Source: a virus (taxonomy: Duplodnaviria > Caudoviricetes). From it: 59,386 nucleotides of DNA. The stretch is from the IMG/VR virus record IMGVR_UViG_3300011335_000447, positions 1 to 59,386 of that record; one strand, 5' to 3'. The notes beneath the pieces are model-generated. The model saw only the letters and a list, made by a program, of their open reading frames with translations. It was not told the origin of the DNA and searched no databases. A program made the translations under genes and the position numbers. Shown in pieces: positions 1 to 59,386 of the stretch (positions are counted from its first letter, which is position 1; every line of letters starts with the position of its first letter).

Positions 1-121
1 TCCGATTATTTATGTTGCTAACGTAGGCAGCACATCAAATGTAGTCGCGTATTTGCAAATGGGGTCTACGGCAACAACTCAATCCATCCCAGTTACAATC
101 GCAACATCATCATACGCTTTG
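1..121. repeat. Exact 121-bp terminal overlap with 58736-58856; diverged homology continues to about 650 vs 59386
   Basis: Direct comparison; first mismatch at 122 (g) vs 58857 (t). Confidence 0.95.
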
Positions 122-232
122 GTGCAACCTGGAACTCCGATTAGTGGAAGCGGAACTGTTGGTATTTGGGTATCTGCCAGTGGTGTTGTTGCCTACGGCG
201 GTGTGACGCGCACTTACACAGCTTCAGCATAG
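1..232 (+). CDS. 3' part of the 130-aa virion protein also seen at 58575-58967 (partial, second copy/allele)
   Basis: Near-identical to 58736-58967; TAG at 230-232. Confidence 0.8.
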   Translation, partial: PIIYVANVGSTSNVVAYLQMGSTATTQSIPVTIATSSYALVQPGTPISGSGTVGIWVSASGVVAYGGVTRTYTASA

Positions 233-239
233 GTGCATT

Positions 240-668
240 ATGGGAAATGTAATGACGCCGTTTTTCCCACCAAAAGCGGCATTTATTCCAAAATTAGTTA
301 ATATAGCTGCGTCTGGACCTTATACAAACAGCTTTTACATTGATATCACAACGGCTCAAGCGGATAACGACATTATTTATGTAAATGGTTCAGCAACAAA
401 TCCTGGCTCAATAGCAACTCTTGCTTTTGTATACATTAACCTCCCCTCAACTGCGCGTACTAAAGTTTATACTTTTAACATTGGCAACATCACACTATCC
501 ACATCCTTCACCACCGCCATTGGCATTGTCGCAGCACAAAGCGGGACGAGTATTGACCTTAATGTAAACACAAGTATGCAAGTTGCTTTTAGCGCAACAG
601 GATACGGAACAAGCGGAGTTCCTATTGTAAGGCGTGTAAGTTCCACAGGCATAACTTTTTCTAGTTAA
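240..668 (+). CDS. Small beta-rich virion/tail protein, variant A (possible receptor-binding accessory)
   Basis: 142-aa S/T-rich ORF; homolog starts at 58975. Confidence 0.7.
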   Translation: MGNVMTPFFPPKAAFIPKLVNIAASGPYTNSFYIDITTAQADNDIIYVNGSATNPGSIATLAFVYINLPSTARTKVYTFNIGNITLSTSFTTAIGIVAAQSGTSIDLNVNTSMQVAFSATGYGTSGVPIVRRVSSTGITFSS

Positions 669-687
669 GGGGTTTAGAGTTTTATAA

Positions 688-1350
688 ATGCCCACAGCAA
701 TGACATTCACCAGTTTGCAGTCTGACGTTCGCTCTTATTGCGAACGTGGCGGGTCGGCTGTTGACGCTCAGTTTAACACCCAGCTTCCTGGGTTTATTAA
801 CTTGCGTGAACGTCAGATTGCGCGTGAACTTAAAATCCAAGGTTTTATCAATAACGTAAATACTTCATACACAACGTCCCTTGGTGTTTACCCAAAACCA
901 GACCGTTGGCGCGAAACCATTAGCATCAATGTCGGCACCAATGTCGGCACAGCAACGACGTTTAATACCCGCGTTACGCTTCTACCGCGTTCGTATGAAT
1001 ATATCCGCACATACTGGCCCGATGATACTCAGACCGGCACGCCTAAGTATTATGCTGATTATGACTATAATCACCTTATCTTCGTGCCAACACCGTCAAC
1101 AACTTTCCCGTATGAAATTAATTACTGGCAACTTCCGCCATTGTTAGACGACACTTCGCAAACAAATTGGTTGACAGAATACGCGCCCAACGCCTTGCTC
1201 CACGGCACGTTGGTTGAGGCGTTCACATACTTGAAGAACTCAGAACAATCAGCAGCTTGGTCCCAAGCCTATGATCGTGATATGGCGGCATTGAACAGCG
1301 AGGATTTGCAGAAAATTCTTGACCGCGCACAGAAAAGGAATACGGCGTGA
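688..1350 (+). CDS. Head-tail adaptor / tail tubular-like protein
   Basis: GTPKYY...PTP and TNWLTEYAPNALLHGTLVEA..YLK motifs typical of podovirus adaptor family. Confidence 0.7.
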   Translation: MPTAMTFTSLQSDVRSYCERGGSAVDAQFNTQLPGFINLRERQIARELKIQGFINNVNTSYTTSLGVYPKPDRWRETISINVGTNVGTATTFNTRVTLLPRSYEYIRTYWPDDTQTGTPKYYADYDYNHLIFVPTPSTTFPYEINYWQLPPLLDDTSQTNWLTEYAPNALLHGTLVEAFTYLKNSEQSAAWSQAYDRDMAALNSEDLQKILDRAQKRNTA

Positions 1351-2648
1351 CCGGTTTTACACAAGTATTCGGCGGCGGAACGCTTGACCCAGCGCAGCCT
1401 AGCTATAAGTCTTACACTGCCACTTCCAGCATTACGACCGTATGGCCAATTGAAGCCTCGACCAGCCAAAATGTGGTTGCGGCGATCAACGACATTAGCT
1501 TTGGAACTACGACTGGCTTAACCTTCACATTGCCGCCAGCCAATCAAGTCTCGGTTGGCTACAATGCTTTGTTTAATAACGTAGGCACCAGTGCCTTTAC
1601 GGTGCTGGCCAACGGCGGCGGCACGGTTCTCACAGCCACATCTGGCGCGGCTTGGTCGGCATATGTAACCGACAACACAACGGCTTCTGGCGCGTATCGC
1701 GTTTACCAAGCCGGTGCTGGTACGTCCTCGGCTTCGGCTGGTACGCTGGCCGGACTTGGTATCAAAGCAATCACCACAACGCTAAATCAAGAATATCCTG
1801 CGTACAGTGTTGCAGTAAGCACTCTGATTACAGCTTCATACCGTGCCGCTACGGTCGTTTACACGGGTGGTTCTGGCACGTTTACGTTTGACCCGCTGGC
1901 CACACTTACAACAGGCTGGTTTGTAAACCTTGTAAATCAGGGCACAGGTGCGATTGTTATTACGCCGCCAAGCGGGACTATTGATGGTTCTGCTACAAAG
2001 ACCATGAACCCTGGCGATAGCTGCATTGTCACGACTAACGGTTCTAATATGTTCACCGTCGGTTTTGGACAAGACGCTGTTTATGCGTTTTCGTTTATTA
2101 CAATCAACCTTGGCGTTGGCTTTAGCGGTAATTACACATTAAGCGGTTCAGAGCTTAATAAAACAGCAATTCAATTTACCGGAACTCTTGTTGGCGCGGT
2201 AAACATCATCGTTCCGTTTACAGCGCAACAATACTGGGTTGATAACTCAACGACCGGCGGCACTGGCTTTGCGTTCCTTGTAAAGACATCAACGCAAACC
2301 GGCGGCGCAGACGTTGAAAACGATGGCACTAACCCAAGACGCGAAATTCTATATTGCAATGCAACCATTGTAGTAAGCGCCGATACAACCGGCCTTAGCA
2401 CGCCGTTGGGTATTGGTGATGGTGGAACAGGTGCATCAACAGCCAGCGGGGCGCTTGTAAACCTTGGCGGTGGAACGGTTGGCATCCCGGTATTTCAATC
2501 AAATACAACGGCCTCGGCTCTGTCTAACCTTGGCGGTGGAACGGTTGGCATCCCGGTATTTCAATCAAATACAACGGCCTCGGCTCTTTCTTTGCTTGAT
2601 GCACCAAGCACTTTAGATGCGTTCACTTATGTTCAGATGTTCAGCTAA
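1347..2648 (+). CDS. Tail/virion structural protein, T/S/G-rich
   Basis: Coupled ORF in tail module; LGIGDGGTGASTA fibre-like repeat. Confidence 0.65.
   Translation: MTGFTQVFGGGTLDPAQPSYKSYTATSSITTVWPIEASTSQNVVAAINDISFGTTTGLTFTLPPANQVSVGYNALFNNVGTSAFTVLANGGGTVLTATSGAAWSAYVTDNTTASGAYRVYQAGAGTSSASAGTLAGLGIKAITTTLNQEYPAYSVAVSTLITASYRAATVVYTGGSGTFTFDPLATLTTGWFVNLVNQGTGAIVITPPSGTIDGSATKTMNPGDSCIVTTNGSNMFTVGFGQDAVYAFSFITINLGVGFSGNYTLSGSELNKTAIQFTGTLVGAVNIIVPFTAQQYWVDNSTTGGTGFAFLVKTSTQTGGADVENDGTNPRREILYCNATIVVSADTTGLSTPLGIGDGGTGASTASGALVNLGGGTVGIPVFQSNTTASALSNLGGGTVGIPVFQSNTTASALSLLDAPSTLDAFTYVQMFS
2460..2588 (+). repeat. 66-bp in-frame tandem duplication (NLGGGTVGIPVFQSNTTASALS x2)
   Basis: Copies start 2460 and 2526. 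Confidence 0.9.
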
Positions 2649-4204
2649 TGGCAGATTTAGTTCCCTTAAAGATAGCTTCTCAGCCAGGGTGCAAAAGAGA
2701 TGGCACGCTTCTGGAAGGGGACAACTATGTCGATACACAATGGTGCCGCTTTCAGCTTCGTAAGGGTTTGCCGCGTAAGATGGGCGGCTATCGTCGTCTG
2801 ACGGCTGAACTATCAGGTATCTCTCGCGGCCTTAACGTCTTTAACAGCGATCTAAACACCTACACTCATACTGGCTGGTCAGATGGTTTAGAGCGGTTCT
2901 TGCTCGACCAAAACGGCAACGTGTCGTCCATTTCTGACAGAACTCCTGCTGGTTTTACGGCTGATGCAAAGAACCTTTGGCAGTTTGATACTTTAGCAGA
3001 GGCAACAGGCATAGAGTCATATTTGCTTGCACATGCCGCACCAAATCTAACTGATATATCAAGTTCAACCGACGCGCCGGTTTACTACGGGGACGTTTTA
3101 GGCACGGCTGCATTGACTGCGACAACATCACCTGATGTATCTGGCGGTGTCATGTCTCTTGGACCATTTGCTGTAAGTTTTGGCAATTATGGTGTTGTTA
3201 ATTACACTAAAGAAGCAAACCCTAACGATGTAACTGGAGTATGGGAAAGCGTTAGACCAGCATCATCAAAGCTGGTGTATGGCCTTCCCGTTCGTGCCGG
3301 TGCCGGTAACGGTCCTTCTGGTTTAATCTGGGGCGTTGAGTCACTGATCCGCATGACATTCGTGGGTGGGACCGCAACATTCAACTTTGACAACATAACC
3401 TCTGCCTACAGTCTGTTGTCTTCTCAATGCATCATTGAGTATGACGGCATTTATTATTGGGCTGGCATAGATCACTTCTTGAGCTTTAACGGTGTTATTC
3501 AGGAAGTTGAAAACGGCATGAACCTTAACTGGTTCTACGACAACCTAAACTATGCTCAATCGCAGAAGGTGTTCGCCTTTAAGATTCCGCGTTGGGGCGA
3601 AATCTGGTGGTGTTATCCACGCGGCACCGCCACAGAATGTACCCATGCCGTGATCTATAACGTTCGGTTGTCGCGCATTTTAGGATACGCGGTTTGGTAC
3701 GATACCGAGCTTCCCAACGATGGCCGTTCTGCTGGCCAGTTTGCGCGTGTGTTCCGTTCGCCGCTGATGACGGGAACTAAAGTTGACCCAGATACCCTTA
3801 AGTACAAACTCTGGCAGCAAGAGTTTGGCACAGACGACATTGATGGCAACGACATCTTAGCCGTCCAGTCGTACTTTGAAACCAATGCCATCTGGCCAGC
3901 CGAGATGCAGGGCAGCAGCAACCGTGGTCTGTACGTGGATTACTTTGAACCTGACTTTGTGCAGTCTGGGGATATGACCGTCCAAGTCACCGGCTCTTAC
4001 TCAAACGCCCGTGCGGCCCAGGTCAGCAGCGACCCCGTATCGTTCCCGGCAACGGCGACTTCGGCTGAAAACCAAGTTGTGTATATTCGTGAACAACGCC
4101 GCCAGATGCGGTTTAAGTTTGAAAGCAACGTCGTGGGCGGCAACTACGAGATGGGCGACACGGTTGCCCAAGTTAGACCATCCGATGGCAGGATTACATC
4201 GTAA
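2648..4204 (+). CDS. Tail nozzle / stabilization protein (P22 gp10 / tubular B-like)
   Basis: 518 aa, PRKMGGY and EIWWCYP motifs, position before ejection genes. Confidence 0.65.
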   Translation: MADLVPLKIASQPGCKRDGTLLEGDNYVDTQWCRFQLRKGLPRKMGGYRRLTAELSGISRGLNVFNSDLNTYTHTGWSDGLERFLLDQNGNVSSISDRTPAGFTADAKNLWQFDTLAEATGIESYLLAHAAPNLTDISSSTDAPVYYGDVLGTAALTATTSPDVSGGVMSLGPFAVSFGNYGVVNYTKEANPNDVTGVWESVRPASSKLVYGLPVRAGAGNGPSGLIWGVESLIRMTFVGGTATFNFDNITSAYSLLSSQCIIEYDGIYYWAGIDHFLSFNGVIQEVENGMNLNWFYDNLNYAQSQKVFAFKIPRWGEIWWCYPRGTATECTHAVIYNVRLSRILGYAVWYDTELPNDGRSAGQFARVFRSPLMTGTKVDPDTLKYKLWQQEFGTDDIDGNDILAVQSYFETNAIWPAEMQGSSNRGLYVDYFEPDFVQSGDMTVQVTGSYSNARAAQVSSDPVSFPATATSAENQVVYIREQRRQMRFKFESNVVGGNYEMGDTVAQVRPSDGRITS

Positions 4205-4449
4205 TGGGTACTAATGTCATATCCCCCCAAGGCATGAACGCCGTGGAATGGACGGGGGCTATGGCTATGTATATGGATAAATTTGGCATTTTGCCCTCTA
4301 TCCAGAAGTCAGAAGACTGGAAATCTTGGGGTTCGGCTGCGTTACTTTTATCATCTTTAAATGGTATAATACTGCCAAACCCCTACGATTTCTCCGACTT
4401 TGAGACTTGGGCACAACGCTTTGTAGAAATATTAGCGAGTCGATCATGA
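4204..4449 (+). CDS. Hypothetical phage protein
   Basis: Coupled 81-aa ORF, PNPYDFSDFETWA motif. Confidence 0.65.
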   Translation: MGTNVISPQGMNAVEWTGAMAMYMDKFGILPSIQKSEDWKSWGSAALLLSSLNGIILPNPYDFSDFETWAQRFVEILASRS

Positions 4450-5681
4450 CAATGGGTTTAGTCAACGCGGCGCGACAGATTGAGGCTTATGGGAGAGGGC
4501 CGGATACCAGCCTAGCGCATATCTCGCCTGACGAATCCGCCATGCTGGATTACATGCAGGGCGGTAGGCGCATGAATCCCATTACGGGTCTGCCCGAGTA
4601 CAGTTTGTTTGGGAAGATTCTGAAGGTCGTTGCCCAGATCGGCGCTTCTACGGTTGGCTTTATGTATGGCGGTCCCCTCGGTGCCGCAGCGGCAAGTGCG
4701 GCTGTGTCTAAACTGACGGGCGGCTCTTGGAAATCGGCGCTGACAACGGGCGCAATATCGGGCCTAACGGCTGGCCTTGGTAGTTATGCGTCTGGCGCTC
4801 GCGGCCTAACCGGGGCCAATAGTCTGTTTCAATCGGGAAACTCATTGGCTGCTAATGCTGCTTCAAATGCAGCAAATGTATTAAAAACTGCAACACCAAC
4901 TATTGGATCAGCTTTTACTACTGGCACAAACTTAGCTATGCCTGGAATAACAAATGCTATCCCTGGGCTAACTGCTGCACCATCTTTTGTTTCTAGTGCA
5001 GCGCAAGCCGCTCCTGGAATAACAGGGGTTATCCCTGGACTAACAGCTTTACCAGCCGCTGCGTCAACGCTTGCTCCTTCTGCACTTGGTGCTTTTGGCT
5101 CAAATCTTATGAACTCCGGTTATGGCGCTTTAGGCGCTGCTGTCGGTGCGGCTATTCCAACTAAAGGAACCCCCGCGACCCCTCCCCCGCCCTTAACTCA
5201 ATTGCCATATGATCCTAACAATGTGTTTTCTTGGATGCGCCCAAATCGCGGAGCGTTAACCGAAGAACAAATTGAAAATAAAAAATTATTAACACCGACA
5301 ATTAACCCGACAGATATTTATAACCAACAATACCCATACGCAGACGGTGGCCCTGTTGGCATGGGCTTGCCTCAATCTGCGGCTGTGCCGCAGCTTATGT
5401 CTGCTGCTCAGTTTGGCTATCTAAATGCTCGTACCGGCGGCAGGATTGCTGGTCCCGGCGATGGCAAAAGCGACGACATCCCGGCGTTGCTTTCAAATGG
5501 CGAGCATGTGATTGATGCATCCACGGTTTCCGATCTTGGTAACGGCGACAACGACACTGGCCAGAAGCGATTAGAAGAAATCAAACAAAAAATCCGCAAC
5601 GGTGCGGGTCGTAAAAATCCTCATAAAGCCTCACCTAAACAAAAAGGTCTTGGGTTTTTGTTAAAAAGCGCACGGGCGTAG
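4446..5681 (+). CDS. Internal virion / DNA ejection protein
   Basis: GRGPDTSLAHISPDE...NPITGLPEY N-terminus, A/G-rich membrane-like segments, GPGDGKSDDIPALLSNGEHV C-terminus; ATG 4446 overlaps upstream stop. Confidence 0.7.
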   Translation: MTMGLVNAARQIEAYGRGPDTSLAHISPDESAMLDYMQGGRRMNPITGLPEYSLFGKILKVVAQIGASTVGFMYGGPLGAAAASAAVSKLTGGSWKSALTTGAISGLTAGLGSYASGARGLTGANSLFQSGNSLAANAASNAANVLKTATPTIGSAFTTGTNLAMPGITNAIPGLTAAPSFVSSAAQAAPGITGVIPGLTALPAAASTLAPSALGAFGSNLMNSGYGALGAAVGAAIPTKGTPATPPPPLTQLPYDPNNVFSWMRPNRGALTEEQIENKKLLTPTINPTDIYNQQYPYADGGPVGMGLPQSAAVPQLMSAAQFGYLNARTGGRIAGPGDGKSDDIPALLSNGEHVIDASTVSDLGNGDNDTGQKRLEEIKQKIRNGAGRKNPHKASPKQKGLGFLLKSARA

Positions 5682-5689
5682 GAAATAAA

Positions 5690-7609
5690 ATGGCATCTTC
5701 CACAAACACCAGTTATCAAACAGTCACAAACGTACTTGATCCGGCCACGCAAACGTTTAGGAACGCTGTATTTCCAAGTCTTTCTCGATTAGCAGGACGC
5801 ACGCCTACGGTTTATGGGGCTAATTGGGACACAAAAGCTGGGCCAAAGTTATACAACCCTGATGGCACCCCTCAACTTGACCCGAACAACGGGGAGCAAA
5901 TGTATGAGGGCGCATTTGTCCGCGACCCAGCCATCCCTCTAACGGCTGAGATAAACAAAGACATTACAGATGCGAACGAAATGGTTCGCAAAAATGTAGG
6001 CTCTGCCACACCTGGATTAACGCGAGGCGCTGCTAATATTAACAACGCTTCTGGAATGGATATTTACGGCGCTGGCGCAGGTGCATATGGCAAAGCCGGT
6101 GGACTTTACGATCAAGCCGCTGCTGGCCAATCTGGTTTAGCCGGTCAGGGTCAATTCAATGCCGCCACAGGTCAATTTGAACGTGCTGCTGAAGGTCAAT
6201 CTGGTTTAGCCGGTCAGGGTCAATTTAACGCTGCCACAGGTCAATTTGAACGTGCTGCTGAAGGTCAATCTGGTTTAGCCGGTCAGGGTCAATTTAATGC
6301 TGCCACAGGCCAATTTGAGCAAGCGGCTGGCACCAACACCGCCAATATGTACAGCCCGTATGCCCAACAAGCGCAGGGGCAGTATGGACAAGCCGGTGAT
6401 CTCTACGGTCAATCTACGGATGCCCTAGGGTTGTCTTCGGCCTCGCCGTATCTACAGGCCGCTGGTTTGTCATCTGCTCAAAATGTTGGGCAGTACATAA
6501 ACCCGTACAACGAGCAAGTAACAAATCGTATTGCTGAACTTGGCGCACGGAACTTGTCCGAGAATATTTTGCCTTCTGTTGGTAGCGATTTTATTAAAGC
6601 TGGCGGCTACGGTTCAACCCGTCAACGCGATTTAATTGGTCGTGCAGTGCGGGATACACAAGAATCAATCCTGGGCCAGCAAGCTCAAGCTCTTCAAGCT
6701 GGCTACGGCCAAGGACTTACGGCTTCTGCGGCTGATTTGGCGCGATATAGCAACTTGGCTGGTACGGCAGGTAGTCTTGGCACACAACAGCAACAGATTT
6801 TACAAAGTGCGGGTGCTGGTCTTGGGAACCTTGGCACTGCGTATTCTAACCTTGGGTCTACATATGCCGGTCTAGCAGGGTCCGACGCGGCCCGTCGTCT
6901 TCAAGCCGGTCAAGGGCTATCTGCAATCGGTCAAGCTAACATCCAAGCTAGTGAATCCGATCTGGCCCGTCGTCTTCAAGCTGGTCAAGGACTATCTGCA
7001 ATCGGTCAAGCTAACATCCAAGCTAGCCAAGCTGATCTGGCCCGTCGTCTTCAAGCTGGTCAAGGACTATCTGCAATCGGTCAAGCTAACATCCAAGCTA
7101 GCCAATCTGATCTGGCGCGGCAACTCGCGGCTGGTCAAGGACAAGCCGGTATTGGCGCTGGATTGGGTAATTTGATGCAAGCCAATCAACAGGGCCAACT
7201 TGCTGCGGGACAAGCCAATATTAATTTGGGTACAGCAACTCAAGCGGCAGGGTATAGAGATGCCGGAGCGTTGGCTGCGGTTGGTGAATCGAAACAAGCT
7301 CAAGATCAACGTGTTATTGACGCTAATAAAGCGCAAGTTGGAGCGGAAGGTGCCGCTATCTTTGATCCGGTATCTAGGGCAATTAGCGCGGCGGGTGGTA
7401 CACCTGGAGCGGCAACTTCTAGTCAAACTACAACATCTGCTCCTGGTGTAAGCCTTGCGGGGCAATTGGCAGGTGCAGCCGGAACTGTTGTCGCGGGGGC
7501 CAACCTCGTGAAAGCCAAAGGTGGCGCGATCAAGAAGGGTTCACTGAAGAAATCTAGTTACGGCAAATTGCCGAAGCGTGGACTTAGCATGTTTGCGAGG
7601 GCTGCATAA
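5690..7609 (+). CDS. Internal virion / ejection protein with Q/A/G-rich repeats
   Basis: YINPYNEQV and GGYGSTRQ motifs; SD aggaa. Confidence 0.7.
   Translation: MASSTNTSYQTVTNVLDPATQTFRNAVFPSLSRLAGRTPTVYGANWDTKAGPKLYNPDGTPQLDPNNGEQMYEGAFVRDPAIPLTAEINKDITDANEMVRKNVGSATPGLTRGAANINNASGMDIYGAGAGAYGKAGGLYDQAAAGQSGLAGQGQFNAATGQFERAAEGQSGLAGQGQFNAATGQFERAAEGQSGLAGQGQFNAATGQFEQAAGTNTANMYSPYAQQAQGQYGQAGDLYGQSTDALGLSSASPYLQAAGLSSAQNVGQYINPYNEQVTNRIAELGARNLSENILPSVGSDFIKAGGYGSTRQRDLIGRAVRDTQESILGQQAQALQAGYGQGLTASAADLARYSNLAGTAGSLGTQQQQILQSAGAGLGNLGTAYSNLGSTYAGLAGSDAARRLQAGQGLSAIGQANIQASESDLARRLQAGQGLSAIGQANIQASQADLARRLQAGQGLSAIGQANIQASQSDLARQLAAGQGQAGIGAGLGNLMQANQQGQLAAGQANINLGTATQAAGYRDAGALAAVGESKQAQDQRVIDANKAQVGAEGAAIFDPVSRAISAAGGTPGAATSSQTTTSAPGVSLAGQLAGAAGTVVAGANLVKAKGGAIKKGSLKKSSYGKLPKRGLSMFARAA
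6125..6320 (+). repeat. 69-bp in-frame tandem repeat x3
   Basis: Units at 6125, 6194, 6263 (GQSGLAGQGQFNAATGQFE). Confidence 0.9.
6890..7140 (+). repeat. 75-bp in-frame tandem repeat x3 plus partial
   Basis: Units at 6890, 6965, 7040 (ARRLQAGQGLSAIGQANIQAS). Confidence 0.9.
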
Positions 7610-9381
7610 TGGCGTTCAATCCGATGCAACAGCAGCAGTCTCCCGATATGCTGATGGCGATGATGACTGATCCACGCGCTACGCCACAGCAGCGCATGGC
7701 TGCGATGTCAGCCCTGAACACTATGAGGGGCGGAGCTATCGCCCCACAACAACCGCCGCAGATGACTGGCGACAGCACGGGCGTGAGCCAAATAGACCCA
7801 GCGTTTATGGCCGCTGTGCGACAAGAAGTAATGGGCCAAGGGCCAGAAGAACAACCTGAAATCCCTCAACGTCAAGCCGCGCCGGAAGCGCCGCAAGACC
7901 CTTCAACTGAAGCCTTGATGTCGGGCGCTGCTGATGCCAGCCGCGTTGCATCAATGGCGCATGGCGGAGCGGTGAGGGGGTATGCTGAAGGCGGCAAGCC
8001 GCAGAGTTTATCAGACTTGTTAGAAATAATTAACGACCCAACTGCTGACCCTGCTGACCGTGCAAGGGCTGAAGCATTAAGAAAAAAAGATCAAATTAAT
8101 AATTTTTACACAACAGGTGCTGGCAAAGATTCACCGCAATTTGTTAAAGACATTGACAAGCTTGATAAATACATCCCCGAACCTTCTTTTCTTCCTTCTT
8201 TAATTTATAAAGGGGCTAAAGCTGTTACAGATTTTGCTGTACCTAAAGTTACAAAGTATTTCACTGGTTACGATACAGCTCCTGCTGATGAAGCCGCCCC
8301 TACCGCTGAAACAGCTTCGGTTGATACTGCTGCTCCGGTTGTTGCCACTGCTCCGGTTGTTAAACCTCGGGTTGCGCCAGTCGTTAATGCTGGTGATGGT
8401 GTTCTTAAGGTTGGCCCAGAGATAGCTAACAAATTAATTAATGCGCCGCCAAACATTGCTCAAGATGTTCCAAAGAAGAAAGATTATTTTAAACTTCTTG
8501 AAGAAAAACTTACCGAAAATAAAAGCGGTATTTCTTCACAAGACAAATACATGGCGCTTCTTCAAGCCAGCTTGGGCACGATGGCGGCTGCTTCTCAGCC
8601 AGGGGCCAAGCTCCTTGGTTCAATCGGCCAAGGCGGAATGGCTGGCATTAAACAAATAGAAGACGCACGGGTTTTGCGTGCAAAAGAAAGGGCTGGCGAT
8701 CTTGATACCTACGCCAAACTTGCTGAAATTCAGCAAAAATCTAAAGAGAAAGTTTTATCTAAAGGGCAAGAAGCTATAGATACAAATTACGGGAAAGAGT
8801 ATGCGGACTTTTTAAGTCGCGGAGGGGCTAGTGTATCCGCAGGTCAGTTAAAGAATTTGTCTGATGCACGAAATATTATAACTGATGCCATTACCAATAA
8901 AAAAGATATAACTGGTCCCGTAGCTTCATTTGTTACTTCAGAAAATATGCCAAAATGGGTTGGGGGCTTTGCTGCTCCTGAAACTGTAACAGTACAGGAT
9001 ATGGTTAACAGTGTTGCCCAATCGAATCTTCGCGTTACTTTAGGTTCACAGTTTGCTCAAAAAGAAGGTGAAGGCGTTTTACAACGAGTTTTTAATCCAG
9101 CATTGTCGCCACAAGAAAATTTAAGAAGATTAGATATGATGATGTCTTCTATTGACTCAGCAAGCAAAGCAAAACAAGCGCAAGCAAAATTTTTTAAAGA
9201 AAACGATACTTTGGCAGGATATGAAGGACCATCAGTTGACGATTATTTATATGAGTTAAGAGATAATTTAGATAAAAGCGATAAAAATAACTTACGTAAA
9301 GGTAAAAAAACAAATTCTGCACCAATTGAACCTGGAAATTATACATTTGACCCAGACACTGGCGGGTTTACTCCTCAATGA
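7609..9381 (+). CDS. Internal virion / ejection protein
   Basis: 590 aa between ejection genes; AHGG/YAEGG motifs. Confidence 0.6.
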   Translation: MAFNPMQQQQSPDMLMAMMTDPRATPQQRMAAMSALNTMRGGAIAPQQPPQMTGDSTGVSQIDPAFMAAVRQEVMGQGPEEQPEIPQRQAAPEAPQDPSTEALMSGAADASRVASMAHGGAVRGYAEGGKPQSLSDLLEIINDPTADPADRARAEALRKKDQINNFYTTGAGKDSPQFVKDIDKLDKYIPEPSFLPSLIYKGAKAVTDFAVPKVTKYFTGYDTAPADEAAPTAETASVDTAAPVVATAPVVKPRVAPVVNAGDGVLKVGPEIANKLINAPPNIAQDVPKKKDYFKLLEEKLTENKSGISSQDKYMALLQASLGTMAAASQPGAKLLGSIGQGGMAGIKQIEDARVLRAKERAGDLDTYAKLAEIQQKSKEKVLSKGQEAIDTNYGKEYADFLSRGGASVSAGQLKNLSDARNIITDAITNKKDITGPVASFVTSENMPKWVGGFAAPETVTVQDMVNSVAQSNLRVTLGSQFAQKEGEGVLQRVFNPALSPQENLRRLDMMMSSIDSASKAKQAQAKFFKENDTLAGYEGPSVDDYLYELRDNLDKSDKNNLRKGKKTNSAPIEPGNYTFDPDTGGFTPQ

Positions 9382-11504
9382 CAATCTCAGTAACAGGTCC
9401 AGATGGCTCAACTTTTAATTTTTCTGATGAAACAAGTCGGGAAACAATAAGCAGTGCTTTGTCTAAACATTACGGCACTTCAACGTCTGAAGATGACGTT
9501 GATAAAGCCCCCCGAGAACTATCAGGCCTGGAAGATTTAAAACGTAAAGCTGGTGTTGCTCTTCGCGGTTTCGCACCTGGGGTTGTTTCAGGCGCTGGTT
9601 TTGCTGGAGGCGCTGCTTTGGGCGCTCAAGTTGGTCTTTTGGGTGGGCCTCTTGCGCCTGTAACGGTGCCAGTCGCTGGCCTTATTGGTGGTCTTGGCGG
9701 TTCTTATCTTGCGAACAAACTTTCTAAAGATGCGGTGCAAAACAAATTAGACGAATTAGGCGTTCCTAAAGCGGAAACTGAAGGTGAACGTTTATTGCAA
9801 ACAGGCGCTGAAACAGCAGCAAATGTGCTTACACCAGTCGGCGCTGGAAAAGCGTTGTTAAAGGCAGCGGCTGAAAAAGAGTTGTTAAAGACAGCAACTG
9901 AGACAGCAGCAAATGTACTTACACCAGTCGGCGCTGGAAAAGCGTTGTTAAAGGCAGGGGCTGAAAAAGCTGGTAAGTTTCTTGCCACGGCTCCCAAGAC
10001 GCAGTTGTTAGCTGCTGAAGCTGGTGCGCTTACAAGTGAAGCAACGGGAGACGAAACGGCTGGATTAAAAGCTGGTATTGGGATTCCTCTTGTATTGGGT
10101 GCGCTTGGAAAGTTTAAAGGCGCGGCACCTAAAAAAATTGAAATTAAAAAAGAATCTACAGAACTTTACAAAAAAGCGTTTAATTCAAATTTTAAAATTT
10201 CCGCAGATGATTTTAATGCCTTAGCTGATGATTTAGACACTACGATAAGGGCCGAATATAACCCTATTTTGCACCCGCAAATAACTCCAATTCTTAATTA
10301 TATAGAAAACCAAAAAGATTCTGGAAAAACTTTAAAAGAATTAGAACTTATTAGAAGAAGCATTGGTAAAAAAACAAATTCAGCTTTTAAATCTAATGAT
10401 CTTGATTCTGGGCGCGTTGGAAAAATTGCATTAGATAAAATTGATGAATTTTTTGAAAATCAGACAGACCCAGCAGTGACTGACCTGTTGAAGGCCAGAA
10501 CTCTTGCGTCCAAAAAACTTCGCATGTCTGGAATAGAAGAAATTCTTAGGGCCTCTAAAGATATTAACGATCCTAGTTATATAATTACAAAATTTAAATC
10601 TATTATAAAGAATCCATATAAATTTAATATGTATTCTCCAGATCAACAAAAAATTATAAAAAGCATAGTAAGCAGCCCATTACAATCTTTTGGTGAATTG
10701 TCACCTTCCTTGTCAGGTTTCGGGATAGCCAAGGGGGCGGCTTATGGTGCTGGCGCTGTTTTAAGCCCAGGCATTGCCGGTGGGGTTGCGGCAACATCTT
10801 TAGCCGCTAAGGTTCTAGCCAACAGAAATAGAAAACAAAAGATACAAGCACTAATGGATTCTATAGCTGGCGGCGGTAAGTTTGATGAAAACGTACTTAT
10901 TTCGCCTGGAATAGCTGGTGCAAAGGGCGCACTTGCTCCTAACGATCAGGAACAGCCGCAGTCTGCGCCCGTAGATACAAGCAGCATTGATTCACAGCAA
11001 TCAGAAGATGCTGCAATCGACCCGACATTTCAAAAAATGTTAGGGATTGAAAGTGCTACTGGGCAATTTGATAAGAAGGGCGATACCGTCATCTCCCCGG
11101 TCGGGGCCGTTGGTGCTGCTCAAATTATGGAAGATACCGCGCCAGAAGCGGCTGCACTTGCTGGCTTGGAGTATGATCGTGATCGTCTTTATAACGATGA
11201 AGAATACAACAAAGCACTAGGCAGTGCTTATTACAATAATCTTCTTAATGAATTTGGCGACCCAATTCTTGCCGCCGCTGCGTACAACGGTGGTATTGGC
11301 AGAGTTAAAACTGCAATTAAAAAATCAGAATCTTCGGGAAAGCCTTGGATTAATTTTGTTCCGTTAGAAACTCAAAATTACGTTGCTAAATTAATGCCAA
11401 AACAAGTTTCTGCTAACACCTACGCCGCAGGTGGCCCCGTTTACACGCACCCAGCCATTTCATCTATTCGCTCTAAACGCGCCGTGGGCAGGATGACGTC
11501 ATGA
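9378..11504 (+). CDS. Ejection protein with C-terminal lytic transglycosylase (SLT) domain
   Basis: IES...SPVGAVGAAQIM..TA, AAAAYNGGIGRV, ETQNYV. Confidence 0.85.
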   Translation: MTISVTGPDGSTFNFSDETSRETISSALSKHYGTSTSEDDVDKAPRELSGLEDLKRKAGVALRGFAPGVVSGAGFAGGAALGAQVGLLGGPLAPVTVPVAGLIGGLGGSYLANKLSKDAVQNKLDELGVPKAETEGERLLQTGAETAANVLTPVGAGKALLKAAAEKELLKTATETAANVLTPVGAGKALLKAGAEKAGKFLATAPKTQLLAAEAGALTSEATGDETAGLKAGIGIPLVLGALGKFKGAAPKKIEIKKESTELYKKAFNSNFKISADDFNALADDLDTTIRAEYNPILHPQITPILNYIENQKDSGKTLKELELIRRSIGKKTNSAFKSNDLDSGRVGKIALDKIDEFFENQTDPAVTDLLKARTLASKKLRMSGIEEILRASKDINDPSYIITKFKSIIKNPYKFNMYSPDQQKIIKSIVSSPLQSFGELSPSLSGFGIAKGAAYGAGAVLSPGIAGGVAATSLAAKVLANRNRKQKIQALMDSIAGGGKFDENVLISPGIAGAKGALAPNDQEQPQSAPVDTSSIDSQQSEDAAIDPTFQKMLGIESATGQFDKKGDTVISPVGAVGAAQIMEDTAPEAAALAGLEYDRDRLYNDEEYNKALGSAYYNNLLNEFGDPILAAAAYNGGIGRVKTAIKKSESSGKPWINFVPLETQNYVAKLMPKQVSANTYAAGGPVYTHPAISSIRSKRAVGRMTS
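9810..9968 (+). repeat. 90-bp spaced in-frame duplication (ETAANVLTPVGAGKALLKA)
   Basis: Copies at 9810 and 9900. Confidence 0.85.
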
Positions 11505-11713
11505 GTGATTTGCTAGTTCTTGAAGCTCGCCTGAATATGCACGAAGATATTTGTGCGGAGCGGTACGCTGACATCAAGAAGTCGTTTGAGCGTATTCATG
11601 TTGACCACGAGAAAATTTCAGGGCGAATTGATAAGATTGGTTTTTCCATCATTGGCCTGTTGATTGCGATGGTCGGCTGGCTATTAATTAACGGTGTTCC
11701 ATGGAAGGGTTAA
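11501..11713 (+). CDS. Small coiled-coil plus TM protein (lysis cassette)
   Basis: HEDICAERY motif and C-terminal TM helix. Confidence 0.6.
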   Translation: MSDLLVLEARLNMHEDICAERYADIKKSFERIHVDHEKISGRIDKIGFSIIGLLIAMVGWLLINGVPWKG

Positions 11714-12105
11714 GGGAAGACCTGATTGCCGAGGAAGGCATACGGCTAAAGCCGTACCTGTGCCCAGCCGGTAAGACCACCATTGGCATTGGCCGCAACC
11801 TGGATGACGTTGGCATTACCGAGGACGAGGCTATGGCTATGCTCGATAATGACATCGGGCGGGTTAAGGCCCAGCTTGCCAAGGCACTCCCCTGGCTGGA
11901 AACCAAGCCCCCCGGCGTTCAACGGGCCATAGCCAATATGACCTTCCAGATGGGCCTGGGGGCGCTGCTGAAGTTCAAGAAAATGCTCGCCGCCCTGCAA
12001 GCCAGGGATTATACTTCGGCCCGTACGGAAGCCCTGGATAGCGCCTGGGCCAAGCAGACTCCGCAACGTGCAAAGCGTGTAACTGATCTATTCAAGGAGG
12101 ATTAA
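11701..12105 (+). CDS. Endolysin, T4-lysozyme-like muramidase
   Basis: EEGIRLKPYLCPAGKTTIGIGRNL; NMTFQMG; DSAWAKQTPQRAKR. Confidence 0.9.
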   Translation: MEGLREDLIAEEGIRLKPYLCPAGKTTIGIGRNLDDVGITEDEAMAMLDNDIGRVKAQLAKALPWLETKPPGVQRAIANMTFQMGLGALLKFKKMLAALQARDYTSARTEALDSAWAKQTPQRAKRVTDLFKED

Positions 12106-12297
12106 ATGGACACGACAAAATGGTACGCTAGCAAGACTTTGTGGGTAAACTTAGTTGCCACCTTCGCCACCCTGACCGGGGCGTTTAATCTTGACTTGGG
12201 CCTGACGCCCGACGTTCAGGCGACCGTGGTAACGACCATTCTGGCGCTGGTTAATATTGGTCTGCGCTTCGTGACGACGACCCCTATTTCTAAGTGA
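12106..12297 (+). CDS. Holin
   Basis: KWYASKTLWVN, two TM helices, LRFVTTTP; SD aggagg. Confidence 0.75.
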   Translation: MDTTKWYASKTLWVNLVATFATLTGAFNLDLGLTPDVQATVVTTILALVNIGLRFVTTTPISK

Positions 12298-12533
12298 TCG
12301 GTCTGATTAAAACGGTCTTTGGGGCACTCGGGGCGATCTTCGGGTACTTCAAGGACCGGCAACTTATCAACGCTGGCAAAGCGGAACAGGCCAATGACAC
12401 TGCTCAAGCTACGCTGGACACCATTGCTAAGGTTGTTGTTCCTGTTACCGACGCTGATCGTAAGCGCGTGTGGGACCGTCTCCAAGCCAAGCGTGGACCC
12501 AAGCCGAGTGTGCCTGATGATCCCGCCGCCTGA
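12294..12533 (+). CDS. i-spanin (Rz-like)
   Basis: N-terminal TM then helical domain, after holin. Confidence 0.6.
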   Translation: MIGLIKTVFGALGAIFGYFKDRQLINAGKAEQANDTAQATLDTIAKVVVPVTDADRKRVWDRLQAKRGPKPSVPDDPAA

Positions 12534-12603
12534 CCTAGAAAGCCCAACGCGCTGGATGATGGACTACGCTGTCGTGTGGTCTGAACGGCTGGGGTGTGGA
12601 TAA
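12394..12603 (+). CDS. o-spanin (Rz1-like lipoprotein) overlapping the i-spanin
   Basis: MTLLKLRW...LIVSA-C lipobox, Pro-rich mature part, alternate frame. Confidence 0.65.
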   Translation: MTLLKLRWTPLLRLLFLLPTLIVSACGTVSKPSVDPSRVCLMIPPPDLESPTRWMMDYAVVWSERLGCG

Positions 12604-12868
12604 CATGAACTGGGGCGACATACTTAAAGCAATCATTCCCGTAGTCGTCGCGTCAATCGCTTGGTTACTGGGCGAAGTGAACGGCATGGGCATCCGCATG
12701 ACCAAGATTGAGGGTCAACTGCCTGTGCTGATTACGCCGCAAGGCATCCCGGCTGACAGCCCGATTTCGGCGGAAGCGCGGCACAAGATGCGTGAGGAAA
12801 TATTCATGCAGATGAACGACCTAAACGTCCGTCTGCGGTTGATGGAAGAGCGGCAGAAGCAGAAGTAA
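12596..12868 (+). CDS. Membrane-anchored hypothetical protein
   Basis: N-terminal TM, C-terminal coiled coil. Confidence 0.6.
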   Translation: MDNMNWGDILKAIIPVVVASIAWLLGEVNGMGIRMTKIEGQLPVLITPQGIPADSPISAEARHKMREEIFMQMNDLNVRLRLMEERQKQK

Positions 12869-12897
12869 ATAAAAGGGGGTGAGCCTAAGCCCACCCC
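12867..12897 (-). terminator. Intrinsic terminator between convergent operons
   Basis: Minus strand ggggtgggc-ttag-gctcacccc followed by cttttattt. Confidence 0.75.
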
Positions 12898-13031
12898 ATA
12901 TCTTCGTCGTCGCTCACAATCTGCGCCAAGGCGTTGCGTTAAGGATGTGAAATAAGATCAGTTTTTGCGAAATCGTCAAATCTGGGGGCGGTTCAAACAA
13001 ACTTAAGAACGCTTTAAATATTTTTTTCACT

Positions 13032-13337
13032 TTAAATCTCCATTTCTTTGTCTGCCAAATTCTGCATTCCCTCGAAGTAGCCGGTCACGATCACCTCGAT
13101 AAGATCAGACCACTCCTTCTGGCTAAACTCAGCCATGTCGGTCTTCTTCAGCCACTCTAAATACTCTCCAGCCCGTTCGCTGGATAGTTCCATTGCTTTC
13201 TTTTCGTTCTTAGTTGGGTCTATCATACAGTTGTCCTGACATTGTTTAGAGCAAAAGTGCAGTACTGGGCCGATAGCGCGTATGACCTTTGGGTCAAATT
13301 GAAAGCCTCGACTCTCCCGATGACATATGTGACACAT
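13032..13337 (-). CDS. Zn-finger plus DUF6511-like phage protein
   Basis: CHICHR...FCSKQC; MIDPTKNE...AGEYLE...KTD.AE. Confidence 0.6.
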   Translation of the reverse strand: MCHICHRESRGFQFDPKVIRAIGPVLHFCSKQCQDNCMIDPTKNEKKAMELSSERAGEYLEWLKKTDMAEFSQKEWSDLIEVIVTGYFEGMQNLADKEMEI

Positions 13338-14922
13338 CAAATTTATATTGCGTGATTTCATCAAATTTGCCGTTGCGTTTGATTTGTATAGAACTTGGCT
13401 TTCTTAATTCGTGCTTCCGCACAATCGCTTCCGTTACCAAAACTGGCGACTTCTTACCACTGCGACGAAACCACCAAGCCTTAGCTTTCTCAGCGGCAAA
13501 GCCAAAGTGTTCCAAGCAAACCCACTCGCTGTACTTCAAGAACCCACAGCCGTAAGTCACCTTGAGGCTGTCAGGCTTCCCAGCCTTGCGGTGTGTGGTA
13601 TACTGGACGCTATCAACATCAACCCAGTGCGTAAGGCTACCGCTTGATAGAACCGGCAATTCGCTGGCTTTAGATACAATCTGAATTTCGCGGGGGAACT
13701 CGTAGCCGCAATCGGGGCATTGCATACATGACAAATGCACAACGCTACGGCATTGGGGGCAGTTCTTAACCAAAGGACCGTCGCTAGGTTCGGTCTTCTC
13801 CCGGTGGTCTTTGTTCTTGACCCTGGCTTGATCGACAGGCCCGTGGCGCTGGATGTTACGGGCGAAGTCTAGAATCAAGCAGTCCTTCTTATCATCAGCA
13901 ATACGCATACCCCGGCCAACGATTTGTACGTACAAACCTGGGGACTTTGTAGGCCGCAAGACGGCGATCATGTCCACTTGCGGTGCATTGAAGCCTGTTG
14001 TCAGCACGCCCATAGAACACAACGCACGTATCTCACCGCGTTTAAACGCTGCAATCGTTTCGGCACGTTCGTCTTTGGGTGTGTCGCCAAAGATGGTACG
14101 GCAATCTACGCCCTCTTCGTTCAGCATTTCCGACAGATGGCGGCAGTGGTTTACGCCAGAGCCAAATACCAGCCAATGGTTACGGTCTTGGCCCCACTCA
14201 ATCATCTCTTCAACGGCTCGGCGGTTAATGCCTTCTTCGTCTACAGCTTCTTGCAACTCGGCCTGGATGAACTCTCCGCCTCTGGTATGGACGCCGCTGG
14301 TGTCTAGTTCTAACCGTGTGTTCTTGGTAATCAGGTTGCAGAGATAACCTTCTTTAACCGCATCGAGGACGCTGTAATCGTAGCAAACGTCATCAAACAA
14401 TGCCCCATCGCCCCGGTGCAGCATCCCGCTGTCCATGCGGTACGGCGTAGCCGTCAGCCCGATGATCCGCATCTTGGGGTTGGCTACGCGAAGGCTGTTC
14501 AGAAACTTCTGGTACATCGTGTTGACCTTGCGCGGTATCAAATGCGCTTCGTCTACGATTACGAAATCCACCTTCTGAAACAGGTGCGCTTTAGAATGTA
14601 CGGATTGGATTCCGCAGAACACAACGGTTGGGGTGTGTTGGCGCTTACCAATGCCAGCCGAATAGATGCCAGCGTCAGCCTCGGGCCATTGGCGCATCAT
14701 CTCTTCATGGTTCTGTTTAATCAGTTCCATAACGTGAGTGACAACTACGATCTTCATCTCGCCGTATTCCGCAATAGACCGGCGGCATATCTCGGACAGC
14801 ACAAGGCTCTTGCCGGTGCCGGTGGGCAGAACGATCAGCGGGTTGGCCGAATGGCCATCACCCTCAAACCACTCAAATACTGAATCAACCGATTGTTGTT
14901 GGTAAGGACGTAACTGTAGCAT
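13294..14922 (-). CDS. SF2 DEAH helicase (RadD-like) with Zn ribbon
   Basis: LRPYQ, PTGTGKS, DEAH, TAT, QIVGRGMR, CPQC..CPDC. Confidence 0.92.
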   Translation of the reverse strand: MLQLRPYQQQSVDSVFEWFEGDGHSANPLIVLPTGTGKSLVLSEICRRSIAEYGEMKIVVVTHVMELIKQNHEEMMRQWPEADAGIYSAGIGKRQHTPTVVFCGIQSVHSKAHLFQKVDFVIVDEAHLIPRKVNTMYQKFLNSLRVANPKMRIIGLTATPYRMDSGMLHRGDGALFDDVCYDYSVLDAVKEGYLCNLITKNTRLELDTSGVHTRGGEFIQAELQEAVDEEGINRRAVEEMIEWGQDRNHWLVFGSGVNHCRHLSEMLNEEGVDCRTIFGDTPKDERAETIAAFKRGEIRALCSMGVLTTGFNAPQVDMIAVLRPTKSPGLYVQIVGRGMRIADDKKDCLILDFARNIQRHGPVDQARVKNKDHREKTEPSDGPLVKNCPQCRSVVHLSCMQCPDCGYEFPREIQIVSKASELPVLSSGSLTHWVDVDSVQYTTHRKAGKPDSLKVTYGCGFLKYSEWVCLEHFGFAAEKAKAWWFRRSGKKSPVLVTEAIVRKHELRKPSSIQIKRNGKFDEITQYKFDVSHMSSGESRLSI

Positions 14923-15850
14923 TTTGGTTCCTAATTATGTTTCCATCATTGAGTTTGTATTCAATCCAGCCTTCACCGGCATCAGTTTGCGTTCCCGGCA
15001 TCAGGCCAGGGTTGTACAAATGATCCTTACAGCCAGACTTCTGTACTTCACGACTTAGTTCTTGTTTGTGCAGTTCGCACATCCATTTGCCGTTTTGAGC
15101 GGACGTTGAGTGAACGCAAGTGCGGCAATTCGGTGTTGGTATCTTATCGCTGTGGCAATTTTCAGTAAACGGACACCACTTACATTGGAACCATGCCGCG
15201 CTTTCAGATATACGCGGCGGGGGCTTATCGGCGCTAACGATCTTGTTGGCCCGATCTATGTAGTGCTTGGCCGCGTCAGGGTTTAACGCTGTAAAGCACG
15301 CTGTATCATCACGGCTCCCTGGCGTGCAAACCGTCAGGTAGTGCCACTTGATATTGAAGTAATGCATATATAATTGGGCTTGGGCGAAATAGATTTCGTC
15401 CCATTCTAACAAGGCGCGTGACTCGTCTTTTACCTTCAGCTTTATCAGCTTCTCAAACTTCTCGACGTTTACACACTTGTGTTCCCAGACGTGTTGTTCT
15501 GGGGAATGTTCTAGCCCGAAGATGATGCCGTCTAAGTGGCCGCGAATGTGACCGTCTTCAAAGCCAAACTGTTCGCCGTTTTCCTGATGGGTATGGAGCG
15601 ATATGCCATCCACCAGCCGCAAGCGGCCAGCCATCACTTCTTCGCTGTTGTGGCCGTCTGCAATGGCTTTAAGGGACTTGGCTGTCATCTTCTCCGCATT
15701 GACCCAGTGAAACTGGTTCCAGATGCGCCGTTCGCAAGCCGAGCCGATAGAAGACGCGCCGATGTAGCCCCGCTGATCTGAGGTGTACTGCTGTTCCATA
15801 GCATCGTTCATACGCATAAGCGTTGGATCGGGGAGACTGATAGGGACCAT
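14885..15850 (-). CDS. PD-(D/E)XK exonuclease (Cas4/RecB-like)
   Basis: YIGASSIG.AC.R, GHLDG, WEHK, QAQLYM, CKWCPF...C. Confidence 0.85.
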   Translation of the reverse strand: MVPISLPDPTLMRMNDAMEQQYTSDQRGYIGASSIGSACERRIWNQFHWVNAEKMTAKSLKAIADGHNSEEVMAGRLRLVDGISLHTHQENGEQFGFEDGHIRGHLDGIIFGLEHSPEQHVWEHKCVNVEKFEKLIKLKVKDESRALLEWDEIYFAQAQLYMHYFNIKWHYLTVCTPGSRDDTACFTALNPDAAKHYIDRANKIVSADKPPPRISESAAWFQCKWCPFTENCHSDKIPTPNCRTCVHSTSAQNGKWMCELHKQELSREVQKSGCKDHLYNPGLMPGTQTDAGEGWIEYKLNDGNIIRNQNATVTSLPTTIG

Positions 15851-16890
15851 CACAGAACAACCTCATAATGACTGCGAGTAGCTTCGCCATTTTTATAACT
15901 TCCCCTTATAAAGGGACGCCACCAGTAAACTCCATTTTTCTTTATTTTAAAGTGTCCGCGAACTAAATGCTTTCGTATCTCATAATCAGTCATGCCTTCT
16001 GAGAGAGCCGTTAGGCGATCACGTTTGGATAAAACTATTTTAACCACATTGTATGACATAAGTTCAGAACGTCCGTTTCTAACTCGTTTTTTATTAAGTT
16101 TCTTAAAATCTTGATTTTCAATTGCTATGTTATTACGAGAATTAAGAAGGGCTAATGTTGACAATAAAAGCCCACCCTCCGCCGCTATATCGCTAAACCA
16201 ATCTGACTTTTTTATATGGCTTTCAGGATCAACATAACAAAGTGATGGAAACATAGTTATGCGGTCTTCCAAAATCATTGCGGCTTTGCGCTCTTTATCA
16301 TTGAATTTGTCAAAAAAAGGATTCGTAAGCATAGCTGTATTTTTTTCCGCCCAATAAGAAGCAGTTTCGTTTAATAATTTTGTTACTTGTTCGGGAAGAT
16401 TTTTATCAACTAAAAATTCAGCTACATGGTTTATAGCTTGGCTGTATGTGTGATCGCCTACAGCAAAACACATATCTATTGGGCAAATTACAATACCAAT
16501 AATTGGATTTAGTTCTGGTGGTAATTTTTGTTTCCACATGCATGAAACTCTAAAATTTTGCCCAGAATCACCTAAATATTCTATTAGCATTCCAAATTTT
16601 TCAGGAACAATAGCTTCCGGCCTTGTCTTTGAATTATCCCAAGTTTTGTCGTCAGTCGCGGCACCGGCCCTTTCGATCCATGTCAATTTATAAGGAGGAC
16701 GGCACAACGGCATCGCCTCTAAAAGAGAAGACGGTTTTGATTTGTGAATCTGAAAAGCGGCATCCAAAGCAGTAGCCGACAACACAAATTTTTGTGCATC
16801 CTTAATCTTAGTAATAAGGCCATCTCTATAAAGACGCTCATTTACTATAGCCGGATGCGAAATATGAGCTATTACATCATCTGCTAACAT
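15850..16890 (-). CDS. Hypothetical protein, AT-rich
   Basis: ATG 16890 with SD ggaggag; C-terminal RKHLVRGHFK..WWRPFIRG motif. Confidence 0.7.
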   Translation of the reverse strand: MLADDVIAHISHPAIVNERLYRDGLITKIKDAQKFVLSATALDAAFQIHKSKPSSLLEAMPLCRPPYKLTWIERAGAATDDKTWDNSKTRPEAIVPEKFGMLIEYLGDSGQNFRVSCMWKQKLPPELNPIIGIVICPIDMCFAVGDHTYSQAINHVAEFLVDKNLPEQVTKLLNETASYWAEKNTAMLTNPFFDKFNDKERKAAMILEDRITMFPSLCYVDPESHIKKSDWFSDIAAEGGLLLSTLALLNSRNNIAIENQDFKKLNKKRVRNGRSELMSYNVVKIVLSKRDRLTALSEGMTDYEIRKHLVRGHFKIKKNGVYWWRPFIRGSYKNGEATRSHYEVVL

Positions 16891-16906
16891 TTTGTCTTTC
16901 TCCTCC

Positions 16907-16938
16907 AAAGAAAAGCCGGGGGCATTACACCCCCGGCT
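16907..16938 (-). terminator. Intrinsic terminator after SSB gene
   Basis: agccggggg/cccccggct stem with T-tract on minus strand. Confidence 0.8.
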
Positions 16939-16945
16939 AACCTTG

Positions 16946-17452
16946 CTACTTTTCCCAGGGCTTCTTCTTGGGACCGGTATTAGAAACCGCCGGTACAACA
17001 CGCACAGCCGTCGCTGGTGTGGCGGAAGCGTCTGAAGAAACGCTTTCGCTAATAGCAAAGAAACGAAATCTGTTTTCGTCCTCACCATTGTCGCTACGTT
17101 TCCCCATGGAAGCACGGACCTTTAAGGGAATATTATGCAGCATAGCTGTATTCTTGAACGGCTTGTCCAAAGTATTGGTTGATCGGAGCAAGTCTTTCAA
17201 AGCGCGGTTTGCAATTTCAACAGTTTTGTCGTTCTTGTTTACGACGTTCAGGTTTTCATAGAACTTACGGCCAACGTACTCGCCGTCGATAACCGTAAAT
17301 TCAAAGTTAATGTATTTTCCAAGGCCGTTTTTAGTTTCCTTGAAGTCGCTATCCGTTATCTCAACGACGTATTCACCAACAGGCAACAACGTCTTGACGG
17401 GACGATCTGATACAGCATCAGGGTTAAACTCAAATCCATGTAGTTCAGCCAT
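16946..17452 (-). CDS. Single-stranded DNA-binding protein (DUF669-like)
   Basis: LLPVGEY, GEYVGRKFYENLN, C-terminal KKPW. Confidence 0.8.
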   Translation of the reverse strand: MAELHGFEFNPDAVSDRPVKTLLPVGEYVVEITDSDFKETKNGLGKYINFEFTVIDGEYVGRKFYENLNVVNKNDKTVEIANRALKDLLRSTNTLDKPFKNTAMLHNIPLKVRASMGKRSDNGEDENRFRFFAISESVSSDASATPATAVRVVPAVSNTGPKKKPWEK

Positions 17453-17454
17453 AG

Positions 17455-18216
17455 TTATTCTCCTTTGGGTTCCATTGCTTTTGCAAGTTCGGTTGCGAAA
17501 GTCTCGTAGTCTAGCGACATAGATTCGGGCAGTGCCCAGCGGCTTTTGGCCACCCAGCCGGGGCGCTCTTGAGTGTGTAGAACACGCTCACCAGCACCAA
17601 CGGCTCGGGTCTTCTTCTGGTTAAAGCCTACGTCCGACTTCACAGTGTTTACACGGTAGTTCGCAAACATCAGAAGGTCACACCACTCCGAGATAATTGC
17701 TGAACCGCCTTTGTGGAGGTCTAGGGTGTAGCGGTCGTAGCTGTCTGTCAGCGGATCGTCGAACCTTTTAACCTGACTGTGCGCCAGAAATATGACCTGC
17801 ATATTTTTTTCATTACGGAGAAGATCAAACCCCTCCATAACGTTTCTCCACAGTTCAACGGCAAACGTGTATCCCTTGCCATAACCCATGTCCTCGATGT
17901 TAGCGATCTTGTGATTGACGGCTACCTGTTTGAAGATCAATTGCTCCATCCAATCGGCTGAATCCAGTACAACAGTTCCGAAGTCGTGGTCTTCGCTGTA
18001 CAGCGCACCGATAGATTCCATCACTTCATCGTATGATCGCGCCAGTGGGAAGGCCGTGACGTTAAGCGCGTCAAGACCTTCCTCAGTTTGAATGAACACT
18101 GGCTTGTCTGCTTGTGCGGCAAAGCTGCTCTTGCCGACCCCGTGAGTACCATAAAGAATAATACGTGGAGGGCGAACAACGCTGCCTTTCCGCAATGATT
18201 TAAGATTGATTGCCAT
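17455..18216 (-). CDS. AAA_24 / Sak4-like ATPase recombinase
   Basis: YGTHGVGKSS, VVLDSADW, GYGKGY, EWCD. Confidence 0.85.
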   Translation of the reverse strand: MAINLKSLRKGSVVRPPRIILYGTHGVGKSSFAAQADKPVFIQTEEGLDALNVTAFPLARSYDEVMESIGALYSEDHDFGTVVLDSADWMEQLIFKQVAVNHKIANIEDMGYGKGYTFAVELWRNVMEGFDLLRNEKNMQVIFLAHSQVKRFDDPLTDSYDRYTLDLHKGGSAIISEWCDLLMFANYRVNTVKSDVGFNQKKTRAVGAGERVLHTQERPGWVAKSRWALPESMSLDYETFATELAKAMEPKGE

Positions 18217-18217
18217 T

Positions 18218-18622
18218 TTACTTTTCCGTTCTGATTACGGTTACAGAAGTTTTTGCTGGTTCAATTGTCAGAGCCTTGCAAAAGTTTTTATAAAATTCTG
18301 GTTCGTTGTTTTCTAAATAGCGGAGTCCTTTCAGATCGAGTTCGGGTTTTTGTTTTACTGGTAACATATTTTCGGGGATACCAAGTTTCTGCACAAAATC
18401 CCAATCAACCTTACGGTTGAGGCGACCTGTGAGCGTGACCTTGTATGGTCCGACTTGGTGGGATTCAGAGCCTTCGATTTTTGATGTGAGAAAAGAGAGA
18501 ACCTCTTCCTCAATTTCAATGCGGCGTTTGTTTGCCGCAGTTTCTTCGTTCTTAGCGTCCATCCAATCGGCTGCTGCATCTTCAACAGTGCGATTGGAAA
18601 TCATTTTTGGTTTAAAGTTCAT
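18218..18622 (-). CDS. Conserved recombination-module protein
   Basis: WMDAK..E..A...R, RKVD, KPEL; SD gagg; upstream of Sak4-like gene. Confidence 0.7.
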   Translation of the reverse strand: MNFKPKMISNRTVEDAAADWMDAKNEETAANKRRIEIEEEVLSFLTSKIEGSESHQVGPYKVTLTGRLNRKVDWDFVQKLGIPENMLPVKQKPELDLKGLRYLENNEPEFYKNFCKALTIEPAKTSVTVIRTEK

Positions 18623-18667
18623 GTGTTCCTCGTTGGTTGCGGTTGATGGTACGTTCTAACAATTTGG

Positions 18668-18706
18668 AGATTGCAATATACAATACGTTATGTCAAACAC
18701 TATTTT
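18668..18706. promoter_or_regulatory. Divergent sigma70-like promoter region
   Basis: Minus TTGACA-17-CAATCT (18696-18668); plus ATACAA-17-TATTTT (18678-18706). Confidence 0.5.
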
Positions 18707-18725
18707 ATCTACCAAGGAGATTTAT

Positions 18726-18920
18726 ATGAAATTACGAAAATGGCTTGACCAACAGAAGCTCACAAATCGTGCTTTTGCAAAAATAATTAAAACTTCTGAG
18801 AGTGCGATAAATCGGTGGACGCGGACAGACACGCTGGGACGCATACCACGCCAGAAGTATATGGTGAGCATTGAGAAGGCAACAAACGGTAAAGTAAAAC
18901 CGCAGGATTTTTATTCGTGA
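18726..18920 (+). CDS. Cro-like HTH regulator
   Basis: MKLRKWL...FAKII..SESAINRW...IEKATNGKV.P.DF; SD aaggag. Confidence 0.8.
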   Translation: MKLRKWLDQQKLTNRAFAKIIKTSESAINRWTRTDTLGRIPRQKYMVSIEKATNGKVKPQDFYS

Positions 18921-19336
18921 GAAACGTTACCTTCACCGTGCCAGGACAACCTGTAGCGAAAGGCCGCGCCAGAATATCTACATATGGTGGTCACGTTCGT
19001 TCATACACACCAGAAAAAACGCGCCGGTATGAAAACCAAGTGTCGGCTTACGCTGCCGAAGCCATGAAAAATACGCCGCCGCTTGGTGGGCCTGTTGAAG
19101 TTGTTGTACAGGCGTTTATGATTGTGCCAGCTTCATGGTCGTTGAAAAAGCGGCTGTCAGCTATCGCCGGTCAAATCAAACCAGTTACAAAACCTGATTT
19201 GGATAATATCGTTAAAGCCCTCGACGGCATGAACGGCATCGTGGTCGTTGATGATTCGCAGATTGTTAAACTGACAGCTACCAAACAATACGCCGAAACT
19301 CCTCAATTAATCGTAACGGTTATAGGGCAAGAATGA
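18917..19336 (+). CDS. rusA: RusA-family Holliday junction resolvase
   Basis: GQPVAKGRAR, KPDLDNIVK, DDSQIV. Confidence 0.9.
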   Translation: MRNVTFTVPGQPVAKGRARISTYGGHVRSYTPEKTRRYENQVSAYAAEAMKNTPPLGGPVEVVVQAFMIVPASWSLKKRLSAIAGQIKPVTKPDLDNIVKALDGMNGIVVVDDSQIVKLTATKQYAETPQLIVTVIGQE

Positions 19337-21606
19337 CCGATTTCATTACGACGGCAACCCGGCTCGTAGAGCGGGGGTACTCGGTTATACCCATCATGCC
19401 TGGGGAGAAGCGCCCCGGTGAGTTCAAAGGCAACCAGTGGATCGGCATGAACCAATGGCAGCGGTTCTGCGAAAAGTCCCCAACCAAGTTTCAGTTGGAC
19501 ATCTGGGCCAAATGGCCAGAGCCGTCGATCTGTTTGGCTTTGGGACGGGCCAGCAACGTCACCGCTATAGATTTTGACTACGGATCGCCAGAAGTCCGAG
19601 CCGCGTTGGAGGCGTGTCTGCCGCCGTCCCCGGTCAAAAAGATGGGTGCCAAGGGCTATACGGCCATGTACCGGGGCTTTGCCGTGCTGTCCAAAAAATA
19701 CCTGTTGGACGGCGTTTCTGTGATTGAGGTGCTGGCTCACGGCAAGCAGACGGTCCTACCACCAAGCATCCACCCCGAGGGTATGCAATACAAGTGGCTG
19801 ACGCCTGACACGTTAGAGGATTTTACAGCCTCCGAGTTGCCCGAGCTGCCACATGACATACACGATAGAATTGCAAAGGCCCTAGAGCCTTTTCTACCAA
19901 AGGTGGAACCACTCACATCAGGTGGGCCGAATGTGAGCAGACTCACATCAGGTGGGCCAAGTGTGAGCCAAGGCGACAATGATAGCTTTTGGCGAGCTAT
20001 CAATGATAACGCATTGTTAAACCTGGATAGTTGGGTTTTAAGGCTGATCCCAGATGCCAAACGCGGGGCTAATCGCGGGTATCGGGCCATAGCGCATTGG
20101 CGGGACGGAGATGATTTCAATATTGGCATTACTCCTGACGGCATAAGGGACTTTACCCGTGAACCGGGCGGCATGACCGCCATTGATCTGGTTATGGCTG
20201 TGACAGGGGCAACCGTTGATGGGGCCACAACATGGCTACAGGATGCCCTAGGGATGCACCAGGAGGCCGTCTTTGATGCCAAGGTATTTGAGCCGCCCCC
20301 GGCCAAGGTCGCGCCTGTAGCGCCTTGGAAGAAGGCCGAGCCAGTGGCCGCACCGTTTAAACGCAAGTCTGTCTCCATGGAGCCAAGGGGCGCGGTGGGT
20401 AAGCTGACCCAGTACATCAATGAAACCGCCATTCGTCCCCAGCCGATCTTGGCCTTGGCAGCGGCTTTGTGTGCCATTGGCACCCTGGCAGGGCGCAAGT
20501 ACCGCAGCCCATCCAATCTGCGTACCAATCTGTATGCCATCAGCCTTGCAGACTCGGGGGCCGGTAAGAACCATAGCCGCCAGATCATTGACCGGCTTTT
20601 CAGCGACTTCCTGGGGGCCGAGAAGAAGATCGGCGGGTCCAAGATTGCGTCAGGGTCGGGCTTGCTGAGTGCGCTGCACCGCAGCCCGTCCATCTTGTTC
20701 CAGATTGACGAGTTCGGGATGTTCTTGGGGGCCATGCTCGACAAGCGCGGCCCGAAGCATTTGATCGAAATTATGTCGCACATGACCGAGTTGTTCACCT
20801 CCAGCAATTTGACCTACCACGGCATTGAGTACGCCGATCAGCGTGACCGCCCCCGGCAGGAAATCGTCCAGCCGTGCTTGTCGGTTTACGGCACCACAGT
20901 CCCCAATCACTTCTGGAAAGCTCTGGAAAGCAGCAACGCGGTAGATGGATCGCTGGCCAGGTTCTTGGTCTTTGAATCCGAGGAGAATTACCCCGACGAT
21001 CAAAACGCACCAGAGAAAGACCCGCCAGCCGATTTGATTGATCTGCTGACCAGAATAAACGCCGGGATCGGCGGCATAGCGTCCATGTTGGATGGTAGCC
21101 ACACGCCTGAATTGATGCACGCTTCATACGACGATGCCGCTACCAAAATGATTAAAGACATGAAGCTCGACACGACCAAGAAACTGAGGGCTTTAGAAGG
21201 CACGCCGTTCACATCGTTTTGGGCGCGGCGTGATGAGTTGACCATCAAGGTTGCCATGATCCACGCCATCGGCGGTGATCCTGAGAACCCGATCATCAAC
21301 ACTTACGATGTAGAATTCGCCCGAGCCATTGTAGATAGGTCGATCAATCAGTTGGTCGATGGTGTCGAGCGTTATGTATCAGACAACGCGGCTGAAAACT
21401 TTAGCAAGCGCGTGATCGAGATCGTCCGCAAGGCCGGTGGGTCGATTGATAAGTCCAGGCTGTATAAACAGACGTTATTCTTGGGCCGTGACAGAGACAC
21501 GACACTCAAGGCGCTTTTAGGTTCTGAGGATTTGATTGAAGTCATCAAAGAAACAGGCGGCAGACCTAAGACGACCTACCGCCTGAAAGACGCCGCACCA
21601 TTTTAA
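19333..21606 (+). CDS. Bifunctional primase-polymerase fused to DUF3987-like helicase
   Basis: GYSVIPI.PG.KRP, AIDFD, QTVLPPSIHP; ADSGAGKN, IDEFG, DGSLARF. Confidence 0.85.
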   Translation: MTDFITTATRLVERGYSVIPIMPGEKRPGEFKGNQWIGMNQWQRFCEKSPTKFQLDIWAKWPEPSICLALGRASNVTAIDFDYGSPEVRAALEACLPPSPVKKMGAKGYTAMYRGFAVLSKKYLLDGVSVIEVLAHGKQTVLPPSIHPEGMQYKWLTPDTLEDFTASELPELPHDIHDRIAKALEPFLPKVEPLTSGGPNVSRLTSGGPSVSQGDNDSFWRAINDNALLNLDSWVLRLIPDAKRGANRGYRAIAHWRDGDDFNIGITPDGIRDFTREPGGMTAIDLVMAVTGATVDGATTWLQDALGMHQEAVFDAKVFEPPPAKVAPVAPWKKAEPVAAPFKRKSVSMEPRGAVGKLTQYINETAIRPQPILALAAALCAIGTLAGRKYRSPSNLRTNLYAISLADSGAGKNHSRQIIDRLFSDFLGAEKKIGGSKIASGSGLLSALHRSPSILFQIDEFGMFLGAMLDKRGPKHLIEIMSHMTELFTSSNLTYHGIEYADQRDRPRQEIVQPCLSVYGTTVPNHFWKALESSNAVDGSLARFLVFESEENYPDDQNAPEKDPPADLIDLLTRINAGIGGIASMLDGSHTPELMHASYDDAATKMIKDMKLDTTKKLRALEGTPFTSFWARRDELTIKVAMIHAIGGDPENPIINTYDVEFARAIVDRSINQLVDGVERYVSDNAAENFSKRVIEIVRKAGGSIDKSRLYKQTLFLGRDRDTTLKALLGSEDLIEVIKETGGRPKTTYRLKDAAPF

Positions 21607-21830
21607 TTTTTTGCGGCGTATTTCTGAATCATTTCAGTTTGTATTTCTGGGAAGCGTTTAAACACTTCCAACAGCCGCACAACACCGCCGTGCGGTTCAG
21701 TCGTGCCAGATAGATAACGGTAAATGGTCCGCAGGTCGCAGCCAAACACGGCAGCGCATTGCACGCGGGTTAAATCGGCGGTCTTACACCAAGCCGTAAA
21801 AATCTTTTGGTCAGTTGTTAATTTTTTCAT
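21603..21830 (-). CDS. HTH DNA-binding protein
   Basis: LTRVQCAAVFGCDLRTIYRYLSG. Confidence 0.7.
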   Translation of the reverse strand: MKKLTTDQKIFTAWCKTADLTRVQCAAVFGCDLRTIYRYLSGTTEPHGGVVRLLEVFKRFPEIQTEMIQKYAAKN

Positions 21831-22005
21831 CAGGCATTTCCATGTAAAGGTTTGCGTTCGGGCCGCACGCGCCGAGGGCATCTCGGCAGGTAGACGTAAT
21901 TGCTCTGTGTGCATCTTGGTGACCGCAGTAGCCCAGCTCGTACTTAGGCCAGACGGCGTTGGCGCAGTTGATGCAATATTTAATTCGTTGGTCTGTGGCG
22001 GTCAT
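21811..22005 (-). CDS. Small Cys-rich hypothetical protein
   Basis: CINC...C...C.R..CGP.A. Confidence 0.6.
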   Translation of the reverse strand: MTATDQRIKYCINCANAVWPKYELGYCGHQDAHRAITSTCRDALGACGPNANLYMEMPDEKINN

Positions 22006-22316
22006 TGATCGTGTTTCATTTCATTGTGGTATTCAGCAGCCGCATCGCGTTCATCTGCGATGCAGTCGGAGGCGTGCAACATCATTTCTTCGTACAGCCG
22101 TTCGTTTTCGGTCACTTGGTCCCATTGTTCTGGCGTTGCAGCGCGGTCATTAACCATTATGTTCAGCACATCAATTTCGGGGTATTCGGCAGGTTCGCCA
22201 GCGCAATCGTATGTCGAACCGCGTGCTGGTGCGCCGGGGGTCATGGTATACAGAATAGAAAGATGAAAGTCGTTTTCACCGTCAAACGAGTGTGTGGTTT
22301 CGTAGGTGTGTTTCAT
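22002..22316 (-). CDS. Hypothetical acidic early protein
   Basis: MKHTYETT start with SD gagga; EPAEYPEI motif. Confidence 0.6.
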   Translation of the reverse strand: MKHTYETTHSFDGENDFHLSILYTMTPGAPARGSTYDCAGEPAEYPEIDVLNIMVNDRAATPEQWDQVTENERLYEEMMLHASDCIADERDAAAEYHNEMKHDQ

Positions 22317-22317
22317 T

Positions 22318-22605
22318 TTAGAATCCTCGGATAAATTGTTGCACCATTTCGACGGCGCGGTGGTCGTAACCGCCCACGGAAAAGCCTGGTGCGCTTTTCC
22401 AGTCGTACACGGTGGCCGGTACGGTTTCGCCGGTCGTGGCATCGACGAATAAAAGCGACCACTCCATAGTCGTTTTGTCGGGCTGGATCGGTTTGAACGG
22501 GTTTCCAAATATGGCGACCAGATCGGAGGCATCAGCCATAATGCGGCCTTGAAAGTGCGAGCCGTTTAAACAGGCTGTAGTCGATAGGTTGATTACTTTT
22601 TTCAT
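22318..22605 (-). CDS. Hypothetical early protein
   Basis: LVAIFGNP, DKTTMEW, ATVYDWK, SVGG motifs common in phage early proteins. Confidence 0.7.
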   Translation of the reverse strand: MKKVINLSTTACLNGSHFQGRIMADASDLVAIFGNPFKPIQPDKTTMEWSLLFVDATTGETVPATVYDWKSAPGFSVGGYDHRAVEMVQQFIRGF

Positions 22606-22640
22606 GGGTTCCTCGTTTAGGTTGATAGTCAACGGTTCAA

Positions 22641-22669
22641 GGTTTAGTGGCGTTCTGTCGTCGTGTCAA
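22641..22669 (-). promoter_or_regulatory. Sigma70-like promoter
   Basis: TTGACA-17-TAAACC. Confidence 0.6.
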
Positions 22670-22673
22670 GTTG

Positions 22674-22754
22674 TCAAAATGCTATCAGTGCGGAGTACAA
22701 CAGCACGGCTAGACCCGCACCGGCCAGGATTGAATAAAACAGATCGCGGGTCAT
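22674..22754 (-). CDS. 26-aa single-TM peptide
   Basis: MTRDLFYSILAGAGLAVLLYSALIAF; ATGA overlap with upstream ORF. Confidence 0.5.
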   Translation of the reverse strand: MTRDLFYSILAGAGLAVLLYSALIAF

Positions 22755-22840
22755 AGCGCACCTGTTGCAACAGCGTAGGCCACCACGGCCAGCAGCAAGC
22801 CGAGCCGCAAGAATAATTGCGTGCGAAGGGCTGGGGTCAT
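22751..22840 (-). CDS. 29-aa single-TM peptide
   Basis: MTPALRTQLFLRLGLLLAVVAYAVATGAL; ATGA overlaps at both ends. Confidence 0.5.
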   Translation of the reverse strand: MTPALRTQLFLRLGLLLAVVAYAVATGAL

Positions 22841-23106
22841 TGGTCAAGCTCAATATGTTGAGTGTCTATTAAAACAAATTCAAGCGGCCCGTCTTGCCAA
22901 TTTGCGTAAGCGGTTTCGATAATCGTCAAAGTTGGCATATGGCACAGGTCGTAATTTCCGCAGCCCTTGTCATTCACAAAATGTGTTTGTGCCCAAGCTC
23001 TTGCGACATCTAAAGAGCTACAAATTTTTATAATATCGCGCAAACCTCCGGCTGGATAATATTTCGGGCAGAAAAAAACCGCGTAATCTTTACCATTTGT
23101 AATCAT
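22837..23106 (-). CDS. Hypothetical early protein
   Basis: YYPAGGLRD motif, coupled ORF. Confidence 0.65.
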   Translation of the reverse strand: MITNGKDYAVFFCPKYYPAGGLRDIIKICSSLDVARAWAQTHFVNDKGCGNYDLCHMPTLTIIETAYANWQDGPLEFVLIDTQHIELDQ

Positions 23107-23381
23107 GTCGATGCACCTGTAGCGCGTGCGATGGCGTCGTTCAGCGCGTCTTGAGCCCTGGTGCTGGGGTGGTTTGATGACTCGTAAGTCACGCTCTCGA
23201 TATAATTAAGCGCCAGCCGTGCGGCTTCGAGCAAATCAGGAGCTGCGGCCATGAGGGCCGCAATGTGTGCGCCTTGGGCGGGGTTATCGGGTGAACTGTG
23301 GACGATGGCGACCATGTGGCCGCGTTCGTTTCGGATGTCGTGGCCGCTGTGCATTGTGGCGCGGGTTGAGGTGTATGTCAT
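23103..23381 (-). CDS. Hypothetical early protein
   Basis: LMAAAPDLLEA...AIARATG motif; SD aagga. Confidence 0.7.
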   Translation of the reverse strand: MTYTSTRATMHSGHDIRNERGHMVAIVHSSPDNPAQGAHIAALMAAAPDLLEAARLALNYIESVTYESSNHPSTRAQDALNDAIARATGAST

Positions 23382-23415
23382 GTGTTCGGTTTCCTTGTTG
23401 GGGTGCGGGGTGCGT

Positions 23416-23631
23416 TTAAACGGCTTCGAGGATTTGTTTTTTTGTTGCGCGGAGCGGGGCGGAAATCTGGCCATCGTGTAACCAAGCGCGGTGGGCCTCG
23501 CTGTATATCCAGCGCGTCCACTCGCGGTAGAGCGTGCGGGTCGGGTCGCGGCCCCAGCCGCGTGAGGTTTCGCGGCCAACGGTCTGGCCTGGTACGTAGC
23601 GTGTTTGGCCGTTTGTGAATGTGGTTTTCAT
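23416..23631 (-). CDS. Hypothetical early protein
   Basis: SD agga then ATG. Confidence 0.55.
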   Translation of the reverse strand: MKTTFTNGQTRYVPGQTVGRETSRGWGRDPTRTLYREWTRWIYSEAHRAWLHDGQISAPLRATKKQILEAV

Positions 23632-23643
23632 GGTGTGGGGTTC

Positions 23644-23847
23644 CTAATAGACGGGGATGGACAGGGGGGCGGGGTTCGCAGCGTGGTAGGCATCGGCGGC
23701 AGCTTCGAGGGTGGCTTCGAGGGCATCGGCGGCATCGGCGGCGGCCTCGTAAGCTGGGCCGGGGGCGTTGGCTTGTAGGACGCGGATGGCGGCGTTGTGG
23801 GCGTTTCCCACGGCGGTAAACAGGTTGTGCAATTCGGTCTTGGTCAT
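23644..23847 (-). CDS. Ala-rich hypothetical early protein
   Basis: SD aagga then ATG. Confidence 0.6.
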   Translation of the reverse strand: MTKTELHNLFTAVGNAHNAAIRVLQANAPGPAYEAAADAADALEATLEAAADAYHAANPAPLSIPVY

Positions 23848-23940
23848 CGGTGCGGGGTTCCTTGGGTTGTTTTTACAGTGTCATAAAGTCATGTTTGAGG
23901 GCGGGTGTAAAGTGTGTATTACATTACATGACTGTCATGT

Positions 23941-24387
23941 TCAGAGGGGCAGGGGGATCGGGTCCAGCGGAAACGAGCCGGTATCAGTCACAAACTTAGT
24001 CGGGCGGCCGTTATAGCAAATCAGTCTTAGCAATCCGTTGGGGGCGTACTTGCGAATGAGCGGGGGCCAGTCCGAGCCGCCGCAATTAAACGCGAAACGT
24101 TCGCCGGATTCGGATGCTACAATTAAATTGTGAATGTTTGATTTTGGCACGGGGCTGAACGACTCCACCGTGAATTCGTGCTGGCCATTCGCTAGTCGCT
24201 GGGGCTTGGGCTTGGGCGGCTGGGGAACGCGGGAGGGCTTGGCAGGGGCATCGGGCTTGATGCGTAGCAGGTGCGCCCCATTGCGTTTCGTCAGGTAGGA
24301 TTCTAAAGCCAGTATGGTGACGGTTTCGGCTGATAGTCCGATATGACCAGCCAAGATATTAGCTAGGCGGTTTATCTCATTTTCCAT
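23941..24387 (-). CDS. Hypothetical protein
   Basis: SD gggag, promoter upstream. Confidence 0.6.
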   Translation of the reverse strand: MENEINRLANILAGHIGLSAETVTILALESYLTKRNGAHLLRIKPDAPAKPSRVPQPPKPKPQRLANGQHEFTVESFSPVPKSNIHNLIVASESGERFAFNCGGSDWPPLIRKYAPNGLLRLICYNGRPTKFVTDTGSFPLDPIPLPL

Positions 24388-24426
24388 ATTACACACTCCC
24401 TGAAAAGTAGATTGTAGAAGGGGGGG

Positions 24427-24455
24427 AGTGTAGCGCGTTTTTAAACGTGTTGCAA
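24427..24455 (-). promoter_or_regulatory. Sigma70-like promoter
   Basis: TTGCAA-17-TACACT. Confidence 0.6.
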
Positions 24456-24541
24456 ATTGGGATGAAACGGGGCTTATGCACTAGTTAATAAGGTTATGAC
24501 GTAATGACATGGTAGGGTCATGGAGCCCGTGTAAACAGCCC

Positions 24542-24595
24542 CTCTGTACTACTACTTACTTATTATTAGTTATTATATATAGTAGTAGTAGAGAG
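24542..24595. repeat. Inverted repeat (14/15) around an AT-rich loop; candidate origin
   Basis: ctctgtactactact ... agtagtagtagagag. Confidence 0.6.
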
Positions 24596-24785
24596 ACAGA
24601 CCCCTCGGTTTTCTAGACCCCAGGGGGGAGGGGTATTTTTGTGTACTGTGTTGGGGGTTGGCTATGTGTACACGATAAAAAGGTTAAAAAGGCCTTTTTT
24701 GTGTTATAAGCCATTGATAACGCACAATAGATATAGATTATTTTATGGAAGTATTAACTATCTATAACCCCCGGCCCGATATTGG

Positions 24786-25076
24786 CTAGGTTGGGGGCGT
24801 GTAAACGCCCTTGGCCCGGCACCCTCGGATGAACCAGCTTGCAGCGGCTTTGGAATCGCAGCGGCTGGATCGGGTGCCGGGAAAAAGGCGGGTCCAATGC
24901 GAAGGGTCTGGGTACACTGTACCAAGTAACCAGTTCAGGCTTGCCATCTCCCCGGCCCTGTAATGACCTACGTCGTCGCCTATGCGGATCACATAGCGGG
25001 GCTCGCGTCCCTGGAGGTAGAAGCCTAGGGGCTCGTAGGTGGGTCGGTAGACGCGGGGCAAAAGAGGTGCGGACAT
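24786..25076 (-). CDS. Hypothetical protein
   Basis: MSAPLLPR...HWTRLFP...AAASWFIRGCRAKGVY.P; SD aagga. Confidence 0.55.
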   Translation of the reverse strand: MSAPLLPRVYRPTYEPLGFYLQGREPRYVIRIGDDVGHYRAGEMASLNWLLGTVYPDPSHWTRLFPGTRSSRCDSKAAASWFIRGCRAKGVYTPPT

Positions 25077-25137
25077 AATCCTTGCCGGGAGTGCGTGCGC
25101 GAGGACCGGGATTATACACACGCCCATTTCCCACGCA

Positions 25138-25166
25138 ATAAAAAACCCCGGCTTGCTAGGCCGGGG
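25138..25166 (-). terminator. Intrinsic terminator
   Basis: ccccggc/gccgggg stem with T-tract on minus strand. Confidence 0.75.
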
Positions 25167-25185
25167 CTTTGGGGGGGGAGGGTGG

Positions 25186-25356
25186 CTAGGCGAAAGTATG
25201 CACAACGTCCGCAAGCATAACCGTAACTTCATAATTCTTTTTAGCCTTTAGCAGAGCGGCAGCTTTTTGTTGCGCGGCATAACTGCTTGTCGCATATAGA
25301 TCAAATCGTTTACCGCGATAGAATGCAATGTAGGGGCGTTCATTTGTTTCAGTCAT
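25186..25356 (-). CDS. 56-aa early protein (not in ORF track)
   Basis: MTETNERPYIAFYRGKRFDLYATSSYAAQQKA...; SD aagga. Confidence 0.7.
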   Translation of the reverse strand: MTETNERPYIAFYRGKRFDLYATSSYAAQQKAAALLKAKKNYEVTVMLADVVHTFA

Positions 25357-25405
25357 GGTTCATTCCTTCAAGGTGATGGGGCGGCACCATGCCGCCCCGT
25401 TAGCG

Positions 25406-25978
25406 TTAACCTACGTTGATAGAGCCGCCGCAATGGCAAACGGGCAACCCAGCATCCACATTTTTTTGCGCCGTGCGGCATGACCAGCCGCAATCATCGC
25501 ACACCAACTTAATCATGCGAGTACCCTGCTTTTTTGTGGGCCGTTGCGACAGGTCTAAAGCAGCGTGTTTAAACGCTGGAAGGCTTGGGAGAATGGCGGC
25601 AATCCACTCTGACAGTTCAACGCTAGGCGGGGTGGACGTCCATGGTGCCAATAGGCCAACGGCCTTGGCGACTTTAGCAAAACCCTTGCCATGGCCAGCA
25701 CCAAGGCCAGCGGCAACGTGCGCGACCTCGTGTACGATAGACACAATCGTCTGGGCCGGGTCGGCAACGCGGGGCGAGAAAAACATCTCATGTGTACCAT
25801 CGGCACTAGCAGCGGAAGGCCAGACTTGAGCAATGGCATTCTTTGAGTTCTTGCCACGCGTGCCGATAGGCTGGCCAATGCTTAGGCGGATCGGTGCTGC
25901 GATAGGGTAGCCAGCATCAGCAAATCGGACTTTCACGGCGGATAGTGCGGCATTCAGAAATTGTTCACGTGTTGACAT
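25406..25978 (-). CDS. SprT-like zinc metalloprotease with C-terminal Zn ribbon
   Basis: IVHEVAH...GHGKGF; KQGTRMIKLVCDDCG..PVCHCG; SD aaggag. Confidence 0.8.
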   Translation of the reverse strand: MSTREQFLNAALSAVKVRFADAGYPIAAPIRLSIGQPIGTRGKNSKNAIAQVWPSAASADGTHEMFFSPRVADPAQTIVSIVHEVAHVAAGLGAGHGKGFAKVAKAVGLLAPWTSTPPSVELSEWIAAILPSLPAFKHAALDLSQRPTKKQGTRMIKLVCDDCGWSCRTAQKNVDAGLPVCHCGGSINVG

Positions 25979-26210
25979 GGTACAAGGCTCCTTAGTTGTT
26001 TCTAACAATGTCAACATGACATGATGTTTACACGATGCAAGCACCAATGGCAACATGACAGCTTTTTAATGTTAGCAGAACAATACCTGAACAAATCGAA
26101 TGTCAGGGTGTCATGATGCATGGGTAGCGCACGCAATGAGGCGCTTGCATGGGCTTCTAATGCAATCCTAACCAATGCGTGCAATGTGCGATGCGCGTGC
26201 GCGTGATGCG

Positions 26211-26322
26211 TGTATAGCCGACTATGGATAGCTAGCAATGCATAGCAAGCTATGGATAGCAAGCTATGTATCCCTGACAATGGATAGCAAGCTATGTATA
26301 GCCGACTATGCATAGCAAGCTA
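26211..26322. repeat. Eight tandem 14-bp units, consensus TGNATAGCAAGCTA
   Basis: Period-14 array read directly. Confidence 0.9.
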
Positions 26323-26481
26323 TGGACCCCACGGAGGCACTTTGACGACGACGCGGCGGCTGCGAGTTTAAAGTTAACCCCCTCCGCCCCATGCCCCAAA
26401 ATTTTTTACAATTTTTATTTTCCGCTTGCGCCCTCCACACTTCGTATGCAATGTGTGTGTACTAACATCATAAGGACTGCC

Positions 26482-26880
26482 ATGACCTTTACCAAGTTTG
26501 AAAGCCAAATTATTAAAATGTTAAAAGTCCGCAAGGACATCTGGATTGACGATGCTGTTAGCCAAGACCCTGGCGCACCTACAATAAGGGGAATCAGGTT
26601 GAAGCGTGTAAAGGAGACGGAGGTACGCGGCCCTGATAGTTACCACCCGTTCACTTACACTGGCTGGTTGTATTACGGTCAATCGTTTGCGATTGAGACA
26701 GATTTCAGCAAAAGCAAAAACCCATTATCTAACGACCAATTAGATTGGATGGATAAGTTCGCCAGGGTTGCCGGTCAATACATTGAGGTCCGCATTTTGC
26801 AAGATGTTGAAGACGCGCTTGGCAAGGAAGAACCCCAGCCGTGGAGTGAGTACGAAATGCGTGTGACGAAGATTAAGTAG
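26482..26880 (+). CDS. VRR-NUC-like protein, catalytic motif degenerate
   Basis: FAIET...LSNDQLDWMDKF...GQYIEVR..QDV. Confidence 0.5.
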   Translation: MTFTKFESQIIKMLKVRKDIWIDDAVSQDPGAPTIRGIRLKRVKETEVRGPDSYHPFTYTGWLYYGQSFAIETDFSKSKNPLSNDQLDWMDKFARVAGQYIEVRILQDVEDALGKEEPQPWSEYEMRVTKIK

Positions 26881-26882
26881 TC

Positions 26883-27062
26883 ATGCGCCGCAAGATTAAG
26901 AAGACCATGGCCAACAACCCGCCAGAAGTGGCCGCGCTCAACAAAACGTTCAACGGCCCTCAGTTTAAGTTAGGCAGAAAACCCAAGCGCCGCGAATGGC
27001 CCGTTGACCCAGACCGGGACCGGAAGATTGCCGAGTTCCTGGCAAAGAAGGCAGAAAAATGA
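26883..27062 (+). CDS. 59-aa basic hypothetical protein
   Basis: ATGA overlap with next gene; KIAEFLAK. Confidence 0.55.
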   Translation: MRRKIKKTMANNPPEVAALNKTFNGPQFKLGRKPKRREWPVDPDRDRKIAEFLAKKAEK

Positions 27063-28195
27063 AATCTTGCACTCGCTGTCTGAACACCGAGACTGCCGAC
27101 ACCATCTCTTTCAACACGGCTGGTACTTGCAGCGTCTGCGTTCAAGTCGAGCATAAGTTGGATGTGGTTGATTGGGAGGAGCGTAAGATGGAATTACATT
27201 CCATCGTCACTCAAGCCCAACAGCGTGACGGCCAGTACGACTGCATCGTGCCGTTCTCTGGCGGCAAGGACTCGACCTACCAGCTTTGGTATGTGGTGAC
27301 GCAGTTGAAACTCCGGCCCTTAGTTGTGCGGTACAACCACTGGGGCAACCGCGCTGTGTTGGAGCGCAACAATGCTCGGACGTTTAAACGGCTTGGTGTT
27401 GAGGTAATTGACTTCAAGCCGAATTGGAAAGTTGTTCAGGCCACGATGTTGGAAGCACTTTCCCGCAAGGGTGACTCGTGCTGGCATTGTCACACGGGTG
27501 TCTACTCGTTTCCAATGCACATGGCGATTAAGTTCAACACGCCTTTAATTTTCTGGGGTGAGAGCCTGAAGGAGTACCAGTCCTGGCTTGACCCAACGGC
27601 TAAAGAGAATGTGGACGAGGTGCGGTTTAATCGTGCCATGAACCTTGGCATGACGGCTGATGATATGTGGGAGTTTCTTAAAGACGAGAACCCACACTTA
27701 GACCGGCGCGATTTGATTTGGCACACGTATCCCTCCAAGGCTGATTTGGATAAGCTGAATGTTCAAAGCATTTGCCTTGGTGACTATGTGAAGTGGGACA
27801 CCCGCAATCAAGTGGCCTTGATTAAAGAACACCTTGGCTGGGAGGGTGATGAGGTTGAGGGCATCCCACCTGAGTTTGATTACGAGAAGATCGAGTGTCA
27901 GTTCCAAGGCGTGCGCGATTGGCTTAAGTTCATCAAGCGCGGCTTTGGCAGAACCAACCATTTAGCCAACATTGAGATACGGCATGGGCGTATGGACCGC
28001 ATTGATGGGGCGCTATTGGCCGCACAATACGACGGTAAAGAGCCAGCCAGTCTTGGGTGGTTCCTTCAGACGGTTGGGATTACGCGAGATGAATTTTACA
28101 AGATTGCCTTGAACCATGTTGTTGATCCATGGGAATTTGACGCATCAGCCATTGTGGCTGGCTCAGAACTTCCAGACATGAAAGATTGGATATGA
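27059..28195 (+). CDS. N-acetyl sugar amidotransferase (WbuX/PseA/PtmG family)
   Basis: CTRC..CSVC, YDCIVPFSGGKDS PP-loop, FWGE, KFIKRGFGR, EIRHGRM.R. Confidence 0.9.
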   Translation: MKSCTRCLNTETADTISFNTAGTCSVCVQVEHKLDVVDWEERKMELHSIVTQAQQRDGQYDCIVPFSGGKDSTYQLWYVVTQLKLRPLVVRYNHWGNRAVLERNNARTFKRLGVEVIDFKPNWKVVQATMLEALSRKGDSCWHCHTGVYSFPMHMAIKFNTPLIFWGESLKEYQSWLDPTAKENVDEVRFNRAMNLGMTADDMWEFLKDENPHLDRRDLIWHTYPSKADLDKLNVQSICLGDYVKWDTRNQVALIKEHLGWEGDEVEGIPPEFDYEKIECQFQGVRDWLKFIKRGFGRTNHLANIEIRHGRMDRIDGALLAAQYDGKEPASLGWFLQTVGITRDEFYKIALNHVVDPWEFDASAIVAGSELPDMKDWI

Positions 28196-28734
28196 AAAAA
28201 CTATTGATAGCTGCTTCTGTGTTGGGGCTTGCGGCTCCCGCGCAAGCGACCACCATCCAGGTCTGCACAGGCGAGTTCGCTCTCTGCGCGGCCAGCCCGA
28301 CAACTCCTGTCGCCGGTCAGACCATCACCGTCAACGGTAAGGTGTTCTCTCTCGGCACCTCGGTTTGCCCCGTCCTTAAGGGACCGGCATTGGCCGATAT
28401 GGACCTGACGGGTGGCTCATGCGCCAACCCCGGTCCCGGTAAAGTCTGGAGCTTGTTCCAGCCCCGTGACAGCTACCCACAAGCGCCGACTTGGGCTGAT
28501 GCTCCGGCAGCGTTCCGTAAGTTCACGACGACGACAGCGGCTGGTGGCGGCATGTCTAACATGTTCAGCTTTCCCTGCACTGTCAGGCCAAACAAGATCA
28601 ACGGCACGAAGCTTGCCGATTGCTATGGCCCAATGAATGAAAGCCCAACTGGCGTTGCGGTACTTGCCGGTACTGAGGTAATGACGCAATCACCGGCTGG
28701 TGCGGCTGATCCTGTTGGTGGGCCAACGCCGTAG
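28192..28734 (+). CDS. Secreted Cys-containing protein
   Basis: Signal peptide MKKLLIAASVLGLAAPAQA; six Cys. Confidence 0.7.
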   Translation: MKKLLIAASVLGLAAPAQATTIQVCTGEFALCAASPTTPVAGQTITVNGKVFSLGTSVCPVLKGPALADMDLTGGSCANPGPGKVWSLFQPRDSYPQAPTWADAPAAFRKFTTTTAAGGGMSNMFSFPCTVRPNKINGTKLADCYGPMNESPTGVAVLAGTEVMTQSPAGAADPVGGPTP

Positions 28735-29387
28735 TGCTGAAACGCAGGATCATTGCGAAGTTCTTAATCGAGGACGGCAAGCTCGTTAAGTACAGACAGT
28801 TTACTTTTGACCGACGAACGGCTGGCAATCCGACAACAACTGCTAGGCTATACGAAGACTTGCGTGTTGATGAGATGTACTTCTGCGCTACAAACGTAAT
28901 TGACCCAGCCATGATACGGGCCGTGACATCTGAAGTGTTCACCCCCGTGACCGTGGCTGGGTCTATTCATTCCATGCGTCAAGTGGACGAACTGATTCAA
29001 GACAGCGGCGCAGATAAAGTAGTCGTTAAAGACGCTGATCTTGGGGAAAAAGTCGCTCAAAAATATGGTCGTCAGGCCGTGGTCTGGCCTATTGACTATC
29101 ACACTAAGTGTGTAGAAGATGTGCCCAGTTGCGCAGGTGAAGTTCTGTTAACGGACATTGACCGCGATGGAATTGGCAAGGGGTTTGACTTGGACGTATT
29201 GAAGCGCCAGTGGAATGTTCCGGTTGTGATTGCCGGTGGTTGCGGAAAATTAGATCACGCTTTGCAAGCGTTCAATGCTGGCGCTGACGGCGTTGCGATT
29301 TCATCCATGTTTTTCTTTACTGATAAATCACCAATCAAACTCAGAAGCTGGCTTGTAAGCGAAGGCGCAGCCGTGAGGACTACATGA
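28734..29387 (+). CDS. HisF-like cyclase subunit (WbuZ/AglZ type)
   Basis: MLKRRII, LVK..QF, GNP, DE, GADKV, IDRDG.GKGFD, AGGCG. Confidence 0.85.
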   Translation: MLKRRIIAKFLIEDGKLVKYRQFTFDRRTAGNPTTTARLYEDLRVDEMYFCATNVIDPAMIRAVTSEVFTPVTVAGSIHSMRQVDELIQDSGADKVVVKDADLGEKVAQKYGRQAVVWPIDYHTKCVEDVPSCAGEVLLTDIDRDGIGKGFDLDVLKRQWNVPVVIAGGCGKLDHALQAFNAGADGVAISSMFFFTDKSPIKLRSWLVSEGAAVRTT

Positions 29388-29427
29388 CTCGTACAACCGA
29401 AGAATTTAAAAGAATTGGAAATTAACA

Positions 29428-29697
29428 ATGAAAAACTTACTTGAACAAGTCTATGGCCGTTATTCCAATCTCTTTGACGAACTTGAGGCTGTTGCGATCA
29501 TTCTTCTATCCATCGCCATCTGTACATTTATCGGCGTTCTTGCTGCGTGGGTTGGTGATTACTGGTGGGGTGTTCTGGGTCGGCTTGGCATCAACTCTCC
29601 GGTCAGTTGGATATGCGGCATGGCGCTGGGGTTTGCTCAAGTCGTAGCGTGTGGTTATTTTTGCGTTCGGCGTTTGCTGTTGGGCAGGTGGCTGTGA
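29428..29697 (+). CDS. Membrane protein
   Basis: Two hydrophobic segments. Confidence 0.5.
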   Translation: MKNLLEQVYGRYSNLFDELEAVAIILLSIAICTFIGVLAAWVGDYWWGVLGRLGINSPVSWICGMALGFAQVVACGYFCVRRLLLGRWL

Positions 29698-29933
29698 GCG
29701 AACCAACAGAAATGGAACTGCGCGTGGCGAAGGCTATCACGCGAGAATGCCAACTCGCTAAAGGCGACCCAGTGCTAATGGCCCGCGCTGCGATCCGCGC
29801 TATGCGCGAGCCTTACCCTGAGATGGCCGAGGCTGCGATACGAACGTTTGTCCGAGAGAACGGCGGCATTGAACACGCGCCGTATATGACTTGGCGGGCT
29901 ATGATCGACGCGGCCTCGCCGCAGGAGGAGTGA
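29694..29933 (+). CDS. Hypothetical phage protein
   Basis: ARAAIRAMREP..EM..A...WRAMIDAA motif; GTG start. Confidence 0.7.
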   Translation: MSEPTEMELRVAKAITRECQLAKGDPVLMARAAIRAMREPYPEMAEAAIRTFVRENGGIEHAPYMTWRAMIDAASPQEE

Positions 29934-30295
29934 TGAAGCCCACCAGTGACGAAGCATACGCTGCGTACCAGGAGCGCAAGCGCACCAACCCTGAGTACAA
30001 GGCGAAAGCCCGTGAGCGGACAGGGGAATGGATCAAGGACAACCAAGAGAAGCGCATGGCGCATAAGGCAGTTAGAAGCGCTCTTGGTAAGGGGCTGCTG
30101 GTTAAACCGTATTGTTGTGATGACTGCGGCGCTCGAGCCAAGGTTATTGACGGGCATCACGACGACTACACCAAATTACTTGAAGTTAGGTGGCTATGCC
30201 GGTCTTGCCACATAACCGCGCATAACCCAAATAAGAAGCCACCGAAGTGGGGTCGTACACCCCGCGCAGCCTCGCCGCAGGACGACAAGCCATGA
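29933..30295 (+). CDS. HNH-type endonuclease-like protein
   Basis: CDDCG...GHHDDYTKLLEVRWLCRSCH..AH; SD aggagg. Confidence 0.8.
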   Translation: MKPTSDEAYAAYQERKRTNPEYKAKARERTGEWIKDNQEKRMAHKAVRSALGKGLLVKPYCCDDCGARAKVIDGHHDDYTKLLEVRWLCRSCHITAHNPNKKPPKWGRTPRAASPQDDKP

Positions 30296-30543
30296 CCACC
30301 CCTCAAAGTGAGCTTGAGGCGCTGACGGTGCGTGGCCGCACAGGCAAGCGTCATGCAATGTTTGGTCCGTTGCCGATTAACGCAATTCTCACCGCGCTTA
30401 AAAATTATTTGATACCGCAAAGCTGCGTAGTGGTGTGCGAACGATATGCGGCTAATTATTGCGGAATGAATGCGCATTTTGAAAGCGGTGTAACTCGCTG
30501 CACATACACCGATTGCCCCCTCAGATTGAAGGCCACAACATGA
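30292..30543 (+). CDS. Cys-rich hypothetical protein, paralog of 31467-31739
   Basis: MTTP, ILTAL, CV.VC, DCPL shared. Confidence 0.6.
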   Translation: MTTPQSELEALTVRGRTGKRHAMFGPLPINAILTALKNYLIPQSCVVVCERYAANYCGMNAHFESGVTRCTYTDCPLRLKATT

Positions 30544-31376
30544 CCACCCCCCGCGAGGCGCTTTATGTGATCGGCTGCTCGTGGGGAAACGATAGCCTTG
30601 CTGCCGCGCAATTTTTGAAAGAGCAAGGCATTAACAATGCTATTTGCCTGTTTAACGACACCGGTTGGTCAATGCCAAAACGTGGCAACCATGAGAGTTG
30701 GCTTGATCGTGTCGCTAGATTGGAAGCCTGGGCGGTGTCGGTTGGATTTGGCGTTGCTAGGACAAATTCTGTTGGTATGGAGGCTCTTGTTCGGCAACGC
30801 AAAGCATGGCCGCGCCAGGGGATGCAGTTTTGCACAGAAGAATTAAAAATAAAACCGACGATTAAATGGCTTGAGGTAAACGACCCAGACAGGCGTGCAG
30901 TATTTGTCAATGGAAAACGCCGCGCCGAAAGCATCAACAGATCAAAGACCGTCGAATGGATAGAAGATAGCACCTCTCATGGTGGCCGCAGGCTATGGCA
31001 ACCTCTATATTTGCATGATGAAAAAATGCGTGACGCCCTGATTATTCGTGCTGGTCACGATGTGCTGCCGCACAAATCCAAAGAGTGCATGGTCTGCGTG
31101 AATGAGAACCGTAAAGGTTTACGCGAAACGCCGGAAGTTGCGATTGTGACAATCGAAAGAATTGAAAACTCAATCCCGCCTAGCAAAAAAACAGGAAAAC
31201 ATAAAACAATGTTTCGGCCAGCGAGTAAAATGGGAGCGTGTGGAATTAGAGAAGTGGTTGAGTGGGCAAGGTCAGACCCAGGCAGATACAACCCAAATCA
31301 ATATGATTTATTGGCCGCGATAAACGGCCCAAGCGACACGGATACGGGCTGTGACGCTGGATATTGCGCGTCATAA
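30540..31376 (+). CDS. PAPS-reductase / PP-loop family protein
   Basis: SWGNDS, FNDTGW, FCTEELKIKP, GKRRAES.NR, ECMVC. Confidence 0.8.
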   Translation: MTTPREALYVIGCSWGNDSLAAAQFLKEQGINNAICLFNDTGWSMPKRGNHESWLDRVARLEAWAVSVGFGVARTNSVGMEALVRQRKAWPRQGMQFCTEELKIKPTIKWLEVNDPDRRAVFVNGKRRAESINRSKTVEWIEDSTSHGGRRLWQPLYLHDEKMRDALIIRAGHDVLPHKSKECMVCVNENRKGLRETPEVAIVTIERIENSIPPSKKTGKHKTMFRPASKMGACGIREVVEWARSDPGRYNPNQYDLLAAINGPSDTDTGCDAGYCAS

Positions 31377-31379
31377 CAA

Positions 31380-31739
31380 ATGAAACACGCACCAGATTGC
31401 GATTGGCATTGCGACCAATATTGGTGGGAATGTACGTGCGGAATTGAAAAAGGAAGGATTGCCACTGTGACCACCCCCCGCGAGGCGCTTGAGGAACTTG
31501 ACGCCGCTTTAGGTGGAGTAAAAAGCACGGCAGTTGATCGGTACGAGTCTGTTTATTCGATGGACGTTGACGAAATCCTCACCGCGCTCGCCCCTCACTT
31601 TCTACCGGCGGGATGCGTGGCGGTGTGTAAGAAGTGCAAATCCCCAGAACAATCTAAGTTCTTCGCGGGCGCATATCACTGGTCATGGTCGGATTGTAAA
31701 CAAATAGACTGCCCCCTCAAACCGAAGGACACGCCATGA
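31380..31739 (+). CDS. Cys-rich hypothetical protein (alternative GTG start at 31467)
   Basis: Strong SD aaggaagg before GTG 31467. Confidence 0.6.
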   Translation: MKHAPDCDWHCDQYWWECTCGIEKGRIATVTTPREALEELDAALGGVKSTAVDRYESVYSMDVDEILTALAPHFLPAGCVAVCKKCKSPEQSKFFAGAYHWSWSDCKQIDCPLKPKDTP

Positions 31740-31951
31740 ATGACACCCCCGCGCCGAGGTTCACGGCTGAACAGTTCAAGAGCGCATCAATAGCGATACG
31801 CATGGCAACGCCTGACCAGAAGTTCGCCATGAACACCCTGGCCGATATGTTTGCCCAAGCCGCCGCCGACCTCGCAGCCGCGCCGACGATAACGACTTGC
31901 CCCGGCCCGACTAACAACGACATTCCCCCACCAGCGATGAGCATCACATGA
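31736..31951 (+). CDS. Hypothetical protein
   Basis: ATGA-coupled. Confidence 0.55.
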   Translation: MNDTPAPRFTAEQFKSASIAIRMATPDQKFAMNTLADMFAQAAADLAAAPTITTCPGPTNNDIPPPAMSIT

Positions 31952-32289
31952 CCAACCCCACATACACCGCAGAGCAGATGCGTGATGCGCTGAGACACCA
32001 CTCATCAGCCATCGACCTCTCAGTTGTTGATAACATGCTCCGCCAAGGCGCGGGTGCGATGGAAGAAAACGCGGAACTAAAGAAGTTTATAGCGTCTGGA
32101 ACGGCGGTGATGCTGACAGATTGCAACTCAATTGTAATCACACTCAAAGAGCGCGTGAAGGTGCTGGAAGATGCGGTTAAGGACGCAATAGACCACATGA
32201 CTTCTGACGGCCATGAAGGCCAGATGAAAGATTGCTGGATGTGCCTACTCGTTGAACGCATGAACGCAGCCCTCAAGGAGACAAAATGA
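31948..32289 (+). CDS. Hypothetical coiled-coil protein
   Basis: ATGA-coupled. Confidence 0.6.
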   Translation: MTNPTYTAEQMRDALRHHSSAIDLSVVDNMLRQGAGAMEENAELKKFIASGTAVMLTDCNSIVITLKERVKVLEDAVKDAIDHMTSDGHEGQMKDCWMCLLVERMNAALKETK

Positions 32290-32810
32290 TTGCCTCTCTC
32301 CCGATCCACAAGTACGTCTGGGTTGACTCCAGCTTTATCCGCACTGATGCGGAAGGCTTTGAGCCAGCGGTGTGGTTCGGGCTGGTCAGCCAGTATGGCC
32401 GCGCCTGGGGGCTGAACGTCATGCTGGAGTGCGGTGCTATCTACCGCAGTTTACCGCCCCATGCGGTGGCGTTCTGCAGTGACCCAAAACCAACATGGGA
32501 CGTAACCGACGCACAGTTATGGGACTGTTACGCCGATAAGTTCCAATTGCATGAGTATGCGTATCTGAGAGAGTCCCGTGTAAAGACTGGCAAACATAAT
32601 GGTGTCTACCTGTTCACAGCAGCTTTCATTGACGATGCGTTTACACGCACACCAGAGCAAGGCAAAGAATTTAGCTTTATCGAGTTAACGAACGGACGCC
32701 TGACGATACAACCAACCAACCGCACGTTGTTTGAGGACAAATCATTCACGATAGACACCGGCACACCGAAAGACTTGGTGACTCAAAACACGGTCTGGTC
32801 GTGCGAATGA
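32286..32810 (+). CDS. Conserved hypothetical phage protein
   Basis: GAIYRSLP.HA, QLWDC, GVYLFT, L.NG....QPTNR. Confidence 0.75.
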   Translation: MIASLPIHKYVWVDSSFIRTDAEGFEPAVWFGLVSQYGRAWGLNVMLECGAIYRSLPPHAVAFCSDPKPTWDVTDAQLWDCYADKFQLHEYAYLRESRVKTGKHNGVYLFTAAFIDDAFTRTPEQGKEFSFIELTNGRLTIQPTNRTLFEDKSFTIDTGTPKDLVTQNTVWSCE

Positions 32811-32953
32811 CCGTTACCCCTGCCAAGTTCATCTGTCTACGTGAACACCCTGAAAACGCACGATGGGGTTTGGGATGTGGGCGTGAGTGGACTGGAACTG
32901 CTAACTGAGGTTGTCCGTTTTGCAGCGCGTTTTATGTGAAGGAAATTAAATGA
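32807..32953 (+). pseudogene. Zn-ribbon mini-gene interrupted by in-frame TGA (32906-32908)
   Basis: C..CGREW..*GCPFC..YV; ATGA overlaps at both ends. Confidence 0.55.
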
Positions 32954-34035
32954 CTTTATGGCCGTATCATTCTGAAGATGAAATCAACGCCGTTGTTGAA
33001 GTGCTTCGCTCTGGTAAAACAAATTACTGGTCAGGTCCAAACGGGCAAGCGTTTGAATCAGAATTTGCTCAATTTACCGGAGCGAAGCATGCTATTTCTG
33101 TTACCAACGGCACGACCGCGTTAGAAGTTGCGCTTCATGCCATTCAAAACCCCAATGCGGAGGTTATTGTTCCGTGTCGAACGTTCATGGCAACTGCGAG
33201 TGCGGTTGTCACGGCTGGAATGGTCCCGGTTTTGGCGGATATTGACCCCCAAACGCTGAATGTGAACGTTGATTTGCTTGAAGATCGGCGCACACCCAAC
33301 ACTTTGGCTGTGATTGTGGTGCATTACGCGGGTTTGCCGTGTGATATGGAGTCGATTTGCGCTTGGGCCGAAAAACATTCGATCATAGTCCTTGAGGACT
33401 GCGCTCACGCGCATGGTTCTCGCATAAACGGCCAGCACGTTGGCACTTTTTGCTCGATTGGGTGCTTTTCGTTCTGCGTTGGCAAGATCATGTCCACTGG
33501 CGGCGAGGGTGGCATGGTTATTACGAACTATCCCGAGGTCCATAAGCGCATGGCGGCACGGCGCGATCACGGGCGCTATCAGATGATGGGTTCTAAGGAC
33601 ATGACCCAGTTCCAATGGACTGTTGAGGAGTATGGAACAAATCTGCGTATGACTGAAATGCAGTCTGCGATTGGCCGGTTGCAGCTACAGAAGTTGGACG
33701 GCTGGGTTCGTCGGCGCAATGCGATAGCCAATCGGTACAATTTGATTCTGGATGGGATTGATACGCCAAAGAACGTCACACACGGGCGTTACCTTTACAT
33801 GGCGACAATTGATGACCGTGATGCGCGTATGGCCCGTTTACAGGAAATGGGTATTGCTGCGCGGTTGGGTGGTTGTCCGAACATTGGGCATGAGGCGGTG
33901 TTTGGCGGCATGGCGGCGCATTGCCCAAATGCAGATGCCGTTGGCGAGCGGACTATTTCATTGCCGGTGTATCCGACAATGACGAATGATGAAGTCGAGA
34001 AGGTGTGTGACGCGGTGAAAATCGTATGCGCCTAG
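32950..34035 (+). CDS. DegT/DnrJ PLP-dependent sugar aminotransferase (PglE/LegC-like)
   Basis: NGTTAL, EDCAHAHG, SFCVGK, GEGGM, NLRMTEMQSAIG. Confidence 0.92.
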   Translation: MTLWPYHSEDEINAVVEVLRSGKTNYWSGPNGQAFESEFAQFTGAKHAISVTNGTTALEVALHAIQNPNAEVIVPCRTFMATASAVVTAGMVPVLADIDPQTLNVNVDLLEDRRTPNTLAVIVVHYAGLPCDMESICAWAEKHSIIVLEDCAHAHGSRINGQHVGTFCSIGCFSFCVGKIMSTGGEGGMVITNYPEVHKRMAARRDHGRYQMMGSKDMTQFQWTVEEYGTNLRMTEMQSAIGRLQLQKLDGWVRRRNAIANRYNLILDGIDTPKNVTHGRYLYMATIDDRDARMARLQEMGIAARLGGCPNIGHEAVFGGMAAHCPNADAVGERTISLPVYPTMTNDEVEKVCDAVKIVCA

Positions 34036-34496
34036 ACGACGAAATTGTTCACACCTACCGACAGTCCCGCAAGTGCTTTTTGGCTGGTGATTTGAAGGGC
34101 GCGGAGTATTGCTACCGTGAAAACAGGAGAGAGCATGGCATTGATTTATATTATGAGGTGGATTTGCCTCAACACCTTATGTTTGTTCACCCTGTTGGGA
34201 CTGTTCTTGGTCGAGGTGTTTATGGTGATTATCTTTGTGTTTACCAAAATGTTGGAGTTGGTTCTAACCTTGATGGGTCGCGTCCTACGCTCGGGCGCGG
34301 AGTTGTACTTTTCCCTGGATGCAAAATTCTGGGAGATACAAAGATTGGCAACAACGTATTTGTCCAAGCCAACACGGTAGTCCACAACAAGACGATCCCA
34401 TCGAACTCAATTGTCTACCCTAACAACGGCGGGTGTACTTACGATTTGACGACAAAAAATGTAATTAAAGAAATCTTTAAGGTGACTCATGGTTAA
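34026..34496 (+). CDS. Left-handed beta-helix acetyltransferase (serine acetyltransferase-like)
   Basis: HPVGTVLG, YQNVGVG, hexapeptide repeats. Confidence 0.75.
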   Translation: MRLDDEIVHTYRQSRKCFLAGDLKGAEYCYRENRREHGIDLYYEVDLPQHLMFVHPVGTVLGRGVYGDYLCVYQNVGVGSNLDGSRPTLGRGVVLFPGCKILGDTKIGNNVFVQANTVVHNKTIPSNSIVYPNNGGCTYDLTTKNVIKEIFKVTHG

Positions 34497-34641
34497 ACGT
34501 ACAAAAAAATTAAGAATTAACATTACTATTACGCCTGAATTATTAAAACGTATTGACGCTATTGTTACTTCTTACGAACGCAGTCGTTTTGTTAACGAAG
34601 CGTGTGTTGAAAAATTAAATAAAAGAAAAGAAATTAAATGA
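34489..34641 (+). CDS. Ribbon-helix-helix DNA-binding protein (not in ORF track)
   Basis: RINITITPELLKRID...RSRFVNEA. Confidence 0.7.
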   Translation: MVKRTKKLRINITITPELLKRIDAIVTSYERSRFVNEACVEKLNKRKEIK

Positions 34642-35345
34642 GCGTCCTCTATTTGATTACGGCTCGGGGCGGCTCAAAGGGCGTGCCGAAGAAGAACCTC
34701 CGCATGATTGGCGGATTGTCATTGGTGGGCTGGAAAGCCGAGGTCGCCAAGCAAGTTATTACACCGGAAGATGATCTGGTGATTTCGAGTGAATGTCCTG
34801 AGATTTTGAGGGAAGCGCGGGATCACGGGGTGTCTGTACCGTTTGTCAGACCTGATGCGTTGGCGACCGACACGGCTTCGTCTGCGGATGTGATTTCTCA
34901 CGCAATGGATTATTTGCAAGGTGACTACAATACGGTTGTGTTGTTGGAGCCGAGTGCACCGTTTACAACGCCCGAGCATTTGGTGACTGCGCTAACGATG
35001 AAAGATGCGAAGCAAGCGCACCTGATTGTTGGGATGAAGCACACCGAGCCGCACACGACCTTCATTGGCGAGCAGCCCGACGATGATTTTGTCACGCCAA
35101 TTATTGTGAAGATGGATCGTGTTGGCCGCAATTTGCGTCGGCAGGATTTAAAGCAAGAGTGGACGATGAACGGCGGGTTGTACGTTTTTGATGCGAGTAT
35201 GTTTAAACACAAGCGGTCCATTTACGGCGGAGCCAGGAACTACGGCTTGTTGATGGACCGTTGGCACAGCATTGAGATTGATTCGATGCACGATCTGGAA
35301 ATGGCTCAGTACGCTTTCAGCAAGGGATATGTGAGTTTACCATGA
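34638..35345 (+). CDS. neuA: CMP-nonulosonic acid synthetase (NeuA/LegF family)
   Basis: ARGGSKGVPKKN, FVRP..LATD, NGGLY, SIEIDS..D. Confidence 0.9.
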   Translation: MSVLYLITARGGSKGVPKKNLRMIGGLSLVGWKAEVAKQVITPEDDLVISSECPEILREARDHGVSVPFVRPDALATDTASSADVISHAMDYLQGDYNTVVLLEPSAPFTTPEHLVTALTMKDAKQAHLIVGMKHTEPHTTFIGEQPDDDFVTPIIVKMDRVGRNLRRQDLKQEWTMNGGLYVFDASMFKHKRSIYGGARNYGLLMDRWHSIEIDSMHDLEMAQYAFSKGYVSLP

Positions 35346-36046
35346 CGTTCATTATTTGTGAGGCGGGGATTAACCACTGCGGCTCTCTTGATCGCGCATT
35401 GAAGATGGTCGAAAGCGCGGCTGAATGTGGCGCTGATGCCGTTAAGTTCCAATCGTTCACCGCGACCGAGTTAGGGTACGAGCCGAAGTTGACGGAGTTC
35501 CTTCGGGGTGTGGAGTTGTCGAAGGACGATCATTTCAAGCTGAAGATGAAGGCCGACAAGTGCGGCATTGAGTTCATGTCCACGCCGTTTGATACGAAAT
35601 GGTGCGACTTCCTGGTTGATGAGATTGGCGTGAAGCGCATTAAGATTTCAAGCGGGAAGGTCAAAGACCGTCTGTTTGTTGAGCATGTGTTGGACTGTGG
35701 ACTTCCCGTGATTGCCAGTAACGGCATGGTTACTGCCAATATGTTTAATAGACATTTTCGTTATAGAGATAAATTTACAGCTTTGTATTGTGTGTCTGAG
35801 TATCCGACGCCGCTTTACATGTTAAATTTCGGAAACATTAAAAAATTAAGTAAAGATTTTCAGCGCGTCGGCTTTTCCGATCATACCGTTGGAATAGAGG
35901 CCAGCATTATTGCTGCTGCATCTGGCGCGTCTGTGATTGAGAAGCACTTTTCATTAGATAAGACGCTCCCCGGCCCCGACCACGTTTGCAGCCTGGAGCC
36001 TGACCAATTTAAAGAGATGGTCCGACAGATCAGGCTGGTGGCGTAA
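35342..36046 (+). CDS. neuB: Nonulosonic acid synthase (NeuB/LegI family), lacking C-terminal SAF domain
   Basis: EAGINHCG, GADAVKFQ, STPFD, KISSG, YPTP, GFSDHT, IEKHF, GPDH..SL.P. Confidence 0.9.
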   Translation: MTFIICEAGINHCGSLDRALKMVESAAECGADAVKFQSFTATELGYEPKLTEFLRGVELSKDDHFKLKMKADKCGIEFMSTPFDTKWCDFLVDEIGVKRIKISSGKVKDRLFVEHVLDCGLPVIASNGMVTANMFNRHFRYRDKFTALYCVSEYPTPLYMLNFGNIKKLSKDFQRVGFSDHTVGIEASIIAAASGASVIEKHFSLDKTLPGPDHVCSLEPDQFKEMVRQIRLVA

Positions 36047-37077
36047 TGTTGTCTGGGGGGACACGCAAGATTGAGGTGAAGGACTTGCTTTCTCGACGGT
36101 CTGTTGTTTCTGATTTGTCCCCGGTTCACAAACTGGTCAACCAACGGCGCGTGGTCATTACCGGCGCGGGTGGGTCAATTGGTTCTGAACTGGCCCGACA
36201 GGTCTACGCCCTTGACCCGCAATCTCTGACTTTGATCGACAACAGCGAGTACCACCTTTACGCCATAGGTACGGCATTGCCTCACACCAATCGTTTGTTG
36301 GGTGATGTGCGCGACACCAATCGGATTTACGAGATATTTAAGGCGCTCAAGCCGGAGGTTGTGTTTCACGCTGCTGCGTTGAAGCACGTTCCGATTGTGC
36401 AATCCAATCCGATTGAGGGGATTAAGACCAACGTATTTGGCACGCAGAATGTGGTTGATGCTGCGATTGTTGTGGAGGCTGAGACGTTGGTGATGGTATC
36501 GACTGACAAGGCAGTTAATCCGGTGAGCGTGATGGGGGCGACGAAGCGCGTTGCCGAGATGTACGTTCGGGCCGCTGGGTACAGCGTTGTGCGGTTTGGG
36601 AATGTGTTGGGTTCTTCCGGCTCGGTGGTTCCATTGTTTGAGGCGCAGATCGCCAAGGGTGGGCCGATCACGCTGACCGACGAGGACGTTGAGCGTTATT
36701 TCATGACGATTGATGAGGCGGTTGAGTTGGTGTTGTTGGCCGCTACGGGCCAGCGAGCAACGTATGTGTTGGACATGGGCGAGCCGGTGAATGTTGGGGC
36801 ACTGGCTCGCGACATGATCCGGTTGGCGGGGAAGATGCCCGACAGTGAGATTAAGGTTGAGTTGACGGGTTTGCGCCCAGGTGAGCGGCTTCACGAGGAG
36901 TTGTTTTACTCCAAGGAGACGGTGAAGCCGTCTGGCATGGGCGGGATATTGTTGGCTGATTCGGTGGTTCATTCCAACGTGGGGTCTGCGATTGGCCGGT
37001 TGGAGGAGTTGGTTCGGATCGGATTGGTCGAGGAATCATTGGCTGTTTTATGGAGGTCTGTCCGTGTCGGGTCGTAA
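36046..37077 (+). CDS. UDP-GlcNAc 4,6-dehydratase catalytic domain (PglF/CapD/WbpM family)
   Basis: TGAGGSIGSEL, HAAALKHVP, STDKAVNP, RFGNVLGSSGSV, GLRPGERLHEEL. Confidence 0.92.
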   Translation: MLSGGTRKIEVKDLLSRRSVVSDLSPVHKLVNQRRVVITGAGGSIGSELARQVYALDPQSLTLIDNSEYHLYAIGTALPHTNRLLGDVRDTNRIYEIFKALKPEVVFHAAALKHVPIVQSNPIEGIKTNVFGTQNVVDAAIVVEAETLVMVSTDKAVNPVSVMGATKRVAEMYVRAAGYSVVRFGNVLGSSGSVVPLFEAQIAKGGPITLTDEDVERYFMTIDEAVELVLLAATGQRATYVLDMGEPVNVGALARDMIRLAGKMPDSEIKVELTGLRPGERLHEELFYSKETVKPSGMGGILLADSVVHSNVGSAIGRLEELVRIGLVEESLAVLWRSVRVGS

Positions 37078-37681
37078 GGTTTTAATAACGGGAAGTGAGG
37101 GGCATCTTGGCCGTGCGCTGCGTGCGGCGTTCACCGCGCAGGGGGATTTTGTTCTTGGAATGGACTTGCCTGGGATCGGGGTTGATCTTGAGTGCGATTT
37201 AGATAACGACCCTATCGAAAACCTCATATGGGACATTCGCTACCTCAAGCCTGAGATTGTTATTTGCAATGCAAAAGTGCGGAAGTGGGAGGCTCATCAC
37301 GCGCTTGCTAAGTGTGCCACCCAAGCAATCGTCAACATTGGCTCGATCTACGGAGTATTAGGAAGTGACCCGTCGCTCTACGAAGGTACGGAAGTCGAGC
37401 CAACTCCAGCGTGGTACGCGGCCAGCAAGGGCGCACTCATTGCGCTCACCAAATGGCAAGCAACCAACTTCGCTCCTGTTCGTTCCAACGCTGTTTGTCC
37501 AGGTGGAATTTTTAGAGGACACTCTGAAGAATTTAACAAACGCTATTCTAAAAGGGTTCCTCTCGGGCGCATGGCAACCGAGGACGATATTGTAGGGCCG
37601 GTGCTGTTTCTGTGTTCCGACGCGGCGCGTTACATCACTGGCCAAGTGCTGATGGTCGATGGAGGATATTCGTCGTGGTAG
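37064..37681 (+). CDS. SDR oxidoreductase (PtmA-like)
   Basis: TGSEGHLG, SIYG, YAASK, PGGI, VPLGRMA, GQVLMVDGG; SD ggagg. Confidence 0.85.
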   Translation: MSGRKVLITGSEGHLGRALRAAFTAQGDFVLGMDLPGIGVDLECDLDNDPIENLIWDIRYLKPEIVICNAKVRKWEAHHALAKCATQAIVNIGSIYGVLGSDPSLYEGTEVEPTPAWYAASKGALIALTKWQATNFAPVRSNAVCPGGIFRGHSEEFNKRYSKRVPLGRMATEDDIVGPVLFLCSDAARYITGQVLMVDGGYSSW

Positions 37682-38247
37682 ACATTGCTATTATAGGAAA
37701 TGGATCGCACGCCAAGATGATTGGTAATTTGTTTTTGTCTGGTACAAAAACTTACGCACGACTTGTTTATTCAGATAAAATTGTTTGTCTTAATGTAAAA
37801 AAAATAATTGTTGGCATTGGTAATAGACCAACACTCAAAGATTCGGATTTGTTTAAAAGAAAAAAAACATTTAATTTAAACAACGTTGCGTGTCTCAAAG
37901 TAAAATCAAAAAACGCTATTATCTTAGGAAAAATATTTAACGCCGTTCAAGTCATGCCGGGGGCTGTTATTAATTACGGAGCGTTGGTGCGAGAGAACAC
38001 CATCATCAACACCGCTGCGGTTGTCGAGCATGATTGCGATGTTGGCGCACATTGCCACATTGCGCCCAACGCTACGCTGTGCGGCGGGGTGAAGGTTGGC
38101 GAACTGACGCACATTGGCGCGGGGTCTGTTGTGCTTCAGGGAATTACGATTGGATCGGGCTGCGTTGTTGGCGCTGGCTCGGTCGTGACCAAAGACATGC
38201 CTGACAACACCACATGGATAGGGACGAAGTTCCATGACCGAGTTTAA
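37675..38247 (+). CDS. Sugar N/O-acetyltransferase (PglD/NeuD/LegH family)
   Basis: IGNGSHAK, VGIGN, IINTAAVVEHDC, hexapeptide repeats. Confidence 0.88.
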   Translation: MVDIAIIGNGSHAKMIGNLFLSGTKTYARLVYSDKIVCLNVKKIIVGIGNRPTLKDSDLFKRKKTFNLNNVACLKVKSKNAIILGKIFNAVQVMPGAVINYGALVRENTIINTAAVVEHDCDVGAHCHIAPNATLCGGVKVGELTHIGAGSVVLQGITIGSGCVVGAGSVVTKDMPDNTTWIGTKFHDRV

Positions 38248-39193
38248 CCGCGTAACCGTTGTCAGTAATTCTCGCGCCGAAGACGGGCCGTTAGAATCTG
38301 TAATTAAAGTTATGCCTGGATGTTCTGTAACACGGTTTATTTCAGATGGCATGTCTCCAGCCGTTGCGATTGCCCAAGCAATTATTTACTTCACTGTTGC
38401 GTTTGAAACACAAAAGCCAAAACTTGTTGTTTTGTTAGGAGACAGGTATGAAACGCTTGCGGCTGCGCTGGCGTCTATGTTCTCGGCTATACCCATTGCC
38501 CACATTGGTGGCGGAGAAACCACTATTGGAGCATTTGATGACGCCATGCGTCATAGCATCAGTCATATGGCATCGCTTCATTTTGTGGCTGCAAATGAGT
38601 TTGCCGCTAAGTTAATAAACATGGGTATTGAACCAAATAACATTTTTACAAGCGGAGCTTCAGGATTAGACGGCGTTGAAGGCAATAGCGCCAAACGTGA
38701 TAAAAACGAAATATTAGTTACGTATCATTCAGAAACACGATTACCAGATTACGGCATTAATAATTTTAAAAAAGCTCTTTTAATTTTAGATAAATATTAC
38801 AAAGACGGTTACAACATTATTTTTTGCGGCGTAAATAACGACCCTGGCTCAGAAGAAATTAACAAAATAATTAAAGATTATTGTGATCTACGTTCATGCG
38901 CCAACATTTCTCCAAGCATGAATCACAGTGATTATGTGAAGAAAATGCAGCACGCTTCTCTTGTTGTTGGCAACTCTTCTGCTGGCGTAATTGAAGCTCC
39001 TTGGGTTGGAGTTCCCAGCATTAACATTGGAGATCGTCAAAAAGGACGCCCATTGGCTAGTTCTGTTTACAAATCTATTAATCAAATTGAAGCTGCTTTA
39101 AAACACAAAGAAGATTGGAATCCGTTTTATAAAAACGGTGCTGCTCCTAGAATTGCTTCTAGAATTAAACATTGGCTTAACAATGAAAAATAA
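38234..39193 (+). CDS. neuC: Hydrolysing UDP-sugar 2-epimerase (NeuC/LegG family)
   Basis: SRAE, LGDRYE, HIGGGE, DDAMRHSIS, GNSSAG..EAP, NIGDRQKGR. Confidence 0.9.
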   Translation: MTEFNRVTVVSNSRAEDGPLESVIKVMPGCSVTRFISDGMSPAVAIAQAIIYFTVAFETQKPKLVVLLGDRYETLAAALASMFSAIPIAHIGGGETTIGAFDDAMRHSISHMASLHFVAANEFAAKLINMGIEPNNIFTSGASGLDGVEGNSAKRDKNEILVTYHSETRLPDYGINNFKKALLILDKYYKDGYNIIFCGVNNDPGSEEINKIIKDYCDLRSCANISPSMNHSDYVKKMQHASLVVGNSSAGVIEAPWVGVPSINIGDRQKGRPLASSVYKSINQIEAALKHKEDWNPFYKNGAAPRIASRIKHWLNNEK

Positions 39194-39344
39194 TTTAACC
39201 CAGCTAAACGTCAGGCTTTCTATGAATTTAATTGAAGAATTAGAAAAATTTTGCAATAATGGATTAATGTACAAACAAGAAGTTGTTGAGCTTGCTATTA
39301 GACGTTTTTTAAATGCAGAAAAATCTAAAGTTAAAAATGCATAA
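39183..39344 (+). CDS. Ribbon-helix-helix protein
   Basis: QLNVRLSMNLIEELEKFC...KQEVVELAIRRFL. Confidence 0.65.
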   Translation: MKNNLTQLNVRLSMNLIEELEKFCNNGLMYKQEVVELAIRRFLNAEKSKVKNA

Positions 39345-39579
39345 AATTCCAAAAATTTGTATTAACAATGATTTGCCAGATGGCATTTTAATTGGTTACG
39401 ACAATTTGGGGACCGTTGTTTGTTGTCTTGAGTTTCATCCCAATTATAATTTTTATTTTGGCAGTGAAAATTATAGAGATTTAGTTTGCGAATGGAGCGT
39501 TTGCAGATCACATGCGCTTAGAATTGCAACAATTATTTCCTGGAGAGAAAGTAATTACTTTTGCATTGGGAACGCATAA
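39337..39579 (+). CDS. Hypothetical protein
   Basis: AT-rich ORF overlapping upstream stop. Confidence 0.4.
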   Translation: MHKIPKICINNDLPDGILIGYDNLGTVVCCLEFHPNYNFYFGSENYRDLVCEWSVCRSHALRIATIISWRESNYFCIGNA

Positions 39580-39594
39580 TTTTAGGAAAATAAA

Positions 39595-40095
39595 ATGTTA
39601 AATATTCCACCCGACATTGAGCGTGACGCTATATTTGTAAAAATATATTTGCAAACTGGAGACGGTTTGGATGCGTGTAAACGCGCTGGCTTTGTTATTA
39701 ATGGTTATGACGACCGAACTGTTGCGGAATATTTGCTTGACCGGCTGGACATTCAAGCTGCATTGCAGTTGGCCAAAGAGTCTCAAAATTACAAACCAGC
39801 CGTGGTAGAAATCACGCGAGAAAGCATCATATCTGATTTGGACACAATTCATCAATCAGCTATGTTTGATAAAGACTACACCCCGGCTATTGCTGCTAAA
39901 AAATTGCAAGCGCAACTTATGGGCGTATTGCAAGAAAATGTGCAAGTTACACACAAGATGGATGTGACGCGCATGACCGATGAGCAATTGATTAACATGA
40001 TAGCCTTAAAATCTAAACGTGAAGATTTAAGAATGATTGACATCACGCCTGTCGGGTTAGGTCAGATTAAAAGCACCGCAACAACCAGTATTTAA
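39595..40095 (+). CDS. terS: Terminase small subunit
   Basis: FVKIYL..G....AC.RAGF, YLL, ITRESIISDL; upstream of TerL. Confidence 0.7.
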   Translation: MLNIPPDIERDAIFVKIYLQTGDGLDACKRAGFVINGYDDRTVAEYLLDRLDIQAALQLAKESQNYKPAVVEITRESIISDLDTIHQSAMFDKDYTPAIAAKKLQAQLMGVLQENVQVTHKMDVTRMTDEQLINMIALKSKREDLRMIDITPVGLGQIKSTATTSI

Positions 40096-40106
40096 AGGAA
40101 GTATTT

Positions 40107-40289
40107 ATGGCAATTAAATCTAAAGTAAACTCTTCTGGTAACTATACGCAGCCTGGAATGCGTAAAAAACTTTTTAGCCAAATTAAATCAAGTGCTACGC
40201 AGGGCACTGGAGCAGGACAATGGAGCGCCAGAAAGGCTCAGCTTCTTGCTAAGCAGTACAAGGCTAAAGGCGGAGGTTTTAAAGACTAG
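40107..40289 (+). CDS. Small basic protein (N-half of DUF5872-like)
   Basis: NYTQPGMRK, GQWSARKAQLL..Y...GGG. Confidence 0.7.
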   Translation: MAIKSKVNSSGNYTQPGMRKKLFSQIKSSATQGTGAGQWSARKAQLLAKQYKAKGGGFKD

Positions 40290-40291
40290 TT

Positions 40292-40525
40292 ATGAAAAAA
40301 CCACAGACCTCCCTTAAAAATTGGACATCGCAAGAGTGGGGCACCAAATCCGGTAAGCCCTCTAGCAAAACAGGCGAACGCTATCTTCCAAAGGCTGCGA
40401 TTAAAGCATTGTCTCCGCAAGAATATGCAGCGACAACAAAAGCCAAACGCATTGGAAAATCTAAAGGTAAACAATTTGTTCCTCAACCCCCAAAGATTGC
40501 TAGAAAAACTTCTGGTTATAGATAA
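40292..40525 (+). CDS. Small basic protein (C-half of DUF5872-like)
   Basis: QTSLKNWT.Q.W.TKSGK, GERYLP, QFVPQP. Confidence 0.7.
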   Translation: MKKPQTSLKNWTSQEWGTKSGKPSSKTGERYLPKAAIKALSPQEYAATTKAKRIGKSKGKQFVPQPPKIARKTSGYR

Positions 40526-40533
40526 TAAAAATA

Positions 40534-43140
40534 ATGACTGACGAACCTTCTTTAGATGATTTTGCTTTCGAGTTATTGCGCCGTCGTCAAGCGCGAGAGA
40601 ACTTCTCGGACTTCATGAAGTATTTGCACGGCCTTCCCCCGCCGAAACACATGAAGTTTCTGTGCGATAAACTTCAAGATAAAATGAGCCGCAAGGGCGA
40701 CCGGCTTCTGGTTTGCTTTCCCCCTGGCCACGGTAAAAGCACGGTTTCTTCGCTCTATTACCCCGCGTTCTATCTATCTAAAAACCCAACGCACAACATC
40801 ATTACAGTTAGTCACACTGAATCTTTTGCTGAACAGTGGGGCCGTAAGGTTCGTAACTTGATGATGAGCGACGAATACAAGTTTTTGTTTCCAGAAATAA
40901 AAGTTGCAGAAGATAGCCGCTCGGCTGGCCGGTGGGATTTGGTCAACGGCGGCTCGTATTATGCTACGGGTGTCGGCGGCACGGTGACGGGCCGAAGGGC
41001 AGATTGCTTGGCCGGGGATACGATTTTACAAACGCCCAACGGCACTATCCGCATTGAAGATATTGACGTTTGCCCGTCTCCCTGTTATGTTCTGTCTTAT
41101 GACACAGAACGGACGACTGACAGTTCACCAACCTACCGTAGAGTTATTGCTGTTGCACGGCGCAAAACGTCTGAGCGATTTCGAGTTCACACTTCCAATG
41201 GAAGTGTTCTTGAAGCAACGGGAAACCATTTGGTCTTTAACCAAAGGGGTTTCGTCAAGGTCGAAACCTTATGTGTTGGTGACTTACTCTTGCGGAGTGT
41301 GCCAAACACCGAAGTCCACAACGATGGCAGAGGCGGCGAAAAGGACAAGGAAAGGCAGAACGGAATTTTATTGCAGTTTCCCATGTTCAACTCGGGCGAA
41401 CAACGTAGCGCGTGGAATGGTTTTTCAAAGAACGTGCAACGCTTGTGGGGAACCGTTGGGACCAAGATCAAAGACTGGGGTTTCAAAAAGAACTTGCTCG
41501 GAAAAATGTCGGTTAAAAATATTAAGAGAAGTAGGGGTAAGGCGCAGAATACCTGGAGATTGGCGCAATCGTATTTGCGAGACTTGTCAAAAGCCGTTTA
41601 CGGTATCGACAAAAGTATCAACTGGAAAATATTGTTCCAGAACTTGCTCAAGCACCGCCCACAGAGAAAGAATGTCTGGGAAAAACAATCCCGGCTATCT
41701 TCATGGTGGAGAGACAAAGGGCGCTCGCTCCATACGCTTTTCTCATGCGGAGGAGAGAACACAGAAGGGTTGGATGGATTTGCGCTGGCTTATAATACAG
41801 CGGGACGGAAAGGCTTGCGTGGTTTGCAAGAAAGCGCCCAAACGCCAACTTCACTGCCATCATATAAATTTGAATCCGAAAGACAACAGACACGAAAACT
41901 TGGTGGCTCTCTGCCGCCCGTGCCATACGAAACTTCATGCAGCGGAGCGTTCAAAACCGAAAGTGATACTGTTTCCTTGGTTGAGCGAGTATGCGAAGAA
42001 ATCTTTGTCTACGACATAGAAGTAGAGGACACCCACTGCTTCTTCGCCAACGGCATCCTAGTCCACAACTGCGTAATCTGCGACGATCTTTTGAAAGGCG
42101 TTGATGACGCAGAATCAAAACTTGTACGCGATAATATGTGGGATTGGTGGGGTTCTGATTTATCAACTCGTCTGAAGCCTAGCGGCGTGATGGTAATTAT
42201 TGGCACACGCTGGCACCTAGATGACATCATTGGCCGAGTCATGGCCGCTGAGAAGCAGAAGGGTGGCGACAAGTGGGACAAGGTTATTCTCCCGGCTCTG
42301 GCTAAAGACAAAGACCCATTAGGGCGTAAAGAAGGTGAAGCCCTCTGGCCGGAGTGGGAAAGTGAAGTTGCTCTGGCTCGGAGGCGTAACCAGCCGTCGA
42401 TGACTTCTCGGCAGTGGGAATCTCTGTATCAACAAAGCCCAGTTCTTGATTCTGGTAACGTCATCAAACGAGACTGGATCAAAATTTGGAACCAACGCGA
42501 ACCGCCTAAATGTGATTTTATTCTTCAAAGCTGGGATACGGCTATTACATCTAAAAACAAAAGTGCTTTTTCAGTTTGTTTGACGTTTGGAATTTTTACA
42601 GAAGATAAAACGGATTTGCCGTCAATTATCTTGTTGTCCCGCTGGCGGGGCCGTGTGGATTACCCTGAACTCCGCAAAATGGCTCAAAGGCTGGCTAATA
42701 ATTATTTAGACGATAATTTAGAAGTGCCTATGACCGGCAATTTTAAAAAACCTCCAGACATGATTTTGATTGAAGCCAAAGCCACGGGGGAACCTTTGAT
42801 AGCTGATTTGAACCGTGCCGGTATCTCTGCAACACGGTTCAATCCGAACAAGCATGGAGATAAGAACGCTCGACTTTTGCTGACAACGGACATTTTTGAG
42901 AATGGCCGATTTTACGTCCCTGGCCAGCCCCCAAATTACACACTTCCTAGGCGATGGGCCGAAGGCTATGTAAATTCTTTAATTTCATTCCCGGCTTCAG
43001 ATTCACGAGATGATGCCGACGCAACCAGCCAAGCTATTATTCGGATGAAAACCAGTGGCTGGATTAAGAACAGCCTTGATGCTATAGAAGAAGTTCCTTT
43101 CCGCGTAACAAAACGTGCAAACGGGGCACTTTATGGTTAA
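40534..43140 (+). CDS. terL: Terminase large subunit precursor containing an intein
   Basis: PPGHGKS Walker A, GRRAD/CVICDD Walker B split by intein, TRWH.DD, YQQ.P, SWDTA, DD.ADA nuclease. Confidence 0.93.
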   Translation: MTDEPSLDDFAFELLRRRQARENFSDFMKYLHGLPPPKHMKFLCDKLQDKMSRKGDRLLVCFPPGHGKSTVSSLYYPAFYLSKNPTHNIITVSHTESFAEQWGRKVRNLMMSDEYKFLFPEIKVAEDSRSAGRWDLVNGGSYYATGVGGTVTGRRADCLAGDTILQTPNGTIRIEDIDVCPSPCYVLSYDTERTTDSSPTYRRVIAVARRKTSERFRVHTSNGSVLEATGNHLVFNQRGFVKVETLCVGDLLLRSVPNTEVHNDGRGGEKDKERQNGILLQFPMFNSGEQRSAWNGFSKNVQRLWGTVGTKIKDWGFKKNLLGKMSVKNIKRSRGKAQNTWRLAQSYLRDLSKAVYGIDKSINWKILFQNLLKHRPQRKNVWEKQSRLSSWWRDKGRSLHTLFSCGGENTEGLDGFALAYNTAGRKGLRGLQESAQTPTSLPSYKFESERQQTRKLGGSLPPVPYETSCSGAFKTESDTVSLVERVCEEIFVYDIEVEDTHCFFANGILVHNCVICDDLLKGVDDAESKLVRDNMWDWWGSDLSTRLKPSGVMVIIGTRWHLDDIIGRVMAAEKQKGGDKWDKVILPALAKDKDPLGRKEGEALWPEWESEVALARRRNQPSMTSRQWESLYQQSPVLDSGNVIKRDWIKIWNQREPPKCDFILQSWDTAITSKNKSAFSVCLTFGIFTEDKTDLPSIILLSRWRGRVDYPELRKMAQRLANNYLDDNLEVPMTGNFKKPPDMILIEAKATGEPLIADLNRAGISATRFNPNKHGDKNARLLLTTDIFENGRFYVPGQPPNYTLPRRWAEGYVNSLISFPASDSRDDADATSQAIIRMKTSGWIKNSLDAIEEVPFRVTKRANGALYG
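41005..42069 (+). mobile_element. Intein (355 aa) in TerL
   Basis: CLAGDT block A, ATGNHLV block B, VYDIEV..THCFFANGILVHN blocks F/G, +1 Cys. Confidence 0.93.
41273..42019 (+). CDS. HNH homing endonuclease with Zn fingers, nested in the +1 frame of the intein (start uncertain; frame open from 41054)
   Basis: CxxC...CSxxC repeats, MSGKNNP, RDGKACVVC...HCHHI...DNRHENLVALCRPCH..LH. Confidence 0.88.
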   Translation: MLVTYSCGVCQTPKSTTMAEAAKRTRKGRTEFYCSFPCSTRANNVARGMVFQRTCNACGEPLGPRSKTGVSKRTCSEKCRLKILREVGVRRRIPGDWRNRICETCQKPFTVSTKVSTGKYCSRTCSSTAHRERMSGKNNPGYLHGGETKGARSIRFSHAEERTQKGWMDLRWLIIQRDGKACVVCKKAPKRQLHCHHINLNPKDNRHENLVALCRPCHTKLHAAERSKPKVILFPWLSEYAKKSLSTT

Positions 43141-43176
43141 GATACCTATTGTCTCTGTATTTTTAAGTAAATCTGT

Positions 43177-45591
43177 ATGGCCATAGATCGCGCAACCGCC
43201 TCTATACTTGGTTTAAATGATATAACTGGCGGCGATGCTAGTGGTGAAGAATTAAACATTCCTCAAATTGACCCTACGTTTGCCGATGGCGCGTCAATCA
43301 CGCCTGAAGAAGATGGTGGAGAAACTATTGATTTTCAACCACAGGCTGATGAATCCAAACCAGTGGATCACGATGACAATCTGGCCGAATACATGGAGGA
43401 TGATGACCTTCAATCTTTAGCTAACGACATCATTGATTACGTTGGTGAAGACCGAAAATCCCGCGCCGATTGGGAATCTATGTTGTCTCAAGGTTTGACC
43501 TACCTTGGCTTAAAGATTGAAGATAGGTCTATCCCCTTTAGCGGTGCGGCTGGGGTCTTTGATCCAATCTTATTAGAAGCTGTAATTCGTTGGCACGCGA
43601 CGGCTAGCGCCGAGTTAATGCCAGCGTCAGGTCCGGTTAAGACTCAAATCATTGGCCAACCAACGCCGGAAACAGAAGCCCAGGCTTCCCGCGTTAAAGA
43701 GTTTATGAATTATTACTTGATGGAAGGCGCACCTGAGTGGGTTGAACAAAACGACCAAATGTTGTTTTGGCTTCCTCTGGTTGGCTGCACGTTTAAGAAA
43801 ACTTACCAAGACCCCATTTTAAACAGAGTAGTTAGCCCCTTTATTCTACCTCAAGACTTTGTTGTTTCATTTAGCACCGATAATTTAGAGACTTGCCCCC
43901 GCGCTACGCACATCATCAACATGTCTCCCAAAGACATGAAAATGCGTCAGATCAGCGGGTTTTACCGTGATGTTGAATTAAAAGAACCTGATTATTTAGA
44001 TGAAAAAAACTCGTCGTTAAAAGACAAATCTACCTACACTCAAGGTTTAACTACACCCACAGATTCAGACGAAGCGCCTTATGACGTATATGAGTGCCAT
44101 ATTGACCTAGACTTGGTTGGTTTTGAGCATAAAGAAGCCGAAAACGACGATAGCGAAGAAGAGCCTACTGAAACTGGCTTGCCGCTGCCGTACATCGTCA
44201 CAGTCGAGACTGGTTCTAGAAAAGTTCTGTCGATCCGCCGGAACTGGAAAGAAAAAGACCAAACTTATTCTAAAATTCAATATTTTACGCACTTTAAGTT
44301 TGTCCCCGGCCTTGGGTTCTACGGTATTGGCTATGCCCATATTTTGGGTAATACGGCCAAGGGCGCTACATCTTTGCAAAGGCAAATGATAGACGCCGCC
44401 ACCCTGGAGATGTTCCCAGGCGGTCTAAAAGTGAAGGGTATGAGGGGCGACGACAGCAACGTCATGATTGGCCCCTGCGAGTTCCGCGAATTGGATACCG
44501 GAGGGATGCCCATTCAACAGGCCATTATGACGATGCCCTATAAGGGGCCGTCTCCCGTATCTATGGAGCTTTGGAAAGCCACCCGCGAGAACGGGGAGCG
44601 CCTTGGCGGTATGACTGAGGTAGCGGTTGGAGAAGGCCGTCAGGACGCCCCTGTAGGCACCACAGTAGCCCTTCTAGAAGCTTCTAACCGAGTGCAGTCT
44701 GCTACCCTCAAAGCTGCCCACCGCGCCTACAGACGCGAATTTAAGTTATTTGCGGCCCTGTTTGGCCAGTTCTTGCCGGAAGAGCCATATCCATGGCCGG
44801 TAGCCGGTGGTCCGAACGTCATTATGAGGGCTGACTTCTCGGATCAAATTGACGTTATCCCCGTCAGCGATCCCAACATTACGTCCTCTGCCCAGCGCAT
44901 GATGCGTGCCGAAGCCCTGCTTCGATTTGCAACTCAAGCCCCAAATTTGCACGATCAATATCAGGCTTACCGCCAGATGTACGTGGAAATGGGCATAGAC
45001 GAAAAGCGGATTACTGCGCTTCTGCCTCCCAAGGAAGAAGCCAAGCCGATGGACCCGTTGAGCGAAAACCAGAACTTTTTAAACGGCAAGCCCGTCAAAG
45101 TTGGCGCGTACCAAGACCATGATGCCCATATTGCATCTCACACGGTTTTGATGCAGCAAAAGCCTGAGTTGGTAACGGTCCCGGCGCATATTGCCGAGCA
45201 TGAAGCCGCCAAGATGCGGGTTCAGGTTGAACAGATTCTGGGTCAGGCGCTTCCGCCTGAAGGCCAGCAATTGCCGCCTGAAGTTGAAAACCAAATTGCC
45301 GTTTTGGTTGCCAAAGCGATGCAACAGATTTCTAAACCGCAAGGTGGAGAAGACCCCACCCCTGGTCAGATTGCTATGGAGCAGCTTAAAGTTGAAGCCG
45401 CTAAAGTTCAGGCTAAGTTGCAAGAAATTCAATCTAACACCAGCAGCAAGGCATTTACTGAAACGTTAAAGTTAAAATCTAGCCGCGAGGACCGCCTGAC
45501 TCGTGAGCGTATTGCCATGTTGAGTTACGAAAAAGACAGGCAGAAACAAATTTCCCAACCAAAGACTTTCGGGACAAGGAGCAAATTCTAA
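43177..45591 (+). CDS. Portal protein
   Basis: 804 aa after TerL; NLAE, SRADW, GPVKT, PGLGFYG.G, APVGTTVAL, PVSDPN. Confidence 0.88.
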   Translation: MAIDRATASILGLNDITGGDASGEELNIPQIDPTFADGASITPEEDGGETIDFQPQADESKPVDHDDNLAEYMEDDDLQSLANDIIDYVGEDRKSRADWESMLSQGLTYLGLKIEDRSIPFSGAAGVFDPILLEAVIRWHATASAELMPASGPVKTQIIGQPTPETEAQASRVKEFMNYYLMEGAPEWVEQNDQMLFWLPLVGCTFKKTYQDPILNRVVSPFILPQDFVVSFSTDNLETCPRATHIINMSPKDMKMRQISGFYRDVELKEPDYLDEKNSSLKDKSTYTQGLTTPTDSDEAPYDVYECHIDLDLVGFEHKEAENDDSEEEPTETGLPLPYIVTVETGSRKVLSIRRNWKEKDQTYSKIQYFTHFKFVPGLGFYGIGYAHILGNTAKGATSLQRQMIDAATLEMFPGGLKVKGMRGDDSNVMIGPCEFRELDTGGMPIQQAIMTMPYKGPSPVSMELWKATRENGERLGGMTEVAVGEGRQDAPVGTTVALLEASNRVQSATLKAAHRAYRREFKLFAALFGQFLPEEPYPWPVAGGPNVIMRADFSDQIDVIPVSDPNITSSAQRMMRAEALLRFATQAPNLHDQYQAYRQMYVEMGIDEKRITALLPPKEEAKPMDPLSENQNFLNGKPVKVGAYQDHDAHIASHTVLMQQKPELVTVPAHIAEHEAAKMRVQVEQILGQALPPEGQQLPPEVENQIAVLVAKAMQQISKPQGGEDPTPGQIAMEQLKVEAAKVQAKLQEIQSNTSSKAFTETLKLKSSREDRLTRERIAMLSYEKDRQKQISQPKTFGTRSKF

Positions 45592-46499
45592 TGGACTCAA
45601 TGCGTAAAAATGCTCAAAAAATGATGCCGCATATTATGGCTCTAAATAAGAATCCGACGATGGGCATGAAGAATGACCGTCAACCAGCCCCGGCTGTTAG
45701 CAAGCTCGTTGCCTTTGCCAAAGGCGGCAAAGTTATGGCTAAGGGCGGTGCCGCCGACATGAAACAGGATAAAGCCCTGCTGGCGCGTCACAACAGACTT
45801 ATGCACCCCGGCCAGAAGTCCAAGTTGAAGAACGGTGGGATGGTGAGTAAGTATGCAGAAGGTGGTTCAGTAAAAAAAGAAATAAAAAAACCCATTAAAC
45901 CTGAACCTTTGAAGGATTTGACTTCAGAAGATAAGAAAAAAGCCAAAATGGGCATTAATCCCTATCCTGGCCGTTCGGAAGACATGGAATATGCCAAAGG
46001 CGGTCCTGCCAAAAAAGGCATGGGCATTATGATTGGCATTAAATTCGGCAAACCCAAGGCGCACGCCAAAGGCGGCAAAGTTAAGGGCGACAAAAAGAAA
46101 GTCATGGGCACTGTTGGCGAAGCTAAAGCCATGATGGCCGCTTTGCAAAAAGCACGCCGCCCCGCAACCCCGATGCCGGGGACTCCCATGGCTGGCCTTG
46201 GCATGGCTCCCCCGATGGCTCCCCCGATGGCTCCCCCGATGGCTCCCCCGATGAAGCACGGTGGCAAGGTCATGAAAAAGGCTAATGGCGGTATGTCTCG
46301 CCCACTTCAAGCCCAACGGATGCAGATGCCTCCGCGCATGGCTCCGCGCATGGCTCCCTCAATGGCTGGCATGGGTGCCCCAATGATGAGAAGGGGTGGT
46401 AAGGTCATGAAGAAAGCCGCTGGCGGCGTTGCCAAACTTCGCAAGAAGTCACCAATGCCGAAGCCAATCAAAATGGTCAATTATCCAAGAGGTGGTTGA
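45591..46499 (+). CDS. Basic low-complexity protein with about ten xxGG motifs
   Basis: FAKGG, YAEGG, HAKGG, MKHGG, MRRGG etc.; K/M/P-rich linkers; SD aaggag. Confidence 0.7.
   Translation: MDSMRKNAQKMMPHIMALNKNPTMGMKNDRQPAPAVSKLVAFAKGGKVMAKGGAADMKQDKALLARHNRLMHPGQKSKLKNGGMVSKYAEGGSVKKEIKKPIKPEPLKDLTSEDKKKAKMGINPYPGRSEDMEYAKGGPAKKGMGIMIGIKFGKPKAHAKGGKVKGDKKKVMGTVGEAKAMMAALQKARRPATPMPGTPMAGLGMAPPMAPPMAPPMAPPMKHGGKVMKKANGGMSRPLQAQRMQMPPRMAPRMAPSMAGMGAPMMRRGGKVMKKAAGGVAKLRKKSPMPKPIKMVNYPRGG
46203..46250 (+). repeat. 12-bp tandem repeat x4 (MAPP)
   Basis: atggctcccccg. Confidence 0.9.
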
Positions 46500-46553
46500 T
46501 ATGTCGCGCCCCGTAAAAAACATTCGCCGTAAAGAAGGCAAAAACAAATAGCT

Positions 46554-46718
46554 ATGCCAGTCGTCAGCAAAAGCCAAAATCGTTTTATGCGTGCAGCAGC
46601 TTCCCGGCCAGCAATGGCTAGGAAGCTGGGCATAAAGCAATCTGTAGCTAAAGAATTTATAAAAACAAAAAAGGGTAAGTCGCTATCTAACTTGCCGGAG
46701 AAAGTGAAGAAAAAATGA
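46554..46718 (+). CDS. 54-aa basic phage protein (not in ORF track)
   Basis: MPVVSKSQNRFMRAAA..P...KLGIKQSVAKEF...LPEKV; ATGA overlap. Confidence 0.7.
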   Translation: MPVVSKSQNRFMRAAASRPAMARKLGIKQSVAKEFIKTKKGKSLSNLPEKVKKK

Positions 46719-47005
46719 GTGCAGACCTGTTGGCAAGGAAGGTCACGGCAAGGTTAAGGGAAATTCGGGAAGATAAAATAAACGCACTCCGAAGATGCAA
46801 GCCCCGCGCCCCGATGGTTATTGAAGGCGCAGCAGTCCCCGCAGCTACGGCTGAAGAAATTGCTTTTTTTGCAATAGATACGAACGCAACTATAGATGCG
46901 ATCAACATGCTTATGTTGGTCGTGGAGGAAGAGTACAAAAAATTAACAAATCCAGAAGACCCCGTTGAAGATATTAACCAAAAGGCAAGGATAAATTATG
47001 GCTAA
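46715..47005 (+). CDS. Hypothetical head-module protein
   Basis: Coupled ORF before GroES-like gene. Confidence 0.65.
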   Translation: MSADLLARKVTARLREIREDKINALRRCKPRAPMVIEGAAVPAATAEEIAFFAIDTNATIDAINMLMLVVEEEYKKLTNPEDPVEDINQKARINYG

Positions 47006-47477
47006 TTCAAAATCACTTCCATATGTGGAAGAACACGAAGTTAAAGAATCACTCACTATAATTAATAAACAATTTGTTGAACTTACCGGGAAAGAGTTCG
47101 GATTTCGTCCAGCCGGATATTATATTGCGGTTAAAATTTATGTCAGATCAGATGAGTTGTCGGTTATTGACATGCCCGATGGTTCAAAGAAAACTCTTTG
47201 GACGCCTCCAGTAATGCAGAAACAAGACGCACTTGAATCTTGCTGTGCGCTTGTTGTTGCTATTGGCCCCGGTTGTTTTAAAAACCGCGACACTGGTGAA
47301 CCATGGGCTGATGGCCCAACTTGCCGCATAGGTGACTGGGTTGCCATTCCTCGTGCTTCTACATGGCTGACGAATTGGCGCGGTGTGGCAATTGGTGTTT
47401 TGCCAGACGACAAAATTATTGGAACGGTAGAAGACCCAGCCGATCTTTCCTCTGTGTATGTTCCTCCAAAAATATAG
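46998..47477 (+). CDS. groES: GroES-like co-chaperonin
   Basis: RPAGYYIAV, LVVAIGP, CRIGDWV, LPDDKIIGTV. Confidence 0.8.
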   Translation: MANSKSLPYVEEHEVKESLTIINKQFVELTGKEFGFRPAGYYIAVKIYVRSDELSVIDMPDGSKKTLWTPPVMQKQDALESCCALVVAIGPGCFKNRDTGEPWADGPTCRIGDWVAIPRASTWLTNWRGVAIGVLPDDKIIGTVEDPADLSSVYVPPKI

Positions 47478-47486
47478 GCAAGAAAC

Positions 47487-48614
47487 ATGAAATTTTTACC
47501 AACTATTTTTTATGCTCCAGAAGGCACTGGTCAAAACTCTATTTCCGAACCAAAAGTTACTCAAAACTTAACGGGTGAAGAGGAGTTCAATGATGAAGAG
47601 ATTGAGCTTTCGGAGGGTGGTGAAGTTGAAGCATCTGAAGCTGTTGAAGCTCCTAAAGAGGCTGAAGACACAAAAAAGACGTTTAAACGCCGTGGACCAA
47701 AACGTTATGCAACGTTAACTCATGAGCGTGATGAAGCTCGTAATTACGCTCAACAACTTCAAAATGAACTTGAAAGTGAACGTCAACGCGCTGTTGAATT
47801 AGAGAACAAAGCTAATGAGGCTTCTAACGTAGCAATGCATAGTTATGCTGCTAAAGCTGAGTCTGATTTGCGCGAAGCTCGTTCTTTTCACTTGTCTGCC
47901 ATTGAAAGCGGCGACCCCGGCAAAATTACAGAAGCAGCAGAACGGCTGGCCTCTACCAAATCAACAATGGATGACGTTGAGGCTTGGAAAAAGTCTGAGA
48001 AGAACAAGCCAGCCGAGCAGCCTCGGCAGCAACAGGCACAGCAGCAACAAAAGCTGCAAATTCCTGAACTTCCGCCAGAAGTTAAAGGCTGGGTCATGGA
48101 AAACCGCTATTTTGACGCAGTTGAACGCGATAGAAATGGCGATGTTGTCTTTGACCGATCTGGAAGACCTGTTCAAAACCCTGATTACGACGACCGTATG
48201 CATATTGAGGCTACTTTGTTTGCTACCAGCCTTGAACGCGACATTACAAATGGCCAAGTAAACTTCAAAGTTGCTTCACCTGAGTATTTTCAGGCCGTTG
48301 AAGAGCATATGTCTCAAAAGTTTCCTGACTACTTTGGTGAAGAAGAACAAGAACAAGAACAGCCCAGGCAGCAATCAAAAAAAGCATCTCCCGTTGCTGC
48401 GCCCAGCCGTTCAATGTCGTCTGGTGGTCAAGCAACAGGATCGTCAAGTAAATTTAAATTAACTGGCGATCAAGTTCGATTTGTTAAGAAAATGGTTGAT
48501 AATGGTGGAGGCCCAAAATATCCACAAGGTCACCCCCAGCAGTTTAAACCAATGTCTTTTTCTGACGCTAAAGTCAGCTATGCTCGTCGTATTATGAACA
48601 AAACAAACACTTAA
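47487..48614 (+). CDS. Capsid scaffolding protein
   Basis: Acidic N-terminus, coiled coil, W...N..F, SPEYF, SPVA, KLT..Q. Confidence 0.7.
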   Translation: MKFLPTIFYAPEGTGQNSISEPKVTQNLTGEEEFNDEEIELSEGGEVEASEAVEAPKEAEDTKKTFKRRGPKRYATLTHERDEARNYAQQLQNELESERQRAVELENKANEASNVAMHSYAAKAESDLREARSFHLSAIESGDPGKITEAAERLASTKSTMDDVEAWKKSEKNKPAEQPRQQQAQQQQKLQIPELPPEVKGWVMENRYFDAVERDRNGDVVFDRSGRPVQNPDYDDRMHIEATLFATSLERDITNGQVNFKVASPEYFQAVEEHMSQKFPDYFGEEEQEQEQPRQQSKKASPVAAPSRSMSSGGQATGSSSKFKLTGDQVRFVKKMVDNGGGPKYPQGHPQQFKPMSFSDAKVSYARRIMNKTNT

Positions 48615-48628
48615 TAGGAGATTTAATT

Positions 48629-49126
48629 ATGGGCCGTAAACCGCGCAATTCTGAAACTCGTGAGAGTACCACTCGTGCTGCAACCAGTCGTTCTGCTATG
48701 AGGACTACTCACCAGTCTCGGTTTTATATTCCAAAAGAAGTTATTCCTAAAAACATGACCTATGCTTGGGTTGCAATTACGTTTGATAATGCTGGAACGC
48801 AAAATAAAGACAATTGGAACCGCAAATATAGGGCAGGTTGGAATCCTGTACCTCGTGACCGTCATCCTGAATTGTTTCCGCCCGTGCCAAATATTGGTTT
48901 TGGGTCAGACGACAGCGCACACATTGATGAAGGCGGTTTAGTTCTTTGCGAAAAACCAACCGCTGATGTAAACCGTGATAAGGCTACCCTTGAGCGAAGA
49001 GCAAGACAACAAATGGAGGGCACGCAGTGGACGCAATCTTCTGGGTCCAACCCATTTGCTCAAACGATGCCACGATTTGATGAATCTAAAACTGAATTTG
49101 GCCATAGAGCAGAATTTAAAGAATAA
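48629..49126 (+). CDS. Conserved head-module protein
   Basis: YAWV, GWNPV...HPE, GGLVLCEKP; SD aggag. Confidence 0.7.
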   Translation: MGRKPRNSETRESTTRAATSRSAMRTTHQSRFYIPKEVIPKNMTYAWVAITFDNAGTQNKDNWNRKYRAGWNPVPRDRHPELFPPVPNIGFGSDDSAHIDEGGLVLCEKPTADVNRDKATLERRARQQMEGTQWTQSSGSNPFAQTMPRFDESKTEFGHRAEFKE

Positions 49127-49133
49127 ATTACGG

Positions 49134-49170
49134 GGTGGTCAGGGTTAAAAAACCTTGACCACACCTTTCC
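49134..49170 (+). terminator. Hairpin / probable terminator
   Basis: tggtcagggtt-aaaa-aaccttgacca then ctttc. Confidence 0.55.
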
Positions 49171-49221
49171 CTTGCCGGAGTGTGTGATAAAGGCCATCCT
49201 GGCCACCCCACCATTTATGTG

Positions 49222-49250
49222 CTTACATACAGCTCAATTTATGGTAATGT
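49222..49250 (+). promoter_or_regulatory. Promoter for capsid genes
   Basis: CTTACA-17-TAATGT with TG extension. Confidence 0.55.
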
Positions 49251-49266
49251 AATTCTTCTTATAGCT

Positions 49267-49350
49267 CCCGCAATAGCGGGTTATCGACGCCAGTTACGTT
49301 ATCTGGTCGGGCAAAAAAGCCCGTTATCGACGGCGGTTACGTTATCCGCT
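49267..49350 (+). ncRNA. Candidate tandem structured cis-regulatory RNA in capsid leader
   Basis: Two units of hairpin-TTATCGACG-hairpin(loop TTACGTTAT) with compensatory stem changes. Confidence 0.6.
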
Positions 49351-49426
49351 CCGACCACAGGCAGTGGTAATCAGTAAAACCTAGGTTTTTGCGTCAATTG
49401 TGGCGCATCTGAACGGAGTATATAAC

Positions 49427-50029
49427 ATGGCTTACGGCGCAAGTGGTGGCTTTGGCCTCCAGCCGCTTAACAGCGGAAACGGTGTCACCTTCAACGGTGT
49501 TACCAACCAATACAATCTCCCCGCTACGGGCGGTCAGACGATCTTCCAGGGCGATCCAGTAGCTCTTTCCACCGCTGGTGTCATTATTCGTGGCACTGCC
49601 GGTTCAGCAATTACTGGTGTTTTCCAAGGTTGCAAATATCAAGACTCCTCGGGTATCTGGCAATTTGTAAACTACTTCAACGGCGCAACGGCTTTCCTTT
49701 CGGGTAACGTCCCGGTAGCGATGGTCATTGATGACCCGATGGCGCAATACACAGTCACTGAAGGTGATGGTACAGGCGCTTCTGGCACTCCTCTGGCCGC
49801 TTCGGCCCCTGGATTGAACGCCAATTTCCTGTACACGGCTGGCAGTACCCGAACGGGCGTTTCAGCCGTTACGCTTAACAATTCAACTGCAAGCTCTGCT
49901 TCTGGCCTTAACATGCGGGTAACTTCTATTGATCCTCGCGTTGGTAATGCTGTTGGCGCGTTCGCTAACTGGATTGTTCAAATCAACAATGGCCAGCGTT
50001 CTGCTGGAACACCGGGGCATATTATTTAG
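49427..50029 (+). CDS. Capsid decoration / minor capsid protein
   Basis: FGLQP, IFQGDPV, GVFQGC.Y, DDP; SD ggag; directly before MCP. Confidence 0.75.
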   Translation: MAYGASGGFGLQPLNSGNGVTFNGVTNQYNLPATGGQTIFQGDPVALSTAGVIIRGTAGSAITGVFQGCKYQDSSGIWQFVNYFNGATAFLSGNVPVAMVIDDPMAQYTVTEGDGTGASGTPLAASAPGLNANFLYTAGSTRTGVSAVTLNNSTASSASGLNMRVTSIDPRVGNAVGAFANWIVQINNGQRSAGTPGHII

Positions 50030-50061
50030 TCCCGTAACGCTTTTGGCCTAGGAGCAAACAT

Positions 50062-50967
50062 ATGACTATTAATACCAGTTCAATCCAACAACTTCTCCGC
50101 CCAGGTTTGGCGGAAGTTTTTGGTGATTATCCAATGTATCCTGCTGAATACACGGAAATCTTTACCACCCAAACTTCAGATAAAGCAGTTGAAATCGAAG
50201 TTGAAATGAAACTGCTTGGCCTCGCCTCGATCAAAGGTGAAGGAGCGCCAACGCAGTTCCAAGACATGGGACAGCGCGTTATCTCGACCTACTACCACCG
50301 CTACACTAGCGTTGGTTTCATCATCACCCGTCAGGCGATGAAGGACAATCTGTATGAGTCGCAGTTCCCACTTCAAGCGCAGTCTCTCCGTAATTCAATG
50401 CTGCAAAGCAAAGAAGTCAACGGCGCGTCAGTCTTGAACAACGGCTTCTCTTCCTCGTTCCCCGGTGGCGATGGTCAGCCTCTCTTCTCGACCGCGCACC
50501 CGATTGATACTGGCACGTTCGCCAACACGCCAAGCGTGCAGGTGGACTTGAACGAATCGTCGCTGCAAGACGCTATCGTAACTATCTCGCAGTTCCGCGA
50601 TCAAGCTGGCCTCATCACGATGACGAAGCCAACCAAACTGATTGTTCCGCCGCAGCTTCAGTTCACGGCTGACCGTATCCTGCATTCTCAATTCCGCACG
50701 GGTACTGCCAACAACGACATCAATGCAATCTACAACATTGGTGCCGTGCCACAGGGCTATCGCGTCAACCACTTCTTGACCGATACCAATGGCTGGTTCC
50801 TCATGACTGACGCACCCAATGGTTTGAAACATTACGTTCGTGAAGCTTTGGAAACTGACGTTTTCACTGATTTTACCAGTGACAATTTGTTAGCCAAAGC
50901 TATCGAGCGTTATTCGTTCGGTTGGTCTAATCCGCGTGGTTCGTTTGGCAGCTCGGGCGCTACCTAA
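50062..50967 (+). CDS. Major capsid protein
   Basis: LRPGL, K.EG, DNLY, KE..GA.VLN, DGQPLFS.AHP, KLIVPP.L, ERYSFGWS.PRG. Confidence 0.9.
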   Translation: MTINTSSIQQLLRPGLAEVFGDYPMYPAEYTEIFTTQTSDKAVEIEVEMKLLGLASIKGEGAPTQFQDMGQRVISTYYHRYTSVGFIITRQAMKDNLYESQFPLQAQSLRNSMLQSKEVNGASVLNNGFSSSFPGGDGQPLFSTAHPIDTGTFANTPSVQVDLNESSLQDAIVTISQFRDQAGLITMTKPTKLIVPPQLQFTADRILHSQFRTGTANNDINAIYNIGAVPQGYRVNHFLTDTNGWFLMTDAPNGLKHYVREALETDVFTDFTSDNLLAKAIERYSFGWSNPRGSFGSSGAT

Positions 50968-50992
50968 TAACCCCGAAGGTTAAATAGAGAAC

Positions 50993-51030
50993 AGGGTCAT
51001 CGTGCCGCAAAAAGGTGCGGTGACCCTTTT
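50993..51030 (+). terminator. Intrinsic terminator after MCP
   Basis: agggtcatcg.../...cggtgaccct-ttt. Confidence 0.75.
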
Positions 51031-51054
51031 CACAACAAACAGTGAGGCGTCATT

Positions 51055-51810
51055 ATGACAACTTTCTTTGATAGCATCAAAATGGGGCGTGCGGTTTATA
51101 ACCGCAATTCCGTCCCTTCTACTGGGTATATGGAGGACGAAATTTATGGCGTCCCGCTGACTCAGACTTACGTTTACCAAGTGGGTACAGCGTCCACTTC
51201 TTTGGCCAGCGGCGTGTTCTATGCGTCGTCTGCCATTGCGGGTACGTTGACCGGCACGGGCGCTTTGGTCAGCAGCGGCGTTGCTACCTTTGACGTTCCG
51301 CGTTGCGTGTCCATTACGGCTTCCAGCAATATGTCAACGACGACATTTACCTTTCAAGGTACGGATGCGTATGGTGCGCCACTTACTGCGTCTGTGCTTG
51401 GCCCGACCGGCAATACCTTCGGCAATTCTGGTTCTGTTGTTAATACGCTTTCGGCCTTTAAGACCGTCACCACCGCATCTGCGAATGGCGCGGCCACTGG
51501 CCTGTTGGCGATTGGTAACTCGGATACCTACGGCTTGCCTTATCGCCTTTCTAACGTTGGCGAAGCTCTTGGGGCTTATATTAACGGTGGAACGGCGTCG
51601 ATTGCTCCGACTTACACCGCTGGTTTGGCTGCTACGGGCGTTGCTACTGCGACCACCGCTGATGTTCGTGGAACGGTTGCACTGGCTACGGCTGTTCTGG
51701 CCAACGGCTCCAGGTACGTCACCTTCCAGTTTATCACCCCGAACGATGGGACTTTGGCTGGCAGCGATACCAAAGAAAATACGTATGGCGTAACGCCATA
51801 TTCTGGTTAA
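51055..51810 (+). CDS. T/S/A/G-rich virion protein (decoration-like)
   Basis: DVPR.V, GTD.YG, AFKTV, D..GLP, DVRGT. Confidence 0.7.
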   Translation: MTTFFDSIKMGRAVYNRNSVPSTGYMEDEIYGVPLTQTYVYQVGTASTSLASGVFYASSAIAGTLTGTGALVSSGVATFDVPRCVSITASSNMSTTTFTFQGTDAYGAPLTASVLGPTGNTFGNSGSVVNTLSAFKTVTTASANGAATGLLAIGNSDTYGLPYRLSNVGEALGAYINGGTASIAPTYTAGLAATGVATATTADVRGTVALATAVLANGSRYVTFQFITPNDGTLAGSDTKENTYGVTPYSG

Positions 51811-51818
51811 ATGTAAAT

Positions 51819-51853
51819 CGCCGGGGTGTGGCCGTCATGCCCCGGCGTTTATT
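51819..51853 (+). terminator. Intrinsic terminator
   Basis: cgccgggg/ccccggcg then tttatt. Confidence 0.7.
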
Positions 51854-51884
51854 ATTGACGGCAAACTAGGCAAGGAAATAACCC

Positions 51885-52799
51885 GTGACAGAATCTCATT
51901 TAGCTCAAGCAGCACCTACAGCGATCATGCACGCCCCGACTCGTAAGGCGGTCAACATTATTGCTATGGGTTCAAGCCGTTCCGACTTCTTCCAGGCGCA
52001 GCTTATGGAAACGCGCCCTGAAATCCTGCAAAACGCGGAAACGTGGTGCATTAACTATATGGGCGCACAAATTCGTTGCGATCGTATTATTCACGTTGAC
52101 CCCGTTCACCCCTATTTGGGCCACCCCGTTGTCCGTGATATGTGCGAATACGCGCTGAAGGACAACACCCCGTTCTATACGTCGTGGCCGCACCCGCGTT
52201 ATCCCAACCATGTCGTTTACCCGTTTGCTCGGGTTATGGCTTCGTTTGGCGGAATCACCTATTACAACACCAGCGTTTCGTATGCTATCGCGCTGGCTTT
52301 GGCCGATGGGTTTAACGAAATCGGCCTGTTTGGGTGCGATTTCTCATATCCTGATGTGCATTTAGCTGAATCTGGCCGTGCGTGTTGCGAGTTCTACATG
52401 GGTATTGGTACTCAGCGCGGTGTTCGTTTTGCCGTTGCCCAGAACTCAACACTGATGGATATGTACAACCGCCAGCAGCCCTATGGCTGGTTTGTTGACC
52501 CCAACCATCCCCCTGGCATGGGTGGAAAAATAATGACTGCTCAACAGATTTTAGCTCATGAAGAGCGCATTAAGAATCCGCCTAAACTAGCTGCTCAGTT
52601 TCAAGTAATACAAGTGGCTAGCCCTTCAGTTATTCAGCCAATTGCGGCTCCGCAGCCAGCTATGGGTGTTGGCGGAGAACATGCTATGTATGATGCTATG
52701 TTGGGAGGGCCACTCCCATTAAGAAATGGCCATGACCCTTCTTCTATTGGAGTAGCAAATGCGCCCAGTAATATTCAGTTTCCCCACACAAACGGTTAA
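51885..52799 (+). CDS. Putative nonulosonyl/sialyltransferase-like protein (Maf/DUF115, Cst-II GT42, GT29-like fold)
   Basis: VNIIAMGSS, WCIN, HVD, NTSVSYAIALALADGFNEIGLFGCDFSY. Confidence 0.65.
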   Translation: MTESHLAQAAPTAIMHAPTRKAVNIIAMGSSRSDFFQAQLMETRPEILQNAETWCINYMGAQIRCDRIIHVDPVHPYLGHPVVRDMCEYALKDNTPFYTSWPHPRYPNHVVYPFARVMASFGGITYYNTSVSYAIALALADGFNEIGLFGCDFSYPDVHLAESGRACCEFYMGIGTQRGVRFAVAQNSTLMDMYNRQQPYGWFVDPNHPPGMGGKIMTAQQILAHEERIKNPPKLAAQFQVIQVASPSVIQPIAAPQPAMGVGGEHAMYDAMLGGPLPLRNGHDPSSIGVANAPSNIQFPHTNG

Positions 52800-53409
52800 C
52801 AGCGTTTGTGCTACGCAGACGACTACGGCCACAGATCAGCTTCTTGTTCTTAATGGATCGTTGTCTAATTTTAACGCTGGTGTAACGCCTTTTGCGGTGA
52901 CTGTAGCGCCCGGTATTCAGCGGTCGATTACGCTTACATCAACGGGAAACATTAGCTCATCGACCTTTACAATTTCGGGTATTGATACGTCTGGGTATGC
53001 TGTATCTACAACGCTTACTGGGCCAAACAATGCTACGGCCACGACTGTGGCTGAATTCTTCAAAGTCACAGCAATCTCAGTTGGGACTATTGCAACCACA
53101 GCTTTCACGGCTGGTGTCGGAATTACCGGCACCAGTCGCTGGGCTGTTGTTGATACTTTCCAGAACCCAGTGGTTGTGACGGTAGCAATCAATACGGCCA
53201 CAAGTGCGCCGGTTTCTATCCAGCACACTTTTGACCCGATTTCTACGTCCACAAGCCCAATGATAATCGCAGCTACTGGGTTGACGAGTATTACAACTTC
53301 TACAAACCTTAGCTACTCCGAAAACGCCACGGCTTATCGTGCCATCTTTATTGCAACCGGCACGGCAACTGGCGCGGCTCAAGTCAATATTATCCAATCG
53401 GGGTACTAA
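52759..53409 (+). CDS. Thr/Ser-rich virion protein
   Basis: Beta-rich, FTISG.D..G, GPN, IQSG end. Confidence 0.7.
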   Translation: MRPVIFSFPTQTVNSVCATQTTTATDQLLVLNGSLSNFNAGVTPFAVTVAPGIQRSITLTSTGNISSSTFTISGIDTSGYAVSTTLTGPNNATATTVAEFFKVTAISVGTIATTAFTAGVGITGTSRWAVVDTFQNPVVVTVAINTATSAPVSIQHTFDPISTSTSPMIIAATGLTSITTSTNLSYSENATAYRAIFIATGTATGAAQVNIIQSGY

Positions 53410-53414
53410 CCCCG

Positions 53415-53669
53415 ATGGCCCGTGGCAAGAAAGATCAAATGCGCGGGATGACTGTTTCAGGCGGCTACAAGTTGTCTGTAGCTAAGGGCGCTGGTTTGAC
53501 CGCTAAGGGTAGGGCTTCAATCAATCGGCGCACAGGGAGCAATTTAAAGCCCCCTGCGCCGAACCCTAAGAGCAAAGCTGATGCTGGCCGTAAAAAAAGC
53601 TTTTGCGCTAGGTCACGAAGCTGGAATGGTGAACGTGGCAAAGCCGCTAGAAAAAGGTGGGCTTGTTAG
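53415..53669 (+). CDS. Small basic protein (DUF6321-like)
   Basis: GLTAKGR...GSNLKPP...RKKSFCAR...W.C. Confidence 0.75.
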   Translation: MARGKKDQMRGMTVSGGYKLSVAKGAGLTAKGRASINRRTGSNLKPPAPNPKSKADAGRKKSFCARSRSWNGERGKAARKRWAC

Positions 53670-54362
53670 ATGACGCTTACCGGCACATATGATTTTGGCG
53701 TTAATACCGAGCTTGATAGCGTAATCGTTGAGGCTTACGAACGTATGGGCCGTGAGGCTTCAGACTTGTCGGCCAATGACGTACAGAGTGCTATTCGTAG
53801 CCTTAGCTATCTGTGTGCAGAATGGGCTAATAAGGGTGTTAACCTTTGGGAAGTCACGCTTAACAGTTCAGCCCTGACTTTGGGCCAGACAAGCCTAACG
53901 CTGAACTCGAAGAACGTGGAAATGTTCCAAGTCTACCGGCGCACCACCAGCGGCGGGATTAACACGGACATTATGCTCTCGCCCATCAGTAGGGCGGATT
54001 ATGCGTCTATCCCCAACAAACAGCAGCAAGCCCCACCGACTCAGTACTACTTTGAGCGCACCATTACGCCGACAGTGTACTTTTGGCCTACGCCAGACCT
54101 ATCAACCTATACGTTGTTTTATTACACCATGAACTTCACGCAAGACCCAGGGAACCCAACTAATACCCTGGATGTTCCCCAGCGTTGGTTTGATGCTATG
54201 GCAGCGGGTATGGCTGCACGTTTAGCGGTGAAATGGGCACCTGAGAAGGCTAGTCTGCTGCAAGGGCTGGCAGAGATAGCCTACCAAGCCGCTGCTGCTG
54301 AAGACCGCGAAAAGGTGCCTACGGTCATTAAACCCAGCATGTTGTATGGCAGGTGGGCATGA
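53670..54362 (+). CDS. Head-tail adaptor protein
   Basis: EAYER.G, RSL, EWANKGVNLW, ISR.DY..IPNK, PTQY, WPTPD. Confidence 0.75.
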   Translation: MTLTGTYDFGVNTELDSVIVEAYERMGREASDLSANDVQSAIRSLSYLCAEWANKGVNLWEVTLNSSALTLGQTSLTLNSKNVEMFQVYRRTTSGGINTDIMLSPISRADYASIPNKQQQAPPTQYYFERTITPTVYFWPTPDLSTYTLFYYTMNFTQDPGNPTNTLDVPQRWFDAMAAGMAARLAVKWAPEKASLLQGLAEIAYQAAAAEDREKVPTVIKPSMLYGRWA

Positions 54363-54754
54363 GCCGGTTATCTCCATTACACCGTCGCGCTAGGGCACCG
54401 ATTGATATTGATACCAAAAGCCCCCGTTCTGTCGCCGTTTGCGATGGCTGTGGGTTTTGGACGATGCACAGCCATTTGGTTGAGAAAATGGAGTATCGCG
54501 GCGGTTCCGTGCCGGTGGGTACAAACTTATACGTTTGCGGCGTTTGCGATGACGTTCCGAACCCGTATTACTCCAAATTGGTACTTCCGCCCGATCCGGT
54601 TCCAATCAAGAACCCCAGGCCGGAAAACCCCGCTCTTAATCCTACACCTATGTTGTTCATTGTTGCGGATTACAACATGCCGATCATTACGGGCGTTAAT
54701 CCGCAAGATGGTACTAACGAAGGATTCAACTTCCTTTCTGGGAACAATCCCTAA
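54359..54754 (+). CDS. Zn-finger-containing phage protein
   Basis: CDGCGF...VCGVC.D...DP.PI.NPRP. Confidence 0.7.
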   Translation: MSRLSPLHRRARAPIDIDTKSPRSVAVCDGCGFWTMHSHLVEKMEYRGGSVPVGTNLYVCGVCDDVPNPYYSKLVLPPDPVPIKNPRPENPALNPTPMLFIVADYNMPIITGVNPQDGTNEGFNFLSGNNP

Positions 54755-56928
54755 TGCCTAACGTCCTCATAACGGAATTAGATCAACGCACAACTATTCT
54801 TGATACTGATGCGTTTATTGTGCAGCCAGCGGCTGGCCCTCCAGCGCAATACGTAACTGCGTCTACCGTAGCCACTTACATTGGCACAATTTCTGGAACG
54901 ACTTATAGCGCCAGCACTGGTCTTTCCCTTTCTACCAGCAACTATTTTAGTATTACCAATACAGCCGTAACTGCTGGGACTTATGGCGGCGTATCTAGCG
55001 TTCCGGTTTTGGCGATCAACGCCCAAGGCCAAGTAACCAGCGCGTCTACAGCTCCAATTTCAATTACGTCTACCCAAGTAAGTGGAGCTGGTACAGTTAC
55101 ATCCGTAGATGTTTCTGGCGGACTTACAGGCCTATCTTATAATGGCGGTCCTATTACTTCGTCTGGAACCATCACGGCTTCTGGTACGCTCGGTTTAGGC
55201 TATGGCGGCACTTCAGCAACAACGGCTATTGCTGCCTTCAATGCATTATCCCCCACTACGACTTCTGGCGACATGATCTACCGCACTTCCACGGGGAATG
55301 TGCGTCTGCCAATTGGCTCTAGCGGCCAGATTCTAACGGCTAGCAATGGCATCCCAGTTTGGACAACAAGCACAACGGCTGGTGCTGGTACGGTTACTTC
55401 AGTTGATGTATCTGGAGGTGGTACTGGAATTACATATAGCGGCGGTCCAATCACTTCGTCTGGTACAATCACCGCTTCTGGTACGCTTGGTGTTGGCTAC
55501 GGTGGTACGTCAGCCACTACTGCGATTGCTGCCTTCAACGCTCTGTCTCCGACCACAACTTCTGGCGACCTGATTTATCGTACCTCTACTGGTAACGTGC
55601 GGCTTGCGATTGGTTCTAGTGGACAGCTTTTGACGGCCAGCGGCGGTTTACCAGTTTGGATAAACGCTTCCTCTGGCGGTACGGTTAACTACGTAGATGT
55701 CTCTGGAGGCGGCACCGGCTTGACGTTTAATGGTGGCCCAATCACAGCATCTGGCACCATTACGGCAACCGGCACGCTTGATTTGGGTTACGGCGGTACG
55801 TCAGCTACGACGGCGGTTGCGGCTTTCAACGCATTAGCTCCGACGACCACATCTGGAGATACAATTTATCGCACATCTACAGGAAACGTGCGGTTAGCCA
55901 TTGGTACTAGCGGCACTGTTCTTACCGCTAGTGGAGGTCTTCCGGTTTGGATAACGCCTTCTTCTGGTACAGTTACATCAATTGATGTGTCCGGCGGCGG
56001 TACTGGTCTGTCATTTAATGGTGGACCCGTTACTTCTGCTGGCACCATTACGGCAACTGGCACGCTTGGTGTTGGCTTTGGCGGCACATCAGCCACCACG
56101 GCCATTGCGGCCTTCACGGCACTGTCCCCAACAACGACATCTGGCGATCTTATTTACCGCGTCAGCGCGGCTGGAGCGAACGTCCGTCTAGCCATTGGCA
56201 CTAGCGGAACTATCCTTACGGCTAGTAACGGCGTTCCTGTTTGGTCAGCTAACAACGGTACAGTCAACTACGTTGACGTTTCTGGCGGCAATACAGGGTT
56301 GACGTTTAACGGTGGTCCCGTCACGGCTTCCGGCACAATCACGGCTTCTGGTACTTTAGTTGTGAGTGCAGGTGGTACGGGCGCAGCTACGTTGACTGGC
56401 GTTCTTAAAGGAACTGGCACTACGGCCATCATAGCCGCTACGGCTGGTACGGATTTTGTATCCCCCATTGTTGCAACTAACTTTACGGAAAAACAGACGT
56501 TTGCTGGTGCGACCAGTATCTTGGCAGCGGCGTTTACAAATTCTGCTGAAACGGTAACTCTTTCTACGTTGGCGGCTACGGGCACGCTTAATTACGACAT
56601 TACGAGCCAGTCTGTTTTGTATTACACCGGAAATTCTACGGCTAACTTCATACCCAACTTCCGTGGGTCGTCTGGTAATACGTTGACTTCTATTCTCGCA
56701 ACCGGACAAGCCGTTTCGGCAGTCTGGGCTGTGACGATGGGAACAACGGCTTTTTATAGCACAGCCGTTCAGATTGACGGCAGCACGACTGGCGTAACAC
56801 TTAAATGGCAAGGCGGAGCAGCCCCTACGGCTGGTAACGCTAGCAGCGTTGATGCGTACACTTACACAATCATAAAAACCGCATCTACGTCATTTACAGT
56901 GTTAGCCGCGCAAACTCAGTTCGCTTAA
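54754..56928 (+). CDS. Tail fibre with about 4.5 internal ~100-aa repeats, very T/S/G-rich
   Basis: GTVTSVDVSGG..GPIT.SGTIT..GGT.ATT..TTTSGD.IY...RL.IG...PVW repeats; WQGG.AP..DAY.Y C-terminus. Confidence 0.8.
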   Translation: MPNVLITELDQRTTILDTDAFIVQPAAGPPAQYVTASTVATYIGTISGTTYSASTGLSLSTSNYFSITNTAVTAGTYGGVSSVPVLAINAQGQVTSASTAPISITSTQVSGAGTVTSVDVSGGLTGLSYNGGPITSSGTITASGTLGLGYGGTSATTAIAAFNALSPTTTSGDMIYRTSTGNVRLPIGSSGQILTASNGIPVWTTSTTAGAGTVTSVDVSGGGTGITYSGGPITSSGTITASGTLGVGYGGTSATTAIAAFNALSPTTTSGDLIYRTSTGNVRLAIGSSGQLLTASGGLPVWINASSGGTVNYVDVSGGGTGLTFNGGPITASGTITATGTLDLGYGGTSATTAVAAFNALAPTTTSGDTIYRTSTGNVRLAIGTSGTVLTASGGLPVWITPSSGTVTSIDVSGGGTGLSFNGGPVTSAGTITATGTLGVGFGGTSATTAIAAFTALSPTTTSGDLIYRVSAAGANVRLAIGTSGTILTASNGVPVWSANNGTVNYVDVSGGNTGLTFNGGPVTASGTITASGTLVVSAGGTGAATLTGVLKGTGTTAIIAATAGTDFVSPIVATNFTEKQTFAGATSILAAAFTNSAETVTLSTLAATGTLNYDITSQSVLYYTGNSTANFIPNFRGSSGNTLTSILATGQAVSAVWAVTMGTTAFYSTAVQIDGSTTGVTLKWQGGAAPTAGNASSVDAYTYTIIKTASTSFTVLAAQTQFA

Positions 56929-56941
56929 AAAGGCGCATAAT

Positions 56942-57829
56942 ATGCCTTTAATTGCACGACGCGCTGTTACATCATCCCGCGCTTACGGGATGTTTGCAAA
57001 AGCTGCTCCCAAAACAACACCCACCGTTGAATACCTCGTCGTCGCTGGCGGTGGTGGTGGTGGGTGTGCTGGTGGCGGCGCTGGTGGATTTAGAACTGCC
57101 ACAGGATTAGCTGTAACTGCGGGTGTTTCTTATACTGCAACTGTTGGGCTTGGCGGTGCAGGTTCTTCTGGTTCGCCAGGAAGCGGTTTATCAATCGGAG
57201 CAAATGGCTCTGATTCAGTGTTTTCGTCAATCACATCTACTGGTGGTGGTCGAGGCGGAAATTCAGATGTTACAACTCAAAACGGTGCCAATGGTGGGTC
57301 TGGCGGTGGTGAAGGTTTTGGCCGTGGAACTGGCTCCTTCGGAAACGGCAATACGCCTTCCACATCCCCATCTCAAGGCAATGACGGTTCGCTTGGTTAC
57401 TCTGATTTAGCTACATTCACCAAAGGTGGTGGCGGTGGTGGAGCATCTGCCGCGAGTGCGTATGCAGGAAACAACAGCACTGGTGGCACGGGTGGTGCTG
57501 GCACAGCATCAAGCATTTCTGGCTCATCCGTAACTTACGCTGGCGGTGGCGGCGGGAGTGGTTTGGCGCAGGGCTCTGGCGGGGCTGGTGGTGGTGGTGC
57601 CGGTGTTGCATCAGGAACTGCAAATCCTGGCACAGTTAATACTGGAGGCGGCGGTGGGGGCCAAAATAATGGCAATACCGCTGCTGGTGCAGGCGGCTCA
57701 GGCATCGTTATTATTCGTTATTCGGACACATATTCTGCCGCAGCATCTACAACGGGATCACCGACAGTCACCGTTTCTGGCGGCTACAGAATTTACACAT
57801 GGACAGGTTCTGGAACCATCACGTTTTAA
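56942..57829 (+). CDS. Glycine-rich tail-associated protein
   Basis: VEYLVVAGGGGG, GGGAGGFR, YAGGGGG, NTGGGGGG, GGSGIVIIRY. Confidence 0.8.
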   Translation: MPLIARRAVTSSRAYGMFAKAAPKTTPTVEYLVVAGGGGGGCAGGGAGGFRTATGLAVTAGVSYTATVGLGGAGSSGSPGSGLSIGANGSDSVFSSITSTGGGRGGNSDVTTQNGANGGSGGGEGFGRGTGSFGNGNTPSTSPSQGNDGSLGYSDLATFTKGGGGGGASAASAYAGNNSTGGTGGAGTASSISGSSVTYAGGGGGSGLAQGSGGAGGGGAGVASGTANPGTVNTGGGGGGQNNGNTAAGAGGSGIVIIRYSDTYSAAASTTGSPTVTVSGGYRIYTWTGSGTITF

Positions 57830-57864
57830 TTACCAACAATCGGTTTGCATTTACAAAAAAACAC

Positions 57865-58230
57865 ATGGCACATTTTGTTGAATTAGACGCTAACAACGTA
57901 GTTCTACGAGGTATCGTTGTTAATAATGCCGAAACCGTAGACGAAAACGGCGTGGAAAAAGAATATATTGGTGCAGCTTTTTGTGAACGCCTGTTAGGCG
58001 GGGTCTGGAAACAAACCAGCTATAATGCTAATATCCGCAAGCGTTACGCTGGTATTGGCTACACTTATGACGCTGGCCTAGATGCGTTTATCACGCCCCA
58101 GCCATACCCCTCTTGGGCGCTAGACGAGAACGCAGACTGGCAAGCACCTGTGCCAAGGCCCGACGATGGTAAGGTGTACGGGTGGGATGAAGAGGCGCTA
58201 GCCTGGGTAGAAATTAAAGGAATCATTTAA
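57865..58230 (+). CDS. Tail-fibre-associated protein
   Basis: MAHFVELD, WKQTSYN..IRKRYAGIGYTYD, P.PYPSW, WQAPVP.P. Confidence 0.8.
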   Translation: MAHFVELDANNVVLRGIVVNNAETVDENGVEKEYIGAAFCERLLGGVWKQTSYNANIRKRYAGIGYTYDAGLDAFITPQPYPSWALDENADWQAPVPRPDDGKVYGWDEEALAWVEIKGII

Positions 58231-58575
58231 ATGGCTTTTACAGCAACGCAGTATTTGTTTAAGGCGTCTATCATAACAGCCACAACTGCTAATACAGTTG
58301 GCAGTTACACCGTACCGGCCAGTACAAGAGGCATGATTTTGGGCCTTACGTTGAGCAATACTGCCACTTCAAATAAAATGAATTATGCAGACATTGGTTT
58401 AAATAATGGGTCAACAACTTATTTTATTGCTGGAAAAACACCGATCCCCCCCGGCGGGTCTGTAGTTGCAATTGGAGTTGAAAAACACGTATTACCAACA
58501 GGAGGCTCAATTCAAATAACTGCGTATGCAACTGGTGGGCTTGATGCAATCGCAACTATTGTGGAGATAACCTGA
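58231..58575 (+). CDS. Small virion protein
   Basis: YTVPAST...IPPGGS..K.VL. Confidence 0.7.
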   Translation: MAFTATQYLFKASIITATTANTVGSYTVPASTRGMILGLTLSNTATSNKMNYADIGLNNGSTTYFIAGKTPIPPGGSVVAIGVEKHVLPTGGSIQITAYATGGLDAIATIVEIT

Positions 58576-58967
58576 TGACAACTTTTATTGGTCGTGGGCC
58601 GGGAACTTCTCCGACCACAGATTTTTTTCCTTTAAGTGCTGCATCTGCTAGCAATCCTGTAATTAATATTGCTGCTTTAACCGCAACGGCTGGTGGCACA
58701 CCAATTCATGTAGCAGACGCAAATGCTTATGACCTTCCGATTATTTATGTTGCTAACGTAGGCAGCACATCAAATGTAGTCGCGTATTTGCAAATGGGGT
58801 CTACGGCAACAACTCAATCCATCCCAGTTACAATCGCAACATCATCATACGCTTTGTTGCAACCTGGGACTCCGATTAGTGGAAGCGGAACTGTTGGTAT
58901 TTGGGTATCTGCCAGTGGTGTTGTTGCTTACGGCGGCGTGACGCGTACTTACACAGCTTCGGCATAG
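58575..58967 (+). CDS. Small T/S-rich virion protein
   Basis: 130-aa coupled ORF. Confidence 0.7.
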   Translation: MTTFIGRGPGTSPTTDFFPLSAASASNPVINIAALTATAGGTPIHVADANAYDLPIIYVANVGSTSNVVAYLQMGSTATTQSIPVTIATSSYALLQPGTPISGSGTVGIWVSASGVVAYGGVTRTYTASA

Positions 58968-58974
58968 GTGCATC

Positions 58975-59386
58975 ATGGGAAATGTAATGACGCCGTTTTC
59001 TCCACCAGAAGCGGCATTTATTCCTAGAGTAATTAACATATTTGCATCTGGACCGTACACAGGCAGTTTTTATAGTGATATTACAACCGCTCAAGCAAAA
59101 AATAATATTTTTTATATAAGTGGTACGGCAACAGACGCTTTTGGTAGCACTACAAAATTAATGTACATTAGCCTTCCTTCAACAGCGGCATCTAAAGTTT
59201 ATACTTTTAATATTGGTAACATTACGCAGCAACCGACCAGCGGACCTACCGCTGAAACCATTATGGGAGTTGTTGCGGCAAAAGTTGGTGCTGCAATTGT
59301 CTTTAATGCAAACACAAGTATTCAAATTGCCTTTATCGCATCAGGTTATGGAAGTGATGGCATTCCTACAATATGGCAACTAAGCG
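58975..59386 (+). CDS. Variant B of the 142-aa protein at 240-668 (truncated by window end)
   Basis: MGNVMTPFSPPEAAFIP...SKVYTFNIGNIT... open to end. Confidence 0.75.
   Translation, partial: MGNVMTPFSPPEAAFIPRVINIFASGPYTGSFYSDITTAQAKNNIFYISGTATDAFGSTTKLMYISLPSTAASKVYTFNIGNITQQPTSGPTAETIMGVVAAKVGAAIVFNANTSIQIAFIASGYGSDGIPTIWQLS

Follow-up and report, generated by a model that had tools for sequence, protein, structure and literature searches.

The window analysed here is the whole 59,386-nt stretch of a record of a lake-water tailed phage from IMG/VR (IMGVR_UViG_3300011335_000447). Its head module contains, between two Ser/Thr-rich genes (A and B) that follow the major capsid gene, a gene whose product is referred to below as the transferase (Table 1). 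An AAGGA Shine-Dalgarno-like site lies 7 nt 5' of its start codon, and its translation contains the motifs IIAMGSS, WCIN, HVD and TSVSYAIALALADGFNEIGLFGCDFSY in the order in which the initial annotation of this DNA had quoted them. The protein has 104 homologues with identities of 36-94%, and an alignment of 42 family members has 33 invariant columns, so that 51885..52799 is not a chance ORF. The catalytic-type core comprises residues ~19-235. It is followed by a C-terminal tail that is variable and modelled with low confidence but closes with a conserved end peptide, NGHD...AP...QxP. Over relatives of 22-95% identity, 20 columns are invariant; they are concentrated in nucleotide-binding-type loops and include G29, S31, D72, G150, D152-P156, E162 and G164.

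Table 1. Features of the window that bear on the transferase gene
Feature	Coordinates	Strand	Basis or remark
N-acetyl sugar amidotransferase (WbuX family), for acetamidino group	27059..28195	+	321 bits, cut-off 203
HisF-like WbuZ/AglZ-type subunit, acetamidino modification	28734..29387	+	below equivalog cut-offs
DegT-family (PseC/LegC-like) sugar aminotransferase	32950..34035	+	family-level match
Hexapeptide-repeat acetyltransferase	34026..34496	+	family-level match
CMP-nonulosonate synthetase (CTP_transf_3, PseF-like)	34638..35345	+	family-level match
NeuB-family nonulosonate synthase, 234 aa, NeuB domain only	35342..36046	+	family-level match
UDP-GlcNAc 4,6-dehydratase (Polysacc_synt_2, PseB/LegB-like)	36046..37077	+	family-level match
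NeuD/PglD-type sugar N-acetyltransferase	37612..38247	+	family-level match
NeuC-type (hydrolysing) UDP-sugar 2-epimerase	38234..39193	+	240.1 bits, cut-off 235.9
Major capsid protein (Mu gpT-like / Phage_capsid_4)	50062..50967	+	Pfam
Protein A, 251 aa, Ser/Thr-rich, all-beta, jelly-roll-like in model	51055..51810	+	directly 3' of capsid gene
Terminator-like hairpin, 13-bp stem, 9 G-C pairs, then TTTATTATT	51819..51847	+	between gene A and transferase gene
Putative Maf/Cst-II-like transferase gene, GTG start, 304 aa	51885..52799	+	ORF list, homologues, model, profile alignment
Protein B, 216 aa, highest Ser+Thr of window ORFs	52759..53409	+	start overlaps transferase gene end by 41 nt

The surroundings of the gene are much as they had first been described, with Ser/Thr-rich flanks, a capsid gene shortly upstream and a sugar cluster about 13 kb away. 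The Ser+Thr content is 26.3% in protein A and 31.5% in protein B, where the 63 tabulated ORFs average 14.3% (sd 5.7) and A ranks third among them and B first, and the sugar cluster ends (39193, NeuC-type gene) 12.7 kb 5' of the transferase gene. Protein B is a distant paralogue of A, with 17-22% identity and a central domain in common. The order capsid gene, A, transferase, B is kept in 30 loci of the lineage (L001-L030) as far as the contigs reach, and a further locus (L035) has the capsid gene, an A-like ORF and the transferase gene in this order. Identity to a complete relative (G004) is 65% for the transferase, 64% for the capsid protein, 39% for A and 31% for B. A hairpin of other sequence is found at the equivalent position in 9 of 11 relatives, followed in 6-7 of them by a T-rich run; judged from the sequence, the hairpin of the window is probably an attenuator through which the enzyme is expressed at a lower level than the capsid protein and A. 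Contigs from three lake-water RNA libraries (X1, X2 and X4) span the junction of gene A, hairpin and transferase gene, and contigs from three (X1-X3) lie inside the gene; DNA carry-over is possible in these libraries, contig depth cannot rank the genes, and uncovered stretches (e.g. beyond 53.8 kb) carry no meaning.

The model of protein A has a pLDDT of 66.6, and its best folds are weak matches to STIV A223 (Z 6.2) and the BPP-1 cement protein (3j4u_H, Z 5.2). BFVD returned only unnamed phage proteins for it, and a sequence search of the PDB gave no meaningful match. A complex prediction of the enzyme with protein A, run without controls, scored 0.00. Protein A is possibly a capsid decoration or cement protein and the leading candidate acceptor, with protein B as the second candidate.

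Searches of PHROGs and NCBIfam with the transferase were empty, and the family to which it belongs has no Pfam, PHROG or NCBIfam name. Against Pfam PF01973 the protein scored 14.9 bits (E 0.024), below the gathering threshold of 34.6, in a match that covers only the last 45 profile positions. When the whole genome was searched with PF01973, the transferase gene was the sole match (16.2 bits), and sub-threshold matches to this profile occur in 29 of the 42 family members, with a best E of 0.001. No match was obtained at E <= 10 to PF06002 (GT42) or to PF20157, the N-terminal domain of Mafs. A Pfam SLT_2 match (E 0.53) was rejected as chance, as were the phmmer matches among PDB sequences (e.g. 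SltB3, E 0.23). Residues ~194-245 are weakly similar, in two short stretches, to the phage capsid chains 8frs_B (E 0.0099) and 9b40_A (E 0.015).

The AF2 model of the transferase has a pLDDT of 76.5 and a core above 85, and its loop 155-163, which holds the invariant residues Y155, P156 and E162, falls below 50. It was compared with PDB chains, one from each 40%-identity cluster, of which 48,161 were aligned. The best four matches were MptE (8sd5, Z 10.0), SteA (9hmy, Z 9.8), Maf (5mu5_A, Z 9.8, rmsd 3.7 over 165 residues) and Cst-I (2p56_A, Z 9.0 over 158 residues); the next had a Z of 6.8, and thiamin pyrophosphokinases were found at Z 5.3-6.8. In Foldseek, Cst-II entries came top (E 3.6e-5, probability 1.00) and MptE ranked 15th, the Cst matches having E values of 3.6e-5 to 1e-3 and TM-scores of 0.35-0.46. 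The predicted structure has the sialyltransferase-like / Maf / DUF115 fold and resembles CMP-sugar transferases, in line with the resemblance to Cst-II and Maf that had been proposed for the gene. The nucleotide-binding-domain fold is one that the transferase shares with GT42 sialyltransferases, among them Cst-I and Cst-II from Campylobacter jejuni and an enzyme from Pasteurella multocida, whose acceptors are lipooligosaccharide sugars and not proteins.

The same fold is also that of MptE, the archaeal 6-hydroxymethyl-7,8-dihydropterin pyrophosphokinase, and of SteA and thiamin pyrophosphokinase. Because the highest Z belongs to a kinase, MptE, level with SteA, the fold alone cannot separate a transferase from a pyrophosphokinase. 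The protein might therefore be no glycosyltransferase at all, but an MptE/TPK/SteA-like nucleotide-dependent pyrophosphokinase or a nucleotide-binding head assembly factor; its sole family-type Pfam match, PF01973, bears the MptE name, and the frequent fusions to a methyltransferase indicate that the family domain is able to act beside small-molecule chemistry.

The sequence-level signals favour Maf and GT42. The profile of the phage family (A2) aligned in hhalign with a profile of eight genuine Mafs (A4) with a probability of 95.7% and an E of 9.7e-9 over 152 columns, covering residues 17-174 of the window protein. These Mafs score 51-117 bits on PF01973 and are 428-912 aa long, and one of their genes lies between flagellin genes; since they were chosen through the phage-family motif and tblastn, they are the Mafs nearest to the phage family. 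Their profile matches the solved Maf 5mu5 with an E of 7.5e-21. The motif LFG(A/C)DFSYP is common to the phage family and to Mafs of Aeromonas and spirochaetes, and of the 11 columns invariant among the Mafs within the aligned stretch, the window protein has the same residue in 7 (hand count): G29, D66, D72, V131, A134, G150 and D152. In a profile search of the PDB, 8 of 9 weak matches, each located on the TS...GxDF segment, were to GT42 sialyltransferases (Cst-II, Cst-I and that of P. multocida), with E values of 0.47-1.6 (Cst-II 0.47-0.50) that are not significant alone. The segment YxN..TS..Y..A.A...G..EI.L.G.DF of the transferase aligns with Cst-II residues 121-155, a segment with CMP-binding residues, and D152-F153 stand opposite D154-F155. 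The catalytic residue of Cst-II is His188, and Tyr156 and Tyr162 bind phosphate. At the profile level, then, the transferase is homologous to genuine Mafs. A pyrophosphokinase would also stand in a window in which Pfam scans found no pterin, folate or thiamin genes, it is outranked in Foldseek by Cst-II, and it would leave the co-occurrence with NeuB and cytidylyltransferase genes unaccounted for; we consider such a function quite unlikely.

The window contains the legionaminic-type sugar cluster that the initial annotation had recognized. All six functions of such a pathway (dehydratase, aminotransferase, N-acetyltransferase, NeuC, NeuB and CMP-synthetase) were found at 32950-39193, with WbuX in addition. 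The NeuC-type epimerase step marks pathways of the legionaminic or neuraminic type and not of the pseudaminic type. As only NeuC and WbuX pass curated cut-offs and the other matches are at family level, we infer, between legionaminic acid, pseudaminic acid and other isomers, that the cluster specifies a legionaminic-type, acetamidino nonulosonate. The window and two 100%-complete relatives have neither GT2 (PF00535) nor GT1 (PF00534), and in a Pfam scan of 59 ORFs the sole match to a glycosyltransferase family was a weak one to Glyco_transf_9 (E 5.3e-5) inside the NeuC-type epimerase. By these profile searches, no transferase candidate other than this gene is recognisable in the three genomes.

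Co-occurrence of the gene's family with NeuB, which had been suggested as a check, was found across viral records. A family member is present in 21 of 77 NeuB-bearing IMG/VR records and in none of 67 random ones (Fisher p 4.6e-7), where the records are not independent (e.g. G020/G021 and G072/G074) and the random ones are smaller on average. Among records of at least 17 kb the counts are 17/63 and 0/32 (p 4.8e-4), and of the NeuB-bearing records that are at least 90% complete, 7 of 14 have the family. The 56 of 77 NeuB-bearing records without a family member include many fragments. In 10 loci 0.1-4.2 kb separate the family gene from NeuB, and in another (L161) ~9.4 kb. NeuB homologues are rare among GenBank phage records (3 of 50,697). 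In a quick tree of 58 rows with long branches, from which 10 near-duplicate loci and envelopes of <150 aa or <40 bits had been left out, the NeuB-linked members are spread over at least three separate clades; with 12 of the 58 rows labelled, statistics on the labels carry no information.

The gene had been taken for the missing transferase of the sugar pathway. Its standing as sole candidate and the enrichment of its family in NeuB-bearing records speak for this role in the window; for the family as a whole the claim is too narrow. The complete relative with 65% identity (G004) keeps the gene and has no NeuB, cytidylyltransferase or any sugar gene, and another complete phage (G006) has the gene and neither NeuB nor cytidylyltransferase. 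The donor of the family is therefore not always a phage-made nonulosonate. It could even be that the enzyme glycosylates the virion with a host metabolite such as CMP-Kdo throughout, the phage cluster serving some other end. Gram-negative bacteria make CMP-Kdo, and strong matches were found in 36 bacterial records (L062-L097) whose names are those of Gram-negative groups. NeuB is missing in 2 of 5 prophage hosts; its presence in the other 3, compared with 9 of 14 control genomes, means that host NeuB does not discriminate. Two Mafs expressed in E. coli used Neu5Ac or Kdo (PMC7591256). A host donor throughout is nevertheless improbable in view of the strong enrichment of the family in NeuB-bearing viral records, and it would leave the costly 10-gene pathway with no other transferase candidate in the window and the two complete relatives. 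Host donors are compatible with a virion-directed ulosonate transferase if an ancestor used Kdo and individual lineages later switched to a donor made by the phage.

The post-capsid position of the gene extends well beyond this lineage. Of the 36 loci in which a capsid gene could be detected, 32 have the start of the family domain within 1.3 kb 3' of it. In unrelated phages and prophages of the HK97 type, the domain begins 413-1299 nt beyond the capsid gene and in the same orientation (27 of 31 genomic and 5 of 5 viral loci, with confirmation by Pfam); a conserved protein of ~140 aa encoded 5' of the family gene in these phages has no sequence match in the PDB. A genuine ulosonate transferase might instead act on the host surface (LPS, capsule, flagellin or pilin), where it could hide receptors or prevent superinfection, and its place in the head operon would then reflect late timing. 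Bacterial nonulosonate clusters usually feed LPS, capsule and flagellin, and in 10 NeuB-bearing viral loci the family gene stands beside NeuB and not near a capsid gene; in the genomes G040 and G090 its distance to the capsid gene is 13.5 kb and 7 kb, respectively. Phage-encoded enzymes reported to alter the pseudaminic acid of Acinetobacter capsules provide a precedent (PMC12053666). However, the post-capsid position is kept over unrelated head modules and many phyla, so that late timing alone is no explanation. The transferase is also conserved as strongly as the capsid protein, and its overlap with B and the fixed flanks of A/B paralogues suggest a functional unit, which makes a host-surface target unlikely.

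A location among structural genes would also suit a head component of structural or scaffolding function that has lost catalysis and kept only the fold. The disordered C-terminal tail with its conserved end peptide and the faint likeness of residues ~194-245 to the phage capsid chains named above fit such a role, but 20 invariant columns concentrated in nucleotide-binding-type loops, and a putative upstream attenuator that argues for low, enzyme-like expression, make it very improbable.

We therefore suggest, with a probability of about 0.5, that the gene encodes a CMP-ulosonate protein O-glycosyltransferase that acts on head proteins, a proposal in which we infer the catalysis, both donor and acceptor, and the consequences for the biology. 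The enzyme would be a reduced relative, specific to phages, of the Mafs that glycosylate flagellin. It would be made late from the head operon, at a level below that of the capsid protein and A because of the terminator-like hairpin just 5' of its gene. In the cytoplasm of the infected cell it would bind a CMP-activated ulosonic acid, in the phage of the window most likely a legionaminic-type acetamidino nonulosonate from its own cluster at 27-39 kb, and, either ahead of assembly or in its course, would attach this sugar to hydroxyl groups of Ser/Thr in a protein of the head surface. Among the likely acceptors the abundant, jelly-roll-like A would come first, followed by its paralogue B or the capsid protein itself, and the outcome would be a virion coat of acidic, host-like sugar. 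More tentatively, a head cassette of capsid gene, small beta-rich protein and Maf-like transferase, with or without a methyltransferase, may coat the capsids of thousands of phages and prophages of diderm bacteria with acidic ulosonic sugars; the donor would by default be host CMP-Kdo, and in several lineages a legionaminic- or pseudaminic-type sugar made by the phage.

To our knowledge, glycosylation of phage-particle proteins is documented for only a few phages, and there with ordinary glycosyltransferases. The mycobacteriophages of Freeman et al. 2023 reportedly rely on GT-A/GT2-type enzymes, methyltransferases and ordinary sugars and infect a Gram-positive-type host. In mycobacteriophages, phage-encoded enzymes glycosylate capsid and tail-tube subunits and their genes lie beside structural genes (PMC12619734). 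These systems are of the GT2 type, whereas the phage of the window has a Maf-like enzyme and its own nonulosonate pathway and lacks GT2 and GT1. Chloroviruses and giant viruses reportedly encode both sugar synthesis and transferases for their own capsids, as proposed here (PMC5408694, PMC9614988). However, their hosts are eukaryotic and their transferases belong to other families, whereas the system of the window belongs to a tailed bacterial phage. A literature search of incomplete coverage retrieved no paper on a phage Maf-like enzyme or on a phage nonulosonate made for its own virion.

Maf enzymes O-glycosylate Ser/Thr residues of flagellin (PMC7591256). The transferase resembles them in its homologous central domain, its association with nonulosonate synthesis and the Ser/Thr-rich candidate acceptors encoded next to it. 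It differs in being about half their size (304 versus 428-912 aa), with neither the Maf N-terminal domain (PF20157) nor the long C-terminal domain. Its gene lies in a head module, and Pfam scans found no flagellar genes in the window. Members of the phage family are, in addition, often fused to a SAM methyltransferase and also occur in genomes without a nonulosonate pathway.

If our reading is correct, it gives a name to a common dark-matter gene of phage head modules and explains why some phages carry costly pathways for sialic-acid-like sugars. A host-like, sialic-acid-like coat on the capsid might alter how stable the particles are, how they aggregate, are grazed and adsorb to mucus or cell surfaces, and how hosts or immune systems recognise them. 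Small Ser/Thr O-ulosonyl transferases might be used in glycoengineering, and glycan-coated capsids in work on phage stability or immune evasion.

The transferase gene is not special to the phage of the window but one member of a very large head-module family, which comprises 3,982 clusters (50% identity) at E<=1e-3, most of them viral. A search of the ESM Atlas returned only unnamed viral clusters. Matches in BFVD were mostly called uncharacterized protein, a few bearing automatic MptE-like, DUF115 or methyltransferase names. In tblastn searches of the 50,697 GenBank phage records, neither the window protein nor a distant member (L044) had a match. A member fused to a SAM methyltransferase (L038), a frequent architecture in the family, had one true match in the same records, in the isolated Microcystis phage Mvi-Yong1342-1, where the homologue is labelled 'type 11 methyltransferase'. 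Family members are also present in prophages of culturable lysogens (Mesorhizobium alhagi CCNWXJ12-2, Variovorax sp. WS11, Rhodoplanes elegans DSM 11907 and Pseudolabrys sp. Root1462).

The open reading frame that the initial annotation had singled out as a sialyltransferase- or Maf-like gene in the capsid operon is real, and every motif quoted for it was found in the translation in the order given. The start codon is preceded, at 7 nt, by an AAGGA ribosome-binding site, and the virus record (59,386 bp) is estimated by CheckV to be 79% complete. The surroundings also agree with what had been claimed: the capsid gene is near, the flanking ORFs A and B are both Ser/Thr-rich (26.3% and 31.5% Ser+Thr, genome mean 14.3%, sd 5.7), and the sugar cluster, which ends at 39193, lies 12.7 kb upstream. 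A and B are distant paralogues with a common central domain (17-22% identity in their alignment; blastp E 3.7e-4), and B starts 41 nt before the transferase stop codon.

Coordinates of the features discussed, in the window and in related records
Record	Feature	Position	Strand	Remarks
Window	SU10-type adaptor gene, copy 1	688-1350
Window	182-aa ORF	28186-28734
Window	HNH-type endonuclease	29891-30295
Window	PAPS-reductase-like protein	30513-31376
Window	'ferredoxin' PHROG match	32286-32810
Window	NeuB synthase	35342-36046		234 aa
Window	Large terminase	40534-43140		868 aa
Window	Major capsid gene	50062..50967		Mu gpT-like / Phage_capsid_4
Window	ORF A	51055..51810		251 aa
Window	Hairpin	51819-51847		13 bp
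Window	Transferase gene	51885..52799	+	304 aa, GTG start
Window	Transferase residues ~194-245	52465-52620
Window	Transferase tail	52700-52796		variable, disordered
Window	ORF B	52759..53409		216 aa
Window	SU10-type adaptor gene, copy 2	53670-54362
Window	Fibre-like protein	54754-56928		724 aa
L018	Copy of 182-aa ORF	5177-5722
L020	Copy of 182-aa ORF	4371-4916
L021	Copy of 182-aa ORF	6944-7225
L038	~140-aa ORF	4913-5335
L064	~140-aa ORF	6873-7307
L066	~140-aa ORF	6777-7184
L068	~140-aa ORF	5553-5978
G064	HK97 capsid gene	29796-30635
G064	Family gene	32208-32648
G070	Capsid gene	17430-17975
G070	Family gene	19050-19790
G067	Three tandem family copies	36227-38906		193-205 aa
L034	Anp1-like domain protein	5510-6265
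L070	Portal gene	2747-4519

The AF2 model of the transferase protein had a mean pLDDT of 76.5 and a pTM of 0.67; its core (residues 19-150, 170-190 and 200-230) was mostly above pLDDT 85, and confidence was poor in the loop 155-163 and, beyond about residue 235, in the tail. When it was aligned with 48,161 PDB chains, one per 40%-identity cluster, four matches were well separated from the rest: MptE HPPK (8sd5; Z 10.0, 138 residues), SteA (9hmy; Z 9.8), Maf (5mu5; Z 9.8, 165 residues) and Cst-I (2p56; Z 9.0, 158 residues). Thiamin pyrophosphokinases (Z 5.3-6.8) and eukaryotic GT29 sialyltransferases (Z 5.0-6.5) followed lower down. Foldseek placed Cst-II entries at the top (E 3.6e-5, TM 0.35-0.45) and MptE at rank 15. 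The Z scores and Foldseek ranks therefore put the protein in the sialyltransferase-like/DUF115 fold group, and the likeness to Cst-II and Maf foreseen by the initial annotation was recovered in the predicted structure. In such a model, a transferase is indistinguishable from a pyrophosphokinase by fold alone; we consider it quite unlikely that the protein is a pyrophosphokinase or a nucleotide-binding assembly factor.

Sequence profiles relate the protein to Maf. Motifs of the phage family itself, run over prokaryotes with a single genome for each species, gave strong matches in many bacterial genomes and weak ones in spirochaetes and Aeromonas lacus. The weak-match group consists of genuine Mafs, with 51-117 bits to PF01973 (MptE-like, the Pfam family that holds Maf proteins), the Maf N-terminal domain in two of them, and flagellin, FliD and FlgI genes flanking the Aeromonas gene. 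A profile of eight Mafs, which matched the solved Maf 5mu5 at E 7.5e-21, was aligned by hhalign with the 49-sequence profile of the phage family at 95.7% probability (E 9.7e-9; 152 columns, window residues 17-174); because the eight were found through their resemblance to the phage family, they are its nearest Mafs and no random sample. A hand count on this alignment found 7 of the 11 Maf-invariant columns in the aligned region to be the same in the window protein (G29, D66, D72, V131, A134, G150, D152), and the motif LFG(A/C)DFSYP is common to the phage family and Mafs. Against the PDB, eight of the nine weak matches of the family profile were GT42 enzymes (Cst-II, Cst-I and the P. multocida enzyme; E 0.47-1.6), all on YFN..TS..Y..A.A...G..EI.L.G.DF. 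This stretch aligns with Cst-II residues 121-155, a part of that enzyme bearing CMP-contacting residues. The protein is a Maf-superfamily domain in which the nucleotide-binding-type loops are conserved, and a catalytically dead structural protein seems very improbable. It is homologous to Maf and would act like one. It falls short of the curated Maf family on three counts: the Pfam threshold, the accessory domains and the flagellar setting. We would class it as a new family, specific to phages, inside the Maf/GT42/DUF115 superfamily.

Two further features of the protein were observed. Residues ~194-245 are weakly similar, in the family profile, to the phage major capsid chains 8frs_B and 9b40_A (E 0.0099 and 0.015; two short stretches with one common motif, YGF..DP.LP). 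The tail terminates in a peptide, NGHD...(A/H)AP...(Q/L)xP, that is kept in many homologues and may be a docking or targeting signal.

The only Pfam match of the protein, to PF01973, scored 14.9 bits where the cut-off is 34.6; PHROGs and NCBIfam gave none, nor did tblastn against 50,697 GenBank phage records. Its close homologues number 104 (36-94% identity, E<=0.001) and are, without exception, unnamed or 'hypothetical'; they lie on contigs of up to 67 kb. An alignment of 42 sequences had 33 invariant columns, and 20 remained in the 49-sequence profile, to which distant viral members had been added. Among 1.84 billion representatives this profile matched 3,982 clusters at E<=1e-3, 2,175 at E<=1e-10 and 378 at E<=1e-30. 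Neighbours in the ESM Atlas were unnamed and viral in 91-100%, and those in BFVD were mostly 'uncharacterized protein [uncultured Caudovirales phage]', a few with automatic MptE-like or DUF115 names. Among 41 longer proteins (341-706 aa) picked from the 150 representatives listed, 23 carry a class-I SAM methyltransferase domain, N-terminal in 21 and C-terminal in 2; in prophage L068 the methyltransferase is a separate gene immediately 5' of the family gene. The fused enzymes could possibly methylate the sugar or the acceptor. The member in complete phage L034 is also a methyltransferase fusion; this phage further encodes an Anp1-like (mannosyltransferase-type) domain protein in its structural module, directly before the adaptor gene. 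The complete 48.7-kb, NeuB-bearing phage G067 (record of L180) has three short family copies in tandem.

The order capsid gene, A, transferase gene, B is kept in 30 viral loci of the lineage (L001-L030), as far as the contigs reach; in L035 a single ORF matching both A and B lies between the capsid and family genes. Identity to the complete relative G004 is 65% for the transferase, 64% for the capsid protein, 39% for A and 31% for B. Between A and the transferase gene lies a G+C-rich hairpin followed by TTTATTATT. A hairpin of other sequence occupies the same site in 9 of 11 relatives examined, with a T-rich run after it in 6-7, an arrangement that would fit a high output of capsid protein and A, with attenuated read-through into the transferase gene. 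In X1, X2 and X4, three of the four RNA libraries from lake water, contigs run from A over the hairpin into the transferase gene, with DNA carry-over possible; one from X3 stops 3 nt into the transferase gene, and contigs from X1-X3, libraries that may contain DNA, fall within it.

The survey beyond the lineage used two profiles made from Pfam-confirmed capsid ORFs, which six loci match by construction because the profiles were built from them. A same-strand capsid gene lies upstream in 31 of 36 bacterial-genome loci. The family domain starts 413-1299 nt past its end in 27 of these and 3.0-5.7 kb past it in the other four, and in four of the five loci where no capsid gene was detected the family gene is at a contig edge. 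Five of 16 distant viral loci yielded a capsid gene, each time with the domain starting 472-1095 nt downstream. The Pfam-confirmed order portal, protease, HK97 capsid, (small ORF), family gene, head-tail connector was seen in Rhodoplanes, Variovorax, Mesorhizobium, Pseudolabrys and Desulfuromonadales prophages and in viral contig L038. The position of the family behind the capsid gene is fixed, also in unrelated phages. That the enzyme acts on the host surface is unlikely in our estimation. At four unrelated loci the HK97-type capsid gene is separated from the family gene by a conserved ORF of about 140 aa (37-52% identical, 16-23% Ser+Thr, motif TSVADAD..GTE), which had no match among PDB sequences. 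By name, each of the 36 strong-match bacterial records (L062-L097) belongs to a Gram-negative group (Pseudomonadota, Bacteroidota, Planctomycetota, Desulfuromonadales, Cyanobacteriota or Acidobacteriota), and in this pattern-limited scan no Bacillota or Actinomycetota name was among them.

The sugar cluster encodes a WbuX amidotransferase (321 bits, over cut-off), a WbuZ/HisF-like protein, a PseC/LegC-like aminotransferase, two acetyltransferases, a PseF-like cytidylyltransferase, NeuB synthase and a PseB/LegB-like dehydratase, and a NeuC-type hydrolysing epimerase (240.1 bits, over cut-off) completes the set. By the logic of such pathways, the product suggested by the NeuC step together with the amidotransferase is a legionaminic-type acid that bears an acetamidino group. 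Pfam scans of the 59 window ORFs found no glycosyltransferase family except a weak Glyco_transf_9 match (E 5.3e-5) within the NeuC-type epimerase. Neither GT2 (PF00535) nor GT1 (PF00534) was found in the window or in two 100%-complete relatives, and in all of these genomes the transferase gene is the sole PF01973-like signal. The NeuB synthase covers positions 1-254 of the 329 in the NCBIfam model; since only the NeuB domain is covered, it is without the usual C-terminal domain. The cluster is interrupted by three genes, HNH-type, PAPS-reductase-like and a 'ferredoxin' match. Between the WbuX and WbuZ-like genes lies a 182-aa ORF without a family in Pfam or PHROGs (E<=0.001) or NCBIfam (E<=1e-5). 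Copies 77-79% identical to it directly follow B in the head module of three relatives, and thus a sugar-cluster gene has moved beside the transferase block.

NeuB is present in the window and three lineage relatives (G001-G003). It also occurs in G007, the record of an unrelated phage that has direct terminal repeats (CheckV 71%) and also encodes a cytidylyltransferase and a methyltransferase; the family member there is only 31% identical. In the reverse direction, the best 80 of 271 IMG/VR stretches with a NeuB relative were taken and 77 searched, next to 67 random records drawn by an arbitrary 14-mer. A family hit (E<=0.001) was found in 21/77 NeuB-bearing and 0/67 random records, in 7/14 and 0/9 at >=90% completeness, and in 17/63 and 0/32 at >=17 kb (Fisher's exact p 4.6e-7 for all records, which are non-independent, and 4.8e-4 at >=17 kb; p 9.5e-5 with only the 14/77 hits of >=45 bits). 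The other 56 NeuB-bearing records, many of them fragments, have no family member. Within 10 kb either side of NeuB a family hit occurs in 11 of the 80 loci, ten of them at 0.1-4.2 kb, and six further loci have a Maf-profile hit. The family gene follows the capsid gene in NeuB-bearing G064 and G070 (see table); the two genes are 13.5 kb apart in G040 and 7 kb apart in G090. Only 3 of 50,697 GenBank phage records have a NeuB homologue, one of them labelled Moritella viscosa. A quick, provisional tree with long branches has NeuB-linked members in at least three separately supported parts and pathway-less G004 just outside the window's subclade. The association of the family with CMP-nonulosonate synthesis is non-random. 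Complete G004 and G006 keep the gene without NeuB or a CTP_transf_3 cytidylyltransferase, and a Pfam scan of the 99 ORFs of G004 found no sugar gene whatever. We consider it improbable that the donor is host-derived in the window phage too and its sugar cluster serves another purpose.

Two Mafs have been reported to O-glycosylate flagellin Ser/Thr with Neu5Ac or Kdo in E. coli (PMC7591256). We infer that the phage enzyme would move a CMP-activated ulosonic acid onto Ser/Thr of a head protein from the same operon. As donor, the window phage would draw on the legionaminic-type sugar that it makes itself, and pathway-less phages on one from the host. CMP-Kdo is an attractive default donor because all 36 strong-match bacterial records are Gram-negative by name, NeuB is missing in 2 of 5 prophage hosts, and Mafs are able to use Kdo. 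Among the candidate acceptors protein A comes first, being abundant by operon logic, Ser/Thr-rich and all-beta in its model (pLDDT 66.6). It may be a decoration or cement protein; the best matches of this model are STIV A223 (Z 6.2) and the BPP-1 cement protein (Z 5.2). The proposal in the initial annotation that a phage-made nonulosonate decorates the virion is partly supported, by the Maf-like domain, the capsid linkage and the NeuB association; activity, donor and acceptor are putative. The fibre-like protein, with 31% Ser/Thr and about five tandem repeats of ~95 aa marked by GTVTSVDVSGG.TG...GGTSATTAIAAF...IYRTSTGNVRL, is a possible further glycosylation target.

Virion glycosylation is known in mycobacteriophages (PMC12619734) and giant viruses (PMC5408694, PMC9614988). 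The enzymes there belong to families other than the Maf-like one described here. Neither a phage Maf-like enzyme nor a nonulosonate on a phage particle was found described in the full-text literature searched, from which most subscription journals are missing.

In the large terminase of the window, an intein (Pfam Intein_splicing, residues 191-512) separates the ATPase part from the nuclease part; the matches of the 511-aa G004 terminase include no intein family. The window has two paralogous SU10-type adaptor genes, a duplication also present in G004 and in the Trichodesmium MAG locus L091. The portal protein of the Mesorhizobium prophage L070 has a C-terminal Acb1 (anti-CBASS) domain (residues 435-583, E 1.3e-39).
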